Shown: piece by piece, positions 1 through 64,000 of the stretch
Layout: the number at the start of each line of letters is the position of its first letter
Numbering within the stretch: the stretch's first letter is position 1
DNA from: Candidatus Heimdallarchaeota archaeon
GTDB taxonomy: Archaea > Asgardarchaeota > Heimdallarchaeia > Heimdallarchaeales > Heimdallarchaeaceae
Assembly (NCBI GenBank): GCA_021399345.1
Contig: JAAFKI010000010.1
Span: forward strand, 19,696 to 83,695
Direction: 5' to 3'
Length of the DNA stretch: 64,000 nucleotides
Program-made: the position numbers and the translations under genes
The notes under the pieces: model-generated
Databases searched by the model: none
Seen by the model: only the letters and a program-made list of their open reading frames with translations
What the model was told of the DNA's origin: nothing

Positions 1-2
1 TG

Positions 3-449
3 ACTGTACAATTAATTACTAAGAATGCAGATCTTATAAAAAGTCAGGCTGAAGGTTATAGTAGGATTGTTGTAAAAGCTCTAATCAGTAGTTCTTTGGC
101 AATGTGTGTTGCTGGATCATCTAGACCAGGAAGTGGATCTGAACATATGTTTAGTCATGCATTAGATACATTTGCTGAAAAACCAGCCTTACATGGGGAA
201 CAATGTGCTCTAGGAACAATTATGATGGCCTACCTACACGATTTAGATTGGGAAAATATTCGATTAGTTATGAGTAATTTAGGTTTGTCGACAAGAGCAA
301 AAGATTTTGGTTTAAAGGATGAGGAAATTATCCAAGCTCTAAAAATAGCACATACAATCCGTCCTCAGAGATTTACAATTCTAGGAAAGGATGGATTAAC
401 TCATGAGGCGGCTGTTAATACTGCTAGTGTTACAGGAGTGATTAGTTAA
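3..449 (+). CDS. egsA: sn-glycerol-1-phosphate dehydrogenase, C-terminal part (5' end lies outside the window)
   Basis: Frame 3 is open from base 3 (TVQLITKNADLIKSQAEGYSRIVVKALISSSLAM...). The translation carries GSGSEHMFSHALD and ALHGEQCALGT, typical metal-binding His segments of archaeal G1PDH / iron-type alcohol dehydrogenase fold. Confidence 0.75.
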   Translation, partial: TVQLITKNADLIKSQAEGYSRIVVKALISSSLAMCVAGSSRPGSGSEHMFSHALDTFAEKPALHGEQCALGTIMMAYLHDLDWENIRLVMSNLGLSTRAKDFGLKDEEIIQALKIAHTIRPQRFTILGKDGLTHEAAVNTASVTGVIS

Positions 450-498
450 ACATACATTTGAGAATATTAAAAAGGACAATTTCTTAATTTACTTAGAT

Positions 499-936
499 AT
501 GCTGATTTCATTTATACCAAAGGATGTAGCAAAAATAGGCTATCGCTTTATTCATCAAGGTGAAACACAAACTTGTAAAAACTGCCCATTTATTCAAGTT
601 TGCATTGAACAACTTGAAATAGGTTCTTCTTATGAAGTTGTAGATATTAGAGCTAAAGAACATCCCTGTCTGATTGATAATGGTATCATGATTGTCTGTG
701 AGGTACAGAAGATAAGTGACGTAATAGCAATTGAAAAGCAAAAATATTTGGATAACCTAATAACAACTCGTAAACCTATTGATTGTTCAGAGATATTGTG
801 TGAAAATTATGATTTTTGTGTTCCAATAAAATATGCAAAATCTTCAAAAATTAAAATTATTAAGAGTATAAAAAATATCAACTGTCCACTCGGATATAAT
901 CTGGTTTTGGTTGAAGCAAACAAAGTAGATACATAA
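499..936 (+). CDS. UPF0179-family cysteine-rich archaeal protein
   Basis: 145 aa with TCKNCPxxxxC, HPC and a C-terminal DCxxxxCxxxxFCxP...NCPLG cysteine pattern. Size and pattern recall archaeal UPF0179 proteins. Confidence 0.5.
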   Translation: MLISFIPKDVAKIGYRFIHQGETQTCKNCPFIQVCIEQLEIGSSYEVVDIRAKEHPCLIDNGIMIVCEVQKISDVIAIEKQKYLDNLITTRKPIDCSEILCENYDFCVPIKYAKSSKIKIIKSIKNINCPLGYNLVLVEANKVDT

Positions 937-950
937 ATGAATGAATAATT

Positions 951-1646
951 TTATTTCGTCTCAACGTCATAATATTCTATAAAAGAGACCTTATCATACT
1001 TATTAGATATCTCTCCTAAATCTCTTGTAACACCATTTCGAATAAACTGTATATATTCCATGAATCTAGTGTCTTTTGGTAATTCTACTTCAATGATTTT
1101 TCCTTTAATCTCTATTTTTGTCGAAGCAAAATCAACTCCAGGTAATCTTTTTTCGAGTAAGCATATGAACTGCTCTTTAACCTCTGTAACTTTCTTTACA
1201 ATTTCAATTTCATAAATTAAATCCATCCCTGCTAAATCATGATTAAAATCTACTTTTACTCTACTACTTGAAACCTTCAAGATACGCCCAATTTGTCCGC
1301 CAATCTCTGCCTTCATATCTTCCTTTGGTTTGATTTGATGTCTTTGAAACTCTCTTCTTTGAATCAACCTAATCTGAGAGCGATCTCTTAATCCAAATCC
1401 TTTCTTTGCTTCAATTTCAATTGTTTTCTTCTGCCCCTCCTTCATCCCTACTAATTCCTCTTCAAGACCTACAGGTAACCAATTTTTTCCGATTATAAGG
1501 GTAAAAGGTCGATAGACCACCTTCTCATCAAAAACATCTTCTTTTTTTGCTATGTTTTCAAATGTAGTATCAAATACTTTATTGTCTTCTTTTGTTCTCC
1601 CAGTATAATTTATGTTTACCATATCCCCTTGATCAAGAGTTGCCAT
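951..1646 (-). CDS. long-type FKBP peptidyl-prolyl cis-trans isomerase
   Basis: N-terminal GDMVNINYTGR...KVFDTT FKBP core, an insert-in-flap-like segment and a C-terminal extension. The 231 aa size is typical of archaeal long FKBPs. Confidence 0.8.
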   Translation of the reverse strand: MATLDQGDMVNINYTGRTKEDNKVFDTTFENIAKKEDVFDEKVVYRPFTLIIGKNWLPVGLEEELVGMKEGQKKTIEIEAKKGFGLRDRSQIRLIQRREFQRHQIKPKEDMKAEIGGQIGRILKVSSSRVKVDFNHDLAGMDLIYEIEIVKKVTEVKEQFICLLEKRLPGVDFASTKIEIKGKIIEVELPKDTRFMEYIQFIRNGVTRDLGEISNKYDKVSFIEYYDVETK

Positions 1647-1731
1647 AAGTTCACCATTACGATATTATCCAAGTAGAATCTATGTATTTAGCTATATTTA
1701 AAATTCTGCTTTGAAACCTAATATTTTTTGA

Positions 1732-2394
1732 CTATACACTATTCATAAAGGTATTGAATTGAATGTTGCTTGACTCTTCTCCCACTTTTTTAACAAATTC
1801 ATTTAGAATGCTACATTTATCTTCAGCTATATTTTTAGTTATAGGGAAATGCATCCTTGAGGGGAGTTTGAAGAGCTTTTCATCAAAATGAACTAAGGCT
1901 TCTTTAATATTAAGCCCCCTTTCACAGCTGAAGTTGATGGTTCTGTAAAGACCAATTGCTCCTAATGCATCAAGTGCATCAGCATCTTGTAGTATTTTTG
2001 CTTCTACTGTCTTTGGAGCAATGTTTTTGCTGAATCTGTGGGAAAGAATAGCTTCAGTTACATCTTGTTTTAGCTCTGTGAGATTCAATCCATCTAGAAA
2101 TTCAACTGCTTTTTCAGCACTTACTTCTGCGTGACACCTTCCATTTATTTCCTCAATGGGTCTTCCCACATCATGAAAAATAGACGCAATAAGTAATACA
2201 TCCAAATGTGCTTCAAGTTTAGGTGCTAGTTCTAAACACGTATTTGTGACTCGGATTATGTGATCAAATGAATGTGACATTTTGTTCTCATAAAGCTGAA
2301 ATTGATTTTTAACATACTCATGTGCCTTTTGAAGTACTTCCTTCAATTCTGCTAAATTGGATAAAAACTTAAGCTTACAATTTTTTTGTTTCAT
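1732..2394 (-). CDS. HD-domain metal-dependent phosphohydrolase
   Basis: H...HD signature (HSFDHIIRV ... LLIASIFHDVGRP ... DADALDA). Confidence 0.75.
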   Translation of the reverse strand: MKQKNCKLKFLSNLAELKEVLQKAHEYVKNQFQLYENKMSHSFDHIIRVTNTCLELAPKLEAHLDVLLIASIFHDVGRPIEEINGRCHAEVSAEKAVEFLDGLNLTELKQDVTEAILSHRFSKNIAPKTVEAKILQDADALDALGAIGLYRTINFSCERGLNIKEALVHFDEKLFKLPSRMHFPITKNIAEDKCSILNEFVKKVGEESSNIQFNTFMNSV

Positions 2395-2399
2395 TTTTT

Positions 2400-3047
2400 C
2401 TACATCTCATATAAATTGTATATTTTTCCTTCTATTTTGAAATCTGGATCAACCTCTATAATCGCAAAATTACCTGTTGTGACAGGGCCAGGATTAACCA
2501 CAGTACATTCATTTAATTTAGTTATAGTAGGTGAATTATGAATGTGTCCTGATACAACTAAAAATATGTGAGAATTTTTTTCAACAAATTTTCTCAATTC
2601 AATCGAACCAATATGTCGATTCAACGAAACCATGTCTGCTTGTGTATTGTAGGGCGGCACATGTGTAAGAAGGCAAACTCTATCTTTTGATTTTTTCAAC
2701 TTATTTAACAATTTTTGTTTTAGTTTTGGTTTATGCGTTCCAAAGCCTATAATTTTAAAGAAATCAACTTCTTGAATTTTTGATTCTACATTAATTGCTT
2801 TTGTTTCAAGTTCTTCGATTCTAGCATAAGGATCACAATTTCCAATTACAAAAAAAACTTTGTTGAAATGATCAGTAACTGTTTCTAAGATTCGATTCAT
2901 ATCTGTGGTTGTGCCAAAATTAGTTATATCTCCAGCAATTAAGCAATATGTTGGTGGTTGTTTGAGATTTTTAACTGAGTTAAGAATGTTAAGTAAAGTG
3001 ATATTTTGGCTATGGATGTCTGACAAAATTAGCATTTTAACTTTCAA
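2400..3047 (-). CDS. calcineurin-like metallophosphoesterase
   Basis: Motifs SDIHS, GDITNFG, GNCD, GHIH. The track start is TTG at 3047, preceded by AGGTGAT. An alternative ATG lies at 3035 (MLILSDIHS). Confidence 0.75.
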   Translation of the reverse strand: MKVKMLILSDIHSQNITLLNILNSVKNLKQPPTYCLIAGDITNFGTTTDMNRILETVTDHFNKVFFVIGNCDPYARIEELETKAINVESKIQEVDFFKIIGFGTHKPKLKQKLLNKLKKSKDRVCLLTHVPPYNTQADMVSLNRHIGSIELRKFVEKNSHIFLVVSGHIHNSPTITKLNECTVVNPGPVTTGNFAIIEVDPDFKIEGKIYNLYEM

Positions 3048-3058
3048 GATATCACCTA

Positions 3059-3682
3059 TTAATCTAATTCAAGAAAAGTAAATACTCCTGTGTATTGGAA
3101 ATTCTCTTTTTCTGTATTGAATTCCCAAAGCTCAAATACAATCTTGAAGGAGTTAGGATTAGTGAGTTTACTTAAAACTTCGGAATTTACATATAATACA
3201 AGTTCAGTTGGTTCCCAGATGTAGTCTCCAGCAAATAATCCAGTTTCTTTTTTTTCCACGTTTGTAGCAGGTGATAAGATTTTTTCAAATGTATCATTTG
3301 GATAGAGAAAAAAGGATGATATTGCAGAAATTGGTTGCTGTGAACTAACGTTTTGAGTAAGTTCTACTACCTTTATTTGCAATTGATAATATTTTACACT
3401 ATTCTCGAAATTTTTAACCATAAAATAGACCGAAACATTTTCATAAGAATAGATTTGTGTCGGATAATTGTTCGCTTCAAAATTTTCAGTCAAATCATTA
3501 TACATAAGAAGAGATAACTCTGAGAATCCATCTGGTTTTTTTTGGAAAAATACACTCGATGAAATTCCAATTACAGATGCAACAACAACAAGAATGATTG
3601 ACAATGATATTATCCTATTTATTTGGGACTGGGTGAGTTTAGAATTGACCTTCTTAATCAAGCTCTTTTTCTCTTTTGTCAT
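3059..3682 (-). CDS. N-terminally membrane-anchored extracellular protein, DUF1616-like C-terminal domain
   Basis: Single N-terminal TM (IISLSIILVVVASVIGI). It is followed by FSELSLL...NYPTQIYSYENVSVYFMVKNFENSVKYYQLQIKV, a pattern recalled from the soluble part of archaeal DUF1616 proteins. 4-bp overlap with the upstream gene. Confidence 0.45.
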   Translation of the reverse strand: MTKEKKSLIKKVNSKLTQSQINRIISLSIILVVVASVIGISSSVFFQKKPDGFSELSLLMYNDLTENFEANNYPTQIYSYENVSVYFMVKNFENSVKYYQLQIKVVELTQNVSSQQPISAISSFFLYPNDTFEKILSPATNVEKKETGLFAGDYIWEPTELVLYVNSEVLSKLTNPNSFKIVFELWEFNTEKENFQYTGVFTFLELD

Positions 3683-4203
3683 TTCACATCCCCTTTAGAA
3701 TTATTATAACTAATCTCAAGCTTACTGTATTCTTCAATTTTCTTCTTCTCGTACCAAGGATATATTTTACTAATGAAGAGAAAACTAAACATTATTGCCC
3801 CTAAACCAGCCAGAACACCCACAAGTGAAAAAATAATTATCTTGTTCTGAGTCTTACTTTGAATTTTAGAATCGATTTCTCCAATAATAGAATCAAGTTG
3901 TAGAATCGCTTCGGTTGCTTTTTGATAAGAAATTGTAAAGTTACTACTTGCATAGTTATCCTTAGCATCTTTGATCAATTGTCGTGCATCATCAGCTTGC
4001 AATATCAAATTGCGAATATCTTCATCATAATTGGAGATTTCTTCAAGTAGTTCCAAAACATAAGTAAGTTTTTCATCCGCTTCTTGAATGGCTACAGATG
4101 CCTCTTGTTCAGCTTGGCTTTGAGCAATTGGTATTTGATTATGCAATACTGTAGTGATACCGAATACACACAGAATCAAAATGAATTTTTGATACCTCTT
4201 CAT
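3679..4203 (-). CDS. secreted coiled-coil protein with C-terminal TM helix (hypothetical)
   Basis: Signal-peptide-like N-terminus (FILILCVFGITTVL), a helical middle and a TM near the C-terminus. Translationally coupled on both sides by 4-bp overlaps. Confidence 0.5.
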   Translation of the reverse strand: MKRYQKFILILCVFGITTVLHNQIPIAQSQAEQEASVAIQEADEKLTYVLELLEEISNYDEDIRNLILQADDARQLIKDAKDNYASSNFTISYQKATEAILQLDSIIGEIDSKIQSKTQNKIIIFSLVGVLAGLGAIMFSFLFISKIYPWYEKKKIEEYSKLEISYNNSKGDVK

Positions 4204-4862
4204 TTTGTATCACCTCTTTTGAAAATGTTGAATCTAGACAATGAAATATTGAACTCTAATTTCCCCGCACCTATTAGAATGCGTAATAGAGCAGTTAAGA
4301 ATAAGATAAAAACTGTAAGAGATCCAATTATTATAACAAACGAAGGTGTTTCCATAACCCATATCTGATTTAGTATCAACCCTGAAAAAACCATTATTCC
4401 AATATTAATTCCTAAAGATATCAAAATCCGCTCATATTGATCAATTGCTTCATATAATCTTGGAAAGATAAGATTAGTCATTGTCCAACCTGGTATCAAA
4501 ACTCCAAATATTCCTCCTATTATAACTCTTAAAAACAACAAAGGTGAGGTTTCTGGAATTAGAAGTACTGTAATAAAGAAAAGAATGCAAAGACCTAAAA
4601 TAAGCCAAAATTCGACAGAAAAATAATGCAACTTAAACAAAAAATCTGGTATAGTTTTAGGTAATTTTCTAGTAATTTTAGGTGAACCTAGGTGAATAGC
4701 GTTTCTTTTTTCCAAGTCTTTAATTGTTTGATAGACTTGTTTTTCATTTGCTTCTGTAAGTTCTAATGTCCTTTGAATAAGCTTTCTTACAGTTTTAGGT
4801 TTTTCTTCTGTAAGAATTTTTTGAATTGATTTTTCAACACTGAAACTTCTGCTGTTATTCAT
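4200..4862 (-). CDS. winged-helix plus polytopic membrane protein (DUF1616 N-terminal-like)
   Basis: N-terminal wHTH-like segment (KPKTVRKLIQRTLELTEANEKQVYQTIKDLEKRNAI) followed by about 4 TM helices. ATG at 4862 is preferred over the TTG at 4874 given by the track. Confidence 0.5.
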   Translation of the reverse strand: MNNSRSFSVEKSIQKILTEEKPKTVRKLIQRTLELTEANEKQVYQTIKDLEKRNAIHLGSPKITRKLPKTIPDFLFKLHYFSVEFWLILGLCILFFITVLLIPETSPLLFLRVIIGGIFGVLIPGWTMTNLIFPRLYEAIDQYERILISLGINIGIMVFSGLILNQIWVMETPSFVIIIGSLTVFILFLTALLRILIGAGKLEFNISLSRFNIFKRGDTK

Positions 4863-4885
4863 GCTTTCGAACAACAGAAGTAAAA

Positions 4886-4925
4886 GAATAAAAAAAGTTT
4901 TTGAATCGAAAAGAAAAAAAGAATG
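4886..4925 (-). terminator. oligo-T terminator candidate downstream of metK
   Basis: On the minus strand there are two T7 runs (complement of A-runs at 4914-4920 and 4890-4896) directly after the metK stop. Archaeal termination typically uses oligo-T tracts. Confidence 0.35.
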
Positions 4926-4933
4926 GGTGTTTA

Positions 4934-6100
4934 TTAAAGATTTACTTCTCTTTTTAACTCATTAATCTTGTCTGTTTTTTCCCAAGTAAATTCTGGTAAG
5001 TTTCTACCAAAATGACCATAACAAGAAGTTTTCCTGTAAATCGGTCTTTTCAGTTTAAGGTGCTCAATTATTAAGCCAGGCTTGAAATCAAATATCTTCA
5101 GAATTGCTTTTTTTAATTTCTTTATATCTACCTTCTCAGTTCCAAAGCATTCAACATTAACAGCTAATGGATTTGGTTCTCCAATGGCATAGGCTACTTG
5201 TATTTCACATTTATCTGCTAATCCTGATGCAACAACATTTTTAGCTGTGTATCTAGCTGCATAAGATGCAGAACGATCTACTTTGGAAGGATCTTTTCCT
5301 GAAAATGCTCCTCCCCCATGGGAATCTACTCCTCCATATGTGTCTACAATAATTTTTCTACCAGTTAATCCTGCATCACCATGAGGCCCACCGGTTACAA
5401 AACGACCTGTTCGGTTGATGATAATCTTAGTTCTATCATCTAGTAATTCTTTTGATACAACCTTTTCTATTACTTCTTTTTGAATACCTGCTTTGATTTC
5501 GTCAATAGTGGTTTCTTCAATATGTTGTGCTGCAATAACAATAGCTTCTATTCTAAAAGGAATATCATTCTTATACTCTACCGCAACCAAAGATTTTCCA
5601 TCAGGTCTTAAAAAAGTTAAAATCCCTTTCTTCCTAACTTCAGTTAATCTTTGTGTTAGCTTGTGTGCTAGAACTATGGGTAAGGGCATGTATTCAGGCG
5701 TTTCATTTGTAGCGTATCCATACATGATCCCCTGATCTCCTGCGCCCTGTTCTTCTTGTTCCTCTGTTCTAACTCCTATAGCTATGTCAGGTGATTGTGA
5801 GTGTATAGTGTTAATGACTGCACATCCCCTATAATCAAAACCAATACTAGAATCATCATAACCTATTTCCTTGATTGTATTTCTGACAATCTTTTCATAG
5901 TTCAAGATTATAGGTTTAGTAGTGGTTATCTCCCCACCAATTAGAACTAATCCAGTTGTTACAAAACATTCACATGCAACATGAGCATCTGGATCTTCAG
6001 CCAAAATGGCGTCTAAAATGGTGTCTGAAATTTGGTCACATATTTTGTCGGGGTGACCTTCTGTTACTGATTCTGAGGCAACAATCTTGTAGGAATCCAA
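4934..6100 (-). CDS. metK: S-adenosylmethionine synthetase, bacterial/eukaryotic (class I MetK) type
   Basis: GHPDKICDQISD, GAGDQGIMYGYA and GGGAFSGKDPSKVDRS motifs. TTG start at 6100 with GGAG 10 nt upstream. Confidence 0.95.
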   Translation of the reverse strand: MDSYKIVASESVTEGHPDKICDQISDTILDAILAEDPDAHVACECFVTTGLVLIGGEITTTKPIILNYEKIVRNTIKEIGYDDSSIGFDYRGCAVINTIHSQSPDIAIGVRTEEQEEQGAGDQGIMYGYATNETPEYMPLPIVLAHKLTQRLTEVRKKGILTFLRPDGKSLVAVEYKNDIPFRIEAIVIAAQHIEETTIDEIKAGIQKEVIEKVVSKELLDDRTKIIINRTGRFVTGGPHGDAGLTGRKIIVDTYGGVDSHGGGAFSGKDPSKVDRSASYAARYTAKNVVASGLADKCEIQVAYAIGEPNPLAVNVECFGTEKVDIKKLKKAILKIFDFKPGLIIEHLKLKRPIYRKTSCYGHFGRNLPEFTWEKTDKINELKREVNL

Positions 6101-6213
6101 TTTCTCATCTCTCCAAAATAACTTATAAAATGAAACTTACTTTCACTTTTTAATGCTTGTTATAAGAAAGTAATGTTGTTCTGAACAAAATCATAAGAAA
6201 TTAAGCAATGCTT

Positions 6214-6867
6214 TTACTCAATTCCCGAACTAATTTGTATTTCATTTAACATATCTAATATTTCTTCCTTGCTTGGAATATCTTCAGGATTACTGCTTTT
6301 AGAGGCAAAAATTAATTTTGTAGATAATTGTTCGATTTCACGAAGTAGCATTGGGTTATGACCTTTTTCCAATAGAGCATCTCTAATTTCTATTAACTGA
6401 TTAGAAATCTTGAGAAGTTCTTGAGAAATATCCACACTCTCGCTTATGAGATGTCTAATTAAACCAAATCCGTCATTTACTGTAGATATCTGAGGATGTA
6501 AAGTTGAATTTAGATGTTGAGCAATCTGACGAATGATTTGATTCTCTAAATCTCCTTTTTTTGTTTCAGCTTCCTTATATTTTTTCCCAAAAACGACATT
6601 AGAAAGGTGTTTTAGCGTATTTTCAAAAACATCTTGTGATTGTAATTCGGGAATTAAATGTATGAGTTGTGTTTTGACCAAAACCCGTCTCTCATTTTTT
6701 AGCAAATAATTATATTCATCTTTTGTTAGTTTTTCATCAGCTACGAGCTTTTTGACATCCTCTCTAAATGTTTGTCTATTTCCCCTGCCATTCCAATATG
6801 ACATCTCGATGTGTTCCCGTAACTTAAGTACAATTTCATCCAGTGTAGATGTTTTGGTTGCATCCAT
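6214..6867 (-). CDS. hypothetical all-helical protein
   Basis: Clean 217-aa ORF with no competing frame. I recognise no motif. Confidence 0.5.
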   Translation of the reverse strand: MDATKTSTLDEIVLKLREHIEMSYWNGRGNRQTFREDVKKLVADEKLTKDEYNYLLKNERRVLVKTQLIHLIPELQSQDVFENTLKHLSNVVFGKKYKEAETKKGDLENQIIRQIAQHLNSTLHPQISTVNDGFGLIRHLISESVDISQELLKISNQLIEIRDALLEKGHNPMLLREIEQLSTKLIFASKSSNPEDIPSKEEILDMLNEIQISSGIE

Positions 6868-6993
6868 GTTTTATGTACTTGTTTTATATGTTAATAAGAA
6901 TTTCTTAAGCTGAAAAGACAAATCTCGGCTTCGAAGATAAATTTATGAGCAGTGCACAACAAATATCAATAACTTATTTACTCGTTCATAGAG

Positions 6994-7725
6994 ATGACAG
7001 ACACTGTTGGTATATTATTCTGTGGAGGAGAAGGTACCCGAATGAGACCTTTAACTTACTATATGCAGAAGGTTATGATGCCTATTGGGGAAGATCAAGT
7101 TCCTATTCTAGAGTATGTGCTTAAACATTTCAAGAAACATGGTATTAACGATATAATTTTACTGGTGAATTACAAAAAAGAGCAGATACAAGGATACTTT
7201 GGAGATGGTGAGAAACTGGGGATGAATTTGATATATGTTCCTGATAAACCAGGACCTGTGGGAACAGGTACTGCTTTACTCAATGCTCAGGAATATATTA
7301 GGGAGAGAAAAATGATAATTTATTATTCTGATATTATAACCAATGTAAATTTCTCTGAGATGATAAATTATCACATCAATCATGGAAAATGGGCAACCAT
7401 TTTAGCATCTAGGGGTTGGAAAATACGCGTTGGAACTGCTGAAGTTGATACTTCTAATAAAGTTAAAAAATTTGTGGAAAAACCCCAAATACCTTTACTG
7501 GTTAACACTGGAATTAGTATTTTGGATCCAATTGTATTCAATTATCTCAATGAGTTTGATTCCAGTACAAGCATTGATTTATCAAAAGACATATTTCCAA
7601 AGTTTGTAGAAAATGAGCAGATGTACGCTTATATTCCAGATGATGTGTATTGGGAAGATATTGGTTCTATTGAACGTTATGAAAAACTAGATGGCGAATT
7701 TATTACTGGAGTAATGCGAAAATAG
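6994..7725 (+). CDS. sugar-1-phosphate nucleotidylyltransferase
   Basis: N-terminal GGEGTRMRPLT signature of NTP-sugar transferases. 243 aa. Confidence 0.8.
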   Translation: MTDTVGILFCGGEGTRMRPLTYYMQKVMMPIGEDQVPILEYVLKHFKKHGINDIILLVNYKKEQIQGYFGDGEKLGMNLIYVPDKPGPVGTGTALLNAQEYIRERKMIIYYSDIITNVNFSEMINYHINHGKWATILASRGWKIRVGTAEVDTSNKVKKFVEKPQIPLLVNTGISILDPIVFNYLNEFDSSTSIDLSKDIFPKFVENEQMYAYIPDDVYWEDIGSIERYEKLDGEFITGVMRK

Positions 7726-7793
7726 TAATATTTACATTTTAATTTGAAATCTTAAAGGAAACATTATTATTGATTTGTTAAAAAGGGACTATA

Positions 7794-8186
7794 ATGAAAC
7801 ATAGATTAATGGATTTATTGGCGTGTCCAATTGATAAATCATGGCCTTTGAAATTGGAAATTGCAGAGGAAGTAAAGACATTAGAGAAAATTACAATCCC
7901 TATGCAAAATGAACAAACTGAAGTTGTTTGTAACTATTATTGCAATTTTCTTCAATTCCAACTTGTAGAAGTAAGTGATAATGGGGAAGAAAGTATAAAG
8001 GAAATCGATGAAATCAAAAAACATGTGTCGCTAAAGGATTGTCAAGAATGTTTCAAAATTGAAATTCAAAGTGGGAAGCTATATTGTTCTCATGACGAAA
8101 ATCATCAATTTGATATAAAAGAAAGTATTCCAGTTATGCTTACTGAACAACAACTCAAGGAAATTTACGGGAGAAAAAGAAAATAA
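7794..8186 (+). CDS. Trm112-like methyltransferase activator with long central insertion
   Basis: N-terminal LMDLLACP and C-terminal GKLYCSxxxxxQFDIKESIPVML halves of the Trm112/UPF0434 fold. They are separated by about 70 aa carrying extra Cys pairs (CNYYC, CQEC). Confidence 0.6.
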   Translation: MKHRLMDLLACPIDKSWPLKLEIAEEVKTLEKITIPMQNEQTEVVCNYYCNFLQFQLVEVSDNGEESIKEIDEIKKHVSLKDCQECFKIEIQSGKLYCSHDENHQFDIKESIPVMLTEQQLKEIYGRKRK

Positions 8187-8207
8187 TTTTTGAAATCATC
8201 CACTCTT

Positions 8208-8495
8208 CTATGTTTTTTCCTTTGAATCAGTTTCTATTTCTTTGTTCTTCTTATTGTCTGTTTTATATGTGTGCCAAATAAAATACACTATTTCAATAAG
8301 AATACCCGTCGCTAGTAAGACATTAATTATAACTATCTTTGCTCTAAAACTTTCAAAATCAAAGAGAAATTTTTGTACAGACAAGAATATTCCATAGGCT
8401 ACAACAATCAGTAAAATCATTGTAAGTTGAATACCTGCGGCCCTATCAATTTTGTTTATCAGTTTCTTAGCTTTTGTCACTTTCTTATTTGGCAT
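8208..8495 (-). CDS. small two-TM membrane protein (hypothetical)
   Basis: 95 aa with two hydrophobic helices and Lys-rich termini. It lies 13 bp downstream of mutL on the same strand. Confidence 0.45.
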   Translation of the reverse strand: MPNKKVTKAKKLINKIDRAAGIQLTMILLIVVAYGIFLSVQKFLFDFESFRAKIVIINVLLATGILIEIVYFIWHTYKTDNKKNKEIETDSKEKT

Positions 8496-8508
8496 TTTTT
8501 CACCTGTC

Positions 8509-10323
8509 TTATCTATAATCCCTCTTAAAAAGCTCTTCTATGTATTTTTCATTCAATATAATGATGGTTGGTCTTCCATGGGGGCAGGTGAAAGGTTCTT
8601 CTAATTCCAGTAACTCTTTCAAAAGCAGTTCCGCTCTATCTAATGTAATTTTATCCCCAGCTTTAATTGATCTTCTACACGCAAACATGGATATTATGTC
8701 CTTTACAAACCCTAGATCTTCTAAATCTAGTTTTTCTTTTATCTCTGAAACATTTGTTTTAAAAATATCAATCATGTCCTTTGCTGTATCGAATTCTATA
8801 GTTACACCCATAATAGATGGAATTGACCGAATTAATATCTCATTCTTACCAAAAACTTCAATTTCAAAACCAAATGTTTTGAGATTTTCCTTTATACTTT
8901 CTATTATTTCAAATTCAGATGGTTTTAGTGTAACTGAAACAGGAGCAAGTAACTGCTGAATTGAGACACTTTTCTTTTTTATTTGTCTAACATATTTCTC
9001 ATAGTTTATTTTTTCATGAGCAGCATGTTGATCACATAAGAATAATCCTTCTTGGGTTTCAGCAACAATGTAAGTGTCCTTAATAATCCCAAGAACTCTA
9101 ATACTCTTTTTTCGTTCAAAGCCTTTTTCTTCTAATTCTATGTTTTTATCCATTGTAGGAAGAAATTTATCAATTCTCTGTTCCTTACTTTTTACAATCT
9201 TATAATCTGGTCTTTCTCTCGGACTTACAGAAACAGGTAATTTTCTCTTTGAAGATTCATGACTTTTGGTTTCAACCGAAGTTAGAGTTGTTGGTTTATG
9301 CCTTGTTTCAATAACTGTTTCGAATAATTTTAACCCACTTTTTTCTAATGATTCTCTGGTAGCCGATTCAATTAGTGCATATACTTTAGCTTCATTACTA
9401 AATCTGATTTCTTTCTTTGTTGGATGTACATTAACATCAACCTCATCTGGCGGTAAGTCGAAATAGAGAAAAATTATGGGATATCTATTATGGGGAACTG
9501 AGGTACCATACCCTCGCGAAACTGCTTCAGATATGACTTTGTTGGTTACAGATCTTCCATTAACAAAGATATATAGATAGTCTTTGGATTTTCGGGAAAA
9601 TTCTGGTTTAGTAATAAAACCTGTAACACTGTATTCATTTTCTTTCTTATTGATGGGTAAACAAGCTCTGGCAATATTTTCACCAAAGATTGAGGTTATT
9701 TGTACAATCAAATCACCTTTGGGAGCTGTAAGTATATCCTTCCCATTATGAGTAAGTGTGAAAGAAATGCTAGGATTTGCAAGTGCTAGTTTAGTTACAT
9801 ATTCTGTAATGTGATTGATTTCAGTAGATATTGTTTTAAGAAACTTTCTTCTAACAGGAACATTGAAGAAGAGATTTTTTACGCTAATACGTGTTCCTTT
9901 TGGTGCGGAGGCTTGTTTGTCTGAAACAATTTCCCCCCCCTCAATTACTAAGTGAACTCCTAAATCTGACTCTTCTGTTTTAGTGATTATCTCAACCTGA
10001 GCGACACTAACAATGCTTGCTAAAGCCTCTCCTCGAAATCCCAAACTATGAATTGAAAATAGATCATCTGCACTATTTATTTTGCTGGTTGTGTGCCGAT
10101 TAATTGACAATTTTGCATCAATAGATTCCATCCCTATTCCATCATCAATAACTTCAACAGTTTTTTTCCCTCCCTCTTGAATGTTTATTGTGATTTTGCT
10201 ACTTTGTGCGTCAATTGAATTTTCTACAAGTTCTTTAACAACAGACGCTGGACGTTCAATAACCTCTCCAGCAGCTATCTTGTTTATAGTAAGCTTATCT
10301 AGTTTGACTATTTTGTTACTCAT
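8509..10323 (-). CDS. mutL: DNA mismatch repair protein MutL (endonuclease-type)
   Basis: GHKL ATPase N-terminus (AAGEVIERPASVVKELVENSIDA, DDGIGM). The C-terminal DQHAAHEKINYE matches the DQHA(x)2E(x)4E endonuclease motif, and CPHGRP is present. Confidence 0.95.
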   Translation of the reverse strand: MSNKIVKLDKLTINKIAAGEVIERPASVVKELVENSIDAQSSKITINIQEGGKKTVEVIDDGIGMESIDAKLSINRHTTSKINSADDLFSIHSLGFRGEALASIVSVAQVEIITKTEESDLGVHLVIEGGEIVSDKQASAPKGTRISVKNLFFNVPVRRKFLKTISTEINHITEYVTKLALANPSISFTLTHNGKDILTAPKGDLIVQITSIFGENIARACLPINKKENEYSVTGFITKPEFSRKSKDYLYIFVNGRSVTNKVISEAVSRGYGTSVPHNRYPIIFLYFDLPPDEVDVNVHPTKKEIRFSNEAKVYALIESATRESLEKSGLKLFETVIETRHKPTTLTSVETKSHESSKRKLPVSVSPRERPDYKIVKSKEQRIDKFLPTMDKNIELEEKGFERKKSIRVLGIIKDTYIVAETQEGLFLCDQHAAHEKINYEKYVRQIKKKSVSIQQLLAPVSVTLKPSEFEIIESIKENLKTFGFEIEVFGKNEILIRSIPSIMGVTIEFDTAKDMIDIFKTNVSEIKEKLDLEDLGFVKDIISMFACRRSIKAGDKITLDRAELLLKELLELEEPFTCPHGRPTIIILNEKYIEELFKRDYR

Positions 10324-10372
10324 AGAATCACAGATATTCTTTGTTTTGAGTTAATTCAAGCAATATTTGCTG

Positions 10373-13030
10373 TTATTTCTCTTTCAAAGTTTTTTTACTT
10401 TTCTTAACTAAATCGTTTAGGATATTGAATGCTTCTACTGGTGTTGTTTCTTCTAAATTCAATTTAGAAACATTCTCTACAATTTCTTCATATGCTGAAT
10501 AAGTACTAGAAACTTGTGATTTTGAAGATTTGGTCTTAACAGTTTCACTTTTCTTAGTGGTACTTTTTTCTAACTCTTGTTCATGTAATAATGATAAGCG
10601 ATTATCTGCATTTGTGATAACATCTTCTGGTAATCCTGCTAGTGAAGCAACGTGAATTCCAAAACTCTCACTTATTCCTCCTTCTTTCACTTTGTAGAGG
10701 AAGTGAATATCTCCATTAACATTCTTGATGGAAACATGATAATTTTTTATTCTAGGCATTTTTTCTTCCAGTTCTATTAATTCATGATAGTGTGTTGCAA
10801 AAAGTGTTCGTGGTCCATTCTTTCCAATATGGTCATGAAGATATTCTGTTATTGACCAAGCTATGGCAACCCCATCATATGTTGATGTTCCTCTACCAAC
10901 TTCATCTAGAATTACTAAGCTTTTTTCTGTAGCATTATTGAGGATATTAGCACATTCATACATTTCTACCATGAATGTTGAACGATTTTCTACTAAAACA
11001 TCATGAGCACCTATTCTTGTAAAAATTCTATCAGTTAGTCCGATTCTTGCAAAGCTTGCTGGTACAAAACTACCAATTTGAGCCATTAAAACTACTAAAG
11101 CAACTTGTCTCAGTAATGTACTTTTTCCTCCCATGTTTGGACCTGTGATAATTAATATTCTCTCTGAATCATTTTTCAGTAATGTATCATTTGGAATAAA
11201 GGATGTTTGTTCCAATAGTCTTTCAACAACAGGATGTCTCCCGTCCTTTATTTCAATAATGCTTTCTTTCGTAATTTCTGGCTTTGAGTAATCATAATAA
11301 ACTGCATTTTGTGCAAAGGTTCCTATAACATCAATCACAGCACAGTAATTAGCATTTTGTTGGATTGGTGTGGCATATTGAGTTATTTCCTCTAATAATT
11401 GGTCGAATAATTCTTCTTCTAAAACTAGTATTTTTTCTTCAGCGTTTAGAATCTTTTCTTCATATTCTTTTAGTTCTGGAGTAATATATCTCTCAGCATT
11501 CACAAGTGTTTGTTTTCTTTCATATTCTTGAGGAACATTAACTGCAGAGGCCTTTGGGACTTCAATATAATAGCCAAATACTTTGTTATAACGAATCTTT
11601 AAAGTCTTTATTCCAGTTCGAACTTTCTCTCTTGCTTCTAAAGAAGTAAGAAATGATTTTCCCCCTCTTTGTATTTTCCTTAGCTCGTCTAGCTCTTCAT
11701 TATATCCGTCTCTAATAACATTACCATCTTTAATACTCACAGGGACTTCATCTTCAATTCCTGTAGCAATTATATTTACCACTTCTGGCAATGGATCAAT
11801 ATTCTTTTTGATATCTTTTATGAGATATGCTTTGAATTCTGAAAGAACTGCTTTAATATTTGGTATCAATTCCAATGAACTTTTCAAAGCGGTTAAATCT
11901 CGTGGTTTACTTCTTCCAAGACATATTCTTCCAATCAGGCGTTCAATATCATTCATTCTTCCAAGTATGTTTCTCAATTCTTCTCTAGATACTGAATCAG
12001 AGGATAATTCTTCTGTTGCATCAATTCTCTCTTGAATTATTGAAAGATTGAGACTAGGCCGTAGTATCCATGTTGTGAGCAATCTTGATCCCCCTGGTGT
12101 TTTAGTATTATCAAGAACTTGTCTCAGTGTTCCATATTCTGTTCTGTCCCGTGAATTTTCTATCAATTCAAGATTTCTAATAGTGCTGAAATCAAGTAAC
12201 ATATGGTCTTGACTTTTGATTTGACTAATTTTTGTGATATTTGGAAAATTTTCTCTCATTTGAGTTTCTTTAATGTATCTGAGTGTAGCTCCTGCTGCTC
12301 CTATCGAAGGAACGAATTCGTTTACTCCATATCCATCTAAGCTTAGAACATCGAATAATCTACGAAGATTCTGAAGTCCTTGCTCAATATCAAAAAAATA
12401 ATCATCTCTATATGTGATAGTACACTTTTGCTGATCAAAATAGATATTCAATTTTGCCCAGAATTCTTGGGTTACTATGATTTCTGATGGATTAAGGCGG
12501 GTTAATTCTACTTCTAGTAAATTCTTTGCTTTTTCACCTTCAAAATCTGTAACTAAAAACTCACCTGTAGATAAATCTAGAGCTGAAAGACCTATCAAAT
12601 TTCCCTCCTTGTAAATTGCAGCTAAGTAATTATTATACCCCTTTGCTAGAGATTCTGGTAAAGTGATTGTTCCTCTGGAGATTAACTGCACAACTCCTCT
12701 TTTTACAATTTTCTTAGTTGTTTGTGGATCCTCCAATTGTTCAACCATTGCAACCTTGTACCCATTTTCTACCATTTTGGCAATATATGCATCCACTGCA
12801 TGATATGGAACACCTGCTAAAGGAAATTTCTTTTCTCCTAGTGTGCGAGCTGTGAGAGTAATATTAAGAACTCGAGAAGCTATTTGTGCATCTTCATTAA
12901 ATGTTTCATAGAAATCTCCCGCTCTGAAAAATATGATATACTCAGAATATTGTTTCTTAATATCCTGCCATTGTTGCATCATTGGGGTTAGTTTAGGCAT
13001 AAGCTTTCTATCATCAAAACGCTTCATCAT
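10373..13030 (-). CDS. mutS: DNA mismatch repair protein MutS (MutS1 type)
   Basis: 885 aa. N-terminal TPMMQQW...FYE mismatch-binding region, Walker A GPNMGGKST, and DEVGRGTSTYDG. Confidence 0.95.
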   Translation of the reverse strand: MMKRFDDRKLMPKLTPMMQQWQDIKKQYSEYIIFFRAGDFYETFNEDAQIASRVLNITLTARTLGEKKFPLAGVPYHAVDAYIAKMVENGYKVAMVEQLEDPQTTKKIVKRGVVQLISRGTITLPESLAKGYNNYLAAIYKEGNLIGLSALDLSTGEFLVTDFEGEKAKNLLEVELTRLNPSEIIVTQEFWAKLNIYFDQQKCTITYRDDYFFDIEQGLQNLRRLFDVLSLDGYGVNEFVPSIGAAGATLRYIKETQMRENFPNITKISQIKSQDHMLLDFSTIRNLELIENSRDRTEYGTLRQVLDNTKTPGGSRLLTTWILRPSLNLSIIQERIDATEELSSDSVSREELRNILGRMNDIERLIGRICLGRSKPRDLTALKSSLELIPNIKAVLSEFKAYLIKDIKKNIDPLPEVVNIIATGIEDEVPVSIKDGNVIRDGYNEELDELRKIQRGGKSFLTSLEAREKVRTGIKTLKIRYNKVFGYYIEVPKASAVNVPQEYERKQTLVNAERYITPELKEYEEKILNAEEKILVLEEELFDQLLEEITQYATPIQQNANYCAVIDVIGTFAQNAVYYDYSKPEITKESIIEIKDGRHPVVERLLEQTSFIPNDTLLKNDSERILIITGPNMGGKSTLLRQVALVVLMAQIGSFVPASFARIGLTDRIFTRIGAHDVLVENRSTFMVEMYECANILNNATEKSLVILDEVGRGTSTYDGVAIAWSITEYLHDHIGKNGPRTLFATHYHELIELEEKMPRIKNYHVSIKNVNGDIHFLYKVKEGGISESFGIHVASLAGLPEDVITNADNRLSLLHEQELEKSTTKKSETVKTKSSKSQVSSTYSAYEEIVENVSKLNLEETTPVEAFNILNDLVKKSKKTLKEK

Positions 13031-13045
13031 TTCTACTCTCTTTAG

Positions 13046-13870
13046 CTATCTTCTCTTAAATTCTTTTTTCTTTTGAATATAAAAATCATATACATCTTTT
13101 GGTTGTTTCTTAGGATCTGCTGCACCCCAAGAGTATATGTCTTCAGGATTATCTTCGCTTAAGTAGAACCATCCCCCTTCTTCAATAATTTTCTTCAGTT
13201 GATTTATTATGGCAACTCCGGCACTAGCACCTAATCTGTCTGCACTTGCATTGACCAGCCGTACAGCGGTCCTTGCAGTTTTTATTCCCCCTGCTGCTTT
13301 TACGCTTAGATCTTTACCAACAGCTTGTCGCATAAGAGCAATGTGATCAATAAAAGCTCCCATCGGTCCAAAACCTGTTGATGTTTTTACATAATGAGCA
13401 CCTGAACTTTTCGAAATTTGACTGGCTTTAACAATCTGATCATCAGTTAGAAATCCTGTTTCTAATATCACTTTTACAATTACACCATCTGCAGCTTGAA
13501 CTACTCTGCTGATATCCTTACCTACAGCGAAATAGTTATTTTCTCTGAAACTACCTATGTCCATAACCATATCGATTTCATTTGCACCATAACTAATTGC
13601 TTCCAAAGTTTCAGTTTCTTTTGTTTTTGATGTAGAAGCTCCCAACGGAAAACCAACAACTGCTGCAATATTAACCTCAGATTTTTTTAGAATTTCTCTA
13701 CAAAAGGATATATGTTCAGAATTAACACAAACGGCAGCAAAATTGTATTTTAGCGCTTCTTCACACAATTTGCTAATGTCTTTCTTTGTAGCAAATGCTT
13801 TAAGATTTGTATGATCAATCATACGTGCAAGTTTTTCAGGAGATATTTTTAGGGAATACACAATATACAA
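13046..13870 (-). CDS. deoC: deoxyribose-phosphate aldolase with about 50-aa C-terminal extension
   Basis: IDHTNLK, VCVN, and VKVILETG...YVKTSTGF (Schiff-base Lys region). The start is ambiguous (TTG 13870, GTG 13861, ATG 13822). Confidence 0.85.
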   Translation of the reverse strand: MYIVYSLKISPEKLARMIDHTNLKAFATKKDISKLCEEALKYNFAAVCVNSEHISFCREILKKSEVNIAAVVGFPLGASTSKTKETETLEAISYGANEIDMVMDIGSFRENNYFAVGKDISRVVQAADGVIVKVILETGFLTDDQIVKASQISKSSGAHYVKTSTGFGPMGAFIDHIALMRQAVGKDLSVKAAGGIKTARTAVRLVNASADRLGASAGVAIINQLKKIIEEGGWFYLSEDNPEDIYSWGAADPKKQPKDVYDFYIQKKKEFKRR

Positions 13871-14089
13871 ATATATTGAAAATACAAAAATATTCCGAAT
13901 GTTTTGTTTTTATATGCATTAGTGACTTTTTACTGCAAATTTTTATTTTGAAACCCTCTAATCAAAGTTTTATCCTATTTTCAAAAGTGCTGTGATTTAA
14001 ATTTAAAAAAATAAAATGTATAAGAAGCCAAAATATTTAAAATCATTCCTCCTCATTGGCACAAAGATTAGAAACACGAGGTTTCATTT

Positions 14090-16183
14090 ATGAAGAAAAT
14101 CAGAAGTACGATGTTTACTTTGACTATACTAGTTGTAATTTCAATGTCATTAATAACAATGTCCGGATTAGTTCAAGGTTACTCCAACGATATCATGGTA
14201 ACTGAACCAACCAATCTAAGCAATCCCATCCCCCCAATTAGTGAAGAAGTTTATTCCCTTTCATCTAATTACACCTATGGGTTTAACGCAACTGCTGTTG
14301 TTAATAGAACAGTAGAAATGCAGACTTTTGGCACTCTGGGTTTAATAGATTCTATTGAAGTAAATATCATTGGGAATGAAAGCGTGATGACATATTTCAA
14401 TTACACTCTGCCTAACATTCATGTTGATAATATTACATTTGCAAGTTTCCGTGTTTCGAATGCATCATATGAAGGTATAGGGAACTCAACTGCTAAGAGA
14501 ACCTATACTTTTCAGAAATATATTAATTACACAACCTTCACGGTTCCATTTAACCTAGACTTAACAAGTATTGGTCAAGGAGCTCAATATTTCATCAATG
14601 TCTATATTGAATTTGCATATCCTTATACATATACAATTGTTAATACTGAACAAGTGCTCAAGTATGAGGAATTAGTTTACCCTTTAATCAATAATATTCC
14701 AATAGTTGATGGATTAGTCTGGATAGAAAAACAAGGAGGAGATATTTTCTTAGACGATGCGGAACATACAATAACTCCTAACAATTCTACAGAAGGCATA
14801 ATATTAATCACTGATGCCGAAACTGGTCTTCTAAAGTGGTCTAACATAACTAGAGAGCCATTTAATTATACTCAATCATATGAAGATGATTTGATGTTGA
14901 ACGTCTATTTATCATCAGTTAGTGCTTCCGGTGATGTAGAAAATCCTGCTAACACAATTCTGTTTAAATCATCTAATGTGTATCGGAAAATTGAAATTGA
15001 TCCTTTTGGTTTGGTTAAGATAACAGAATCTCAAACATTAGTTTTTCTTGGTCCTAAGAAACCAGATGATTATAATGAAATAGATCTAAAACCATATGCT
15101 CTGAACGCCTTTCCTATAATTATGCCAATAAATGCAACCGTCATAGATCTATACGACGATGTAGGTTCATTAAATCAAATTTATCAAGTTGAGAATCAAA
15201 TATTTACTCCGGGGGCATATAATCAACGTCCTAGCGTTTTTCCAGGTCATGATGCATTGGTGATATTTCCAAGAACACCATTGTTCAATGGGGACCAAAT
15301 GGTCTTCACCATAATTTATAAAGTTCCTTTGAATACCTTCTTAACAAAAGAAACAGGCTCTATTAACTATAAGTTTTCATTTGAGCCATGTTCTATCGTG
15401 AATTGGACCATTGATGAACTCAAAGTAGATGTTATTCTACCTAAGGGAGCTGTATACCAAGAAATTCAATACAATAATCCTGATCCCTATCAAGATATGT
15501 ATATAAGTTACGATAAAAAATTCGAATTCACTACACTTGGATTTAAACGCATTATGAGCTTTAAGTTCACTACTTTTTCAGGTAATGACAATGCTCCTGT
15601 AATAATCAGTTACCGCTATTCGAGATTGAACATATTGATTACTTATTTATTACAAGTAATTGTTGTAGGTGTAGTCTTTGCAATCTATCTTGGTATTAGG
15701 TGGTCAACAAAGAAAGCTAAAGATTTAGTGGTAGATGAATCGGATAAAGAATTTATTCCAGTGGATGAAATCGAGGAATTTGTTAAACAATATGAAGAAA
15801 TTTTATCTATTCGTGAAAGATTACGGGAAACTAGGTCAAAATTAGCTGCAAAGAAATTGAAAGCTAAAGCAGGCAAAGATTTGATTGCCAAACTCGAGAA
15901 ACGCCAAAGAATAGAGGAAGAAGATCTGAAGAAGACAAAAGAATCTCTGATAGCTTTTGGTGGAAGATATAAGGAAAATGTTCAAAAGATCGAGATTGCA
16001 GAAAGAAAACTTTACGAAGAAAGAAGAAATCTTCGCATGCTTCAACAAGAATACAGGGTCAAGAAGAACATGACAAGAGAGTCATATATGAAACTCTTCA
16101 GAGAAAGGCAACAAACTATTGAGAAACTAAAGAACGAAATTAATAGTCACTTAATCAGTCTAAGAATGCTTTTAGAACCTTAA
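14090..16183 (+). CDS. type I membrane glycoprotein with cytosolic coiled-coil tail (ribophorin-I-like topology, unverified)
   Basis: Signal peptide, about 510-aa extracytoplasmic domain with at least 15 N-x-S/T sequons by eye, a single TM (ITYLLQVIVVGVVFAIYLGI) and an about 150-aa K/E/R-rich tail. GAGGT Shine-Dalgarno before the ATG. Confidence 0.6.
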   Translation: MKKIRSTMFTLTILVVISMSLITMSGLVQGYSNDIMVTEPTNLSNPIPPISEEVYSLSSNYTYGFNATAVVNRTVEMQTFGTLGLIDSIEVNIIGNESVMTYFNYTLPNIHVDNITFASFRVSNASYEGIGNSTAKRTYTFQKYINYTTFTVPFNLDLTSIGQGAQYFINVYIEFAYPYTYTIVNTEQVLKYEELVYPLINNIPIVDGLVWIEKQGGDIFLDDAEHTITPNNSTEGIILITDAETGLLKWSNITREPFNYTQSYEDDLMLNVYLSSVSASGDVENPANTILFKSSNVYRKIEIDPFGLVKITESQTLVFLGPKKPDDYNEIDLKPYALNAFPIIMPINATVIDLYDDVGSLNQIYQVENQIFTPGAYNQRPSVFPGHDALVIFPRTPLFNGDQMVFTIIYKVPLNTFLTKETGSINYKFSFEPCSIVNWTIDELKVDVILPKGAVYQEIQYNNPDPYQDMYISYDKKFEFTTLGFKRIMSFKFTTFSGNDNAPVIISYRYSRLNILITYLLQVIVVGVVFAIYLGIRWSTKKAKDLVVDESDKEFIPVDEIEEFVKQYEEILSIRERLRETRSKLAAKKLKAKAGKDLIAKLEKRQRIEEEDLKKTKESLIAFGGRYKENVQKIEIAERKLYEERRNLRMLQQEYRVKKNMTRESYMKLFRERQQTIEKLKNEINSHLISLRMLLEP

Positions 16184-16189
16184 TTCTCT

Positions 16190-16232
16190 ATTCCCTTTTT
16201 TCTTTTATTTTTATTTTTATTTATCTTATTTC
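16190..16232 (+). terminator. T-rich terminator candidate
   Basis: CCCTTTTTTCTTTTATTTTTATTTTTATTT directly after the stop at 16183. Confidence 0.35.
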
Positions 16233-16284
16233 TGAAAAAACTTATAAGAAGCTCCGCGATTTTTATTTTACTAAAGTGGGAATC

Positions 16285-16689
16285 ATGCATCTTGAAAGTA
16301 TAACTGAGAGCGCGGAAACAATAGGAAAAGAAGTTCCAGGTCTTTTTGACGTTGCACAAGACCTTGCTCAGGTTTTGAAGAAAGGTAGGCTTATGCTCAA
16401 TAAATTATTTGATCAATGTAATCGTGAAGGATTAAACATAGATTTGAGCCCTGAAGAGCAGAATGAAATTTCTTTGAAAGTAGCATTAGTGACCAATCCT
16501 GACCAAGTTTTTCAATATGCACGAATTGTACAGCTTGTTTTTCAACTCAACTATTTCTCAAAATGCTATGAAAAAGCATTAGGATATGAAAAACTCCCCA
16601 ATATTATAGAAAAAGAGGCTAAAAAACTTCATGTGAAAATAGAAGAGTTTCGCAGACTAATAGAAAAGGAATACGTAGCAAGTATTTAG
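16285..16689 (+). CDS. hypothetical helical protein
   Basis: ORF with no recognisable motif. ATG at 16285 (the track gives GTG at 16276). Confidence 0.4.
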   Translation: MHLESITESAETIGKEVPGLFDVAQDLAQVLKKGRLMLNKLFDQCNREGLNIDLSPEEQNEISLKVALVTNPDQVFQYARIVQLVFQLNYFSKCYEKALGYEKLPNIIEKEAKKLHVKIEEFRRLIEKEYVASI

Positions 16690-16762
16690 TAGAGTTCTTA
16701 TTTTCTACTAATCATAAGAAAGATTTATTGAATTCAAGTTTTACTGGTAGGTTGACTTCAAA

Positions 16763-17518
16763 ATGCTTAGTAAAAATGAGTTAGAGAAATACAATCGTCA
16801 AATTATAATCTCAAACATCGGTGTTGAGGGTCAAAAAACACTGAAATCAAGTAAAGTTTTGGTAATAGGTTTAGGCGGGTTAGGTTCTAGCGTTGTATAT
16901 TACTTAGCTTCAGCTGGGGTTGGAAATTTAGGATTACTAGATCAAGATAGAGTAGAATTGTCCAATTTAAATCGTCAAATTTTACATTATGAAACTGATC
17001 TGGATAAAACTAAAACAGATTCAGCATTCAACAAACTTTCTCAACTCAATTCAGATATAGAAATAATATTACACAAAACTCATCTTAATGAAAGTAATGC
17101 AGAAAAAATAATCTCTGGTTATGATTTTGTAGTAGAAGCGAGTGATAATTTTGAAACAAAATTCCTTGTAAATGATATGTGTATCAAATTGGGGGTACCT
17201 TTTGTGATAGGTGGTGTATTCCAGTTTGAAGGACAAATGATAACTGTTTTACCTAAAGAAACAGCTTGTTACAGATGTGTTTTCAAAGAAATACCCACAC
17301 CGGGTACTTATCCCACTACTGGAGAAGAGGGAGTTATGGGGACAACAGCAGGATTTTTTGGTTTAATAGAAGCCAATGAAGCTATAAAATATCTGATTTT
17401 CAAAGATAAAGATAAACTACTTGCTAACAAAATACTACACGCTGATTTACAATACAACAGCTTCGAAACCTTCGAAGTTGAGAGAGATGTAAATTGCATT
17501 TGTAGAAGAAATAACTAA
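16763..17518 (+). CDS. ThiF/MoeB/UbaA-family E1-like adenylyltransferase
   Basis: YNRQI, nucleotide-binding GLGGLGS, LDQDRVELSNLNRQ, and the CYRC pair typical of MoeB/ThiF E1-like enzymes. Confidence 0.85.
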   Translation: MLSKNELEKYNRQIIISNIGVEGQKTLKSSKVLVIGLGGLGSSVVYYLASAGVGNLGLLDQDRVELSNLNRQILHYETDLDKTKTDSAFNKLSQLNSDIEIILHKTHLNESNAEKIISGYDFVVEASDNFETKFLVNDMCIKLGVPFVIGGVFQFEGQMITVLPKETACYRCVFKEIPTPGTYPTTGEEGVMGTTAGFFGLIEANEAIKYLIFKDKDKLLANKILHADLQYNSFETFEVERDVNCICRRNN

Positions 17519-17564
17519 ATAATACAAGGTAAAGTTTTTTATCTTAAGATTAGGATTTCACAAT

Positions 17565-18134
17565 ATGAATAACAATGTGAGTTATTTTGTTCATCCTACA
17601 GCTTTTATCGAGGATGATGTTACAATTGGAGATGGAACAAAAATTTGGCATCAAGTACAAGTGAGAAAGGGTACAACTATTGGAAAAAATTGTATCTTTG
17701 GAAAATCTGTTTTTGTTGATTTTGAGGTTAAGATTGGAGATAATGTGAAGATACAAAATTTCGTTTCAGTATACCATGGTGTAACTCTTGAGGACGATGT
17801 ATTTGTTGGTCCTCATGTTTGTTTTACAAATGATTACTTGCCACGAGCTGCAAATCCTGAATGGGAATTAGTACCAACCCTAGTCAAAAAAGGTGCTTCG
17901 ATAGGAGCTAATGCTACTGTAGTGTGTGGAATAACTGTGGAAGAATATGCAATGATAGGTGCAGGAAGTCTTGTTTCAAAAGATGTACCAGCGCATGCTT
18001 TAGTTTTTGGTAATCCTGCAAGATTGAAAGGATATGTTTGTTATTGTGGTCATGTTATAACCAAAACAGATGATTATTTACCTTCTGGTACTATACTTAC
18101 ATGTGAAAAGTGTGACAAAGAAAATATAATATAG
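17565..18134 (+). CDS. left-handed beta-helix (hexapeptide) sugar N-acyltransferase, WbpD/WlbB-like, with C-terminal Cys4 ribbon
   Basis: FVHPTAFIEDDVTIGDGTKIWHQVQV... hexapeptide repeats, with a CYCGH...CEKC tail. Confidence 0.75.
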   Translation: MNNNVSYFVHPTAFIEDDVTIGDGTKIWHQVQVRKGTTIGKNCIFGKSVFVDFEVKIGDNVKIQNFVSVYHGVTLEDDVFVGPHVCFTNDYLPRAANPEWELVPTLVKKGASIGANATVVCGITVEEYAMIGAGSLVSKDVPAHALVFGNPARLKGYVCYCGHVITKTDDYLPSGTILTCEKCDKENII

Positions 18135-18338
18135 TAAATTTAGGAACTTTACATATTGCCAGAGCGGTAGAACATTTCTATTTCTTTTCTGAATTCTCTC
18201 TACATCCGACACAAACCTTAAATAACATGTTTACTTGATAACAAACTACTGAATCATCAAGAATGAAGAGTGTTACAAATCTATAAATGCAAAATCGTAC
18301 ACTAATATGATGATTAAAATTTGTTTAGGGGTTAACAA

Positions 18339-18548
18339 ATGAATTTAATTTCAATAAGATTGCCAAGTGAGTTTGTTGAAATTCTGGATGAAATGGTCCT
18401 ACAGGGTAGATATGCTTCAAGATCTGAAGCAATAAGGCTCGCGCTTAGAGATTTTTATAGGGAACACTATGCATCAAAACAATCAACTGATTTTCGTTTC
18501 CCAAATATTGACAACAAATATAATAATATCATTTTTGAAGATGATTAG
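18339..18548 (+). CDS. ribbon-helix-helix (CopG/CdrS-like) DNA-binding protein
   Basis: ISIRLPSEFVEILDEMVLQGRYASRSEAIRLALRDF is a canonical RHH beta-alpha-alpha pattern. Confidence 0.7.
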   Translation: MNLISIRLPSEFVEILDEMVLQGRYASRSEAIRLALRDFYREHYASKQSTDFRFPNIDNKYNNIIFEDD

Positions 18549-18726
18549 ATTCTTCAATTTCATCTATTTCCATCTATAAGGAGCATTTGAAGAAACGTTA
18601 GGTTTAACAAAGTGAGATTTTTTAGTAATATACAATCAGATTAAATGTGTCTTGGAGATAATCCAATACTGAAGTGTTAACTTTGAGATTAGATCTCTTT
18701 ACTGAAATCCAATATTGGTGGAAAAG

Positions 18727-19746
18727 ATGGTAGACATGAAACAAGATGATTCTAATGAAACAAGCTCCCTTGATGTAACAAAGAAGAATCGTTTTGTAAA
18801 GACTCAAAATTTCTTTTCAAAAATTAATGAAAAAATAACTCCTGCTTTACCTTATCTGAAAAATAGATACCTGAGATATTCTGTTTCTTTCGTCCTTCTA
18901 GGACTTGTAGTTTATCTTTACATTCTTTTTGAAACATTTCGTGAAGAAGAGAAAGCAAAGTTTCTATCCATCCCAATTCCTACGGCTGCTCTTGTTCCTA
19001 TGGGTTTAGTGTTTGCTCTTATCATGGTTCTATATGTTTCGTGGGATGATCCTTTTTTCAAGAAATACAGAACCCCTGGTTTGTATATGGTTATCTTAAC
19101 AACTGTTTTTTATGCATTAATTTTTTCAGGTATAGATACCTTTCTTTTTGATTTAGGAATAGCTAGATGGCTAACAAAACTAACTGGAACTATAGTGTCT
19201 TCTTTATTGATTGCTTTTGGTATGAATATTAGTGATGTTACTTGGTTAACAACGAGTTATATGACTAAAATTGATTTTATGACAGCTCCTAGTGGAGAAG
19301 CCGCAATACTCATTGATGCTAGGTGTAGTGGTATTCATTCCCTTACAATCTTTACAGCCATATTCCTAATCATGTTATTTGAAGCAAGAAAAAGACTACG
19401 TTGGAATTATAGAACAGGACTTGTTACATTAATTGGAATTTTTGGAACCTACTTCATCAATATTTTACGAATTATCATAGTAATTTCATTATACTACTTC
19501 TATGGAAGAGAGGTTGGAGAACCAGTACATAATTACCTCGGCTACATTATGCTTATTTTATGGATACCTGTTTTCTGGTTATTTATACTTCCTTTGAGTG
19601 AGAAAAAGGAGATTAGAGAACAAAGAAAACAAAAACGATTAGAAAGAAAAAAGAAGAAAAAAAAGAAAAATCGCAAAATAAGAACAGAAAACGTAGAAGA
19701 AAAGACCTCTGAAAGCGATATTGATGACTCTAGTTCTTCTTTATAG
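18727..19746 (+). CDS. archaeosortase/exosortase-family transpeptidase
   Basis: Polytopic membrane protein with DARCSGIHS (catalytic Cys motif), NILRI (conserved Arg) and a later VHNYLG His. Lys-rich then acidic/Ser tail. ATG at 18727 follows GGTGGA; the track start is TTG at 18715. Confidence 0.7.
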   Translation: MVDMKQDDSNETSSLDVTKKNRFVKTQNFFSKINEKITPALPYLKNRYLRYSVSFVLLGLVVYLYILFETFREEEKAKFLSIPIPTAALVPMGLVFALIMVLYVSWDDPFFKKYRTPGLYMVILTTVFYALIFSGIDTFLFDLGIARWLTKLTGTIVSSLLIAFGMNISDVTWLTTSYMTKIDFMTAPSGEAAILIDARCSGIHSLTIFTAIFLIMLFEARKRLRWNYRTGLVTLIGIFGTYFINILRIIIVISLYYFYGREVGEPVHNYLGYIMLILWIPVFWLFILPLSEKKEIREQRKQKRLERKKKKKKKNRKIRTENVEEKTSESDIDDSSSSL

Positions 19747-20886
19747 ATTTTCAAAAACCATTTTTGTTTTTTCTGCAGTATTTTGCCATGAAAGCTGTTT
19801 TACTACTTCCTTAGACTTTTTCTGAATTTCCTCAATCATCTTTGGATTGTTATGGATTTCAATTGCTTTTGCAGCAAAATGGTCAACAGATCTAGGTGTG
19901 ATTATCAAAGTATTCTTGTGGTCGAAAGTATCTGCTTCAGGAGTTGTTAATACAGGTGTTTGACATGCAAGAGCTTCAAGTAAGACTAAGCTCATCCCCT
20001 CATGACTAGATGGTAGTAAAAATAGATCTACAGAACTGAAAAAAGTATTCTTTCTATAATTGTCGTATATGTATCCGTAATCTATAATATTCTCTTTTAA
20101 CCCCAGCTTATTAATCTGGTTTAATATTTTCTTTCTTGAATTCAAATCATCTCCTGCAATGAGCAATTTGACTTCAGGTATTTTTTCTTTAATTTTCTTA
20201 ATTATTGGCAGAATTAAATGAGCTCCTTTTCCTGCTGTCATTCTTCCAAGGAACCCTAAAACCAATTCATTTTCCTTCTTATTGTAGATCTTTTCGTCTG
20301 TTTTGTAATGAATTCTTGAATCTACACCATTTGGGATGATAGTTATTTTTTCTTCTTCAATAGAGTAACATTTAACTAATTCCTCTTTAATGGCTTCACT
20401 AACTGCTATTAAATGACTGGCTCTTTTTAGAATTCTTTTTTCCACGAATTTCAATAATGGAAATAGAAGACGAACCCTTCGTTCAACCCAACTTAATTGT
20501 TTGAAAGGTAATTTGTCAACTCCTCGTTTTTCCCTGCTAAAAGTGGTATGAACGGTTTCAACAATGGGATATTTGTTTTTAATTCCTAATGACGATAGTA
20601 GATTCATATTTCCTTGAACTACATCGGGATTTAGTTTCTTAACAATTTCTTTTGACCTCTTCCAGTAGTTTCTAGAATAGAAATATCTTGAGGAAGAGGT
20701 TTCAATTAAGGATAAAAATGGTACTTCTATTTTTCCATTAGCTGATTCACAATCCTTAGTTGCTGAGATAATATGTGCTTCCCAATCTCCTTCTTCGTTT
20801 AAGATCTTGGCCAATTGGAAACAATAAATCCAAGTTGCTCCCCTTCTGTATTCTTGAGTTAGAAAGCATACTTTTTTCTTATTCAT
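19741..20886 (-). CDS. GT4-family (GT-B) glycosyltransferase
   Basis: C-terminal LLPSSHEGMSLVLLEALACQTPVL (E-x7-E region). 381 aa. Confidence 0.85.
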   Translation of the reverse strand: MNKKKVCFLTQEYRRGATWIYCFQLAKILNEEGDWEAHIISATKDCESANGKIEVPFLSLIETSSSRYFYSRNYWKRSKEIVKKLNPDVVQGNMNLLSSLGIKNKYPIVETVHTTFSREKRGVDKLPFKQLSWVERRVRLLFPLLKFVEKRILKRASHLIAVSEAIKEELVKCYSIEEEKITIIPNGVDSRIHYKTDEKIYNKKENELVLGFLGRMTAGKGAHLILPIIKKIKEKIPEVKLLIAGDDLNSRKKILNQINKLGLKENIIDYGYIYDNYRKNTFFSSVDLFLLPSSHEGMSLVLLEALACQTPVLTTPEADTFDHKNTLIITPRSVDHFAAKAIEIHNNPKMIEEIQKKSKEVVKQLSWQNTAEKTKMVFENL

Positions 20887-20890
20887 TATA

Positions 20891-21775
20891 TTACACCTGA
20901 ATTAATTCTTCAAAGCGAATAGCTAAAGTTTTCTTAACAACATCTTTGTAGTTTTTGTGAGTAACCGGTTTCATATCAAGCTTAATTACTAGTTTAAAGA
21001 GGTCTTCCAACAGTTTTCGCAGTTTAAAAGGCTCATAAATTGCATGAAGATAAAAACAAACATAGTCAGTGCTTTGATCTGTATATTGTTTGAAATTTTT
21101 TCTATATATTTTCTTTATTTCTTCGATACTTTTTCCCTTTTGTAACAACTCTTCAAAAGTTGGCTCAGTAACAGGAAGTTGGAGAATCTGTTGTGACTTC
21201 TTTTCTGTAGTTTCAAATTGTAATTGGAACGGTTCTGAATACTTATAGTCAGCTAAGAATTCTACTCCCTTTTCTTTCATGATTTGAAAATAGAATTTGT
21301 TTGTCTGGAAGTTTGGAGCCGCATTTGTTATAGGTACAGAATTGAATATTTGATTGTATTCTATGAAAATCTTCTCTATAAATTTTGATGTCTTTTCAAA
21401 AGAAAATCTCCTAAAGTTCGAAGACCATTCGACATGATTGTAACCATGAGGATGAATTTCAAATAATTCCTTATCATTATAGTTTTTCAAAAGTGTTTTT
21501 GCCGATTCTCTTATTCTTGCAGGTGGTAGAAGGACTCCGCGAAATAGGCTTTGTATGCTGTTTCTTCTCCATGGAGATATTGTAGAAAAAATCTTTTCCT
21601 TATGCCTTATTTTCCTGAAGATATTTCTCCCAGTAGCATATTTGCCTAAACTTAGGTAAATGGTTGTAGGAATACCTAATTTCTCGACTATGTTGTAAAT
21701 TTGAGGAATGCCTTTTTTCAAACCTTCAAATGTATCAACATCTACTCTTAGACAAAAGTGGGTTTCAGTATTCAT
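20891..21775 (-). CDS. ArnD-like carbohydrate esterase 4 (polyprenyl-phospho-aminosugar deformylase/deacetylase-like)
   Basis: LRVDVDTFEGLKKGIP, HPHGYNHVEW and LPVTEPTFEELL line up, from memory, with E. coli ArnD LRIDVDTFRGTREGVP, HAWDHHAW and IPVTLPTWDEVI. Confidence 0.65.
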   Translation of the reverse strand: MNTETHFCLRVDVDTFEGLKKGIPQIYNIVEKLGIPTTIYLSLGKYATGRNIFRKIRHKEKIFSTISPWRRNSIQSLFRGVLLPPARIRESAKTLLKNYNDKELFEIHPHGYNHVEWSSNFRRFSFEKTSKFIEKIFIEYNQIFNSVPITNAAPNFQTNKFYFQIMKEKGVEFLADYKYSEPFQLQFETTEKKSQQILQLPVTEPTFEELLQKGKSIEEIKKIYRKNFKQYTDQSTDYVCFYLHAIYEPFKLRKLLEDLFKLVIKLDMKPVTHKNYKDVVKKTLAIRFEELIQV

Positions 21776-21808
21776 TTTGTCACTTAACTCTTGTTTTTCT
21801 TTGTAATA

Positions 21809-23020
21809 TCAGCTTTCTATCGCACTATAATATACTTGTTCAATCTCTTTAGCTTTCTTCTCCCAAGTATAATTTTCAAGAACCTCTTCATACCCCAGCT
21901 TTCCTAACTCTTTTCTTCTTTTCTCAGATTCTAAAAGACTATTAATTCCATCAGCCAATCCAGATGGGTTCATTGAAGGAACAAGGACACAGTTTTCTCC
22001 AAATTTTGTTATTTCTCTAATTCCTGGAATATCCGATGCAACAACGGGTTTCTTCATCGCCATAGCTTCTAAGACACTAATGCTAGAAGCTTCAACTATA
22101 CTTGGAACAGCAACAATATCTGCCTTTGATAGGTATGAAGGTATTTCATCATTAGGGACCATTCCTATCAAACGGGTATTTTTATGCAATTTTAGTTTGT
22201 TAATCTCATTTTGAATTTTTTCTCTTTCAGGACCATCACCAATTATGAAAAGAATGGCATCAGGGTATTTTTCTACAACCTTTTGAAAACTTTGAACTAA
22301 ACATATTACTCCATTCTTAGCAACTAATCTTCTAGACGTCATTATAATGGGTCCTGTTTCCTTAAAAATAGAGGGATTTGGTTTTACGTCAGGTGAAAAT
22401 TTACCAATATCTACACCGTTGAGAATGGTTATTATTCGTTTTTTATACTTAGGCTTCACCCAATCTTTTACAGTTTCTGCAAAATCATAATCAGTATGTA
22501 TTTGAACTTCACTTCTTTTTACAAGAAAAGGAGCAAGAAAACGTTCCATCTTTCTGTAAAAACCAGCTTTAAATTTATTTGGTAATATTTGATTCCAATA
22601 TTTGTAATATGATCCATGAATTGTATTGATTATTTTAGCTTTGTTTCTCTTTCCAATAATTCTTGCAGCAATACCTGCTGAATATATGTGTCCATGACAA
22701 ATATCGAAAGATTGCTCTCTTCCTTTTTTTGAACGGAAAAATAATGATTTTGTAAGAAAAGAAAACTGTCTTGAGAAATTCAACTGTTGAGGATTATAAG
22801 AGCGTTTTATTATCCCCCCGAAATCGATTCTCTTGATATTCACTCCTTCAATTAGTGCTTCTTTTTTTGAGTTGGGTATGGCCCCAGTAATATAAGTGAC
22901 TTCATGCCCTCGTTTAACTAGTTCCTTTGCTAAATTTATAGCGTGAAGTTCAACTCCTCCACCAATACTTCCTTCATCGTTAGGACCTAACTCAAAGATC
23001 ATTGCTATTTTCAATGGCAT
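21809..23020 (-). CDS. GT4-family glycosyltransferase
   Basis: MPLKIAMIFE... start and EASSISVLEAMAMKKPVVASD E-x7-E region. ATG at 23020 (GTGAT 5 nt upstream) is preferred to the TTG at 23047. Confidence 0.85.
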   Translation of the reverse strand: MPLKIAMIFELGPNDEGSIGGGVELHAINLAKELVKRGHEVTYITGAIPNSKKEALIEGVNIKRIDFGGIIKRSYNPQQLNFSRQFSFLTKSLFFRSKKGREQSFDICHGHIYSAGIAARIIGKRNKAKIINTIHGSYYKYWNQILPNKFKAGFYRKMERFLAPFLVKRSEVQIHTDYDFAETVKDWVKPKYKKRIITILNGVDIGKFSPDVKPNPSIFKETGPIIMTSRRLVAKNGVICLVQSFQKVVEKYPDAILFIIGDGPEREKIQNEINKLKLHKNTRLIGMVPNDEIPSYLSKADIVAVPSIVEASSISVLEAMAMKKPVVASDIPGIREITKFGENCVLVPSMNPSGLADGINSLLESEKRRKELGKLGYEEVLENYTWEKKAKEIEQVYYSAIES

Positions 23021-23021
23021 T

Positions 23022-24011
23022 CTAATCACGCTTCTTTTTTGATGCAAAAATCTCTTGTAGAATCCCTAAACTCCAGAAAATATGACCTTCTATAAACATT
23101 AGAGGTAGCATAAAAAGGAATTGCCAATGCCTGTATTTTATCGTTTGAACAATTGAGACGATTTGAATCGCGATTATGTACAAACCAAAATACACCGCTA
23201 TTCCTACTCCCATCCATAGATTAACAAAAAGTACTATTGGTAGAAATAAACCTGTAAGAAAATACAGTACTGGTAATAGGTGCCATAACTCTAATCCCTC
23301 TTTATGTGTTCTGAAAAATTGTATTTTTCCTATAGCATATTTTTTTGACTTATTTCGAAATGCTTTGTGTTTCTGAGGTCTTTGGTGGTAAATTATTGCA
23401 CTAGGTGTAAAAAAGAGTTTTTTCCCTTTCTGAATTAATCTATAATTGATATCTGTATCTTCAGCTGTAAGCAGGGATTCATTAAATGGTAAAACCTCCT
23501 CTAGAGCTTCTCTTCTATAAGCTGCATTGCATCCTGCAGCGCTTTGAACAAACCGCTCTTTTTTGTTAAATATACTCTTAACTTGTTCTGACCATCTTCC
23601 TCCAAAAATAGTGTCGTAAATAGCACTAACCGCTTTCCCAAAAAGACTCTCATCTGGATATTCTAAATGAGGGCCTGCCACACATGCGACTTCACGGTCC
23701 ATTTTGTTAAAAGTTTCAATTAAATTTTTCAACCATTCTTTATCTGCTACTATATCTGAATCTGTAAAAACAATTATATCGCCTTGAGCTATTTTTAATG
23801 CCTCATTACAAGCAGCAGCTCTTGTTCCCCTATCCTCGTAAATTATCTTGCAATCATATTCCTTGGCAATATTAATAGAATCATCAGTTGAATGGCCATC
23901 AGCAATTATAATTTCATTGGGAGCTAAACTTTGTTTTTTTATTGATTCAAGACATGCTCTCAAGGTTGAATCATTGTTGTATGTTGGAATGATTAAAGAA
24001 ATACTGCTCAT
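23022..24011 (-). CDS. GT2-family glycosyltransferase with C-terminal TM helices (polyprenyl-phosphate sugar synthase-like architecture)
   Basis: SLIIPTYN, ADGHSTDDS and FTDSDI (DxD) motifs, then about 3 TM helices in the last 90 aa. Confidence 0.8.
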   Translation of the reverse strand: MSSISLIIPTYNNDSTLRACLESIKKQSLAPNEIIIADGHSTDDSINIAKEYDCKIIYEDRGTRAAACNEALKIAQGDIIVFTDSDIVADKEWLKNLIETFNKMDREVACVAGPHLEYPDESLFGKAVSAIYDTIFGGRWSEQVKSIFNKKERFVQSAAGCNAAYRREALEEVLPFNESLLTAEDTDINYRLIQKGKKLFFTPSAIIYHQRPQKHKAFRNKSKKYAIGKIQFFRTHKEGLELWHLLPVLYFLTGLFLPIVLFVNLWMGVGIAVYFGLYIIAIQIVSIVQTIKYRHWQFLFMLPLMFIEGHIFWSLGILQEIFASKKKRD

Positions 24012-24013
24012 TA

Positions 24014-24535
24014 TTATTCTCCACTCCTTTTAATCTTTAAACGTTCTTCATATAAGAAATGTTTTTTCTTGTACCCTTGTGATGCATACATGGCGTTTTG
24101 ATATTCAAATAACTGATCTGGATTCTCTGAGAGTATGATTTCAATTTTTGTTTTTGCTTCTTCTTTCAAAACATCTAAACTTTTTGCATCTGTTAAAGGA
24201 CAATACCAGACAAGCCAACGAAGACTGTATTCACTTTCATTGATTTTGTTTATTTTAAAAAAGAGGGGAAACAGTTCACAATCTAAAGGTCTGCTACTGT
24301 AAATGTCACACAAACCTTCTTCAGAAAGAAAATAACAATTGTTGCTATCTTCCCTTTTTGCAATTACTATAGTTGTATTTTCTCCCTGGTCAATATTGTT
24401 GAACCAATTTTTATTCTCTTGTAATTTGTTAATTCTTTCGAAATCACTGTTTGTTAAAGCTGGAGGTGTGCTTTTACAACACTTACTTTTACACTGTTTT
24501 GAGCAGATTTCAATTGGTTCCATTTCTCTAAGCAT
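24014..24535 (-). CDS. YkgJ/UPF0153-family cysteine-cluster protein
   Basis: N-terminal CSKQCKSKCC cluster plus a later CxxxxxxxPxxC. The start is ambiguous (TTG 24544, ATG 24535, ATG 24523). Confidence 0.6.
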   Translation of the reverse strand: MLREMEPIEICSKQCKSKCCKSTPPALTNSDFERINKLQENKNWFNNIDQGENTTIVIAKREDSNNCYFLSEEGLCDIYSSRPLDCELFPLFFKINKINESEYSLRWLVWYCPLTDAKSLDVLKEEAKTKIEIILSENPDQLFEYQNAMYASQGYKKKHFLYEERLKIKRSGE

Positions 24536-24559
24536 CCTTAGCAATTTTTTTGAATGATT

Positions 24560-25831
24560 CTAACTCAAATAAAATGAATCATTAATCATCTGATTCATAT
24601 CATCAGCTGGTTTAATCAATTCTGTTAATCCCTTGTTAGTAAGTTGATAAATAGCTGGTCTTGGATAGCCAAACTGTTCACTCATTGAAATTGTATATGC
24701 TCCACAATTGAGAACAACTAGTAAATCTCCTTCCTCAATCTCGAAATTGACTGCCTCATCACTCAGTATATCTACTGGGAGACATAATGGACCACCTATG
24801 TTTGTATATTGTCCTTTTCCCCTGAAATTTGCAGGAACAACACTATAGTGCGAATATCGCATTGGAATTAGTGTATTTGCACCAACATCAATAAAAGCCC
24901 ATTTTCTGCCCCACGATTTCTTTGTTCTTAACACCTTAGTAATTGCTACAAAACTATCCTCAATTAGGTATCTTCCTGGTTCAATGATTATTTTTTTGTT
25001 TTCAATATTGTCCATTTTTGTAGAAACTTGTTCACCTAGTTTTTCTAATTGAAACCCCTCTTTATCTAGAGTTGATTTGCTTGCTAATCCTCCCCCCAAA
25101 TTTATTTCGGAGAGTGAAATAGCCAGTTTATCCTCCAAATCAGCAACATACTCATTAAGAAACCCAAGTAACTCATCATAAAACTCATGTGACGTTAGGT
25201 TTGTTCCAACATGAGTATGAACTCCCACTGGATCCAAATGAGGGCTTTTCTTGGCATATTCAAATAGTTTTACTCCTCGAGAATAGTCAATTCCTAATTT
25301 GCTGTTTTTCTTTATCAACAGCTTTCTTTCAGTAGTTTCTTTCAATTTTGGATGTATTCTAACCGTGATTTTTTGAACTAACTCTAGTTTTTCCGCTATT
25401 TTTTCTACTTGTTTTATTTCGTTAAGAGATTCAACATTAAGATGATTTATTTTATTTGCAATAGCATAATTCAATTCATCTAAAGTTTTTGCTGGACCAT
25501 TAAGAACAATTTTGTTAAAGGGTACTCCTGCTTTTTCTGCCAATTTCAATTCAAAAAGTGACATAGCTTCAATACCTAGATCAAGTTTGTGTGATTCTTG
25601 TAATATTCTGCCTAGATAGTTAGCTTTTGCGGCATATGAAATGAATAAATCAGGAATATGCTTTCCTAACTTACTCTTTATTTCCAACACATTTTCTTTA
25701 AATCTTTGAAGGAGAAACAAGAAGAAAGGTGATGTCTTATTTTCTGCTAATGATTCTATGTCCTTCTGTTGAATCTGTAATTTGTTGTTTTCATAGCAAA
25801 GATAGGGGTAGTTCTCTATTATGTTTAACAT
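24560..25831 (-). CDS. fold-type III PLP-dependent decarboxylase (Orn/DAP/Arg decarboxylase family)
   Basis: SYAAKAN (PLP-Lys), HTHVGT, GGGL, EPGRYL, GPLCLPVD and CGAYT motifs. Confidence 0.85.
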   Translation of the reverse strand: MLNIIENYPYLCYENNKLQIQQKDIESLAENKTSPFFLFLLQRFKENVLEIKSKLGKHIPDLFISYAAKANYLGRILQESHKLDLGIEAMSLFELKLAEKAGVPFNKIVLNGPAKTLDELNYAIANKINHLNVESLNEIKQVEKIAEKLELVQKITVRIHPKLKETTERKLLIKKNSKLGIDYSRGVKLFEYAKKSPHLDPVGVHTHVGTNLTSHEFYDELLGFLNEYVADLEDKLAISLSEINLGGGLASKSTLDKEGFQLEKLGEQVSTKMDNIENKKIIIEPGRYLIEDSFVAITKVLRTKKSWGRKWAFIDVGANTLIPMRYSHYSVVPANFRGKGQYTNIGGPLCLPVDILSDEAVNFEIEEGDLLVVLNCGAYTISMSEQFGYPRPAIYQLTNKGLTELIKPADDMNQMINDSFYLS

Positions 25832-25952
25832 ATTGCTCTTGCGCTTACTATAATATTCTCTTTAATTAATATTATCGCTTGGGAATATTATGTTTAAATT
25901 CCAAATATGTCATTAGCCAGCATATTTTTGAATATCCTAAAGATTCTGATTT

Positions 25953-27113
25953 ATGGATAGAGATTCTATCTTCACCACCCTTTCTCAACTTGAAAACAAT
26001 GTTAGATTACAAGAGGGAATACATGGTATAATTAAATTTTTGGCTGTTATTGATAGATATCCTAACTACTCTATGATAAATTTGTCAAAAGAAGCTGGTT
26101 TTCCTATTCCAATATGTGTGGCCATTAGAAATGAACTTACAAAAATTGGTTGGTGTTCAAAAGAAAGTGGTGGTACTGAAATCACTGAATTAGGTTCTGA
26201 AGTTTTATCAGAACTAGGAAAATTCAATGAATCTTTCTCTTGTATTGATTGTAATGGTAGTGGGCTAAAGCTTCCCCTTGAAAATTACAAAGATTCCTTG
26301 ATACAAATTAGAAAATTTACAGATATGCGTGGTTCTCCAAATACTGTAATTGACCAATCGTTTGCTACAACAGAAACAAGTCTAGTTCGAGTTCTTACGA
26401 TGGGTGACAACTATGATCTTTTCCATGAGAATTATGCGCTTGTAGGTGACAGTGACTTAACCTGTATTCCTTTAGCACTGTTTTCTAATTCTAAATCTAG
26501 AATAGTTGTTTTCGACATAGATACAAGAATTCGAGATATAATTGATTGTGCGAATAAAGAACTTATACTAAATATTGAGTTTGTGGAACATGACTTAAGA
26601 AAGAATATTCCTGAGGAATATAAGAACCAGTTTGATTGCTTTGTAACTGATCCACCTTATACAATTAATGGTCTCAATCTGTTTATCTCTCGAGGTATAC
26701 AGCTAATAAATGATACTCAAGGTGGAAGTGGCTATCTTTCATTTGGAAGTAAACCACCTCAAGATCAACTTCAAATTCAGAAGAACTTGTCTAAAATGGG
26801 TTGTTTGTTTACCCATATTCTACCAAGATTTAATGAATATGTGGGCGCACAAAAACTGGGTGGGGTTTCAACTTTTTATCGATTGCAAATCTTATCTGAT
26901 GCTAAACCTCTCATAAGTACAGATTATGAAGGGATTCTTTATACTGGTGAAAGAAATCCAACAATAAGAGTTTATCAGTGTAAGAACTGTAAAAAAGAGA
27001 TTGAAGTTGGTCAAGGTAACAATTTTGTAACCATCGAACAGCTAAAAGAGGTTGGTTGTCCGAAATGCAATTCCCATATCTTTCATAAAAAAGGAGAAAG
27101 AAAGACAAAATGA
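25953..27113 (+). CDS. DUF43/BpsA-like aminopropyltransferase (branched-chain polyamine synthase family) with C-terminal zinc ribbon
   Basis: VGDSDLTCIPLA, FDIDTRI, HDLRKNIP and FDCFVTDPPYT match the remembered DUF43/BpsA motifs GDDDLxS, DIDxR and TDPPxT. C-terminal CKNC...CPKC. Confidence 0.65.
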   Translation: MDRDSIFTTLSQLENNVRLQEGIHGIIKFLAVIDRYPNYSMINLSKEAGFPIPICVAIRNELTKIGWCSKESGGTEITELGSEVLSELGKFNESFSCIDCNGSGLKLPLENYKDSLIQIRKFTDMRGSPNTVIDQSFATTETSLVRVLTMGDNYDLFHENYALVGDSDLTCIPLALFSNSKSRIVVFDIDTRIRDIIDCANKELILNIEFVEHDLRKNIPEEYKNQFDCFVTDPPYTINGLNLFISRGIQLINDTQGGSGYLSFGSKPPQDQLQIQKNLSKMGCLFTHILPRFNEYVGAQKLGGVSTFYRLQILSDAKPLISTDYEGILYTGERNPTIRVYQCKNCKKEIEVGQGNNFVTIEQLKEVGCPKCNSHIFHKKGERKTK

Positions 27114-27190
27114 TTTTAAACTGAACGTGGGATTATAGAACTAGATGCAGCAATAAATCTTTATTTAGAACAATACAGTTAGGTGTAAAC

Positions 27191-28870
27191 GTGTCTCGAA
27201 AATCCTATTTCGTTCCTACAATAATCATTGGGAAATTACTTCTGTTTTTCCTTATACTGTACTTCAATCTAGGGATGTATGGGTTCGATTCATATCTTCA
27301 TTTGCAATATGTTGATTCCATAATTAGTAATGGTCATATTTTGGAGCTTCCCATAGCACCATCTTATGCAGATTTTATTGGCTTTCATGTTTTTGCTTCA
27401 GCCATTTCTTCAATGACGGGATTAGAAGCTAATATAATCTATGAATTTGTGAGTACAATAATTCCAATACTTATTTTTGATTTGACCATAGTTGCATTTA
27501 TTCGTCACATGGATAAAAAGAAAAAAGGATACATATCCAACGATGTAAACTTAAAATATCTAGCACTGATTTTACTCTATCCTGCAATTATAGGAATTCA
27601 GATGCTCTTGGGACGACCCAATTCATTAGGAATAAGTTTATTCAGCCTGTGTTTATACTTATATCTATGCAAACCTGAAAGATTTAGAGCACAGATCTTA
27701 GCTGGTTTTCTTGCAATTGTTACACTCAAAGTTCATCATCTTTCTGCAATTTTCCTATTGCCTGTCATATTTTTTAGTAGTATATTTTTAGCTAAAAACT
27801 ACAGAGCTATACTTTCTCTAGTTTATGCCATTCCTGCTGTTTTAATAATACGAATTATACAAACTTCAAGAGAATTTTTTATAGTAAATCAATACTTAGA
27901 GGGGGCAAGCCCAGCTTATAAAAAAATGTATGATATTTTCATCAAAAATGAATATTTATTTCTAATTGCTTGGCTAGCAATAACTTTACTTGGATTTTTC
28001 ATAAGAATGAGATACGGTGAAAAAATATCTAATTTCTTTTCTTCTAGAAAACCAACCAAAATAATCTTAATTTCCTCAGTGTTTGCCATAGTAATTCTTG
28101 AGGTGTCTGGATTGTTTGTATATACTACTGCTCTTAATTCATGGTTTGTTACATTGGAACTCGGAATTATTGTGGTTTTGAGTGGGATTGCTCTGATATT
28201 CAACAATACTGCGCGAATAGCGTTATTTTCACTTGGTTTCTTTTTCTATGGTTTAACGGTAATTCTCTCTCTCATGTTTAAATCTGAGCATGAGCTTTCT
28301 TGGGTAGCCCCAAGAACTTTTATTTTCACAATTCTCTTTGTTAGCATATTAGCTTATATTACAATATCAGATATTCTTCCAAGACTTAAGGCTAAATGGA
28401 AAACACTTTTTGTTTCTGCCCTCATACTAAATTCTTATTTTAGCTTTGCTTACATGGGCAACCAATATCTACCGGGATATAATCTGACAAATTCTTATCA
28501 GGACATGACAATTGCTTATAGTATAGATTCAGCTGTTAATCTTTCAATAATCACACAATTAACAATAAGCATTCCATTTTCAATTTCAAAATTTATAGAT
28601 GGTTTCAATATTTACAATCGCAATACTCAAGTGTTTTTAAATTCGAGCAAGACGATTCAAGAGAACGGATATCTAATAGCAGGTTCAAACTATAGATACA
28701 TAGTATTAGGCACGGTTATGGATTTGTGGTTGGGGCTTCCTATGCGTTTGTCAACACAAGAATTGACTTATCTTTTGAATGTTTTACGACAAGGCTTTCC
28801 ATGGCCTAATAGACCAACCTTACATGTTGTTATAAGTAACAACCACAATTATCTCTTATATCCTTTGTAG
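27191..28870 (+). CDS. polytopic membrane protein, candidate GT-C-fold glycosyltransferase (ArnT/PMT-like)
   Basis: More than 12 predicted TM helices. The first external loop, GFDSYLHLQYVDSIISNGHILELP, resembles the D(E/S)xxY...G loop of GT-C enzymes. GTG start after AGGTG. No WWDxG motif. Confidence 0.45.
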   Translation: MSRKSYFVPTIIIGKLLLFFLILYFNLGMYGFDSYLHLQYVDSIISNGHILELPIAPSYADFIGFHVFASAISSMTGLEANIIYEFVSTIIPILIFDLTIVAFIRHMDKKKKGYISNDVNLKYLALILLYPAIIGIQMLLGRPNSLGISLFSLCLYLYLCKPERFRAQILAGFLAIVTLKVHHLSAIFLLPVIFFSSIFLAKNYRAILSLVYAIPAVLIIRIIQTSREFFIVNQYLEGASPAYKKMYDIFIKNEYLFLIAWLAITLLGFFIRMRYGEKISNFFSSRKPTKIILISSVFAIVILEVSGLFVYTTALNSWFVTLELGIIVVLSGIALIFNNTARIALFSLGFFFYGLTVILSLMFKSEHELSWVAPRTFIFTILFVSILAYITISDILPRLKAKWKTLFVSALILNSYFSFAYMGNQYLPGYNLTNSYQDMTIAYSIDSAVNLSIITQLTISIPFSISKFIDGFNIYNRNTQVFLNSSKTIQENGYLIAGSNYRYIVLGTVMDLWLGLPMRLSTQELTYLLNVLRQGFPWPNRPTLHVVISNNHNYLLYPL

Positions 28871-28879
28871 GTGAATAAA

Positions 28880-30013
28880 ATGGATCCTCTAAAAATTGTT
28901 CAAGTTACTCCTTTCTTCGGTTCAAGAAGTTATGGGGGCACTGAAAGATACGTGAGTAATCTTTCAACTGAACTTGCAAATAGAGGTCATCAAATTGATG
29001 TTTTTACAACTAAAAATAGTACCAAAGTCCCCTACCAGAGTTATTACAAGAACATGACTGTTCACCGATTCTATAGTCCATGGAATGTTTTTGGTATTAA
29101 TCCTGCATGTTTTATGTTTCATAAAATGCTCCAACTGAAGGATATTGACGTGTTTCATGTTCATTCCTATATATACTTCACAACTATTCAAGCTGCTTTA
29201 ACTAAATTACTTAAGAGAACTCCCCTACTTTTACACATTCATGGAGGCGTAGGAAGACCCCCATACAAAACAGGATTCTTAAAGGAATTTGCAAAACTAT
29301 TTTATGATTATACTTTAGGAAAATTTGTTCTATCTCAAGCAGATATAATTGCATCTGTTAGTTTACAAGATTCAAATTTGTTGGAAAAAACAATTCATTA
29401 CAATCTCAATAGGATTATTATCGTAAATAATGCAATTAATCCAGAAGATTTTCCCGAGATTTCACCTGTTTTGCAGAAGGAAATTGTGATTTCATATATT
29501 GGAGATTTGGAACCATGGAAAGGCATCCTCTATTATTCAAAGGTCATAAATAGGGTACTTAAACAGACAAAAAATATTTCTTTTTGGTTTGTGGGAAATG
29601 GGTCACTTTTCTCTGCTTTAAAAGATAAATTTGAAGAAGAAAAACGAGTAAAACTATTCGGAGCTATAGATCACAAAGAAATCCCCAAAATTTTAGAAAA
29701 GACACATATTTTAGTTCAACCTAGTTTCTGGGAAGGTTCTCCTACTACAATAATCGAAGCAATGGCAATGGGTATTCCTGTTGTTGCTTCCAATATTGGT
29801 GATATTCCTAGACTTTTGAACTCTGGTGAAGATGGCATATTGTTTGAAGCCGGGAATGAAAACCAGTTAGAGGAAATAATCCTAAATGTTGCAAAAAACT
29901 ATGATGAGCTAGTTGATACTGCAAGAAAAGCAAGGAGCAAAATCAGAAAAGACTTTGCTTTTAAGAATGTTACAAATCAAATTGAGGATTTGTATTATAA
30001 ATTAGTTTCGTGA
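28880..30013 (+). CDS. GT4-family glycosyltransferase
   Basis: QPSFWEGSPTTIIEAMAMGIPVVASNIG E-x7-E region. ATG at 28880 lies 7 nt after AGGTGA; the track start is GTG at 28871. Confidence 0.85.
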   Translation: MDPLKIVQVTPFFGSRSYGGTERYVSNLSTELANRGHQIDVFTTKNSTKVPYQSYYKNMTVHRFYSPWNVFGINPACFMFHKMLQLKDIDVFHVHSYIYFTTIQAALTKLLKRTPLLLHIHGGVGRPPYKTGFLKEFAKLFYDYTLGKFVLSQADIIASVSLQDSNLLEKTIHYNLNRIIIVNNAINPEDFPEISPVLQKEIVISYIGDLEPWKGILYYSKVINRVLKQTKNISFWFVGNGSLFSALKDKFEEEKRVKLFGAIDHKEIPKILEKTHILVQPSFWEGSPTTIIEAMAMGIPVVASNIGDIPRLLNSGEDGILFEAGNENQLEEIILNVAKNYDELVDTARKARSKIRKDFAFKNVTNQIEDLYYKLVS

Positions 30014-30323
30014 TTAGACCGCTTGGTTTCACAATCCATTAAGTTTTTAAAGGAGTATCAAGGTACTGAATCGGTGGTTAAGTGGTCGTACAGAGGGATG
30101 AAGAAATGCTCTCCTGTGAAAGGACTTCGTTTTATTGATAATAGTTCGTTTAGAGTAGAGTTTATTCCACAAACCATAAAAATTAAACTGTTTCTTCAAT
30201 TATTAAGATTAAAGTTAACAGTATTTGCTAAATCTTCAAACAGCTTTAGTAGCTTGTTTGGTTTCCAAGTTCTACCAAATATGAATTTAAGCAAAAAAAT
30301 CAATTCGAAAGGAGTGATTAATA

Positions 30324-32375
30324 ATGTCTAAGGAAAAATGGGTTATCACTGCAGCATGGCCCTATGTTAATACAGTACCACATCTAGGAACAATGCTTCA
30401 ATTACTTAGTGGAGATGTTATTACTCGATACCACAAATTGAAAAAGCATGATGTTGTTTATGTTAGCGGATCTGACGCACATGGGACCCCAATTGCTATC
30501 GCTGCAGAAAGTGAAGGATTAAGGCCAGGTGATCTTGCCTTAAAGTACCATAATGCAATATTGGACCTGCTTGAAAAATGGAATATTAATTTTGATAGAT
30601 ATACAATTACTAGCAATGAAACCCATGTTTCATTTGTGCAGGGATTCCATAAAAAAATTCATGAAAATGGTTTTTTCAATCTAAAAGAATCTGAACAACA
30701 CTTCTGTGAAAAATGCAATAGATTCTTGCCTGATCGATTTGTTGAGGGAACGTGTCCTAAATGTGGTGTTAAAGGAGCAAGAGGAGATCAATGTACAAAT
30801 CATGAATGTGGGATTGTACTAAAACCAATAGATTTGATAGATCCATATTGTTCAACTTGTGGTTCTACACCAGTTCTCAAGAAAACCAAACATTGGTATT
30901 TTGATTTACCAAAATTTTCCTCTGAACTGAAAGAGTTTGCAGAGAAAAACTCACACATACCTCCGTTTGCTAAGCAAAAAGTTCTTAGTATGATTGATGA
31001 AGGTCTGAAGGAACGGCCCATATCAAGAGATATGTCTTGGGGAATATCAGTTGGACCAATTTTCGGTGAAGAATTTGCAAAAAAGGTTCTTTATGTTTGG
31101 TTTGAGAATGTTCTAGGATATATCAGTACAGTGAAACTTCTCGCTGAAGAAGAGGGTAATCCCAAAAGATTTGAAGAATTATGGTTTGATAAGGATACTA
31201 AAACAGTATTTTGTATTGGTAAGGATAATATCATCTTTCATGCATTACTTTTTCCTGCTATGTTGTTAGCTACCAAAGATTCTTATCCACTACCACATGC
31301 TATAGCAACTACAAACTTTCTCATGTTTAAAGAAGGACCTTTTTCAAAATCAAAAGGAATAGGTATTTGGGGAGATGAAGCTATAGCTATCCTTTCAGCT
31401 GATTATTGGAGGTATTATCTGATAGCTAATAGACCTGAACTTAAAGACTTCTATTTTGATTGGGATGAATTTGTGGGTTCAATAAATGTCGATTTGAACG
31501 ATGTAATAGGGAATTTTGTGCACAGAACCCTAACTTTTATAGCTCAACATTTTGACGCAAAGGTACCTCCAAGAGTAAACATAGATAAAACTGAGAAAAA
31601 ACTCTTAGAACAAGTAGAAAATAACATTCTAGGTTACATAGAAGCAATGGATAATTTTAAGCTAAAAGATGCCGCAAATATTACAAGAAACATAGCTAGA
31701 TTAGGCAATCAATATTTCTCCTCAACCGAACCCTGGCATTTGATAAAAACTGATAAAGAAAAAGCTGGTACTGTGTTGAATATTTCAGTCAAGATAGTAG
31801 AGATACTTTCTGTACTTCTTTGGCCAATAACACCAGGTACTGCTGAGATTATATATTCAGCAATTGGTTTTAATGAAAATATCACAGATAAAGGAATAGA
31901 CTGTCTTACTATAGATGATATAAACACTGGAAAGAAAACCCAAAAGATTCCTCCCGTGTTTGCTAAGGTAAAGGTAACGGATGTACAAAAACGATTAGTT
32001 AATTTTAGAAAACCAAATCCAACAGAAACTCAATTAGGTGATAATAAAATGGGAAAAATTAGTTTTGATGAATTCAAGAATGTACAACTAAAGGTTGCTA
32101 CGATCTTAGAAGCAGAACATGTTGAAAAAAGCAAGAATTTAATCAAACTTCAAATTGATTTAGGCTCAGAAAAAAGACAGATATTAGCAGGCATTAAGAA
32201 ATTCTATGAACCAGAAGATCTTATTGGGAGACAGATTATTGTAGTAGTAAATTTGCAACCCGCTACCCTCATGCGTGAAAAGTCCAATGGCATGCTTTTA
32301 GCTGCTGATATTGATGGAGAACCAATTTTGTTAAATGTAGATAGAGAGGTACCGCCAGGTACAAGTATAACATGA
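30324..32375 (+). CDS. metG: methionyl-tRNA synthetase with C-terminal Trbp111/EMAP-like tRNA-binding domain
   Basis: PHLGT (HIGH variant), four Cys knuckles (CEKC, CPKC, CTNHEC, CSTC), FSKSKG (KMSKS) and a C-terminal OB-fold region. GGAGTGAT Shine-Dalgarno. Confidence 0.95.
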   Translation: MSKEKWVITAAWPYVNTVPHLGTMLQLLSGDVITRYHKLKKHDVVYVSGSDAHGTPIAIAAESEGLRPGDLALKYHNAILDLLEKWNINFDRYTITSNETHVSFVQGFHKKIHENGFFNLKESEQHFCEKCNRFLPDRFVEGTCPKCGVKGARGDQCTNHECGIVLKPIDLIDPYCSTCGSTPVLKKTKHWYFDLPKFSSELKEFAEKNSHIPPFAKQKVLSMIDEGLKERPISRDMSWGISVGPIFGEEFAKKVLYVWFENVLGYISTVKLLAEEEGNPKRFEELWFDKDTKTVFCIGKDNIIFHALLFPAMLLATKDSYPLPHAIATTNFLMFKEGPFSKSKGIGIWGDEAIAILSADYWRYYLIANRPELKDFYFDWDEFVGSINVDLNDVIGNFVHRTLTFIAQHFDAKVPPRVNIDKTEKKLLEQVENNILGYIEAMDNFKLKDAANITRNIARLGNQYFSSTEPWHLIKTDKEKAGTVLNISVKIVEILSVLLWPITPGTAEIIYSAIGFNENITDKGIDCLTIDDINTGKKTQKIPPVFAKVKVTDVQKRLVNFRKPNPTETQLGDNKMGKISFDEFKNVQLKVATILEAEHVEKSKNLIKLQIDLGSEKRQILAGIKKFYEPEDLIGRQIIVVVNLQPATLMREKSNGMLLAADIDGEPILLNVDREVPPGTSIT

Positions 32376-32444
32376 TCTATCTCTAATAAAGACAAGACAA
32401 CATTAAGTAATATCCCCAAATAGCTCACAAAACTGTGTAGAAGT

Positions 32445-32476
32445 GCTTTTAGCGCCTTTTTTTCCTTTATTTTTTT
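32445..32476 (+). terminator. oligo-T terminator candidate after metG
   Basis: GCGCCTTTTTTTCCTTTATTTTTTT, with T7 at 32457-32463 and T7 at 32470-32476. Confidence 0.4.
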
Positions 32477-32584
32477 AGAAACATATATACGAGAAGACTA
32501 TGCGAAAATAGAGAAGTATATTCCCCTAATATTACATCTCCTTTAAATAGAAATTGAGGAGGAAAACTAGAGGTGCAAAAAGGA

Positions 32585-32740
32585 ATGAAACTGGTTACAG
32601 TACATCTACCCGATGAGTTTCTTCATGATTTGGATGAGCTTGTCAGACTTAAGAGATATCCTAATAGAAGTGAATGTATTAGAGTAGCAATTCGTGATTT
32701 GTTAAAGGAAGAAATGTGGAATAAAACCAATGCCTTTTAA
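32585..32740 (+). CDS. small ribbon-helix-helix (CopG/CdrS-like) protein, 51 aa, absent from the ORF track
   Basis: My translation is MKLVTVHLPDEFLHDLDELVRLKRYPNRSECIRVAIRDLLKEEMWNKTNAF. It is a paralogue of the RHH at 18339-18548. A GAGGAGG motif lies about 22 nt upstream. Confidence 0.65.
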   Translation: MKLVTVHLPDEFLHDLDELVRLKRYPNRSECIRVAIRDLLKEEMWNKTNAF

Positions 32741-32772
32741 TCCACTCTATATCCTTCTTTCTTCTTAATTAA

Positions 32773-33411
32773 TCATAAATGTATTTGAAAAGCTCTGATG
32801 ATTTTTTCATACAAAGATAAGTGAGTCCCAGCTGATTTTGTTTTCCTCTTTCTTATAAGTTCAATTAACTCATCAAGCGTTGTAATTTCTTGCTCTAGAA
32901 TTGTATATGCCATTCCAATATCTTTTACTCTATGAGAATCACTACCACCAGTAACGGGTAATTTAGCCTTTTCTGCCCATTTCTGTGCTTTTACATTAAA
33001 ACTATTAAAAGGAGATGCACCATTCATGGTTTCAACAACAATCTCTTTCAAGCCATAAATTTTCTTTCCTATACCTTTTCTAGTAAAATCAAATGGATGA
33101 GAAGCTATAGGGAGGCCATTCTGGTCATTTATTTTTTCTATAGTTTCCTCAATAGTCAAATACTTTTGAATTGTTTCTTTAATCCCCAATCCTATTATAT
33201 GGCCACTTTTAGTGGATATTTCTACACCAGGAATGATTATTAATTGATCATCATTATGTCCATTCTGGTGAAATTTGATAGAATTATGATCAGTTATCGC
33301 AAGTCCTGCTAGTCCTCTATTCTTTGCTTCTTTGATAATATCCTCTGGCTTGCTTTTACAATCATTTGAATAGTAACTATGAACGTGGAGATCAAAACGA
33401 ATTTCTTTCAT
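32773..33411 (-). CDS. PHP-domain metal-dependent phosphoesterase
   Basis: DLHVHSYYS, ITDHN and GSDSH motifs. Confidence 0.8.
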   Translation of the reverse strand: MKEIRFDLHVHSYYSNDCKSKPEDIIKEAKNRGLAGLAITDHNSIKFHQNGHNDDQLIIIPGVEISTKSGHIIGLGIKETIQKYLTIEETIEKINDQNGLPIASHPFDFTRKGIGKKIYGLKEIVVETMNGASPFNSFNVKAQKWAEKAKLPVTGGSDSHRVKDIGMAYTILEQEITTLDELIELIRKRKTKSAGTHLSLYEKIIRAFQIHL

Positions 33412-33437
33412 TATAATCTGCCCCTTTCTAATTTCAA

Positions 33438-34085
33438 TTAATTCTCTTCTTGTTCATCATCAAAGATTAAGCGTTCAAGTTCATCCAAATCATGAATATC
33501 TACCATATCCTCTTCATTTTCAAGTCCTACCCACAATTTATCTTTGTCTCCTTTTAGATCTCTCATTCTCTCTTCAAGGAACTTGTAAACAGTACTATGT
33601 TTTGAACCATTAATGAGTTTAATAATACCTTCTCTGACAACTTGCAATACTCTCTGCTCAGAAATTATTCCAACTGTGTTTCCAAAAACAGAAATATATG
33701 AACCCGATGTTTGCTCGATTATGTTTCTAGTTTTTCCTTTTTGTCCAATAAGTCTTGATCTTACTTCTCTTAGAGCATTAGTTGAAGGCCCTACAAAATC
33801 TCTTAATTGTAATAGATCAAAACCATAAGAGGAATTGTTAATCTGGTAAGCTTTCTGAGGACTAAACCCTCGTCCAATAGCTTTTACCATGTCTCTAGCT
33901 TTCCACAAACTTATAGGGTCCTCTAATTCTTCCTCCTCTACTAAAATGATTACATCTCCGCTGTTACTGTCAATCATCAATTTTGTATCTGTAAGATCTT
34001 CTATCTTCTTTTTTGTGCTCCCTTTTGGTCCAATTAGTACAGCAATTCTTTCCACCGGGATTCTTACTAGAAATTCACTTGCCAT
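33438..34085 (-). CDS. two-KH-domain RNA-binding protein (Dim2/Pno1-like)
   Basis: Two GxxG KH loops (IGPKGSTKK, IGQKGKTRN) and an acidic tail. It sits in the conserved archaeal position next to rio1 and aIF1A. Confidence 0.8.
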   Translation of the reverse strand: MASEFLVRIPVERIAVLIGPKGSTKKKIEDLTDTKLMIDSNSGDVIILVEEEELEDPISLWKARDMVKAIGRGFSPQKAYQINNSSYGFDLLQLRDFVGPSTNALREVRSRLIGQKGKTRNIIEQTSGSYISVFGNTVGIISEQRVLQVVREGIIKLINGSKHSTVYKFLEERMRDLKGDKDKLWVGLENEEDMVDIHDLDELERLIFDDEQEEN

Positions 34086-34096
34086 AATTTTTTCCT

Positions 34097-34897
34097 CTAG
34101 AATTCAATTGATTTTACCTTGGGACTTGGAAGAGTCCCAGTTATCTGTTCATAAATCTCGTCATTTGTGTCAGTTTCCACTCCTTGAGAAACAAAATATC
34201 TGTTAATATTTGAAATATCTCTGTACAAGAAAGCAGGCGCATAAGGATGATCCAGAAGAACTGCTTGTGAAACATCAATAAAAACGGGATTTTTCTTATA
34301 GAAAAGAATATTATACTCACTTAAGTCAGCATGTATTAATCTCCCATCTTGATACATTCTGAACATCATATCTATTACATCAGAGTAGGTTTTATTTGCT
34401 TTCTTTAATTTTACATCTTTTAATAGAGGAGCAGCTTCTTGATTCTTTCCAATAAATTCCATTACTAATACATTCTTTGTAACAATTATGGGAGATGGAG
34501 CACGAATGTTAACTTTCTCCATTCTTTTCAGATTTTTTAACTCCTTTCTAGCCCAAGTGTAAATAAAGGAATATGTACCCTTTTTATAACCTTTAAAACG
34601 TGGATCTCCCTCTACATACATCCAATTTTTCTTAAATTCAGCTGTTGTTGTACGATAGATTTTGATAGCTAATTCTTCGTTCTTATACCCATATCCATGA
34701 TAAACATTAGCTTCCTTCCCCGTTGAAACACAGAATCCTATGTCTTTAATAACACCATTATTCATTAATTTAACAATTAACATACTTGTTTGAAAATCAA
34801 AAACGCTCTCAATTACTTTAAGCGTATCCCTATCTTTCTCTCGGATACGTTCTTTGTCAATTCTTTCATCAAATTTGTCCATATTTTTATTTGACAT
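34097..34897 (-). CDS. rio1: RIO1-type serine/threonine protein kinase
   Basis: STGKEANVY, IHADLSEYNIL and IDVSQAV motifs. No N-terminal wHTH, hence Rio1 rather than Rio2. Confidence 0.9.
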   Translation of the reverse strand: MSNKNMDKFDERIDKERIREKDRDTLKVIESVFDFQTSMLIVKLMNNGVIKDIGFCVSTGKEANVYHGYGYKNEELAIKIYRTTTAEFKKNWMYVEGDPRFKGYKKGTYSFIYTWARKELKNLKRMEKVNIRAPSPIIVTKNVLVMEFIGKNQEAAPLLKDVKLKKANKTYSDVIDMMFRMYQDGRLIHADLSEYNILFYKKNPVFIDVSQAVLLDHPYAPAFLYRDISNINRYFVSQGVETDTNDEIYEQITGTLPSPKVKSIEF

Positions 34898-35087
34898 ATA
34901 CTTATCACTTCTTCTTAATTTGAGAGCGAGTGTTTATCGACGCAGAGAAATATTCCCTAGGAGGCGATGAAAGATAATGTTGCTTTCACTAATGAATTCA
35001 ATAGAAGCTAAATAAAATTATTGTTAAGCTTAAAAACCAATTAAAAAACATAAAAACAAAAATATTTGTCTTTTGAAATTCTTTTTG

Positions 35088-35456
35088 TTATATAACAAAG
35101 TCTTCAGGAATATGCTTATTATTAATCAACCATCTTACTTCATTTTTTCTGAAACGATGAACTAATTCACCCTTTTCATCAGGATTCATCCCATAAAATG
35201 GAAAGATTATAACTATATCACCAACTCTGCACCACATTCTTTTTCTGTATTTACCAGGTATGCGAATTTGTCTTGTAAAACCATCTAAGCATTTAACTAG
35301 AAGGATACTAGCTCCTAGTATTTGAAGAACTATCCCGAATATTTCCCCTTCTTTAGGAAGTTGTGCTCGGATGGCATCAGAATCTTCAGTAACCCAATCT
35401 CTTGCGCCTCTACCTTTTGGTTTCTTCTTAGGTTTAGTCGGTTTTCTATAACTCAA
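35088..35456 (-). CDS. eif1a: translation initiation factor aIF1A
   Basis: S1/OB core GEIFGIVLQILGASILLVKCLDGFTRQIRIPGKYRKRMWCRVGDIV. TTG start with GAGGT 6 nt upstream. Lys/Arg-rich N-terminal tail. Confidence 0.9.
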   Translation of the reverse strand: MSYRKPTKPKKKPKGRGARDWVTEDSDAIRAQLPKEGEIFGIVLQILGASILLVKCLDGFTRQIRIPGKYRKRMWCRVGDIVIIFPFYGMNPDEKGELVHRFRKNEVRWLINNKHIPEDFVI

Positions 35457-35589
35457 ATCTTTACCTCAACCAGAGAAAGTGCAATAGCTTAAAATAGTTT
35501 TTGTTTAATTAAGAATTTCTTAGGTTTGAAAGACTTCCAGAACGAAACAAACAAAAAGGATAGTATAAAGATGGTGGTGAGGTACAAAG

Positions 35590-36000
35590 ATGAGCTATAA
35601 AGAATTATTAGAACGAGCGCGTGGACAATTACCTGAAAAAGTGTTTGAACAATCACGATTTGAGATTCCTAAAATATCTTCTGTTGTTGAAGGAAACAAA
35701 ACTTTCATTGTTAACATTAGAGATGTACTTACTGGAATTGATAGAGAGGCTAACCACTTTCTCAAATACATGGCAGGAGAGCTCGCAACTTCTGTTACAA
35801 TGGAAGGATCTAGAGCTGTATTTGCTGGAAAACATGCCAAAGTAACACTGCAAACCTTACTTGAAAGATATGTAAAGGAATATGTTATCTGTGGAGAATG
35901 TGGAAAACCAGATACAAAACTAATCACAGAATCACGCATTTTAAGGAAAAGATGTGATGCTTGCGGAGCATCAACTGCAGTTAAGCCCCTTAGAAAATAA
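35590..36000 (+). CDS. eif2b: translation initiation factor aIF2 beta subunit
   Basis: eIF2-beta/eIF5 fold with C-terminal CGECGKPDT...CDACGA zinc ribbon. GGTGAGG Shine-Dalgarno. Confidence 0.9.
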   Translation: MSYKELLERARGQLPEKVFEQSRFEIPKISSVVEGNKTFIVNIRDVLTGIDREANHFLKYMAGELATSVTMEGSRAVFAGKHAKVTLQTLLERYVKEYVICGECGKPDTKLITESRILRKRCDACGASTAVKPLRK

Positions 36001-36023
36001 ACATCCTCAAGCTGGTTAATACG

Positions 36024-36341
36024 ATGACAATCTTCTTCATGAAAGTAATTGAGCAGAACAACGAAAGATTGATCGCTGCTTGTGATAAAGAAGTTATGGA
36101 AATGGAGTTAGATAGTCACGGAGTTAAGCTGAAAGTCAGTTCTAATTTTTACGGAAAAGAGCTAGTAACAGAGAAAGAATTTTTAGATTCCATCAAAAAT
36201 TGTACCTCTGCCAATGTAATTGGAATCAAAATCATTAAATTGCTTGTCGAGAACAGAATGATTCATGAAGATGCGGTTCTTTGGTTAAAACATCCAGAAA
36301 AAGCAAAAGAGAAAATAGGGCATGCCATCCTAATAACATAA
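36024..36341 (+). CDS. DUF424-family protein
   Basis: About 100-aa protein starting MKVIEQNNERLIAACDKEVMEMEL, directly after aIF2-beta. This size, N-terminal pattern and position match archaeal DUF424 as I recall it. Confidence 0.55.
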   Translation: MTIFFMKVIEQNNERLIAACDKEVMEMELDSHGVKLKVSSNFYGKELVTEKEFLDSIKNCTSANVIGIKIIKLLVENRMIHEDAVLWLKHPEKAKEKIGHAILIT

Positions 36342-36387
36342 GTAAAAAAACTCTTATTTTGTATAGAGGGAAGAAAAATATAGAAAG

Positions 36388-37491
36388 GTGAGTAGAATTT
36401 CGCAAAGTAGTCGTTTCTGTGCAATTTGTGGGACTAAAGAAAGTCCATTTTTAGAGAATCTTTGCGAAAAGTGTTTCAAAAAAGAGAACCCCTTAGAAAT
36501 TGCAGTACAGAAGAAAATCAGTGTTGAAATATGTCCTATATGTAGATCCATAAGAATTCAGGGACCAGTGGTAGATACCTGGAAGGAAGAGGGTTTAGAA
36601 GCAATTATTAGAGAAATGGTTGAAAGAAAGATTCTGGAGAACATATCTACAGATATAGCCTACAGTTACGAATTCGAAGACGATATCGAAGAAACTAAAA
36701 TTATGAATTATGGTGTTAAAACGTTTGAAATTAGAACAACAATTAGGGCTAAACCTTATGAGGAATTCAGCGAGTTCGAACAAAGTTTTCAAACACGAAT
36801 TAAGCTGATTAGAACTAGCTGTGATTTATGCTCAAAACACAAAGCAGGGTACTTTGAAGCAATTTTACAGGTTCGAGGAGAAAAGCGTAAACTAACTGAA
36901 ATAGAGCAAGAGAATGTTGAAAACATCGTGAATCGAATGATGGAGCGTTACATAGATGCTAAGATGTCCTATATCATGGATTTAGAAACTGATAATGATG
37001 AGTTAACATGCAAAGTAAGTACAAAATATCTTGCTGAAACTTTAGCCCGTGAAATAAAAAATGCCACAGCTGGTAAACTGAGTGTTGCTTATGAGCTCAA
37101 AACAAAGACTAGAGATGGTGTAGATGTTTACACAAATACTTACCTGGTTAGGCTGCCAGAATATTCTCTAGAAGATATACTTGAGTTTGAGAATAAAATG
37201 TGGGTAGTTAAGCAAGTTGCAGATTCACAAATGAAAATAGAATCACTAGACAATCATGAACAGAGAAAATTCGATAGGAAAAGAATAGAAAAAAGAGGAA
37301 AACAATTAACTGAATCTGTTGTTCAAAGAGAATATTTGTTTGTCTCATCTGATGGTAAAAATGCTGCTATAATGGCTCTAGATAACTACGAAAACTTTGA
37401 TGACAACTTAGAACGCTTACCACCAAATAAACAGGTTGGAGAAGATATTCTTGGTTTCATCTACGAAGATAAAAACTACTACACTAAGTAA
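36388..37491 (+). CDS. NMD3-family ribosomal large-subunit biogenesis/export factor homologue
   Basis: N-terminal Cys clusters FCAICG...CEKC, CPICR and CDLCSK. 367 aa. GTG is the only start candidate in the open frame. Confidence 0.8.
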   Translation: MSRISQSSRFCAICGTKESPFLENLCEKCFKKENPLEIAVQKKISVEICPICRSIRIQGPVVDTWKEEGLEAIIREMVERKILENISTDIAYSYEFEDDIEETKIMNYGVKTFEIRTTIRAKPYEEFSEFEQSFQTRIKLIRTSCDLCSKHKAGYFEAILQVRGEKRKLTEIEQENVENIVNRMMERYIDAKMSYIMDLETDNDELTCKVSTKYLAETLAREIKNATAGKLSVAYELKTKTRDGVDVYTNTYLVRLPEYSLEDILEFENKMWVVKQVADSQMKIESLDNHEQRKFDRKRIEKRGKQLTESVVQREYLFVSSDGKNAAIMALDNYENFDDNLERLPPNKQVGEDILGFIYEDKNYYTK

Positions 37492-37559
37492 TTTAGAAAT
37501 GCTTTCTGTATATTAGACAAGTTTTATACATTAGTATTTTTTTTCTAAACTTGATAATA

Positions 37560-39350
37560 ATGTCCGAGAAAGACATCTCTTGGGATTTATCAGAGATTTT
37601 TAAGGGAACTGATGACCCCAGAATAAATGAAAAAATAACAGATTTAGAAAAAAGATCTGAAGATTTTATTACAAAATATAAGGGAAAAATAATTTTTCCA
37701 GATTTTAAGTTTGAGAATTTGCTCGAACTAATACGAGCTCAAGAGAAATTTCAAGCTGATCTTTTTGAAATAAGTCAATATGCTAGATTATCCTTTTCAG
37801 GAAATATGACAATACCTGAATTTAGAGAACTGAATAACAAAGCTCAAGAATTTTCTGCTAAAATTAGAAAAAAACTAGCCTTCTTAGAAATAGATGTAGG
37901 AAAGTATGTCTATGAGAACCAATCAGTTGTTCAAGATTCAGAGTTTGAAAATTACAAACACTATCTTGAGAATATTGTCCGCTCGTTTCCTCATAAACTA
38001 TCAGAGATAGAAGAGCAAATAATAATTGACAAGGATCAGCACGGAGTAGTTGGTTGGCAAGATCTTCAATCAAAATGGCTAAACACAAGAATGTTTGCTG
38101 TAGAAGTTGAAGGGGAAATGAAACAACTTGCTTATGGAGAAGCTAATAGTTTGCTCTCACATCCGGATAAAGCAACAAGAATTTCAGCAAATAAGGCAAT
38201 TTATGGTCTATTGGGTGAAGATCAAGAATTATTTTCATCGGCCATGCATCATATATGCAGCGATTGGGTTAAAATTTCAAAACGAAGAAACTATGACTCT
38301 CCTATGCATCAAAGCCTCATAGCTAATGATGTAGATCAACAAACTATTGACAATCTAATGAAGGTCGTAGACGAATATTCTAAACTGTATAGACGTTATC
38401 TTAAATTGAAGGCTAAATTGCTAGGTCTTCCCAAACTTGGTTGTGAGGATATAGTTGCACCCTTCCCAGATGTCCCAGATATGAAATATACTTGGGAAGA
38501 TGCTCAGGAATTAATTCTCGAAGCATATGGTAAGTTTGATGAGGATTTCTTTTCTGTTGCAAATGATATGTTTGAAAGAAATCATGTTGACGCAAGTCCC
38601 AGATTTGGTAAACGCAATGGTGCTTTTTGTTCAACATGGTATAATGGAAAAACATCCTATATTCTTCAAACTTTTTCTGGAGCATTATCTAATGTTTACA
38701 CTCTAGGTCATGAAATGGGGCATGCAGTTCATGGATATCTAGTAACCCGCGAACAAACCCTTGGAAATACCCGATACCCCATGGTTATTGCAGAAGTTGC
38801 TTCAATCTTTGGTGAACTGCTTCTAACAGATCTTTTGTTATCTAGGGCAGAAACCAAAGAAGAGAAGAAAGCTATTTTGGGGAGAGTTTTAGATGGTGCA
38901 GGAATGGCGACTTTTCAAGTAAGTGCAAGAGTATGGTTTGAGCAAAGCATGTACGATACGATAGAAAAAGGACAACTGCTAGATGGTAAAACAATCTCCA
39001 AACTTTGGACAACTGCTAGAGATAGAATCTATGGAGATGCAGTGGAATGGTTTGAGGAAATGGATTGGGAGTGGACAATGAAACCCCATTATTACAGATC
39101 AAATTTCAGATTTTATAATTACCCATATGTTTTCGCGCAAATGTTTGTGTATTCATTATACCAGCTGTATTTAGAAGAAGGAGGAAGTTTCATACCGAAA
39201 TTGAAAGCAATTTTGAAAGCAGGGAGCAGTAAATCGCCAAAAGAATTTGGAGAATCAATGGGATTAGATATAACAAAACCTGATTTCTGGAAGCTGGGCA
39301 TGAAGCAGTATGAAAGATTTATAGACGAATTAGAAAAAATAGTTAGTTGA
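37560..39350 (+). CDS. pepF: oligoendopeptidase F (M3B metallopeptidase)
   Basis: HEMGHAVH zinc motif and M3B-like length. ATG at 37560 (MSEKDISWDLSEIF); the track start is TTG at 37551. Confidence 0.85.
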   Translation: MSEKDISWDLSEIFKGTDDPRINEKITDLEKRSEDFITKYKGKIIFPDFKFENLLELIRAQEKFQADLFEISQYARLSFSGNMTIPEFRELNNKAQEFSAKIRKKLAFLEIDVGKYVYENQSVVQDSEFENYKHYLENIVRSFPHKLSEIEEQIIIDKDQHGVVGWQDLQSKWLNTRMFAVEVEGEMKQLAYGEANSLLSHPDKATRISANKAIYGLLGEDQELFSSAMHHICSDWVKISKRRNYDSPMHQSLIANDVDQQTIDNLMKVVDEYSKLYRRYLKLKAKLLGLPKLGCEDIVAPFPDVPDMKYTWEDAQELILEAYGKFDEDFFSVANDMFERNHVDASPRFGKRNGAFCSTWYNGKTSYILQTFSGALSNVYTLGHEMGHAVHGYLVTREQTLGNTRYPMVIAEVASIFGELLLTDLLLSRAETKEEKKAILGRVLDGAGMATFQVSARVWFEQSMYDTIEKGQLLDGKTISKLWTTARDRIYGDAVEWFEEMDWEWTMKPHYYRSNFRFYNYPYVFAQMFVYSLYQLYLEEGGSFIPKLKAILKAGSSKSPKEFGESMGLDITKPDFWKLGMKQYERFIDELEKIVS

Positions 39351-39384
39351 AAATATAGGTACTTTCAACTTCTATTCTTGTTTC

Positions 39385-39888
39385 TTATTCAGTTTCTAAT
39401 TGTTCTTTCAATTTCTCGCCAAATGCTTTAGCTTGTACAAGTTCTTCTTCAGTTGGGTGACCAATATTTTCTTTCTCTTTACCAAACATAATAATCGCTC
39501 CCTTGCAATAGAAACGCTCAGATATGATAGTTACTTGTTGTTTTTTGGTCAATATTTTTTCCATTGATTCAAACATAACTTCTTTTATTTTTTTGGGGAC
39601 TTTCTTTTCAGTCATGGGATGAATATCATCTGGAGCTCCACTGGTAAAAAATAGAGCAACCTTCTTACCTGCAATGTTTTTTCGACTAAGCTTTTTCAAG
39701 TATCTAGCACCACCGAAACTGATACGCCCCATTATAACCCATGAACCTAAAACAATCAGATCATAATCTATTAGGTCTGGAATATTACGTTTGTCCCTAA
39801 ATTCAACTTCAAGCCCTTTTGCAATCTTTGATGCTACTTTTTCAGTGTTACCACTACGAGAATTATAAAGTACAATTGCTTTAACCAT
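39385..39888 (-). CDS. flavodoxin-like protein
   Basis: MVKAIVLYNSRSGNTEKVA FMN-binding loop. ATG at 39888; the track start is TTG at 39897. Confidence 0.7.
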   Translation of the reverse strand: MVKAIVLYNSRSGNTEKVASKIAKGLEVEFRDKRNIPDLIDYDLIVLGSWVIMGRISFGGARYLKKLSRKNIAGKKVALFFTSGAPDDIHPMTEKKVPKKIKEVMFESMEKILTKKQQVTIISERFYCKGAIIMFGKEKENIGHPTEEELVQAKAFGEKLKEQLETE

Positions 39889-40020
39889 TGTTGTCAACCA
39901 AGTTGGATAAGTAAGAAATCAGTTATATAGATTTGCTAATCTTTTTGCATATTTATTGAAGGAAAAAGAAAAAACAAAGTTTATATTTTATGCAAATAGC
40001 AAGAAAGTAATCGAAATCAT

Positions 40021-40665
40021 GTGAAAACTATGGTGTTAAAGGGTTTATATTTAGTTCAAAGGAAGGATATTGAAAAAGCTACTATGGTCTTAACGAGAGC
40101 CTTTCAGGAGGATCCATTAGTCCGTTTAATTTACCCAAATTCTGAAGAAAGAATGAAATTTACTCCATTTTTGTGGAGATATCTGATAAAAGATGGACTA
40201 AAATGTGGAAAGGTTTATTCTCCAACTAACAAAATAGAAGGAGTTGCAAAATGGCTGCCTCCAGGAAAAGAACACATGGGCATCTGGAGATCAATTAGAA
40301 GTGGGGCACTTAGTATGGGTTGGGCGATGTCAAAACAGAAGGATGAAAGAAAACGATCTACAAGAGAAATTCAACAATTAACTGATATTATACTGAAGAA
40401 ACACAAAGAAATAATGAAAGAGCCTCACTGGTATTTAGCGAATATCGGTGTTGACCCCAAATACCAAGGAAAAGGATATGGGAGCGCTCTGATTAAACCA
40501 ATGCTAGAATATATAGAAAAAAAAGGATATCCTGTTTATTTAGAAACAAATTTTCAAGGGAATGTTGGCTTATATGAGCATTTAGGATTTGAAGTGATTG
40601 ATGAAATGAAAATTCCAGAAACTGAAATTATGAACTGGGGAATGATTAAAAAACCTAAACTATGA
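40021..40665 (+). CDS. GNAT-family N-acetyltransferase
   Basis: IGVDPKYQGKGYGSALIKPMLEYIEKKGYPVYLETN...LYEHLGFEV acetyl-CoA-binding core. Start is GTG 40021 or ATG 40030. Confidence 0.8.
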   Translation: MKTMVLKGLYLVQRKDIEKATMVLTRAFQEDPLVRLIYPNSEERMKFTPFLWRYLIKDGLKCGKVYSPTNKIEGVAKWLPPGKEHMGIWRSIRSGALSMGWAMSKQKDERKRSTREIQQLTDIILKKHKEIMKEPHWYLANIGVDPKYQGKGYGSALIKPMLEYIEKKGYPVYLETNFQGNVGLYEHLGFEVIDEMKIPETEIMNWGMIKKPKL

Positions 40666-40716
40666 TAACCTAATTAAATGCAGATTTTGTTTTATATCGC
40701 AATAGCATAAAGAAAA

Positions 40717-40726
40717 CCTTAAAAGA
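40717..40726 (+). promoter_or_regulatory. TATA-box candidate for tRNA-Trp
   Basis: CCTTAAAAGA lies about 35 nt upstream of the mature tRNA 5' end, consistent with archaeal TATA spacing plus a short leader. Confidence 0.3.
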
Positions 40727-40758
40727 TTACGTGATGAGAAAACAACGAGCAATCGGTC

Positions 40759-40867
40759 GGGGACTTGGCTCAGTCCGGTAGAGTGGTTGGCTCCAGAGAA
40801 CTTTACTTCGGTAAAGAACCACGAAGAAACCAATTGGTCGGGTGTTCAAATCACCCAGTCCCCACCA
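40759..40867 (+). tRNA. tRNA-Trp (anticodon CCA) with a 32-nt intron after position 37 and a genomically encoded 3' CCA
   Basis: Hand-folded cloverleaf. Acceptor GGGGACT/AGTCCCC. D stem GCTC/GAGT. Anticodon stem GTTGG/CCAAT with loop CUCCAG..A (anticodon at 40793-40795). Variable TGGTC. T arm GGGTG-TTCAAAT-CACCC. Discriminator A, then CCA. Confidence 0.85.
40797..40828 (+). other. tRNA-Trp intron
   Basis: 32 nt lie between G37 and A38. The boundary is ambiguous by 1 nt because of flanking A residues. It contains a perfect 6-bp stem CTTTAC/GTAAAG closed by a TTCG tetraloop (40801-40816). Confidence 0.7.
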
Positions 40868-40875
40868 TTACATTT

Positions 40876-42444
40876 CTATTTATCTGGCTTTAAACGTGCA
40901 TTTCCTCCTAATATCTTGCGCTCGAGTATCATATCGCTTACTTGCAAAGCACCTAACATACAGCCAAAAATACCATGTGAAAAGAGAGGTTGAAATAACC
41001 CTTTAATTGGTGTTCTCATTTTCAGTCGTGTTCTACCAAAATTATCAGAGAAAGGTGCCATTCCATATATAGATCCAGTTGGCGAGCCAGAGTAACGAGC
41101 ATATGTTGCAGGTGTTGAAATGTCTTTTACTAGAATATGTTTTTTCAGATCAGGAATCAAATATTTTTCAACTAAATCAATGAAGAAATTAGATAATTTT
41201 TCCTTTTTCTTATTATATTCCTCTAGATTATTCTCTCGTAATTCCAGCCAATCACCTAGACCTACAGGTACAACACGGATAGTTATGTTTTGTTTTCCAC
41301 CTGTTGTTAATGATGGACATATTACCCCCATATGAAATTGCTTTTCTGTAAAAGCCATGTTTCCCTTTTCATACTCTTCAAACAATTTAGAGAATGACTC
41401 GCCCCCTGTAGTAACAACATTATAACCACAATCCATCCCTAAACCTGCAAGATCGATCTCATCGTCTAAACCAAGTGCAATGTTCAATGAGGAAGGTGAC
41501 ATCTTTACTTGGTCAACTTTTTCTGCAAATTTTTCATCTAATTCACGTATTTTGTCTAATCCTACCATCTCTTTCATAGCCACTTTAGGGTCAATGGTAG
41601 TTATTACGAAATCGGAATAAATTTTCTCTCCACCTTCCAATTGAACTCCTTTAACTTCACCATTTTCAACTAGAATCTTCTCAACTTTAGTTTTGAGAAG
41701 TAGTTCACCACCTAACTCTTTGTATCGTTTTTCAAATTGCCTAGCTAATTCAATGAAGCCTTTTGTTGGTCTGTAGGCATTATCTAGCACCGAATTCATA
41801 GCTCCAAGAGTCATAAGTGTTGCACATCTATCCCCAGGTAATCCACTAAAAGCTGCAAAGGCATCAAAAATCTCAATTACTTCAGGATTGGATATACCAA
41901 ATTGATCAAAGTAGTCTTTGAAAGTTTTAGAACCATGTTTAACGATTTTTGGACACGAGACAATTGTCTTCAATAGCTCAATAAAACTAGGCTCTGTTTT
42001 TAGCTTAAATAGCTCTAGATACATAGCTCTTGAATGATCGAGGAAATTTTCTATTTCTTTTGCATTATCCGGATATTCATCCATCAGTTTCTTCTTAAAA
42101 ACTTCCAATCCTGAAGGCAATTCAATCTTTGTTACTTCCTCAGTTTCAGGATTAACAAGGAAAATTCGTGTATAATATCCTTTGAATCTCTTAAGATCTA
42201 CTTCTATACCCAAAAGCTCATACATATCATTACAATTTGGAATAATTTGACTAGTGTCAAAGAGATATCCTTCACGTGTGTAGGAAGTTACAAACCCTCC
42301 TACTTTTGGTTCTTTTTCTATAATCAATACGGAATCTTTCTTTGTATCATGGAAGCGAGCCCAAGTAACAGCTGAAGTTAATCCTGTGATTCCTCCGCCT
42401 ATAACTATTAATCCCTTCTTCTCTTTTTTATCTATTTGACTCAT
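40876..42444 (-). CDS. FAD-dependent oxidoreductase, phytoene desaturase/amine oxidase (CrtI-like) superfamily
   Basis: N-terminal dinucleotide fold IVIGGGITGLTSA...IIEKEPKVGG. About 520 aa. ATG at 42444 (AAGGTAA 5 nt upstream) is preferred to the ATG at 42471. Confidence 0.75.
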   Translation of the reverse strand: MSQIDKKEKKGLIVIGGGITGLTSAVTWARFHDTKKDSVLIIEKEPKVGGFVTSYTREGYLFDTSQIIPNCNDMYELLGIEVDLKRFKGYYTRIFLVNPETEEVTKIELPSGLEVFKKKLMDEYPDNAKEIENFLDHSRAMYLELFKLKTEPSFIELLKTIVSCPKIVKHGSKTFKDYFDQFGISNPEVIEIFDAFAAFSGLPGDRCATLMTLGAMNSVLDNAYRPTKGFIELARQFEKRYKELGGELLLKTKVEKILVENGEVKGVQLEGGEKIYSDFVITTIDPKVAMKEMVGLDKIRELDEKFAEKVDQVKMSPSSLNIALGLDDEIDLAGLGMDCGYNVVTTGGESFSKLFEEYEKGNMAFTEKQFHMGVICPSLTTGGKQNITIRVVPVGLGDWLELRENNLEEYNKKKEKLSNFFIDLVEKYLIPDLKKHILVKDISTPATYARYSGSPTGSIYGMAPFSDNFGRTRLKMRTPIKGLFQPLFSHGIFGCMLGALQVSDMILERKILGGNARLKPDK

Positions 42445-42556
42445 TTTTATTACCTTATAGTATCTTTGCATAATTAGTTAAATATAAAACATTCTAAAAT
42501 TTGTGTGTGTGCAGAAGAAAGTAGAAGTAAATCTTCACTTATACTTTTTCTCTATC

Positions 42557-44614
42557 TCAAACTAGATTTCGCTTGAAAGATTGTGACCAACTTCGTTTGA
42601 TCTTTTCTTTTTTGTCTACTGTTAAAACAAGATCATAACTAATATGAAAACTATCCTTATCGCTCTCAAGTTTGGCTTTGGTTATAGCTCTAGTATTTGA
42701 TTTTTTTGTGCTTATCTGGATATCATGTTCATTTTTCAGTAATGCTTGAGCTGGATCTTTATTTGAAACAGTAAACGATGAACTTTCATCAAAAGCTAAG
42801 GAAATTCCATCTTCAGACAAGCTACCTTCTTGGCTTAGACTGAATTGAAAAGTTGTTTTTGCATTTTGTAAGTCATGGAATATTTTAGATTTGGCTGGAG
42901 CATAATTTATTTTGTAAACATCCATTGGCATTTCTATCTCTCCAAATAATGGTGCTTCCTCAGGATGACTTTCAGGTATAACAGGCAACGTTAAACAAGA
43001 TCCATATTCCTCCCCCCACCATATTGTATTCTCTGCTGGGTAAGGTGATGGCCATATATTTGGAAAATCAGAGCTTGCTAAGGCGATTTTTATGACGTGT
43101 CCAGGATGAAAGATCCAAGAAGTTGCATCAAGTTCAATATTTAATTTCACTTTATCTCCAGCTGTTAACTGTTTTGGTTCTGTATGTGAATCTCTGTGAG
43201 ATAAGTTTAGTACTCCCCAAGTAATAATATCTGAACTTCCATCAGGTGCAACATCAAATAGTTTCACAATTAAATTCACTATCGGAACTGAAGATGAAAA
43301 GGTTAGCTCTAATAGGGGACGTCCCATTATATTCAGCCTTTTATTTAGGGTGTCTGAAGTATAAACTAAAGAATTCATCTCATCAAAATCCTGTTCTTCT
43401 TTTCCTCCTTTTGCAATATTGATGTGCCATGTTGGATTTCCCATGCCTACAGCTACATGGTAAGAGAATTCGTCGCTACCATTGCCTTTGACTTCTGTTT
43501 TCAATTTTTGTTCAGATCCCAAGAAAAATTTCTTTTCACTCATGATGTCTAAAGGCCATTTCTTTAACTCCGTCCAATAACCAGATCCTCCTTTGAAATC
43601 AGGTCTTGTAAAACTAGATTCTCTCATAAATGCAGTGAAACTAGGTTCTTCAACCATACCTGTATCCTTATCTTTTAACCAATGATCAAACCATCGAACA
43701 ATTTGTGGCATGTAGTTAATTGAAGGACCAGGATACCCCCAGTCTGGAAAAACATGACCCCATGGCCCCATTAATAACTTCTTAGGAACATTCAAATGTT
43801 CATACATTCTTAAAGCACTGTTCCGATAGAAATCCCTCCAAGCTCCTATAATTAGAACTGGACATACTATTGAACTGAAATCTGATCTTAATGATGCAGG
43901 TCTCCAGTAAGGCCCATCTGTTTGATTTTCCAACCAATTCAATTGATATGGTGTGTTACCTTTGAGATGCTCATCCCAAACTCTTTCATAATCTTCACCA
44001 ATACTCTCTGCAGGTGGCAATGCATTCATAGAAACCATCATAGTTGCCCATCCAGCTAAATCAAAAAGAGAGCACAAAGCACCACCATCATAGTGAACAT
44101 CATCTGTATAACGATTATCAGTAGCATAAAGAGGAATGATTGTTTTTAGATGTGGGGGCCGATGCATTGCAACTTGAACAGCTGTAAAACCAGCGTATGA
44201 AGTTCCTATCATTCCTACTTTTCCATTGCACCATGGTTGAGATGCTACCCATTCAACTGCATCATAACCATCTTCTTGTTCCTGCAATGGGTATTCATCA
44301 GTTACTATACCTTCAGATCCATCAGTTCCACGTACTCCAAGATGGAGAACAACATAACCATGTCTAGCCAAAAAGTGAAAAAAATTACCACGTGACATAG
44401 TACGCCAGTCGGAAGAACGGTAAGGATCATAATTAATAACTGCGGGAAAAGGATCATCTCCCTCTGGATGCCATGCCTTAGCATAAAGACGAATTCCATC
44501 TCTCATGGGAATTCGCCAATCTTTTACAGTAAGGTTATATGTAGGTTGAGAATGGGGCTTTGGTAACCTTCGATCTGATTGATTAGTGGTATCTTTCATT
44601 TTTGTATCCTTCAA
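42557..44614 (-). CDS. CocE/NonD-family hydrolase (S15 X-Pro dipeptidyl-peptidase-like)
   Basis: RDGIRLYA, PYR, GVRGTDGSEG, nucleophile elbow GTSYAG, and a C-terminal beta-sandwich-length region. Confidence 0.8.
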   Translation of the reverse strand: MKDTKMKDTTNQSDRRLPKPHSQPTYNLTVKDWRIPMRDGIRLYAKAWHPEGDDPFPAVINYDPYRSSDWRTMSRGNFFHFLARHGYVVLHLGVRGTDGSEGIVTDEYPLQEQEDGYDAVEWVASQPWCNGKVGMIGTSYAGFTAVQVAMHRPPHLKTIIPLYATDNRYTDDVHYDGGALCSLFDLAGWATMMVSMNALPPAESIGEDYERVWDEHLKGNTPYQLNWLENQTDGPYWRPASLRSDFSSIVCPVLIIGAWRDFYRNSALRMYEHLNVPKKLLMGPWGHVFPDWGYPGPSINYMPQIVRWFDHWLKDKDTGMVEEPSFTAFMRESSFTRPDFKGGSGYWTELKKWPLDIMSEKKFFLGSEQKLKTEVKGNGSDEFSYHVAVGMGNPTWHINIAKGGKEEQDFDEMNSLVYTSDTLNKRLNIMGRPLLELTFSSSVPIVNLIVKLFDVAPDGSSDIITWGVLNLSHRDSHTEPKQLTAGDKVKLNIELDATSWIFHPGHVIKIALASSDFPNIWPSPYPAENTIWWGEEYGSCLTLPVIPESHPEEAPLFGEIEMPMDVYKINYAPAKSKIFHDLQNAKTTFQFSLSQEGSLSEDGISLAFDESSSFTVSNKDPAQALLKNEHDIQISTKKSNTRAITKAKLESDKDSFHISYDLVLTVDKKEKIKRSWSQSFKRNLV

Positions 44615-44869
44615 CTAGTATTAATCTTACATTTTATTAAGCGTTACTCGATATATCTACACAAAAAACATTAATTTTGATCAATCAAATGAATATCTGA
44701 AGGAAATCTCACTAAGTTCTTAAGATGTGAATTAGAGAGCGGTGAATTGAAATTGGTTAGATGAATTAAATGATTCCTCTCTGGAGCAATGAGCTCTACT
44801 AGCACATAAGATAAACTAGTGGGAATTTCTATTCTTCACAATTCTATTAGATTTAATAAGGAAGAACAC

Positions 44870-45127
44870 TTATTCAGCGAATATCTTTTCACAGCATTTA
44901 ACAAAAGAATATGGCATCTTTCGTTTCTCAGAATCTATCTCCCAAATAAATTTTACATAATCTTGTAATTCCTTTGGAAGTAACTTGAAGAGAGGTGCTA
45001 AAAGAGAATAACCGATTTTTCTTTGATTTATGTTATCTGCATCTAAAAACAGTACTGCATAACTGTAGCAAGGATATTTTTCCTTGATAGTTGTTTCATA
45101 CATTTGCTTAGTGTTCTCTTCTTTCAT
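44870..45127 (-). CDS. hypothetical protein
   Basis: 85-aa ORF downstream of the disrupted GNAT gene on the same strand. No motif recognised. Confidence 0.35.
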   Translation of the reverse strand: MKEENTKQMYETTIKEKYPCYSYAVLFLDADNINQRKIGYSLLAPLFKLLPKELQDYVKFIWEIDSEKRKMPYSFVKCCEKIFAE

Positions 45128-45220
45128 CTACTATTTAATCTTAAGAATACTATTTAAAGGCACAAAATCCATATCGAAGCTATAATTAAAGTATGATTTT
45201 CTTATAAACGCTTCTTATTA

Positions 45221-45685
45221 CTTAATTTCCTCTTTTTCCATGAAAAACATATGATGCCAAAGCTTGTAACCTCTTTCTTGGAAGAAATTAGCAAGTTTAC
45301 TGTTTCTATCAAAAGTTAAGCGAATATAGTTTTTCTTCATGAATTTAACAGTACCAGAAATAAAATCATCAACGTATTTGGGATTGGTAACTAGAAAGGG
45401 TCTACAACCTGGAAATTCTGGATTTAATCTACCATAAATTTGTAGTTCGTTGTTTATAAATAGACCGAGAGGAATGGATTCACCTCATGTTAAACCAGGA
45501 TTTTGAATGTTATTCAGATGTGTTTCAAGTTCTTCTTTGTTAATTTCACGAAAAAAAGCTTCTCTGATTATCTCTTTGAAATCAAGCCAATCCTTAGCAT
45601 CAAGTTTTCTAAAATAAACCATTATATTGTCTAAGCAAGCTACATTAATAAAATAGTTTTGATGGATGGAATTAAATTCCTTCAA
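45221..45685 (-). pseudogene. GNAT-family acetyltransferase interrupted by one in-frame TGA (45485-45487)
   Basis: My translation continues in the same frame past the stop: ...NNIQNPGLT*GESIPLGLFINNELQIYGRLNPEFPGCRPFLVTNPKYVDDFISGTVKFMKKNYIRLTFDRNSKLANFFQERGYKLWHHMFFNGKRGN. The total is about 154 aa, with a GNAT-like C-terminal N..A..F....GY segment. Confidence 0.6.
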
Positions 45686-45995
45686 TTTTGAAATCTATTC
45701 CGAATTCCAATTCATCTTCTGTTATCTCAACAACCATATGGGAAAGCTGTTTATACAATTCAAGATATTGATAACCTCTTGTCGTACAGCTATAGATTAC
45801 TGCAGGTCTTTTTTTGGGATTTTCATATTTAATCATAAGACCACGCGATAACATAAAGTGAATTATGCCCTTGGCCCTGTCTATGGGTAAATTAGCCCTT
45901 CTTGCAATTTGTGAAATACCAGCTTCACCATAAAATTGCAGAACAGAGATTACGTCTGCATAAATATCATATCTTGTTCTGTTACCTGCTGGCAT
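45672..45995 (-). CDS. winged-helix DNA-binding protein
   Basis: RYDIYADVISVLQFYGEAGISQIARRANLPIDRAKGIIHFMLSRGLM is a wHTH pattern. Its stop overlaps the downstream GNAT start by 14 bp. Confidence 0.65.
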   Translation of the reverse strand: MPAGNRTRYDIYADVISVLQFYGEAGISQIARRANLPIDRAKGIIHFMLSRGLMIKYENPKKRPAVIYSCTTRGYQYLELYKQLSHMVVEITEDELEFGIDFKIEGI

Positions 45996-46030
45996 TTAAT
46001 TCACCAATTAATTTTGAATTTTGTACATTA

Positions 46031-46068
46031 AAAAGATTGGGCCTCAAAAAACTGAAGCCCAATCTTTT
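46031..46068 (-). terminator. perfect 12-bp hairpin, terminator candidate after the bactofilin-like gene
   Basis: AAAAGATTGGGC (46031-46042) pairs perfectly with GCCCAATCTTTT (46057-46068) around a 14-nt loop. On the minus strand the loop carries T6 and the stem ends in T4. Confidence 0.5.
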
Positions 46069-46088
46069 AACAGAAAGGTTTGCTTAAA

Positions 46089-47285
46089 TTATTTATATCT
46101 CGCGGATGGGTCAGCATCAATATCATTAGCTTCTAATTTTCCAATTCTAGTATCTTCACCTAATTTGACTTTATCAGCAATGATGTGATCTACACGTCCT
46201 CCATCATCAACTTCCACATTATCAGCTCTTAGAATTCCTCTTACTCTAGAATTCTCTCCAACATAAACAAATTTGGCAATAGCTTCATCGGCAGTCATGC
46301 TACCTTCAATCTTTATCTCATTAGCTTCAAGTGTGGAAGCTGATAAAGATCCATTGATTTGTAAATCTCCTTCAAGCTTTAGATTTCCTTCTGCTCCACA
46401 AGAACCATTAATAGTTAGTTCATTACCAGCTGCATTATCACCCATTGTAAAGGCACCATTGACTTTGATAGTATCAAATTTGAAATTTGTTCCAACTTTG
46501 GTAGAACCATTTATTTCTAGATTCTGAATTGCTGATTCATCACCAAAACCACAAGCTCCATTACAACTTACTGTAGGGGCTACTATGTTTCCTGTGCATT
46601 TGAAAGCGCCACCAACATTCAATTCTTTTTCGATTTTTGAAGTTTCTATCTTTGCTGCTCCTCCAATTTCAACAGAATTTGAAATGAGTTCATAACAGGA
46701 TAAAGACCCGCCTATATCAACTTCAGGAGCTTCTAGTATTCCCTCAATTTTAGCAGATCCAGATAATTGAAAATCAGTTTTTACAGTAACATTAGCTTGA
46801 GCTTTTAATGATCCATTAACTTCTAGGTCATCAGCACTTAAATCCATTCCATGTTTGGCGGATCCATTTATTTCGTATTCACCAACTCGTGCAACACCAT
46901 GTACAACACAAGATCCATTTATTTCCAAATCATCACAAGAAAGATCTTTTTCTACTTCTAAGGCTCCTTCTATCTCTGCTTCATTACATTCTAACGAGCC
47001 AATAATTTCTAGTACAGAACCATTCCTTACACCTTTACTATGAACTTTCACTTCTTGAGCTTTAACATCACCTTCAATCTCAAGAAATCCATTGGAGTGC
47101 ATAATCTCTTCTGCAGAAACAGATCCTTTGATTATGATATCTCCTCTACTAAGTAACCTACCATCAACAGTTAATCTTTCAGCACTTTTTGGAACGACAA
47201 TTGTAGCTCCATCTTGTATTTCTAAATCACCATCAACATGGGTTAGTTCGATTTCTTCTTCTTCTTTGACTATTGTTTTTCCCAT
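46089..47285 (-). CDS. giant bactofilin-like (polymer-forming cytoskeletal, DUF583-type) beta-helical repeat protein
   Basis: About 398 aa of near-continuous 17-20-aa repeats (LEINGSCVV, YEINGSAKH, LEVNGSLKA, VDIGGSLSC, VEIGGAAKI, LNVGGAFKC, LEINGSTKV, IKVNGAFTM, LTINGSCGA, LQINGSLSA). No signal peptide. ATG at 47285 after GTGA; the track start is GTG at 47294. Confidence 0.6.
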   Translation of the reverse strand: MGKTIVKEEEEIELTHVDGDLEIQDGATIVVPKSAERLTVDGRLLSRGDIIIKGSVSAEEIMHSNGFLEIEGDVKAQEVKVHSKGVRNGSVLEIIGSLECNEAEIEGALEVEKDLSCDDLEINGSCVVHGVARVGEYEINGSAKHGMDLSADDLEVNGSLKAQANVTVKTDFQLSGSAKIEGILEAPEVDIGGSLSCYELISNSVEIGGAAKIETSKIEKELNVGGAFKCTGNIVAPTVSCNGACGFGDESAIQNLEINGSTKVGTNFKFDTIKVNGAFTMGDNAAGNELTINGSCGAEGNLKLEGDLQINGSLSASTLEANEIKIEGSMTADEAIAKFVYVGENSRVRGILRADNVEVDDGGRVDHIIADKVKLGEDTRIGKLEANDIDADPSARYK

Positions 47286-47391
47286 TTTATTCACTTTGTT
47301 TTACTTGTTCCATGCAAATACTCTCTTCTATATTTAAAAAGAAACAACACAAGTTGTGACCATAAGGTGTACATTTTCCGTAAAATAGTTG

Positions 47392-47399
47392 TATATAAA
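47392..47399 (+). promoter_or_regulatory. TATA-box candidate for the S9 peptidase gene
   Basis: TATATAAA lies about 37-44 nt upstream of the ATG at 47436, in a divergent intergenic region. Confidence 0.3.
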
Positions 47400-47435
47400 T
47401 AATAAAGGCTTTTAAAAAAAACAAGATGGTTTCTT

Positions 47436-49256
47436 ATGTCAGATGATTTGATTGAAAAATTAGCTCGAATTCCACAGTTTTATATGCCCTCATTAAACCA
47501 TTCAAAGGATGAAATTGCTTTTTATTGGGATATTACTGGGAGAATTGAACTTTATGTAATGAATCTATCCTCTGGTGACTATAAACAAATTAGTAATGGC
47601 GAGGTACCAAGAGCACTTAGATCTGGTTATCTGTGGACTAGAGATAATAAAGGTATTATCTTCGCTAAGGATAAAGATGGTGATGAAAAACACGATCTTT
47701 ATCTTCTTAATTTAACAACAAAGGAAATAGAACAACTAACCAATACACCTTCATTCCAGGAACATGTTGCACATTCAAGCCCCGATGGAAAACAATTACT
47801 CTTTCGCTCTACTAGAAATGGACAAATGAATTTATTTAGTCTTGATTTTGAAACCAAAGAAATTAAAGAATTAACCAATTATCCAAGACCTGTTATAGGA
47901 GCTTTGTGGAGTCCCCAGAATGACTTCATTGTTTTTGGATATAATGATACAGAAAATTTCCAAAATGGTGATATCTGGATTATGGAACCAGACGGTTCAA
48001 ATCAAAGAAAGCTCTTAAGTTTGAAAATAGGTTCTAGAGATGGCGTAACAGATATTTCTGAGGATGGGAAACTGCTTGCTGTAACTTCTGATTTTGAAGG
48101 GAATTCTAGAGCAGGCGTTTATAATTTAGATACAGATGAGATTAAATGGTTTGGTGATGGTAAGTATCAAGAATATTCTGGAAAGTTATCAAAGAATAGC
48201 GAATTCTTGGTCTGCATTAGAAATTCTAAAGCTACAATCTCTCCCTTAATCTATGATTTAGATTCTGGTAAGGTAAGAATCCTTGATTTTCCTCCAGGGA
48301 TTGCCGCTGGAAATGCAATAACAAGAAATGACGAATCATTGATGGTAACCTTAAATTCATCTACGAGCCCAAGTAAGTTAATTAAGTATGATTTGAATGA
48401 GGATAAGATTGAAGAGCTTATACCTTCTCATCTTGGTGATTTAGATCTTGATTTCTTTATAACAGACGATTATGTTGAATATCCATCAACAGATAATCTT
48501 ACTATAGGTGCTGTACTTTACAAACCAAAAAATATCGAAATGGGTAAGAAATTACCTGCACTAGTACAAGTACATGGTGGTCCCACTAGTCAGTATCTCC
48601 GAAATTTCAGTATGTTTGATCAGATACTTGTCAACAATGGTTTCGTTATTCTCAAACCTAATTTTCGCGGTTCAACAGGGTATGGTAGAGATTTTCAAGA
48701 CTTAAACGTCGAGGATATAGGTGGTGGCGATTTTGAGGATGTTGTTGCTGGTGTTGATTATCTAAAAACTCTAGATTATGTTGATTCTAGTAGAATAGGT
48801 ATCTTTGGTGGTTCATATGGTGGATATATGACTTTTTGGGCTACTGTAAAGAAACCAGATATTTGGAAAGCTGGTGCTGCAAGCGTTGGTATAACAGACT
48901 GGAAATTGCTATATGACGAAAGCATGCCTCATTTCAAATACTATCTTCATATGATGTTTGGAAAACCTGATGAAAAAGGGGACCTTTACAAGGAACGCTC
49001 CCCAATTCATTTTGTAGAAAATCTAAAGACACCTCTACTAATTGTTCATGGTACTCATGATCCACGCTGTCCAATAACCCAAGCAAGAATCTATAAAGAC
49101 AAAATGTTGGAGCTAGGTTGGAAAGAAGGAACTGAAGGAGAAAAAGCCTTTGAGTATGTAGAACATACCGATATTGGTCACGGTGGTTTCACCGATCAAG
49201 AATTCCGAATTCGGTCATTCAAGACAATATTAGATTTCTTTAAAAGAAGATTATAA
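47436..49256 (+). CDS. S9-family serine peptidase (prolyl oligopeptidase / acylaminoacyl-peptidase-like) with N-terminal beta-propeller
   Basis: WD/TolB-like repeats in the N-terminal 330 aa. Nucleophile elbow GGSYGGYM, with a late HGTHDPRCP (Asp) and a GHGG (His) region. Confidence 0.85.
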   Translation: MSDDLIEKLARIPQFYMPSLNHSKDEIAFYWDITGRIELYVMNLSSGDYKQISNGEVPRALRSGYLWTRDNKGIIFAKDKDGDEKHDLYLLNLTTKEIEQLTNTPSFQEHVAHSSPDGKQLLFRSTRNGQMNLFSLDFETKEIKELTNYPRPVIGALWSPQNDFIVFGYNDTENFQNGDIWIMEPDGSNQRKLLSLKIGSRDGVTDISEDGKLLAVTSDFEGNSRAGVYNLDTDEIKWFGDGKYQEYSGKLSKNSEFLVCIRNSKATISPLIYDLDSGKVRILDFPPGIAAGNAITRNDESLMVTLNSSTSPSKLIKYDLNEDKIEELIPSHLGDLDLDFFITDDYVEYPSTDNLTIGAVLYKPKNIEMGKKLPALVQVHGGPTSQYLRNFSMFDQILVNNGFVILKPNFRGSTGYGRDFQDLNVEDIGGGDFEDVVAGVDYLKTLDYVDSSRIGIFGGSYGGYMTFWATVKKPDIWKAGAASVGITDWKLLYDESMPHFKYYLHMMFGKPDEKGDLYKERSPIHFVENLKTPLLIVHGTHDPRCPITQARIYKDKMLELGWKEGTEGEKAFEYVEHTDIGHGGFTDQEFRIRSFKTILDFFKRRL

Positions 49257-49283
49257 TTAGGGGAATCCCATTCAATTATTTTT

Positions 49284-51101
49284 TTAATCTGTTTGAGTAG
49301 TAAGGGAATCTGCTCTTGTTTTAACAATCTTTTCTTCCCACAACCTTCTCATTTCAACACTTGTTTCTAATAAGTCGTCTAATTTACCTTGAGCATCTAT
49401 TTTTCCATCTTTCAATACAATAACATTATCAGCTCTTCGAAGTGCTATGGGGCGGTGAGAGACAGCTAAACAAGTTGATACTCCACTTCTGTCAAAAACT
49501 CTTTTCCAGAGTTTTTGTTCTGTTTCAACATCAAGAGCACTTGATAGATCATCAAAAATATATATTTCTGAATCTCTTGCAAACATTCTTGCTGCCGCTA
49601 ATCGTTGTCTTTGACCTCCTGATAGTTTGACACCTTTTGGACCAATTAATGTATCCAAGCCTTTCTCGAAATCTAAAACTTCCTTATCAATTACAGCCAG
49701 TTTCAAGGAATCTTCAATATCAACAGATTCCTCAGGTAATCCCATTAGTATATTATCTTTAACTGTCTCACTAAAGAGACGTGGAACTTGTGATGTAAAA
49801 GCTGTTATTGGTGGTACAAAGAATTCATCTGGTTTTTCAACCTCCTTCCCATTCCACAGAAGCAACCCTTCATCCTTTGGTAGTAAACCAATTAAAGTTC
49901 GTAGGAGAGTAGTTTTCCCTGAACCTATTCTACCTGTGATTACTGTAAACGATCCTTTAGCTAATGAAAGACTAACATCCTTGATACCTTTATCTGAATC
50001 TGGATAAGTATAGGATAGATTCTTTACCTCAAAATTCACCAATTTGTTTTCTTCATCAATGTTCAACGCTTGTATTTTTGGATATGTTTCTTTGATATAG
50101 ATTGGACCATGCCTAACCAAATTAAATTCTGTGACTTCAGAATCTTCACTCTTTATTAGCTTAAACATCCTTTCAAGTGAAACTTTAGTACGCATGTATC
50201 TTGGAACCATGTCTCCCATGTCCCAGATGAATTCTCCAAGTTCCCCTAATAACACAACAAAAAATGCTAAATCACCTACTGAAAACAAACCACTTTGCAT
50301 GTTATTTCCAACAAGCAACAGTATGGTACCTATTCCCAAATAGACTGTAACATAGTAAATGGAGTGAATTAAACGATGGAAGAATTCATCTTTTACTTCA
50401 GCTATTTTTCTCTTTCTATTAATCTCACCAAAATAATCGAGTACATGATATTCAGCTGTTGCAACCTTAATTGATTGGACCGATCTGAAGATTTCTCCGA
50501 TTGTTCGTGTTACTGCGCCTGCAGCTTTTCGACGATCTTTTCTTAGCCTTGTAAAAATTGGTCTTGTAAAGAAAACCAATATCATCATAAACAAAAATGG
50601 AATACTTACAAATGCTGTTACTTTCCAGTTAATATCTCTCATAAGATAGAAGGATATTCCTGTAAAGATACCTAAGCTAAAGAAGGATGTAAGGTGATAC
50701 ACAAACCACATAACCTCTTCTATATCTCCTCTGAATCTGGAAACAGCTTCTCCTGGTGAATCAGGAAGTGCAACAGCTCCTGGTTTCTTGAAAATTCCAA
50801 GTAACATATTTCTCCTAATTAGTATTCTACTAGCTAGAATGAAAACCCACATTGTGAAAATGAAAACAAAATCTCCAACAAGTCGCATAGTTAGGGTTAG
50901 AGGAAGAACTAGAAGTACTAAAACCCAAATATTGACAACTATATTCCAACCTGCTATCCCCTCTAGTTGTTTGAAAATCTCTCTAGCTATTATAGCTGCT
51001 GCTAAGGGTTGAAGGAAGAACAATATATCTGAGAGAAAACCTGCAAAAACCAATCCTGGTTTATAACGCAACATTCTCCAAGATAACCTTAATACTTTCA
51101 T
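49284..51101 (-). CDS. ABC exporter half-transporter (TMD-NBD), degenerate-Walker-B partner
   Basis: Six-TM domain, Walker [10 protein letters not shown] and signature LSGGQRQR. Walker B is IYIFDDLSS, with Asp where the catalytic Glu normally sits. Confidence 0.9.
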
Positions 51102-52915
51102 TTCAACAACTCCTCAATTTCTCCAGTTTGTAGCAATTGATAGAATTTTGATTTTGTATCATTTGCTAGCTCCTCTCTTTTTCCATATTCGATTATTTTC
51201 CCTTTATCAATAAGCAGAACATCATCAACTTTTTCCAGTGTTGCTAGCCGATGAGCGATTAATATACCTGTTCTATTAATAAGCAATTTTTCGATAGCTT
51301 GGTCAAGCAAATGCTCTGTAGCAGGATCTAGTCTTGATGAAGCTTCATCTAAAACAACTAAATTTGGGCTCTTAATGAATACTCTAGCTAAAGCTAACAG
51401 TTGAGCTTCACCAGCAGAAATTCCTTGCTCACTAGATGAAATAATTGTGTCTAAACCTTCTGGGAGCTTTTCCAACCAATTTCCTAGACCAATATCAAGC
51501 AGAATTGATTCAATGCGAATATCTGGTATTCTATTATCAAATAGTGTTACATTTTCTCTAACCGAAGCTTGGAATAACTCCACATTTTGTGTTACATAAG
51601 AGACTTTATCTCTTAAGTCCAGAAGTGATAAATCAGCAATTTTTGTATCATTTAATTTAATATTTCCATCACTTTGTTTTGTATCATATAATCTGAAGAT
51701 AAGTCTGGAAATTGTTGTTTTGCCACTACCTGTGTGTCCAACAATCCCCAAAGTTTGTCCAGGTTCAAGTTTGAAAGAGATATTCCTAAGAACGTAATCG
51801 TCTTCATTATAAGCAAAACTTAGATTATCAAATTCAATAGCTAAGGGACCAGATGATAATTTTTCTTTACCAATATCCTGAATCTTTGTTTCCATTTCAA
51901 ACAATTTGTTGATTCTGTCAATTGATGCCCCTGCTCTTTGAAGATCTTGCATTTGTCGTGTAATAACAAATATGGGTCGAAGCAATATCCCAGCAAATAT
52001 TTGAATTAAGAATACTGTACCTAAAGATATCACACCTGTTTTAACCAAAGGAATACTTGGAGCGAAAATCAGTGTGTTGATGATAGCGATAACTACCCAT
52101 ATAGACATTACAAAGACTTGACCTCGAAATAAAGCTCTGCGAAAAGCTTTGAAATCCTTTCTAGATGCATTATGAAACTTGCGCATGACATTATCCACAC
52201 CTGCATTAGCACGGATGTCTTCTATTGCACTCAAGCTTTCTTCTATGGTTCCATACATATCTGCACTTGTTTGTCTTTGATTTTCCCAGGCTTTAACTGA
52301 GAAGTTTCTAAGAACATACATTACAATTATTGCCAAAATTGTGAAGGCTGTAAATGAAATTCCTATTATCCAATGTTTAGTGTATAATACTGCAAGAGAT
52401 CCAATGATTACGAGTAGTGATGTAATTAACTGAACTGAGAATTGTGACAAGAAAGTAGCTAAGGTGTTTACGTCACCGTCAATTCTTTCAATCATCTCTC
52501 CTGGTTTATGTTCATTATGAAATGTCATATCTAAATTTACACAATGTTTGGTTAAATCGAATCTAAGCATGTTTGTTGCCGACCATGAAAGATTTTGACT
52601 CAAATAAACTGACCCTAAGGTAATCAACTGTTGAGTAACCATCAGAACGATATATGCACCTGCTAACAATAATAGAACTCGATTAATTGAATTTAGACTT
52701 ACAATAGGAATCTGTTTTCCTACCCAAAACACATTTATGTCTTGAATTGGGAAACCTCTGGTCGCTAAATCAATGAATCTCTCAATGATTAAAGGTGAGA
52801 AAATTAGTAGAACGGTTCCACTACTTAATAGGAAAGCTAACAATAACACCCTTCTCTTGAAAGGTGCTAGGTACTTCTTCTGTACCTCCCAATATTTTTG
52901 TAGTGGAATTTTCAT
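51098..52915 (-). CDS. ABC exporter half-transporter (TMD-NBD), degenerate-signature partner
   Basis: Walker [10 protein letters not shown] and canonical Walker B VVLDEASS, but the signature is ISAGEAQ instead of LSGGQ. 4-bp overlap with the downstream partner gene. Confidence 0.9.
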
Positions 52916-53000
52916 AGTCTTGGTTATTCGACAGAAGAGACTTATAAATTTAATTTTAATCGTTTGAAATAAAAAAGAAGATTTCTTGCTGTTGCAAGAG

Positions 53001-53735
53001 TTATTTTTCTGGTAATCTGGGTCTTATTGTTAGATAAAGCAAACCACCAAATAAAGGAACGCAGAATAAAATAAAGAGTTTCAAATTCTTCCATTCTCTT
53101 CTCTTCATGTCGCTCCAAATAATTATTGGGTAGAACAAGGTTAACAATGCAAAATCAATTGTCATTACCTGTATGAGCCGAACATTTAGAAAACTATCTG
53201 CAAAAACTCCCCATTTCCCATAGATACTAGCTGCAATTATCCCATACATTGCAATAGCCCTAGTGAGTTCGGACAAAATAATCCCTAAGGTGCGTGAATC
53301 AAATATTTTTGTGAACCATGTTTTTTTAGTCTTAGGGTTCTCCTTCTTCACTCCTCTTAATGCGAAGTATGGCATCATCCCATACATTCCTAGCCCAAAT
53401 GCCACTAATACAAAGGGCCAAGCAGGAATGAATCTTTCTCTACTTTCTATAAAGAGTATTGCAGCGTAAAGTAAAGCCCAGAGTCCTACAATCATAAAAA
53501 TGCTCCACTCTAGTGGATTAGTTTTACCGTAAACAAAGTTAAAATCTCCAAAGCCTGGATCACCATCTTGTTTAGCTGGTGCCCATATAAACATGTATAG
53601 AAGGGAACCAACCCATAATACTAGAAATAGCAAATTCGGACTTAGAAATTTCTTCCATGGAATACTAAATTCTTTGATAGATGATAGTAAGTTTCTTTGT
53701 TTTTGTTCAATTAATTCTTTTTTTGAATTTTCCAT
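53001..53735 (-). CDS. polytopic membrane protein (hypothetical)
   Basis: 244 aa with about 6 hydrophobic helices. No motif recognised. Confidence 0.5.
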   Translation of the reverse strand: MENSKKELIEQKQRNLLSSIKEFSIPWKKFLSPNLLFLVLWVGSLLYMFIWAPAKQDGDPGFGDFNFVYGKTNPLEWSIFMIVGLWALLYAAILFIESRERFIPAWPFVLVAFGLGMYGMMPYFALRGVKKENPKTKKTWFTKIFDSRTLGIILSELTRAIAMYGIIAASIYGKWGVFADSFLNVRLIQVMTIDFALLTLFYPIIIWSDMKRREWKNLKLFILFCVPLFGGLLYLTIRPRLPEK

Positions 53736-53760
53736 TTCAATATCTCCTTATGAGATTAAA

Positions 53761-54399
53761 TCATGTATTGAATGCTCTGTCACCCGCATCTCCTAAACCA
53801 GGAACAATGTACCCCTTTTCATTAAGTTCTTCATCAATTGCTCCAGCAATTATTATCACTTCAGGGAATTCTTTCAGTAATCTTTCTGTACCAAATCGAG
53901 ATGCTATTGCACATAGAATGATTATTTTGAGAGGTTTTTGCTCTTTGATTTGTTGGAGTGTAAAAAGTAATGTTGAACCACTTGCTAAAATTGGATCAAC
54001 AACTATTGCTATCTTATCTTCAAGATATGGAATGCTCGTGTATGTACAATCAATTCGAAAATCTCTTCCGTCTTCTTTGAGTTGTTTTCCTCTAGACGCA
54101 GATATTACTCCAACTTTAGCTTCTGGGAGAACCTCTAATACTCCTTCAGACATGGGTAGTGCTGCTCTTAAAATTGTAATAATTACAGTGTTTTTCTTTA
54201 TTTTTCTAAAATTACTTGTTCCAAAAGGTGTTTCAACTGGTAAAACTACTGTTTCCAAAAACATAGCAGATTCATAAGCCAAGTAATTACCAATTCGTTT
54301 AAGGCTTATCCTGAAATCTGCAGGATTTGTTTGTTTATTCCTTAACCTACCTACAATTTCGGAAATTAGAGTGCTAGTTTCACTACCGTTAATTAACAT
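53761..54399 (-). CDS. upp: uracil phosphoribosyltransferase
   Basis: ILRAALPM, the PRPP loop VVDPILASGST and a C-terminal PGLGDAGDRAFNT. Confidence 0.9.
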   Translation of the reverse strand: MLINGSETSTLISEIVGRLRNKQTNPADFRISLKRIGNYLAYESAMFLETVVLPVETPFGTSNFRKIKKNTVIITILRAALPMSEGVLEVLPEAKVGVISASRGKQLKEDGRDFRIDCTYTSIPYLEDKIAIVVDPILASGSTLLFTLQQIKEQKPLKIIILCAIASRFGTERLLKEFPEVIIIAGAIDEELNEKGYIVPGLGDAGDRAFNT

Positions 54400-54501
54400 T
54401 CAATCAATAGTATAAATTAGCTAGATTAAATATATTTTTCAAAAACAAAAGATAATTTAAGAGGATAAAAGTAATATACTTAATTTGGTTTATTTACCTT
54501 T

Positions 54502-55254
54502 GTGGCCTCTCATTCCAAAAATGGTTTCTTATTGATTCATGGATTAGGCAGTAATTGTACTGTAATGAGGCCATTGGAGGATTTCCTAACAAATAAAGGT
54601 TTTAAGGTTCTCAACATCACTCTTCCGGGTCATAATACTTCCTCAAAGGATTTACTAAAGATTGGCTGGCAAGATTGGGTACATTATTGTCAAGGAAAAC
54701 TAGAGCTTCTCATGGAAGAATGTCCAACAACTTTCATTGTTGGAACTTCCTTAGGTGGTGTCCTTGCACTCTATTTAGCTGCAATAAATCCTGAGTTGAG
54801 TGGAGTAATAAGTTGTGCAACAGCTGTAAAACCCTATAATTTCCTATCATGGTTTGTTGTAAATTTCAGATTCATACATTATTTTGTTCGCTGGATAAAA
54901 ATTGAGAAAATAAGTTCAAAATTTATTGGTAATCCACAAAATTGGGAGGCTTACAAGAAAATACCTGTGAAGAGTCTTGTAGAAATTGCAAAATTACTAG
55001 ATGAGCTTAATCCCATTCTGGGAAATATTAAACAGCCCATATTAATTGTTCATAGTGAGAATGATGAAGCTGTATCAATAAAAGGTATAACGCAAATTAC
55101 TTCTTCAATCAGTTCGAAGGACCAAAGCATTGCTAGAATAAGCAAAGGTGGCCATGTAATTATGTTAGATGAAGGTTGTACCCAGGCTCTTACAGAAATA
55201 GAAAACTGGATAGATGTGAGAATATCGAAAATTGATTTTAATTTATTTAATTAG
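54502..55254 (+). CDS. alpha/beta-hydrolase (carboxylesterase / monoacylglycerol-lipase-like)
   Basis: LLIHGLGSN oxyanion region, nucleophile elbow GTSLGG, a late SENDEAV (Asp) and GGHVIM (His). GTG start. Confidence 0.8.
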   Translation: MASHSKNGFLLIHGLGSNCTVMRPLEDFLTNKGFKVLNITLPGHNTSSKDLLKIGWQDWVHYCQGKLELLMEECPTTFIVGTSLGGVLALYLAAINPELSGVISCATAVKPYNFLSWFVVNFRFIHYFVRWIKIEKISSKFIGNPQNWEAYKKIPVKSLVEIAKLLDELNPILGNIKQPILIVHSENDEAVSIKGITQITSSISSKDQSIARISKGGHVIMLDEGCTQALTEIENWIDVRISKIDFNLFN

Positions 55255-55314
55255 ATATATAAGTGTGATAATGGTTTTTTACATATTAAGACTTGTAACG
55301 TAGGATTGAGTATT

Positions 55315-56388
55315 ATGACTGAAAAATTTGATATTAATCAAATCAAAGTAGAACAAGCTAACTTGTTGAATTATACAAAAGAAGATTGGAATCTATATCA
55401 CGAGTATAGAAGAATTAGACATTCTGAAGCAAATCCTGATGATCCTTTTGTTGATGATGAATCTACAGAAAAATCTCTGAAGATGCAAGTAAATCATCCT
55501 GAATTTGATTTTCAATTCTCTGCTATTATTGATAGTTCGACAAACAAATTTGTAGGTAGAGTTGTTTATGGCGGATTCCGTGAAACATCAGCATCTTACG
55601 AAGGTAATAAACATTTACTACAATTTGATTTAGTTCTTCTGAAAAAATATCGGAACAGGGGAATTGAAACTATAGCAATGAAGCAAATATATGAATATGG
55701 AAAGAAGAAGAGCAAATCTATTCTAATTTCAGGTTCAGATGAAGAAGATGGAAAAGCTTTTCTAAAGGCAATTGGTGCTCAAACGGCTCTAGCAGGCATT
55801 GAAAATCGTTTAAAAATGGAAGAAGTTGATTGGAGCATGATTGAAACATGGGTTAAGGAAGGTCCAGAACGTTCTCCAGATACAAAACTTAAGCTAGTCT
55901 ATTCCATCCCTGATGATATTCTTGAGAAGTATTGCACAGTATATACTGAGACACTTAATCAACAACCTCTTGGAGATCTCGATGTGAACGATATTGTTTA
56001 TACTCCTGAACTTTTCAGAGATACAGAAAAACGAAGAGAAGCGCTTGGAAGAAAGCATATAACTTTCTATACCATAGAGCCGAATGAGGATATATCAGGG
56101 TTAACTGAGATGGAATACCGACCTGAAAGGGAGACTATTGTCGAACAACTTCTCACTGGTGTACAAGAAAAGTATCGTGGCCGTGGTCTTGGAAAATGGT
56201 TGAAAGCTGAGATGTTGCTAAAGGTAAAGGAAGAATTTCCAAAAGCAAATATCATTTCAACAGGAAATGCAACAATTAATGCCCCAATGCTTTCCATTAA
56301 TGATCGACTTGGATTTAAACCTCATAAAGAGGGAATTACTGCTCAACTGACACTAGAAAATCTAGAAAAATACTTGGAAGATAAATAA
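55315..56388 (+). CDS. tandem-domain GNAT-family acetyltransferase
   Basis: Two GNAT-like cores (LLKKYRNRGIETIAM... and VQEKYRGRGLGKWLKAE...INDRLGF). ATG at 55315; the track start is TTG at 55306. Confidence 0.7.
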   Translation: MTEKFDINQIKVEQANLLNYTKEDWNLYHEYRRIRHSEANPDDPFVDDESTEKSLKMQVNHPEFDFQFSAIIDSSTNKFVGRVVYGGFRETSASYEGNKHLLQFDLVLLKKYRNRGIETIAMKQIYEYGKKKSKSILISGSDEEDGKAFLKAIGAQTALAGIENRLKMEEVDWSMIETWVKEGPERSPDTKLKLVYSIPDDILEKYCTVYTETLNQQPLGDLDVNDIVYTPELFRDTEKRREALGRKHITFYTIEPNEDISGLTEMEYRPERETIVEQLLTGVQEKYRGRGLGKWLKAEMLLKVKEEFPKANIISTGNATINAPMLSINDRLGFKPHKEGITAQLTLENLEKYLEDK

Positions 56389-56424
56389 ATTACTTATTTT
56401 CTCTTTTTTATTATATGTAAATAG

Positions 56425-57426
56425 TTATTTCTTAAACTTGACTTTACCAAATTTAGCAATCCAGTCATTTTCATCATGCTTTTCCAACAGAAAAATATTG
56501 TCCAGATGTTCTCTGAGGAAATACACTTCCTTACCAAGTTCCTCAGCAAATTTAACTTCTATATACACCCCTCTCCCAACAAAGTGTCCATTATCGAGTT
56601 CTATTGCTGAAAAGATAACTATGTCACTTTTACTCAAAAGATCGAGACATTTCTTCATTATTTCCTTTCCTGAAGAATCTTTCCATTTTTTCTCATATTT
56701 GGCAGGATTAATTATATCTACTTCTGGAAATATTTTTTTTATAAGCTTTAGTTCTCTCTTCTCTTGTCTTTTCCCATAAATATTCATGGAATGAGCATAA
56801 TATATCTGTGGAATGATTCTGTATTGTTTCCGTTTATACAATTCTAGAAGTATACACGCCGTATAAAAAGCATCATAATTCGCTCTATGCTCTTCAAACT
56901 CCCCAATCTTCTCTTCAAGTTCTTTGTTAATAATGATGCCTTCTGTATTTTTACTTAGAAGTTTTCTCCTTGAATGAGCCAATTTGTAATTTCTGTTTTT
57001 ATATTTCTTGCCAGGAGGTCTAAGGTAACCTGATGCAGATAACATTACGCATGGAGCTGTTTTTGTTTTACTGCTTTCTTCGTTAATATTCCATGGATTA
57101 TGCCTAAGAAACTTATCAAAATCAAATGCATTATTATATGCTGCAACAAATTTACCAGAAAGAATCTGGCGTACTTCTTCAATTACTATCGTTAAATCTT
57201 TCTCGGCATTTTGTATTCCATCAACTGATAGAACACCTTTTCTGAATATCCATGAGTTGAGTAAGTTATCATCCCATGTGCTTGTGTCATAATGGATTAT
57301 TGAGTGGTACACTTGTGTTATTTTTTGTTTTAACACATTTGCTCGCATTATGGCAATTTCAACAACAAGATCTTTAGGTAATCCTGCAAGACCCGTGGTC
57401 TCAATGTCCACTACATAGATATCCAT
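56425..57426 (-). CDS. DEDDh 3'-5' exonuclease fused to a nucleoside 2-deoxyribosyltransferase-like (DUF4406-like) domain
   Basis: Exo I VVDIETTGL, Exo II AAYNNAFDFDKF and Exo III HRANYDA in residues 1-200. Residues about 205-333 read IYYAHSMNIYG...DIINP...SDIVIFSAIE...VGRGVYIEVKFAEELGKEVYFL. Confidence 0.65.
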   Translation of the reverse strand: MDIYVVDIETTGLAGLPKDLVVEIAIMRANVLKQKITQVYHSIIHYDTSTWDDNLLNSWIFRKGVLSVDGIQNAEKDLTIVIEEVRQILSGKFVAAYNNAFDFDKFLRHNPWNINEESSKTKTAPCVMLSASGYLRPPGKKYKNRNYKLAHSRRKLLSKNTEGIIINKELEEKIGEFEEHRANYDAFYTACILLELYKRKQYRIIPQIYYAHSMNIYGKRQEKRELKLIKKIFPEVDIINPAKYEKKWKDSSGKEIMKKCLDLLSKSDIVIFSAIELDNGHFVGRGVYIEVKFAEELGKEVYFLREHLDNIFLLEKHDENDWIAKFGKVKFKK

Positions 57427-57496
57427 TATGATAAGAAAATCTTCTGCTTCTTTAAGGTTTTACCCCTCCTCAAGGAAAGTGAAAAAAATAAGAATA

Positions 57497-58042
57497 TTAA
57501 TGAGAACCTCTATAATCAGAATATATCTTCATACCTGCCTGGATTGGAATCTTGAGGATATTTTCGTCTGGTGTAAAAGAGCAGTTCCAATTGTCATTAT
57601 AAGCACATAAGGGATTATAAGCTGTATTGAAATCAACTAGATATTTGTCTTTTGAAATCTTCTCTATTTCTAAGTATCTTCCTATTTTATAAGACTAGTT
57701 ACCTGTAGTTTTGTCTTTGAATGGAAGGAAAAGATAATCATCTTCAATTGGTTTGAAAATAGTAAGCGTATTTACTTGACCATCAATCTCAAATTCAATA
57801 AAACCAAAACGAATGTATGTTCTTTTATCACCTGTAGTAGTAGGGATTGTAATATCACTCTGATGCTCAAATTTTTTCATCTCAACTATGAGTTCATATT
57901 TTTCATCAATTGGAAAATAGGATAATCCTTTGAAATCTAGTTTCTGTTCATGAGAAAGAGGGGAATTTGGAGATTTTTTGAATAGAATATCATTTCGTTC
58001 TCTAATTCGCTCTATTTTCTCTTTATGTGTTTTTTTTACCAT
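57497..58042 (-). pseudogene. DUF1684-family protein interrupted by one in-frame TAG (57695-57697)
   Basis: The track ORF ends ...PFKDKTTGN*. The same frame continues SYKIGRYLEIEKISKDKYLVDFNTAYNPLCAYNDNWNCSFTPDENILKIPIQAGMKIYSDYRGSH. That carries the GRYL and DFNxAYNPxCAY hallmarks of the DUF1684 C-terminal half. Confidence 0.7.
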
Positions 58043-58111
58043 AAGACTAGAAGGGTTTGCTCCCTATTTAAGAATTAGATTTCACAAAAAAATGGAATAG
58101 GAGTTGATGAA

Positions 58112-58738
58112 CTACCCCATATCAGGATTAATGAACATGAAAAAAGCGTAGATTGTCAAATAGCCATAATAAACTAACAGGAATAAACGTTGCCAAAGCC
58201 CTGATTTACTAATTTTTGGGTTTTTAGAAAGCATGAAAAGAGCAAAGAAGATGACACCAAGAATTTGTGCTATCACAGAAACTGCTAGAAATATATTATC
58301 GGATATACTTCCCAAAATACTTGGAACAACTAATAGAGTTAGAAATCCAATACCTGCGAAAATCCCATGAATTTTTCCCGAAATGCTTTCTTTTTCACCT
58401 TTTGAATCTTCTGGGAATATTCCTGCAACAATACCAGCTCCAAAACCAAAAACAGAAATTAGTATCGCTGTGGCTAGTATAATTCCCTCGTACAAGGGAT
58501 TGTAATAATAGAAACCAAATCCAATTCCAAATGTGATTATACAGATTCCCCATACTATCCACCACATTCGAAAAATTGTTTTGAATTTACTCTTCCTGTT
58601 TCCTAGTTCACTCATTGTGTCTTCAATGAAACTATAGTCTTCTTTCAAATATCCAAAAATGAAAGTTATGATAAAATCACCAAGAAATGCTAAAAAACCT
58701 ATAATTGCTGAACTCAGAATGAAGCTTTCAACACTCAT
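58112..58738 (-). CDS. polytopic membrane protein (DUF998-like, tentative)
   Basis: 208 aa with about 6 TM helices. The family assignment rests only on memory of size and topology. Confidence 0.45.
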   Translation of the reverse strand: MSVESFILSSAIIGFLAFLGDFIITFIFGYLKEDYSFIEDTMSELGNRKSKFKTIFRMWWIVWGICIITFGIGFGFYYYNPLYEGIILATAILISVFGFGAGIVAGIFPEDSKGEKESISGKIHGIFAGIGFLTLLVVPSILGSISDNIFLAVSVIAQILGVIFFALFMLSKNPKISKSGLWQRLFLLVYYGYLTIYAFFMFINPDMG

Positions 58739-58808
58739 ATAGTTAACATAATTTTAGCCATATATTAATCATAGTACAGACTCTAAGTTAGTGAAGAATT
58801 AATACTTC

Positions 58809-59102
58809 TTACTCAGGTTTATGTTTCTCATTTATTAGCTCAAATATTTCGTTAGCAATTTCTTGAGATCCTCCTGAATCATCCCAAACACTAGTTGGGG
58901 CAAAGATGTACCATAGTTTGGAAATTTCCTCTAGTTCTCCATTTTTAGCCTTGTTAGTTATGTCTTGAATGAATAGACCTACATCTTCACATGTATCAAA
59001 ATATGAGAAAGTAGGTTGATCGCTATTGGCTATCATTTCATTTGCAGCTTTATCAAGAAGCGAAAAAAGTTTTTGTGTTTCGTCGTCCATCATTTCTCCC
59101 AT
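58809..59102 (-). CDS. small acidic cytoplasmic protein (hypothetical)
   Basis: 97-aa ORF, acidic, with no TM and no recognised motif. Confidence 0.4.
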   Translation of the reverse strand: MGEMMDDETQKLFSLLDKAANEMIANSDQPTFSYFDTCEDVGLFIQDITNKAKNGELEEISKLWYIFAPTSVWDDSGGSQEIANEIFELINEKHKPE

Positions 59103-59203
59103 CGTTTAGAATATAGTGTACTGAATTTATAAAAATAATTGATTGGTATAATGATTTGAGTAGCTTTAAATATTCCTTTAGACAAGTGTTTGTCTTGATA
59201 AAC

Positions 59204-60106
59204 ATGAGCAGAGGATTGCGATCCCTTATTTGTGGAATATCATTAGTTTTGTTTTTAATTTGTTCTAGTGGTATTCAAACTCAAGCAGTTACTTGGACTA
59301 CTTATGGTTCAATGTACGAATATACTGAAGAGAGCACATTAGTCACCTATCAAGATGGAAAAAAATACGATGAAGGAACTTTCACAGATTCGTTAATGGT
59401 TTGGAACGTAACTGCTGTTGGAGATAAAGTATATTTTCAAACTAATTTCACTCCTTATTTCATGGGATTAGTTCATTTTGAAACACAACAAGAATATGAT
59501 GAATATTTGGAAGAACATTATTGGTGTGATAGTAATGAAGGTAATATGACTGTTGCATATTCAGTAGTTGGAACAGATTTCCGATTTGTTGATATGCTTG
59601 ATTATTCGCTATTACTTAATGCAACTGTAACTGAATTTGATATTAGGTTACTTTACCAAGAAATCTATGGTTTGTTTTTACCTATTAATCACACCTCATT
59701 TGGTTTCAAAACAGAGTTTAATTCAGATTTTATAACTGAGAAACCTATTCAAGATTTGGTCTTTACACAAGAAGATACCTTCGTTTTGGATAGAATGAAA
59801 TATGAAGGATATTACATATCTCTAGAATATTCCTTTTTCGATACTAAACCTGACTTAGATACTCGCTTTGATATCAAATTTATTACAAAGTATTCTCTAA
59901 ATGGGGAGTTATATTCATATGAGATTAGCGAACTAATCTATGATGTGACTCACAAAGAGAGAATTCAATATTATGAAACTTTGTTTACTCTAGATTCCCA
60001 ATATCGCCAAAATGGTGTTCGAAGAATTAGTTTTGCAGGACCTTTAATTATCTTAGGATCACTTATATTAGCTACTTATGCTTTGACTAAACGAAGAAGG
60101 AATTAG
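59204..60106 (+). CDS. secreted protein with C-terminal tripartite sorting-signal-like tail
   Basis: Signal peptide from the ATG at 59204 (MSRGLRSLICGISLVLFLICSSGIQTQA) and several N-x-S/T sequons. The C-terminus is SFAGP-LIILGSLILATYAL-TKRRRN (short motif, TM, basic tail). The track start is TTG at 59156. Confidence 0.6.
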   Translation: MSRGLRSLICGISLVLFLICSSGIQTQAVTWTTYGSMYEYTEESTLVTYQDGKKYDEGTFTDSLMVWNVTAVGDKVYFQTNFTPYFMGLVHFETQQEYDEYLEEHYWCDSNEGNMTVAYSVVGTDFRFVDMLDYSLLLNATVTEFDIRLLYQEIYGLFLPINHTSFGFKTEFNSDFITEKPIQDLVFTQEDTFVLDRMKYEGYYISLEYSFFDTKPDLDTRFDIKFITKYSLNGELYSYEISELIYDVTHKERIQYYETLFTLDSQYRQNGVRRISFAGPLIILGSLILATYALTKRRRN

Positions 60107-60112
60107 TTATCT

Positions 60113-60151
60113 TCTTCTTTTTTATTACTTATTTTGACCTTGCATTAAGGT
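60113..60151 (+). terminator. T-run plus short hairpin terminator candidate
   Basis: A T6 run (60118-60123) is followed by ACCTT-GCATT-AAGGT (60137-60151). Confidence 0.3.
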
Positions 60152-60319
60152 TATCTTTTCGGAAGGGCATCCTTCTTGGATGAGTATGAAAAATGGTATT
60201 CAAATAGCTGTAATTTTACCATTTAAAAAATTGCATCTGGCCCGTTATTCTCCCCTATTCACATTTCTCACTGCTTAATATTGTAATAACGTTAATATAA
60301 TAAATGTAGATTTTATTGT

Positions 60320-60781
60320 ATGCTCATGCCTGGAGAAAACGTACGAACTGGTTGGTTTTTCAGAGATACAGGGCCTCCTAACGATAATTCTTATTATGAA
60401 AATATGACTCGATGTGTATTCCAAGCAGGTTTAAGCTGGCAGCTTATTTCTGATAGGTGGCCTAATTTCAAAGAAGCTTTCAAAGATTTCAACATAGAAG
60501 AAGTGAGTAAATTTGATGAAGACGATATTGGAAGACTATTACAAGATTCAGGAATAATTAGAAATAGAGCTAAGATTGAATCAGCTATTATCAATGCAAT
60601 GGTCTTTTCAGAGATTAAGGAAGAGTATGGATCCTTCAGAGATTTCATGGATAATTTAGATACATCAGAGAATTACAAGCATGTCAAAAAAGAGCTATCA
60701 AAACGTTTTGAACGAATGGGGCCTAAAACATCTATGATATTTTTGTATAGTATTGGTGAAAATATAAAACATGAAGGTTAG
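60320..60781 (+). CDS. tag: DNA-3-methyladenine glycosylase I-like (Tag family), short form
   Basis: VFQAGLSWQLI...FKEAFKDFNIEEV...GIIRNRAKIESAIINA matches the Tag helix-hairpin-helix core. The usual N-terminal zinc-snap Cys/His region is missing. Confidence 0.7.
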   Translation: MLMPGENVRTGWFFRDTGPPNDNSYYENMTRCVFQAGLSWQLISDRWPNFKEAFKDFNIEEVSKFDEDDIGRLLQDSGIIRNRAKIESAIINAMVFSEIKEEYGSFRDFMDNLDTSENYKHVKKELSKRFERMGPKTSMIFLYSIGENIKHEG

Positions 60782-60803
60782 TGATTAGAAATTATTATTT
60801 TCG

Positions 60804-61181
60804 TTAAGCTAAGAATACTAAAAATACAAAATCTATTATTACTAAAACAAATGTTAGAACTGCTGATATAACTAATACAATTAGTAACATTTTGTACTTC
60901 TTTTTACCATAAATTCCGATAGCATTAACAATTGCATATAGTATTAGCCCCATAGCAAATAAGAATAGATAAAGCCCCCAAGTTAATTGTAAGATTAATG
61001 CTATCCCCCCTACTATGGCTAATATAGACATAATAAGTTCAGCAGCAATATGAAACAATCTTTCAAATGGATGTTCTATAAATTGGATCCCTTGTTTTCT
61101 AAGTAGTACTATGATCCAGAGTAAAGCCGTGATAGTACCGGCACTAATTGAAAATATACCTGAGATTATTTCTAAAAACAT
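60804..61181 (-). CDS. small four-TM membrane protein (hypothetical)
   Basis: 125 aa, almost entirely hydrophobic helices. Confidence 0.45.
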   Translation of the reverse strand: MFLEIISGIFSISAGTITALLWIIVLLRKQGIQFIEHPFERLFHIAAELIMSILAIVGGIALILQLTWGLYLFLFAMGLILYAIVNAIGIYGKKKYKMLLIVLVISAVLTFVLVIIDFVFLVFLA

Positions 61182-61302
61182 AATTATCTTTTTTATTACT
61201 ATATTATAATATTTTCTTAAAGTTTGTAGTAGCTAGAGAATCTTCTCTAAATAGGATTTTGATGTTTAATATAAAAGAAAAAGAGGAAAAAGAAAAAATA
61301 GA

Positions 61303-62817
61303 CTAAACTATAAGTGCTATTTTACTCACAATTAATTCTGGCCATAAGCCAAGAACTATTAGAACAACTGCAATTATAGCTAAAGCTAATTTTTCGAATA
61401 TTGGTATTTTTATTTTGCCTGTATCTTCAGCGTCTGGTTCATCGAAGAGCATTTTCTTTAGAATATATAGATATCCTCCTAAAGCAAGTAAGGAGTTAAT
61501 GATAGCCATAATGACCAACAAAATGCTGTTAATGAACATCAGAGGATTAACGGCGTTGGCACCACCATTGAAAGTAGCAAGAATTACCATTAGTTTTGAT
61601 GCAAAACCAGCTGTTATAGGAATACCTCCTAAGGATAACAAACCTATTGTTAGGACTGCACCTATAAAGGGTGATTTTCTTCCTATACCTTTCATATCTC
61701 TGAGATCTCTTGATCCAAGTGTTGTAATTAGAACTCCACTGAGCAAGAACAGACCGCCTTTACCTAGAGCGTGGGTAAGTATGTGGAATACTGATGCTTG
61801 AACTCCTAAATTGCCAGGGGCTAGAGAACCAATTCCGAGTATGATGTAACCAAGGTGTACAGTGGTCGAATATGCTAGGATTCTCTTGAAATCAACAATA
61901 TCTTTACGTTTGAATTGAGCGAACACTAAGTAATTCCCTTCAATCATAGTTAAGATACCTAACCAAGAGATAACAGCTCCGGCACCAGCACTTAATACAT
62001 CAGGAGTATATGCGAAGTATAAGGTTCTATAGATACCTATTGCACCAGCTTTAACAACGATTCCAGAAAGTAGTGCGGAAATAGTTGAAGGAGCTGAGCT
62101 GTGAGCATCTGGTAACCAAGCGTTCAAGAATAGCATAGCAGCTGTTACTGCAAAGCCTGTTATGAACAGAGCGATTATTATTGCGGCTATAGCTGATGTA
62201 CCACTAGCTTGTACTGCTATTGAAACGAGTTCAAAGTTTACTTCACCATAGAAACCGTATGTCAAAGCAGTAGCTAATAAAACTAACATACTTCCAGCAG
62301 TTGACATGATAAAGTATTTCATCGACGCTTCTACTGCACCTCTTTTTGTTCTCTCAAAAGCTACCAGCACATAACCACTTAGTGCAAACAGCTCCCATCC
62401 AACAAATAGTGTGATGAAATTGTTTGCCATAGTTACAGTACTTAAACCAGTGAGCAAAGTGAAGATTAATGCATAGTAGTAACCAAGTCCATTTTTACCT
62501 TTCATGTAGTTAACGCTGAATAGTACTACCATCCAGACAAGGAAGCTGAATATTGTGATTAGCACTGCTTCAAGTTGTCCAAACCTTAGTAAATCTCCTG
62601 TTGTACTAGCAATGTAGTCTCTAAACGCAGGCACATAAGCTGAAATAAATCCTAGAACAAAGACGCTAAATGCAATTATGTTAGCTAAAGCATGATTAAC
62701 ACAATCAGCTTTTATCTTTATTTTGATTAAGAATTTCTTCAGTTGCTCAAATAGTGACAAGAGTATAGCAGCAGCAATTGGTATAATCAAGATTAAGGAT
62801 AGATATGTGTTCAACAT
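61303..62817 (-). CDS. proton-conducting antiporter-like subunit (NuoN/NuoM/MrpD family)
   Basis: 504 aa with about 14 TM helices. WLPDAHSSAPSTISALLSGIVVKAG and the HLGY..LG regions are typical of the PF00361 family. The start overlaps the upstream stop (TAATG). Confidence 0.85.
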   Translation of the reverse strand: MLNTYLSLILIIPIAAAILLSLFEQLKKFLIKIKIKADCVNHALANIIAFSVFVLGFISAYVPAFRDYIASTTGDLLRFGQLEAVLITIFSFLVWMVVLFSVNYMKGKNGLGYYYALIFTLLTGLSTVTMANNFITLFVGWELFALSGYVLVAFERTKRGAVEASMKYFIMSTAGSMLVLLATALTYGFYGEVNFELVSIAVQASGTSAIAAIIIALFITGFAVTAAMLFLNAWLPDAHSSAPSTISALLSGIVVKAGAIGIYRTLYFAYTPDVLSAGAGAVISWLGILTMIEGNYLVFAQFKRKDIVDFKRILAYSTTVHLGYIILGIGSLAPGNLGVQASVFHILTHALGKGGLFLLSGVLITTLGSRDLRDMKGIGRKSPFIGAVLTIGLLSLGGIPITAGFASKLMVILATFNGGANAVNPLMFINSILLVIMAIINSLLALGGYLYILKKMLFDEPDAEDTGKIKIPIFEKLALAIIAVVLIVLGLWPELIVSKIALIV

Positions 62818-64000
62818 TAGACCATCACCACCAACAAAGTAGCAACAACAATAAATATCGCTACCACTGATCCAAAGATCATGTTCCAGTTTATCTTACC
62901 AGTCTTGAAGAATGATAATTTTTGACCAATCCAGAAGACAGGCTTGACAAACACTAAATTGTACAAGTGATCAATATAGAATCCGTTTGCTACAAAAGTT
63001 CTCAGAGCTTTGAAGACATTGATTTTTTCTACAAAACCTACTTCTGTTTGTCCTTTACCATAGAACAGATAAGCTAATCCTAACCCAAGAATGATTGCAC
63101 CTATTGCACATAAGAATGGCACAAGTACTACGTGAATTAGGCTATATCCTGTATCTCCTGAAAAGAAGTTACTAGCTGGACCTTCAATTATGAAACCTGT
63201 AGCTACTACTAGAACTGCTAATATAGCCAGAACAATTCTCATGATATACTTTGGTTTGTGCACACGAGCTCCTCGGTTCTTGCCATGGAATATCATCAAA
63301 AACATTCTTGCAGCATATAAAGTTGTTAAGAATGCTACTAAAATACCTACGATGAAAGTAAACCAATGCATTGAGGCACCATCGATTGCCGCTGCTTCAT
63401 ATGCAGCTGTTATTATCATTTCTTTGGAATAACCACCATTTGTGATAATTGGAATACCAATTAAACCGAGAACACCAACCATCATGAATCCGTAAACCCA
63501 AGGTAGGTCTTTTTTCAAACCACCCATTTTCTTCATATCTCTTTCTTCTGCAATAGAATGAATTATTGCACCTGCTGACAAGAACAGTAGGGCTTTGAAG
63601 ATTGAGTGAGATAATAAGTGCATCTGACCAGGTATTAGTCCAGTTCCATGATCCTCTCTTATTGTAAAGGCTAAGAACATATAGCTGAGCTGTGAGATTG
63701 TGCTGTATGCAAGAACTCTTTTCAGATCTGTCGTAACTAATGCACCAAATGCAGCAGCTACACAAGACACTCCAGCTATTATCATTAGTACAATGTAGAA
63801 GAATTCGTTATCCCAGATGGGTGAGAATCTAGCTACTAAGTAGACACCAGCTTTAACCATTGTTGCAGCATGTATTAATGCTGAAACTGTAGTTGGACCT
63901 TGCATTGCATCTATATCAACAGTATCACCTGCACTCAACCATGATTGTAATGGGAATTGTGCAGATTTTGTTATCGGAGCTAAGAGTAATAGAATACTCA
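62817..64000 (-). CDS. NuoL/MrpA-family antiporter-like subunit, C-terminal part (5' end outside the window)
   Basis: The frame stays open to base 64000 (...[54 protein letters not shown]...). The TTG at 63938 used by the ORF track is therefore internal. Confidence 0.85.
   Translation of the reverse strand, partial: [393 protein letters not shown]

Follow-up and report, generated by a model that had tools for sequence, protein, structure and literature searches.

What does a gene cluster make when it combines glycosyltransferases and a sugar deacylase with an archaeosortase? An earlier note on this DNA had read the cluster as Arn-like, with a lipid-linked aminosugar that is deacylated and then passed to a surface acceptor. 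We analysed the whole stretch of 64,000 nucleotides from a Heimdall (Asgard) archaeon (hereafter the window), and the best explanation that we can offer, with about an even chance of being right, is an archaeosortase-centred cell-surface maturation locus whose core would be the archaeosortase, the glycosyltransferase GT4b and an ArnD-clade de-N-acylase. The relevant features are as follows.

16763..17518, plus strand: ThiF/MoeB-type E1-like protein (Pfam ThiF, 5e-74)
17565..18134, plus strand: LbH nucleotide-sugar N-acetyltransferase of the WlbB/WbpD/QdtC type (Pfam Hexapep, 2.5e-25)
18339..18548, plus strand: RHH (CopG-like) protein, 69 aa (Pfam RHH_1, 5.3e-10)
18715..19746, plus strand: archaeosortase of an unclassified subfamily, core gene (Pfam Exosortase_EpsH, 2.9e-12)
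19741..20886, minus strand: glycosyltransferase GT4a, last gene of the six-gene operon (Pfam Glycos_transf_1, 3.9e-28; Glyco_transf_4, 1.5e-21)
20891..21775, minus strand: ArnD-clade CE4 metal-dependent de-N-acylase, core gene (NCBIfam ArnD NF011923, 3.3e-22)
21809..23047, minus strand: glycosyltransferase GT4b, BshA/PimA/MshA-like, core gene (NCBIfam BshA, 1.5e-31; PDB BshA 3mbo/2jjm, 1.5e-21)
23022..24011, minus strand: glycosyltransferase GT2 with C-terminal TM helices (Pfam Glycos_transf_2, 1.2e-30; Glyco_trans_2_3, 1e-14)
24014..24544, minus strand: CxxCxxCC (YkgJ/UPF0153) Cys-cluster protein (Pfam PF03692, 5e-11)
24560..25831, minus strand: fold-type III PLP decarboxylase, LysA-like, first gene of the operon (Pfam Orn_Arg_deC_N, 6e-38)
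25953..27113, plus strand: BpsA/DUF43-family protein (Pfam BpsA_C, 2.8e-46)
27191..28870, plus strand: Mem559, a polytopic orphan membrane protein of 559 aa (topology, own-family alignment)
28871..30013, plus strand: glycosyltransferase GT4c (Pfam Glycos_transf_1, 2.8e-29; Glyco_transf_4, 1e-20)
59156..60106, plus strand: tentative candidate sortase substrate (signal peptide, C-terminal TM helix and basic tail)

ORF calling reproduced every coordinate of the eleven genes in the earlier note, its family assignments agree with Pfam and NCBIfam, and the motifs that it quoted are found in the sequence; the conserved RHH_1 gene was absent from its list. Recomputed from ORF coordinates, its gaps for the six-gene minus-strand operon also hold: 15 bp between the PLP decarboxylase and YkgJ genes (24 bp with an internal ATG), 2 bp between YkgJ and GT2, a 26-bp overlap of the GT2 and GT4b ORFs (1 bp if the internal ATG at 23020 is used), 33 bp between GT4b and the ArnD-like gene, and 4 bp between the latter and GT4a. 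The BpsA-family gene diverges in transcription from this operon, and Mem559 and GT4c are separated by 0 bp. GC-content is even across the locus (about 0.32-0.34), which indicates a resident chromosomal cluster and rules out a compositionally foreign island. In addition, a Ribophorin I homolog occurs near the cluster, with a linkage that is not constant among loci.

The gene-neighbourhood comparison that the earlier note had called for found the block co-conserved. The order GT4c-Mem559-BpsA / PLP decarboxylase-YkgJ-GT2-GT4b-ArnD-like-GT4a / archaeosortase-RHH-LbH-ThiF recurs unchanged in about 20 loci of Heimdallarchaeaceae, and since the ArnD-like proteins of these loci share only 45-96% identity, the block does not reflect chance. 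Housekeeping neighbours (MetRS, MutS, DeoC) share much of this conservation within the family; hence, it is chiefly the operon structure that supports assigning peripheral genes to the block. The three-gene cassette of archaeosortase, GT4b ortholog and ArnD-clade deacylase, adjacent in Heimdallarchaeaceae, was also found in a second Asgard lineage between Arf GTPases and primase (L032/L033), on one unplaced metagenome contig (L147) and in three euryarchaeal MAGs (L222, L228 and L231), and its flanks are unrelated between lineages, with no shared synteny. In all six of these loci the GT4 that adjoins the ArnD-like gene and the sortase has 39-42% full-length identity to GT4b, versus 21-30% to GT4a and GT4c. 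The partner of the ArnD-like gene outside Heimdallarchaeaceae is a GT4 and not a GT2, and the cassette of L032, L222, L228 and L231 has neither GT2 nor Mem559. In the deepest Heimdall relative (L031), the operon arrangement from the decarboxylase to the glycosyltransferases persists, YkgJ included, although its flanks differ, and BpsA, Mem559 and GT4c are not adjacent to it. GT4a is kept in Heimdallarchaeaceae (44% identity in L031) and GT4c is syntenic across Heimdall loci. Judged by this distribution, the decarboxylase, YkgJ, GT2, LbH and the BpsA/Mem559/GT4c trio are lineage-specific additions.

The earlier note had treated the archaeosortase as peripheral; instead, it belongs to the invariant three-gene core. 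The protein has about 7 TM helices, scores 47.9 against a cutoff of 23 for the exo/archaeosortase signature TIGR04178, and reaches 39 against a cutoff of 100 for its best NCBIfam subtype, ArtC. Its Cys204/Arg252/His272 catalytic triad is intact and invariant across lineages, and in a reciprocal scan the GTDB representatives carried this sortase at cassette loci only. PGF-CTERM proteins lie within about 3 kb of the cassette in two lineages, directly adjoining it in L032 (tail ...IPGF-TVLWILLPLIVVALIA-RKQLR) and at ~3 kb in L222 (tail ...TPGF-ETVSAMLGLLFATIIAAML-KKRAS); three of the four ORFs with a PGF-type three-part tail in all archaeal loci examined adjoin the sortase. None of the Heimdall loci has a PGF-type substrate in the 10 kb on either side of the cluster. 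About 39 kb away, the only ORF of the window that combines a signal peptide with a C-terminal TM helix and basic tail encodes a secreted protein that carries N-glycosylation sequons and whose C-terminus, in three parts (...SFAGP-LIILGSLILATYAL-TKRRRN), contains no PGF motif; it might, tentatively and weakly, be a sortase substrate.

The identification of the CE4 protein as ArnD-like in the earlier note was borne out by NCBIfam, PDB sequence and Foldseek searches. ArnD NF011923 is its only meaningful NCBIfam match (79 bits, cutoff 382), and ArnD 8t0j its sole meaningful PDB sequence match (1.3e-6 with the single sequence, 1.1e-14 with the family profile) and the best Foldseek match of its AF2 model (pLDDT 92; 7.7e-16, TM 0.70/0.75; next CE4 1.7e-10). 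These ArnD-specific matches rule out a generic chitin/xylan deacetylase. The RVDVDT and HGYNH motifs are unchanged among 28 homologs, and D12, D14, H110, H114 and H244 are invariant, so that the CE4 Asp-Asp/His-His/His motifs are intact. Neither a signal peptide nor a TM helix was predicted, and the enzyme is, on this prediction, cytoplasmic. The substrate of ArnD itself is a lipid-linked N-acyl aminosugar at the cytoplasmic side, and the ArnD-like protein should likewise leave a sugar with a free amine.

How far, then, does the Arn analogy reach? In its full form, GT2 would load an N-acyl aminosugar on dolichyl or polyprenyl phosphate, the ArnD-like protein would deacylate it and Mem559 would be an ArnT-like GT-C that transfers it to a surface acceptor, with the sortase acting only in parallel. 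Its deacylase, the co-conserved block and the intact sortase triad stood up to analysis, and the nearest bacterial relatives of the deacylase occur in true Arn operons with GT2 and GT-C. However, the sortase-linked ArnD-like proteins form a clade separate from bacterial Arn-operon ArnDs (bootstraps 100/100 and 98/100 in a simple NJ tree of about 300 alignment columns), and at ~155 bacterial ArnD loci no sortase, GT4b, decarboxylase or YkgJ neighbour was found. The role of GT2 as ArnC counterpart was not supported. Its best NCBIfam matches are MftF, EpsD and PgaC, the PDB sequence search gave no ArnC or GtrB match and DPMS only at 5e-4, and among the GT2s of about 70 long Arn loci it matched those of 4, over the N-terminal ~100 aa only; GT2 is not ArnC-like and, with a C-terminal TM helix starting at residue 245, is by these similarities a membrane GT2 of the MftF/EpsD/PgaC type. 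Equivalents of ArnA and ArnB are also absent from the window: no formyltransferase, UDP-sugar dehydrogenase/decarboxylase or DegT aminotransferase occurs anywhere in it. Mem559 has a GT-C-like topology (N-in, acidic first loop, about 11-13 TM helices, 160-aa C-terminal domain), and its invariant first-loop motif GFDSY-HLQY shares the Asp-15-Gly spacing of ArnT PDEGRYAEIAREMxxSGDW. GT-C enzymes make up seven of the nine top Foldseek matches, all non-significant and from a poor model (pLDDT 55). Pfam, NCBIfam and PDB gave no matches, an exhaustive HMMER scan recovered its own family only, DUF6541 was weakly matched by 5 of 24 homologs, and the hhalign score against the ArnT profile was no better than that of reversed controls. 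Mem559 is possibly a GT-C, and a PMT_2 (ArnT-family) GT-C domain does lie directly upstream of the ArnD-like gene in L147. With GT2 and Mem559 missing from the cassette in four loci and Mem559 not adjacent in L031, we regard the full Arn logic as improbable.

Another explanation is an ordinary surface-glycan cluster (N-/O-glycan or exopolysaccharide) beside a sortase, as in PEP-CTERM/EpsH EPS loci, with no chemical coupling between them. Four glycosyltransferases plus an acetyltransferase are typical content for such a cluster, a Ribophorin I homolog is nearby (inconstantly linked), and Haft 2006 tied EpsH to EPS genes (PMC1569441). XrtA-system families are matched by GT4b (stp2), by the decarboxylase (TIGR03099, 173 bits against a cutoff of 478) and weakly by some ArnD-like members (deacetylase TIGR03006). 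However, the minimal cassette outside Heimdallarchaeaceae consists, beside the sortase, of one GT4 and one deacylase, with no polymerase, flippase, chain-length or priming transferase genes, and we hold this explanation to be unlikely, if worth keeping in mind. The same applies to its corollary, that the deacylated sugar simply belongs to a polymer or glycan whose residues have been de-N-acetylated in part, as those of PNAG or Pel are: PgaB, IcaB and PelA are secreted polymer deacetylases, whereas the enzyme here is predicted to be cytoplasmic, with chemistry of the lipid-linked monosaccharide type. A third possibility, that the peripheral genes are housekeeping genes kept by general synteny and that the pathway comprises only glycosyltransferases and deacylase, concerns mainly the decarboxylase, as LysA or a polyamine decarboxylase, and the BpsA-like protein, as a polyamine synthase. 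The decarboxylase is closest to LysA (PDB 2p3e, 5e-49; NCBIfam lysA, 248 bits), BpsA_C membership is clear (158 bits, cutoff 27; PDB 2qm3 1.4e-36 and BpsA 5xnc 2.1e-34; the fold is that of an aminopropyl- or methyltransferase, with a zinc ribbon at the C-terminus), synteny across the family is just as strong for housekeeping genes, and BpsA, Mem559 and GT4c do not adjoin the operon in L031. Yet the decarboxylase falls under the LysA equivalog cutoff of 298, and it heads a tight operon with YkgJ and glycosyltransferases that L031 retains between different flanks, which makes this possibility very unlikely. For the remaining peripheral proteins, YkgJ has a weak FliB lysine-N-methylase match (NCBIfam, 8e-5), and the LbH protein is closest to WlbB 3mqg (5e-46), then 4mzu and QdtC, and is below cutoff for the NCBIfam NeuD/PglB/VioB subfamily. 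The RHH protein (39.3 bits, cutoff 20.5), whose position is occupied in relatives by an RHH_1 gene of 69-72 aa, is likely a local regulator. The ThiF gene adjoins LbH in every Heimdall locus, including L031, and is not part of the cassette in other lineages; whether the ThiF/MoeB-type protein is a pathway member is uncertain.

We therefore return to the sortase-centred explanation, a sortase-coupled pathway for a de-N-acylated hexosamine glycoconjugate that serves as acceptor or decoration of sorted proteins, on which our judgement is evenly balanced. Gene content, homologies, conserved active sites, the co-conserved cassette and its PGF-CTERM neighbours are observed, whereas we infer which substrates are used, on which side of the membrane each step takes place and what the amine does. 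At the cytoplasmic face, GT4b would use a nucleotide sugar to attach an N-acetyl(acyl)-hexosamine to an acceptor bound to the membrane, which could be the head group of a lipid or else a lipid-linked glycan. The closest solved relatives of GT4b are BshA, matched over its full length in NCBIfam, then PimA and MshA, among them enzymes of bacillithiol and mycothiol pathways, and its acceptor could be soluble. In bacillithiol, mycothiol and GPI pathways, the step after glycosyl transfer is de-N-acetylation to a free amine. Similarly, the ArnD-like metalloenzyme would strip the N-acyl group and expose a primary amine, and the glycoconjugate would be flipped outward, where the archaeosortase may cleave PGF-type C-terminal signals of secreted proteins and the glycoconjugate may act in the same process. 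Most economically, it would be the acceptor ('linking sugar' or anchor), its amine resolving the sortase thioester intermediate; alternatively, it may decorate sorted proteins. The PMT_2 GT-C beside the cassette in L147, and possibly Mem559 here, would suit a donor role of the glycoconjugate, with its sugar passed to proteins, at least as well as the acceptor role. In Heimdallarchaeaceae this core would have expanded to a block of about 13 genes by two GT4s, a membrane GT2, a WlbB-type N-acetyltransferase, the PLP decarboxylase, YkgJ, the BpsA-family enzyme, the orphan polytopic protein and the RHH regulator, which presumably elaborate the glycan and supply further amine chemistry.

The closest experimental analogue is the Wbp/Vim 'linking sugar' of T9SS, in which an amide bond joins the cargo to a sugar that WbpD (LbH), then the CE4 deacetylase VimE and then VimA produce, and the authors speculate likewise for exosortase loci with a deacetylase and glycosyltransferases (PMC7468200). 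A VimA counterpart (VimA/FemAB-like aminoacyl transferase) is absent from our cluster. Function of ArtA depends on PssA/PssD, and an amine-nucleophile mechanism has been proposed (PMC7157517), which even for ArtA is still a hypothesis. In bacteria, the presence of EpsH is correlated with that of GT4 and CE4 families (PMC1569441). The presence of the cassette beside surface proteins with sorting tags in distant archaea hints at how those proteins may be tethered or decorated.

Gene adjacency in remote lineages, a reciprocal scan from the sortase, bacterial control loci and monophyly in NJ trees together showed that the real unit in this region is a three-gene cassette, which is expanded in Heimdallarchaeaceae. 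The cassette consists of an archaeosortase (18715-19746, plus strand), the GT4 glycosyltransferase GT4b (21809-23047, minus strand) and an ArnD-clade deacylase (20891-21775, minus strand; hereafter the ArnD-like protein). A mechanical listing of open reading frames (ORFs) reproduced every gene and coordinate of the earlier note, including its six-ORF run on the minus strand from 25831 down to 19741, which encodes a PLP decarboxylase, a CxxCxxCC/YkgJ protein, a GT2, GT4b, the CE4-like (ArnD-like) protein and a further GT4 (GT4a), with the claimed gaps of 15 (or 24), 2, -26 (or 1), 33 and 4 bp. Pfam and NCBIfam bore out the family calls for Hexapep/LbH, Exosortase_EpsH, the three GT4s, the GT2, PF03692, the Orn/DAP/Arg decarboxylase and BpsA_C; the CE4-like protein and the 559-aa polytopic protein Mem559 (27191-28870, plus strand) had no Pfam match. 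One conserved gene between LbH and the archaeosortase, absent from the earlier list, is a probable local transcription regulator:

18339-18548, plus strand, RHH_1 (CopG-like) gene, 69 aa

The order GT4c-Mem559-BpsA / PLPdc-YkgJ-GT2-GT4b-ArnDl-GT4a / Art-RHH-LbH-ThiF is unchanged in about 20 Heimdallarchaeaceae loci, among which identity of the ArnD-like protein falls to 45%, and the proposed check of neighbourhood conservation came out in favour of a constant block. However, the housekeeping neighbours MetRS, MutS and DeoC are likewise syntenic in this family, so that conservation of the block within Heimdallarchaeaceae could by itself reflect general synteny. A horizontally acquired 'island' was rejected, since GC content is flat across the region and the composition is without anomaly. 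Beyond ThiF the Heimdall loci are rearranged. A Ribophorin I homolog (14090-16183, plus strand; Pfam 2.2e-18) and, directly after it, a conserved 137-aa protein without family (16276-16689, plus strand) are inverted in some Heimdall relatives and missing beside the cluster in others, some of which carry MutL instead; this pair was therefore placed outside the cassette, and Ribophorin I, which is also absent in the deep Heimdall relative L031, was rejected as part of the system. The Ribophorin I homolog starts with a signal peptide, followed by a large ectodomain rich in sequons, a single TM helix and, on the cytoplasmic side, a coiled-coil tail of about 160 aa. It deserves attention as a eukaryote-like homolog of an OST subunit.

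Several other features of these contigs were recorded. In one Heimdall contig (JGI 3300042731) the block has extra genes: one for a metallo-beta-lactamase-fold protein separates the BpsA-like gene from Mem559, and LbH and ThiF are parted by one for a membrane protein with a Yip1 domain. Two related Heimdall contigs encode an intein-bearing MutS of 1324-1338 aa (Intein_splicing + LAGLIDADG); MutS is intein-free (885 aa) in the window (10373-13030, minus strand) and in L001. In addition, a 401-aa protein of the window (46089-47294, minus strand) ends in a bactofilin domain (4.6e-18) of the polymer-forming cytoskeletal family.

Remote relatives, located by profile search, separate the cassette from its surroundings. 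L031, with an ArnD-like protein of 39% identity, retains the six-gene operon together with the sortase, RHH, LbH and ThiF genes, and its BpsA, Mem559 and GT4c genes are not adjacent to the operon. Just past the L031 cluster, where synteny with the window breaks, lies a Cas12f1-like/TnpB gene with a TNB domain (16829-17620, minus strand). In a second lineage of Asgard archaea (L032, L033 and L034; ArnD-like identity 28-30%), which the sources label Thorarchaeota or Hodarchaeales, the flanks are wholly different from those of Heimdall and include Arf-family GTPases and primase; here the ArnD-like gene adjoins an exosortase-family gene and an ortholog of GT4b, which shows 39% full-length identity to GT4b versus 21-23% to GT4a and GT4c. 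In L147, a high-GC metagenome contig, a GT4b ortholog (42%) comes after the ArnD-like gene and the sortase is encoded on the other strand; three euryarchaeal MAGs labelled Methanomicrobia or Methanobacteriota (L222, L228 and L231) combine a sortase with an ArnD-like gene and then a GT4b ortholog (39%). The reciprocal scan from the sortase found its subfamily confined to these same loci among GTDB representative genomes. Moreover, a metagenome scan and a genome scan aimed at further lineages of the L032 type yielded almost only bacterial ArnD loci, which served as controls: none of about 155 had a sortase, GT4b, decarboxylase or YkgJ neighbour.

The L147 contig has two peculiarities of its own. 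Directly upstream of its ArnD-like gene, a 2130-aa ORF (1585-7977, plus strand) joins a MacB_PCD...FtsX permease and long Ig/PKD-like repeats to a C-terminal PMT_2 GT-C domain of 571 aa, an unusual ABC-permease/glycosyltransferase fusion. GT4b and the sortase are separated by the gene of a 137-aa protein (9934-10347, minus strand) that has about four TM helices and no family match and resembles ArnE/ArnF-type small flippase subunits in size and topology; a single-sequence scan returned no relatives of L147.

The earlier note had read the CE4 protein as ArnD-like, as opposed to a generic chitin or xylan deacetylase, and PDB, NCBIfam and Foldseek comparisons all favoured ArnD. The only meaningful NCBIfam match was the ArnD model NF011923, with near-full coverage (E 3.3e-22) and 79.1 bits against a cutoff of 382, and ArnD 8t0j was the only meaningful sequence match in PDB (1.3e-6 with a single sequence, 1.1e-14 with a profile of the 28-sequence family), where generic CE4 enzymes did not appear even at E<10. 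An AlphaFold model with pLDDT 92 gave 8t0j as the best Foldseek match (7.7e-16, TM 0.70/0.75), five orders ahead of the next CE4 enzyme (1.7e-10). The motifs RVDVDT, HGYNH and YLH(244), corresponding to D-x-D, H-x-x-x-H and the distal His, are invariant in the 28 homologs and in all sortase-linked lineages, and the first two align with RIDVDT and HAWDH of ArnD. Judged by the NF011923 cutoff, the window protein is an ArnD homolog and not an ortholog. It has neither a signal peptide nor a TM helix and is thus predicted to be cytoplasmic like ArnD. Its nearest bacterial relatives lie in genuine Arn-type operons with ArnB, ArnC, ArnT, formyltransferase and dehydrogenase genes; the sortase-linked proteins are monophyletic in NJ trees (100/100 bootstraps, and 98/100 with the euryarchaeal members added). 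With them, the ArnD-like enzymes gain a new functional subfamily whose role lies outside lipid A modification.

The archaeosortase of the window matches TIGR04178 (47.9 against a cutoff of 23) and Pfam EpsH (2.9e-12). Its C204, R252 and H272 are invariant, and the Cys, N-x-x-R and H-[DN]-Y motifs are kept in all cassette sortases. As for subtype, ArtC was the best match of the window protein at 39 bits against a cutoff of 100, ArtA gave no match, and no ArtA-ArtH or Xrt* cutoff in NCBIfam was reached by the sortases of the window, L031, L032, L147 or L222; by these profiles the cassette sortases are classed as an unclassified archaeosortase subfamily.

NCBIfam sorting-signal models were silent on the PGF-CTERM tails of this system, and the signals were therefore read straight from the sequence. 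Beside the L032 cassette, a secreted acidic protein of 590 aa, initially a candidate Mem559 homolog and rejected as such, proved to be a PGF-CTERM substrate: its C-terminus, ...ETIPGF-TVLWILLPLIVVALIA-RKQLR, is a model example of the three-part PGF-CTERM signal. About 3 kb from the L222 sortase lies the gene of a NosD-like beta-helix protein with the C-terminus ...VLTPGF-ETVSAMLGLLFATIIAAML-KKRAS. When all archaeal loci were searched for ORFs that combine a signal peptide, a C-terminal TM helix and a basic tail, only four emerged, three of which adjoin the cassette sortase (in L032, L222 and L147). The fourth is in the window:

59156-60106, plus strand, candidate substrate of 316 aa, secreted, sequon-rich, no family match, with the tail ...SFAGP-LIILGSLILATYAL-TKRRRN and no PGF motif

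The three-part tail of this weak candidate could be the sortase signal of the lineage or a plain membrane anchor.

The Arn interpretation, which had cast the GT2 as ArnC, the CE4 protein as ArnD and Mem559 as ArnT, held in part: the CE4 protein is ArnD-like, but the GT2 (23022-24011, minus strand) is not ArnC-like. The best NCBIfam matches of the GT2, which has a C-terminal membrane segment, were MftF, EpsD and PgaC; PDB gave no ArnC or GtrB match and a marginal one to DPMS (5e-4 over 100 aa), and tblastn against about 70 long bacterial Arn loci matched the generic N-terminal 100 aa or so in only 4. In addition, genes of the ArnA/ArnB type, namely formyltransferase, UDP-sugar dehydrogenase/decarboxylase and DegT aminotransferase, are absent from the 64-kb window. 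Beyond ArnD, the Arn analogy is weak, and a sortase-linked amino-sugar cassette describes the pathway better than Arn logic does.

Mem559 had no match in Pfam, NCBIfam or PDB with a single sequence or a profile, and HMMER, run exhaustively with a profile against 1.84 billion representatives, retrieved only its own Heimdall family and one marginal match, P0137, which has no Pfam domain. From hydropathy and charge, the protein is predicted to be N-in with an acidic first extracytoplasmic loop, about 11-13 TM helices and a 160-aa C-terminal soluble domain. The first loop carries an invariant GFDSY-HLQY motif, including D33, H37, Q39 and Y40, and its Asp-15-Gly spacing equals that of PDEGRYAEIAREMxxSGDW in ArnTs from real Arn operons. 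This topology and loop motif are compatible with a GT-C enzyme and not diagnostic of one. Alignment with hhalign to a 37-sequence ArnT profile from bacterial Arn operons gave 15, against 19-20 for reversed controls, and alignment to the PMT_2 domain of L147 covered the 27-residue loop motif alone. An AF2 model from a shallow alignment (Neff ~2) reached pLDDT 55; every Foldseek match of this model had E>1, with GT-C enzymes as seven of the top nine. DUF6541 was weakly matched by 5 of 24 Mem559 homologs. Mem559 is best described as an orphan Heimdall-specific membrane protein and a candidate novel GT-C.

The closest solved relatives of GT4b in PDB are BshA, PimA and MshA, which are retaining GT4s placing GlcNAc or mannose on a hydroxyl of a small molecule or lipid head group. 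PIG-A-specific homology of GT4b was rejected, since Pfam gave no PIGA-domain match. The best PDB match of the window LbH is WlbB, the ortholog of WbpD. The PLP decarboxylase scored 248.1 bits with LysA TIGR01048 against a cutoff of 297.9, and LysA is still its closest solved relative. For the BpsA-like protein (25953-27113, plus strand), a member of the BpsA/DUF43 branched-chain polyamine synthase family, Pfam BpsA_C gave 158.2 bits against a cutoff of 27, with PDB matches to 2qm3 (1e-36) and 5xnc (2e-34), and the alignment shows GDSD in place of the GDDD motif; its predicted activity could be aminopropyl or methyl transfer, which sequence does not separate. The window also encodes an S-adenosylmethionine synthetase of the bacterial/eukaryotic MetK type (S-AdoMet_synt_N/M/C; 4934-6100, minus strand), a gene that in L031 is likewise found close to the cluster; it could be relevant should the BpsA-like enzyme take a SAM-derived donor. 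The amine theme of decarboxylase and BpsA-like enzyme is Heimdall-specific and, from operon position only, compatible with the sortase and amino-sugar picture.

The substrate of ArnD is an N-acyl aminosugar linked to a lipid, on which the enzyme acts at the cytoplasmic face of the membrane. In the pathways for bacillithiol, mycothiol and GPI, sugar transfer is followed by removal of the N-acetyl group, which leaves a free amine. From the pathways of the GT4b relatives and the chemistry of ArnD, GT4b would form a membrane-bound HexNAc-X, the ArnD-like protein would convert it to HexN-X with an exposed amine, and HexN-X would then be flipped outward. Our preferred explanation, held at about even odds, is a sortase-coupled pathway that yields such a free-amine hexosamine glycoconjugate. 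The likeness to these three pathways (PIG-A/PIG-L plus transamidase, MshA/MshB and BshA/BshB) lies in the pairing of a BshA/MshA/PimA-like GT4 with a de-N-acylase. In GPI anchoring, moreover, a Cys transpeptidase exchanges a C-terminal hydrophobic signal for a glycolipid. However, the deacylase here is of the CE4/ArnD type and not LmbE/PIG-L, and the transpeptidase of the cassette is unrelated to GPI8; the likeness is one of analogy only.

With the Arn system (PmrHFIJKLM), the cassette shares a true ArnD homolog with the same fold and metal/catalytic motifs, a cytoplasmic enzyme whose predicted product is a membrane-linked aminosugar with its amine freed and, in the L147 lineage, a PMT_2/ArnT-family GT-C beside it. 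By contrast, the window has no ArnA/ArnB and no ArnC-like GT2, the conserved partners are a GT4 and an archaeosortase, the cassette ArnD-like proteins form a separate clade (79 bits for the window protein against the 382-bit cutoff), and lipid A is impossible as a target. Loci of the PEP-CTERM/exosortase type (EpsH, XrtA) also link GT4s, a CE4 deacetylase and a PLP decarboxylase, by NCBIfam names, to a sortase, and bacterial EpsH correlates with GT4 and CE4 families (Haft 2006, PMC1569441). The window proteins missed all cutoffs of the XrtA-system families (stp2, 105.8 against 409; TIGR03099, 173 against 478), and no NCBIfam match to the XrtA deacetylase TIGR03006 was obtained; the cassette differs further in its archaeal sortase subfamily, its PGF-type and not PEP-type signals, and its lack of chain-length, polymerase or PrsK/R/T genes.

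Two precedents with an experimental footing tie amines of this kind to enzymes of the sortase type. In the T9SS of Porphyromonas and Tannerella, cargo is amide-linked by PorU to a linking sugar made by WbpD, then the CE4 deacetylase VimE, then VimA, so that an amine-bearing sugar is the attachment point of the protein C-terminus, and the same authors speculated that exosortases use a similar compound (PMC7468200). A C-terminal-signal sortase, a WbpD/WlbB-type LbH, a CE4 deacetylase and glycosyltransferases recur here; however, PorU is unrelated to archaeosortase, the deacetylase is of the ArnD clade, and neither a VimA/FemAB aminoacyl transferase nor WbpA/B/E genes occur in the window. The T9SS anchor is A-LPS, which is absent from archaea. 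In Haloferax and Methanosarcina, a PGF-CTERM archaeosortase is tied to enzymes making a membrane-bound primary amine: lipid anchoring by way of ArtA requires PssA and PssD, whose genes are syntenic with artA in Methanosarcina, and an amine-nucleophile mechanism was proposed in which that amine is both nucleophile and anchor (PMC7157517). The amine there belongs to archaetidylethanolamine, the product of a CDP-archaeol transferase and a pyruvoyl decarboxylase, whereas the one predicted here would sit on a sugar produced by a GT4 together with a CE4 enzyme, and the sortase is not ArtA by NCBIfam.

It is possible, although we hold it tentatively, that these unclassified archaeosortases amide-link PGF-CTERM proteins to the amine of a hexosamine glycolipid made by the GT4 and the ArnD-like enzyme. 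This would be an archaeal 'linking-sugar' or GPI-like anchor of Asgard archaea and methanogen-related Euryarchaeota, analogous but not homologous to eukaryotic GPI and T9SS Wbp/Vim, with the decarboxylase and BpsA-like enzyme adding amine groups in Heimdallarchaeaceae. Alternatively, the amine may not be the attachment point and the sugar may be moved onto proteins by a GT-C, for which the PMT_2 neighbour in L147 leaves room. Under either use of the sugar, the cross-phylum cassette of a sortase, a GlcNAc-type GT4 and an ArnD-clade deacylase, with a PGF-CTERM protein close by in L032 and L222, leads to a definite chemical prediction, namely that sorted proteins should have a de-N-acylated hexosamine glycoconjugate either at their mature C-terminal region or on it.

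To our knowledge, the attachment partner of exosortases and archaeosortases is a long-standing open question: archaetidylethanolamine has been argued for ArtA on indirect grounds only, and nothing is known for exosortases. Glycan loci associated with sortases have been described before, as has the link of ArtA to PssA/PssD; in the literature we found neither archaeosortase systems reported for Asgard archaea nor an ArnD-clade/GT4 cassette connected with archaeosortases, and a 2018 review placed archaeosortases in "a subset of Euryarchaeota". The present loci extend archaeosortase systems to the Asgard archaea, whose cell-surface biology bears on eukaryogenesis.
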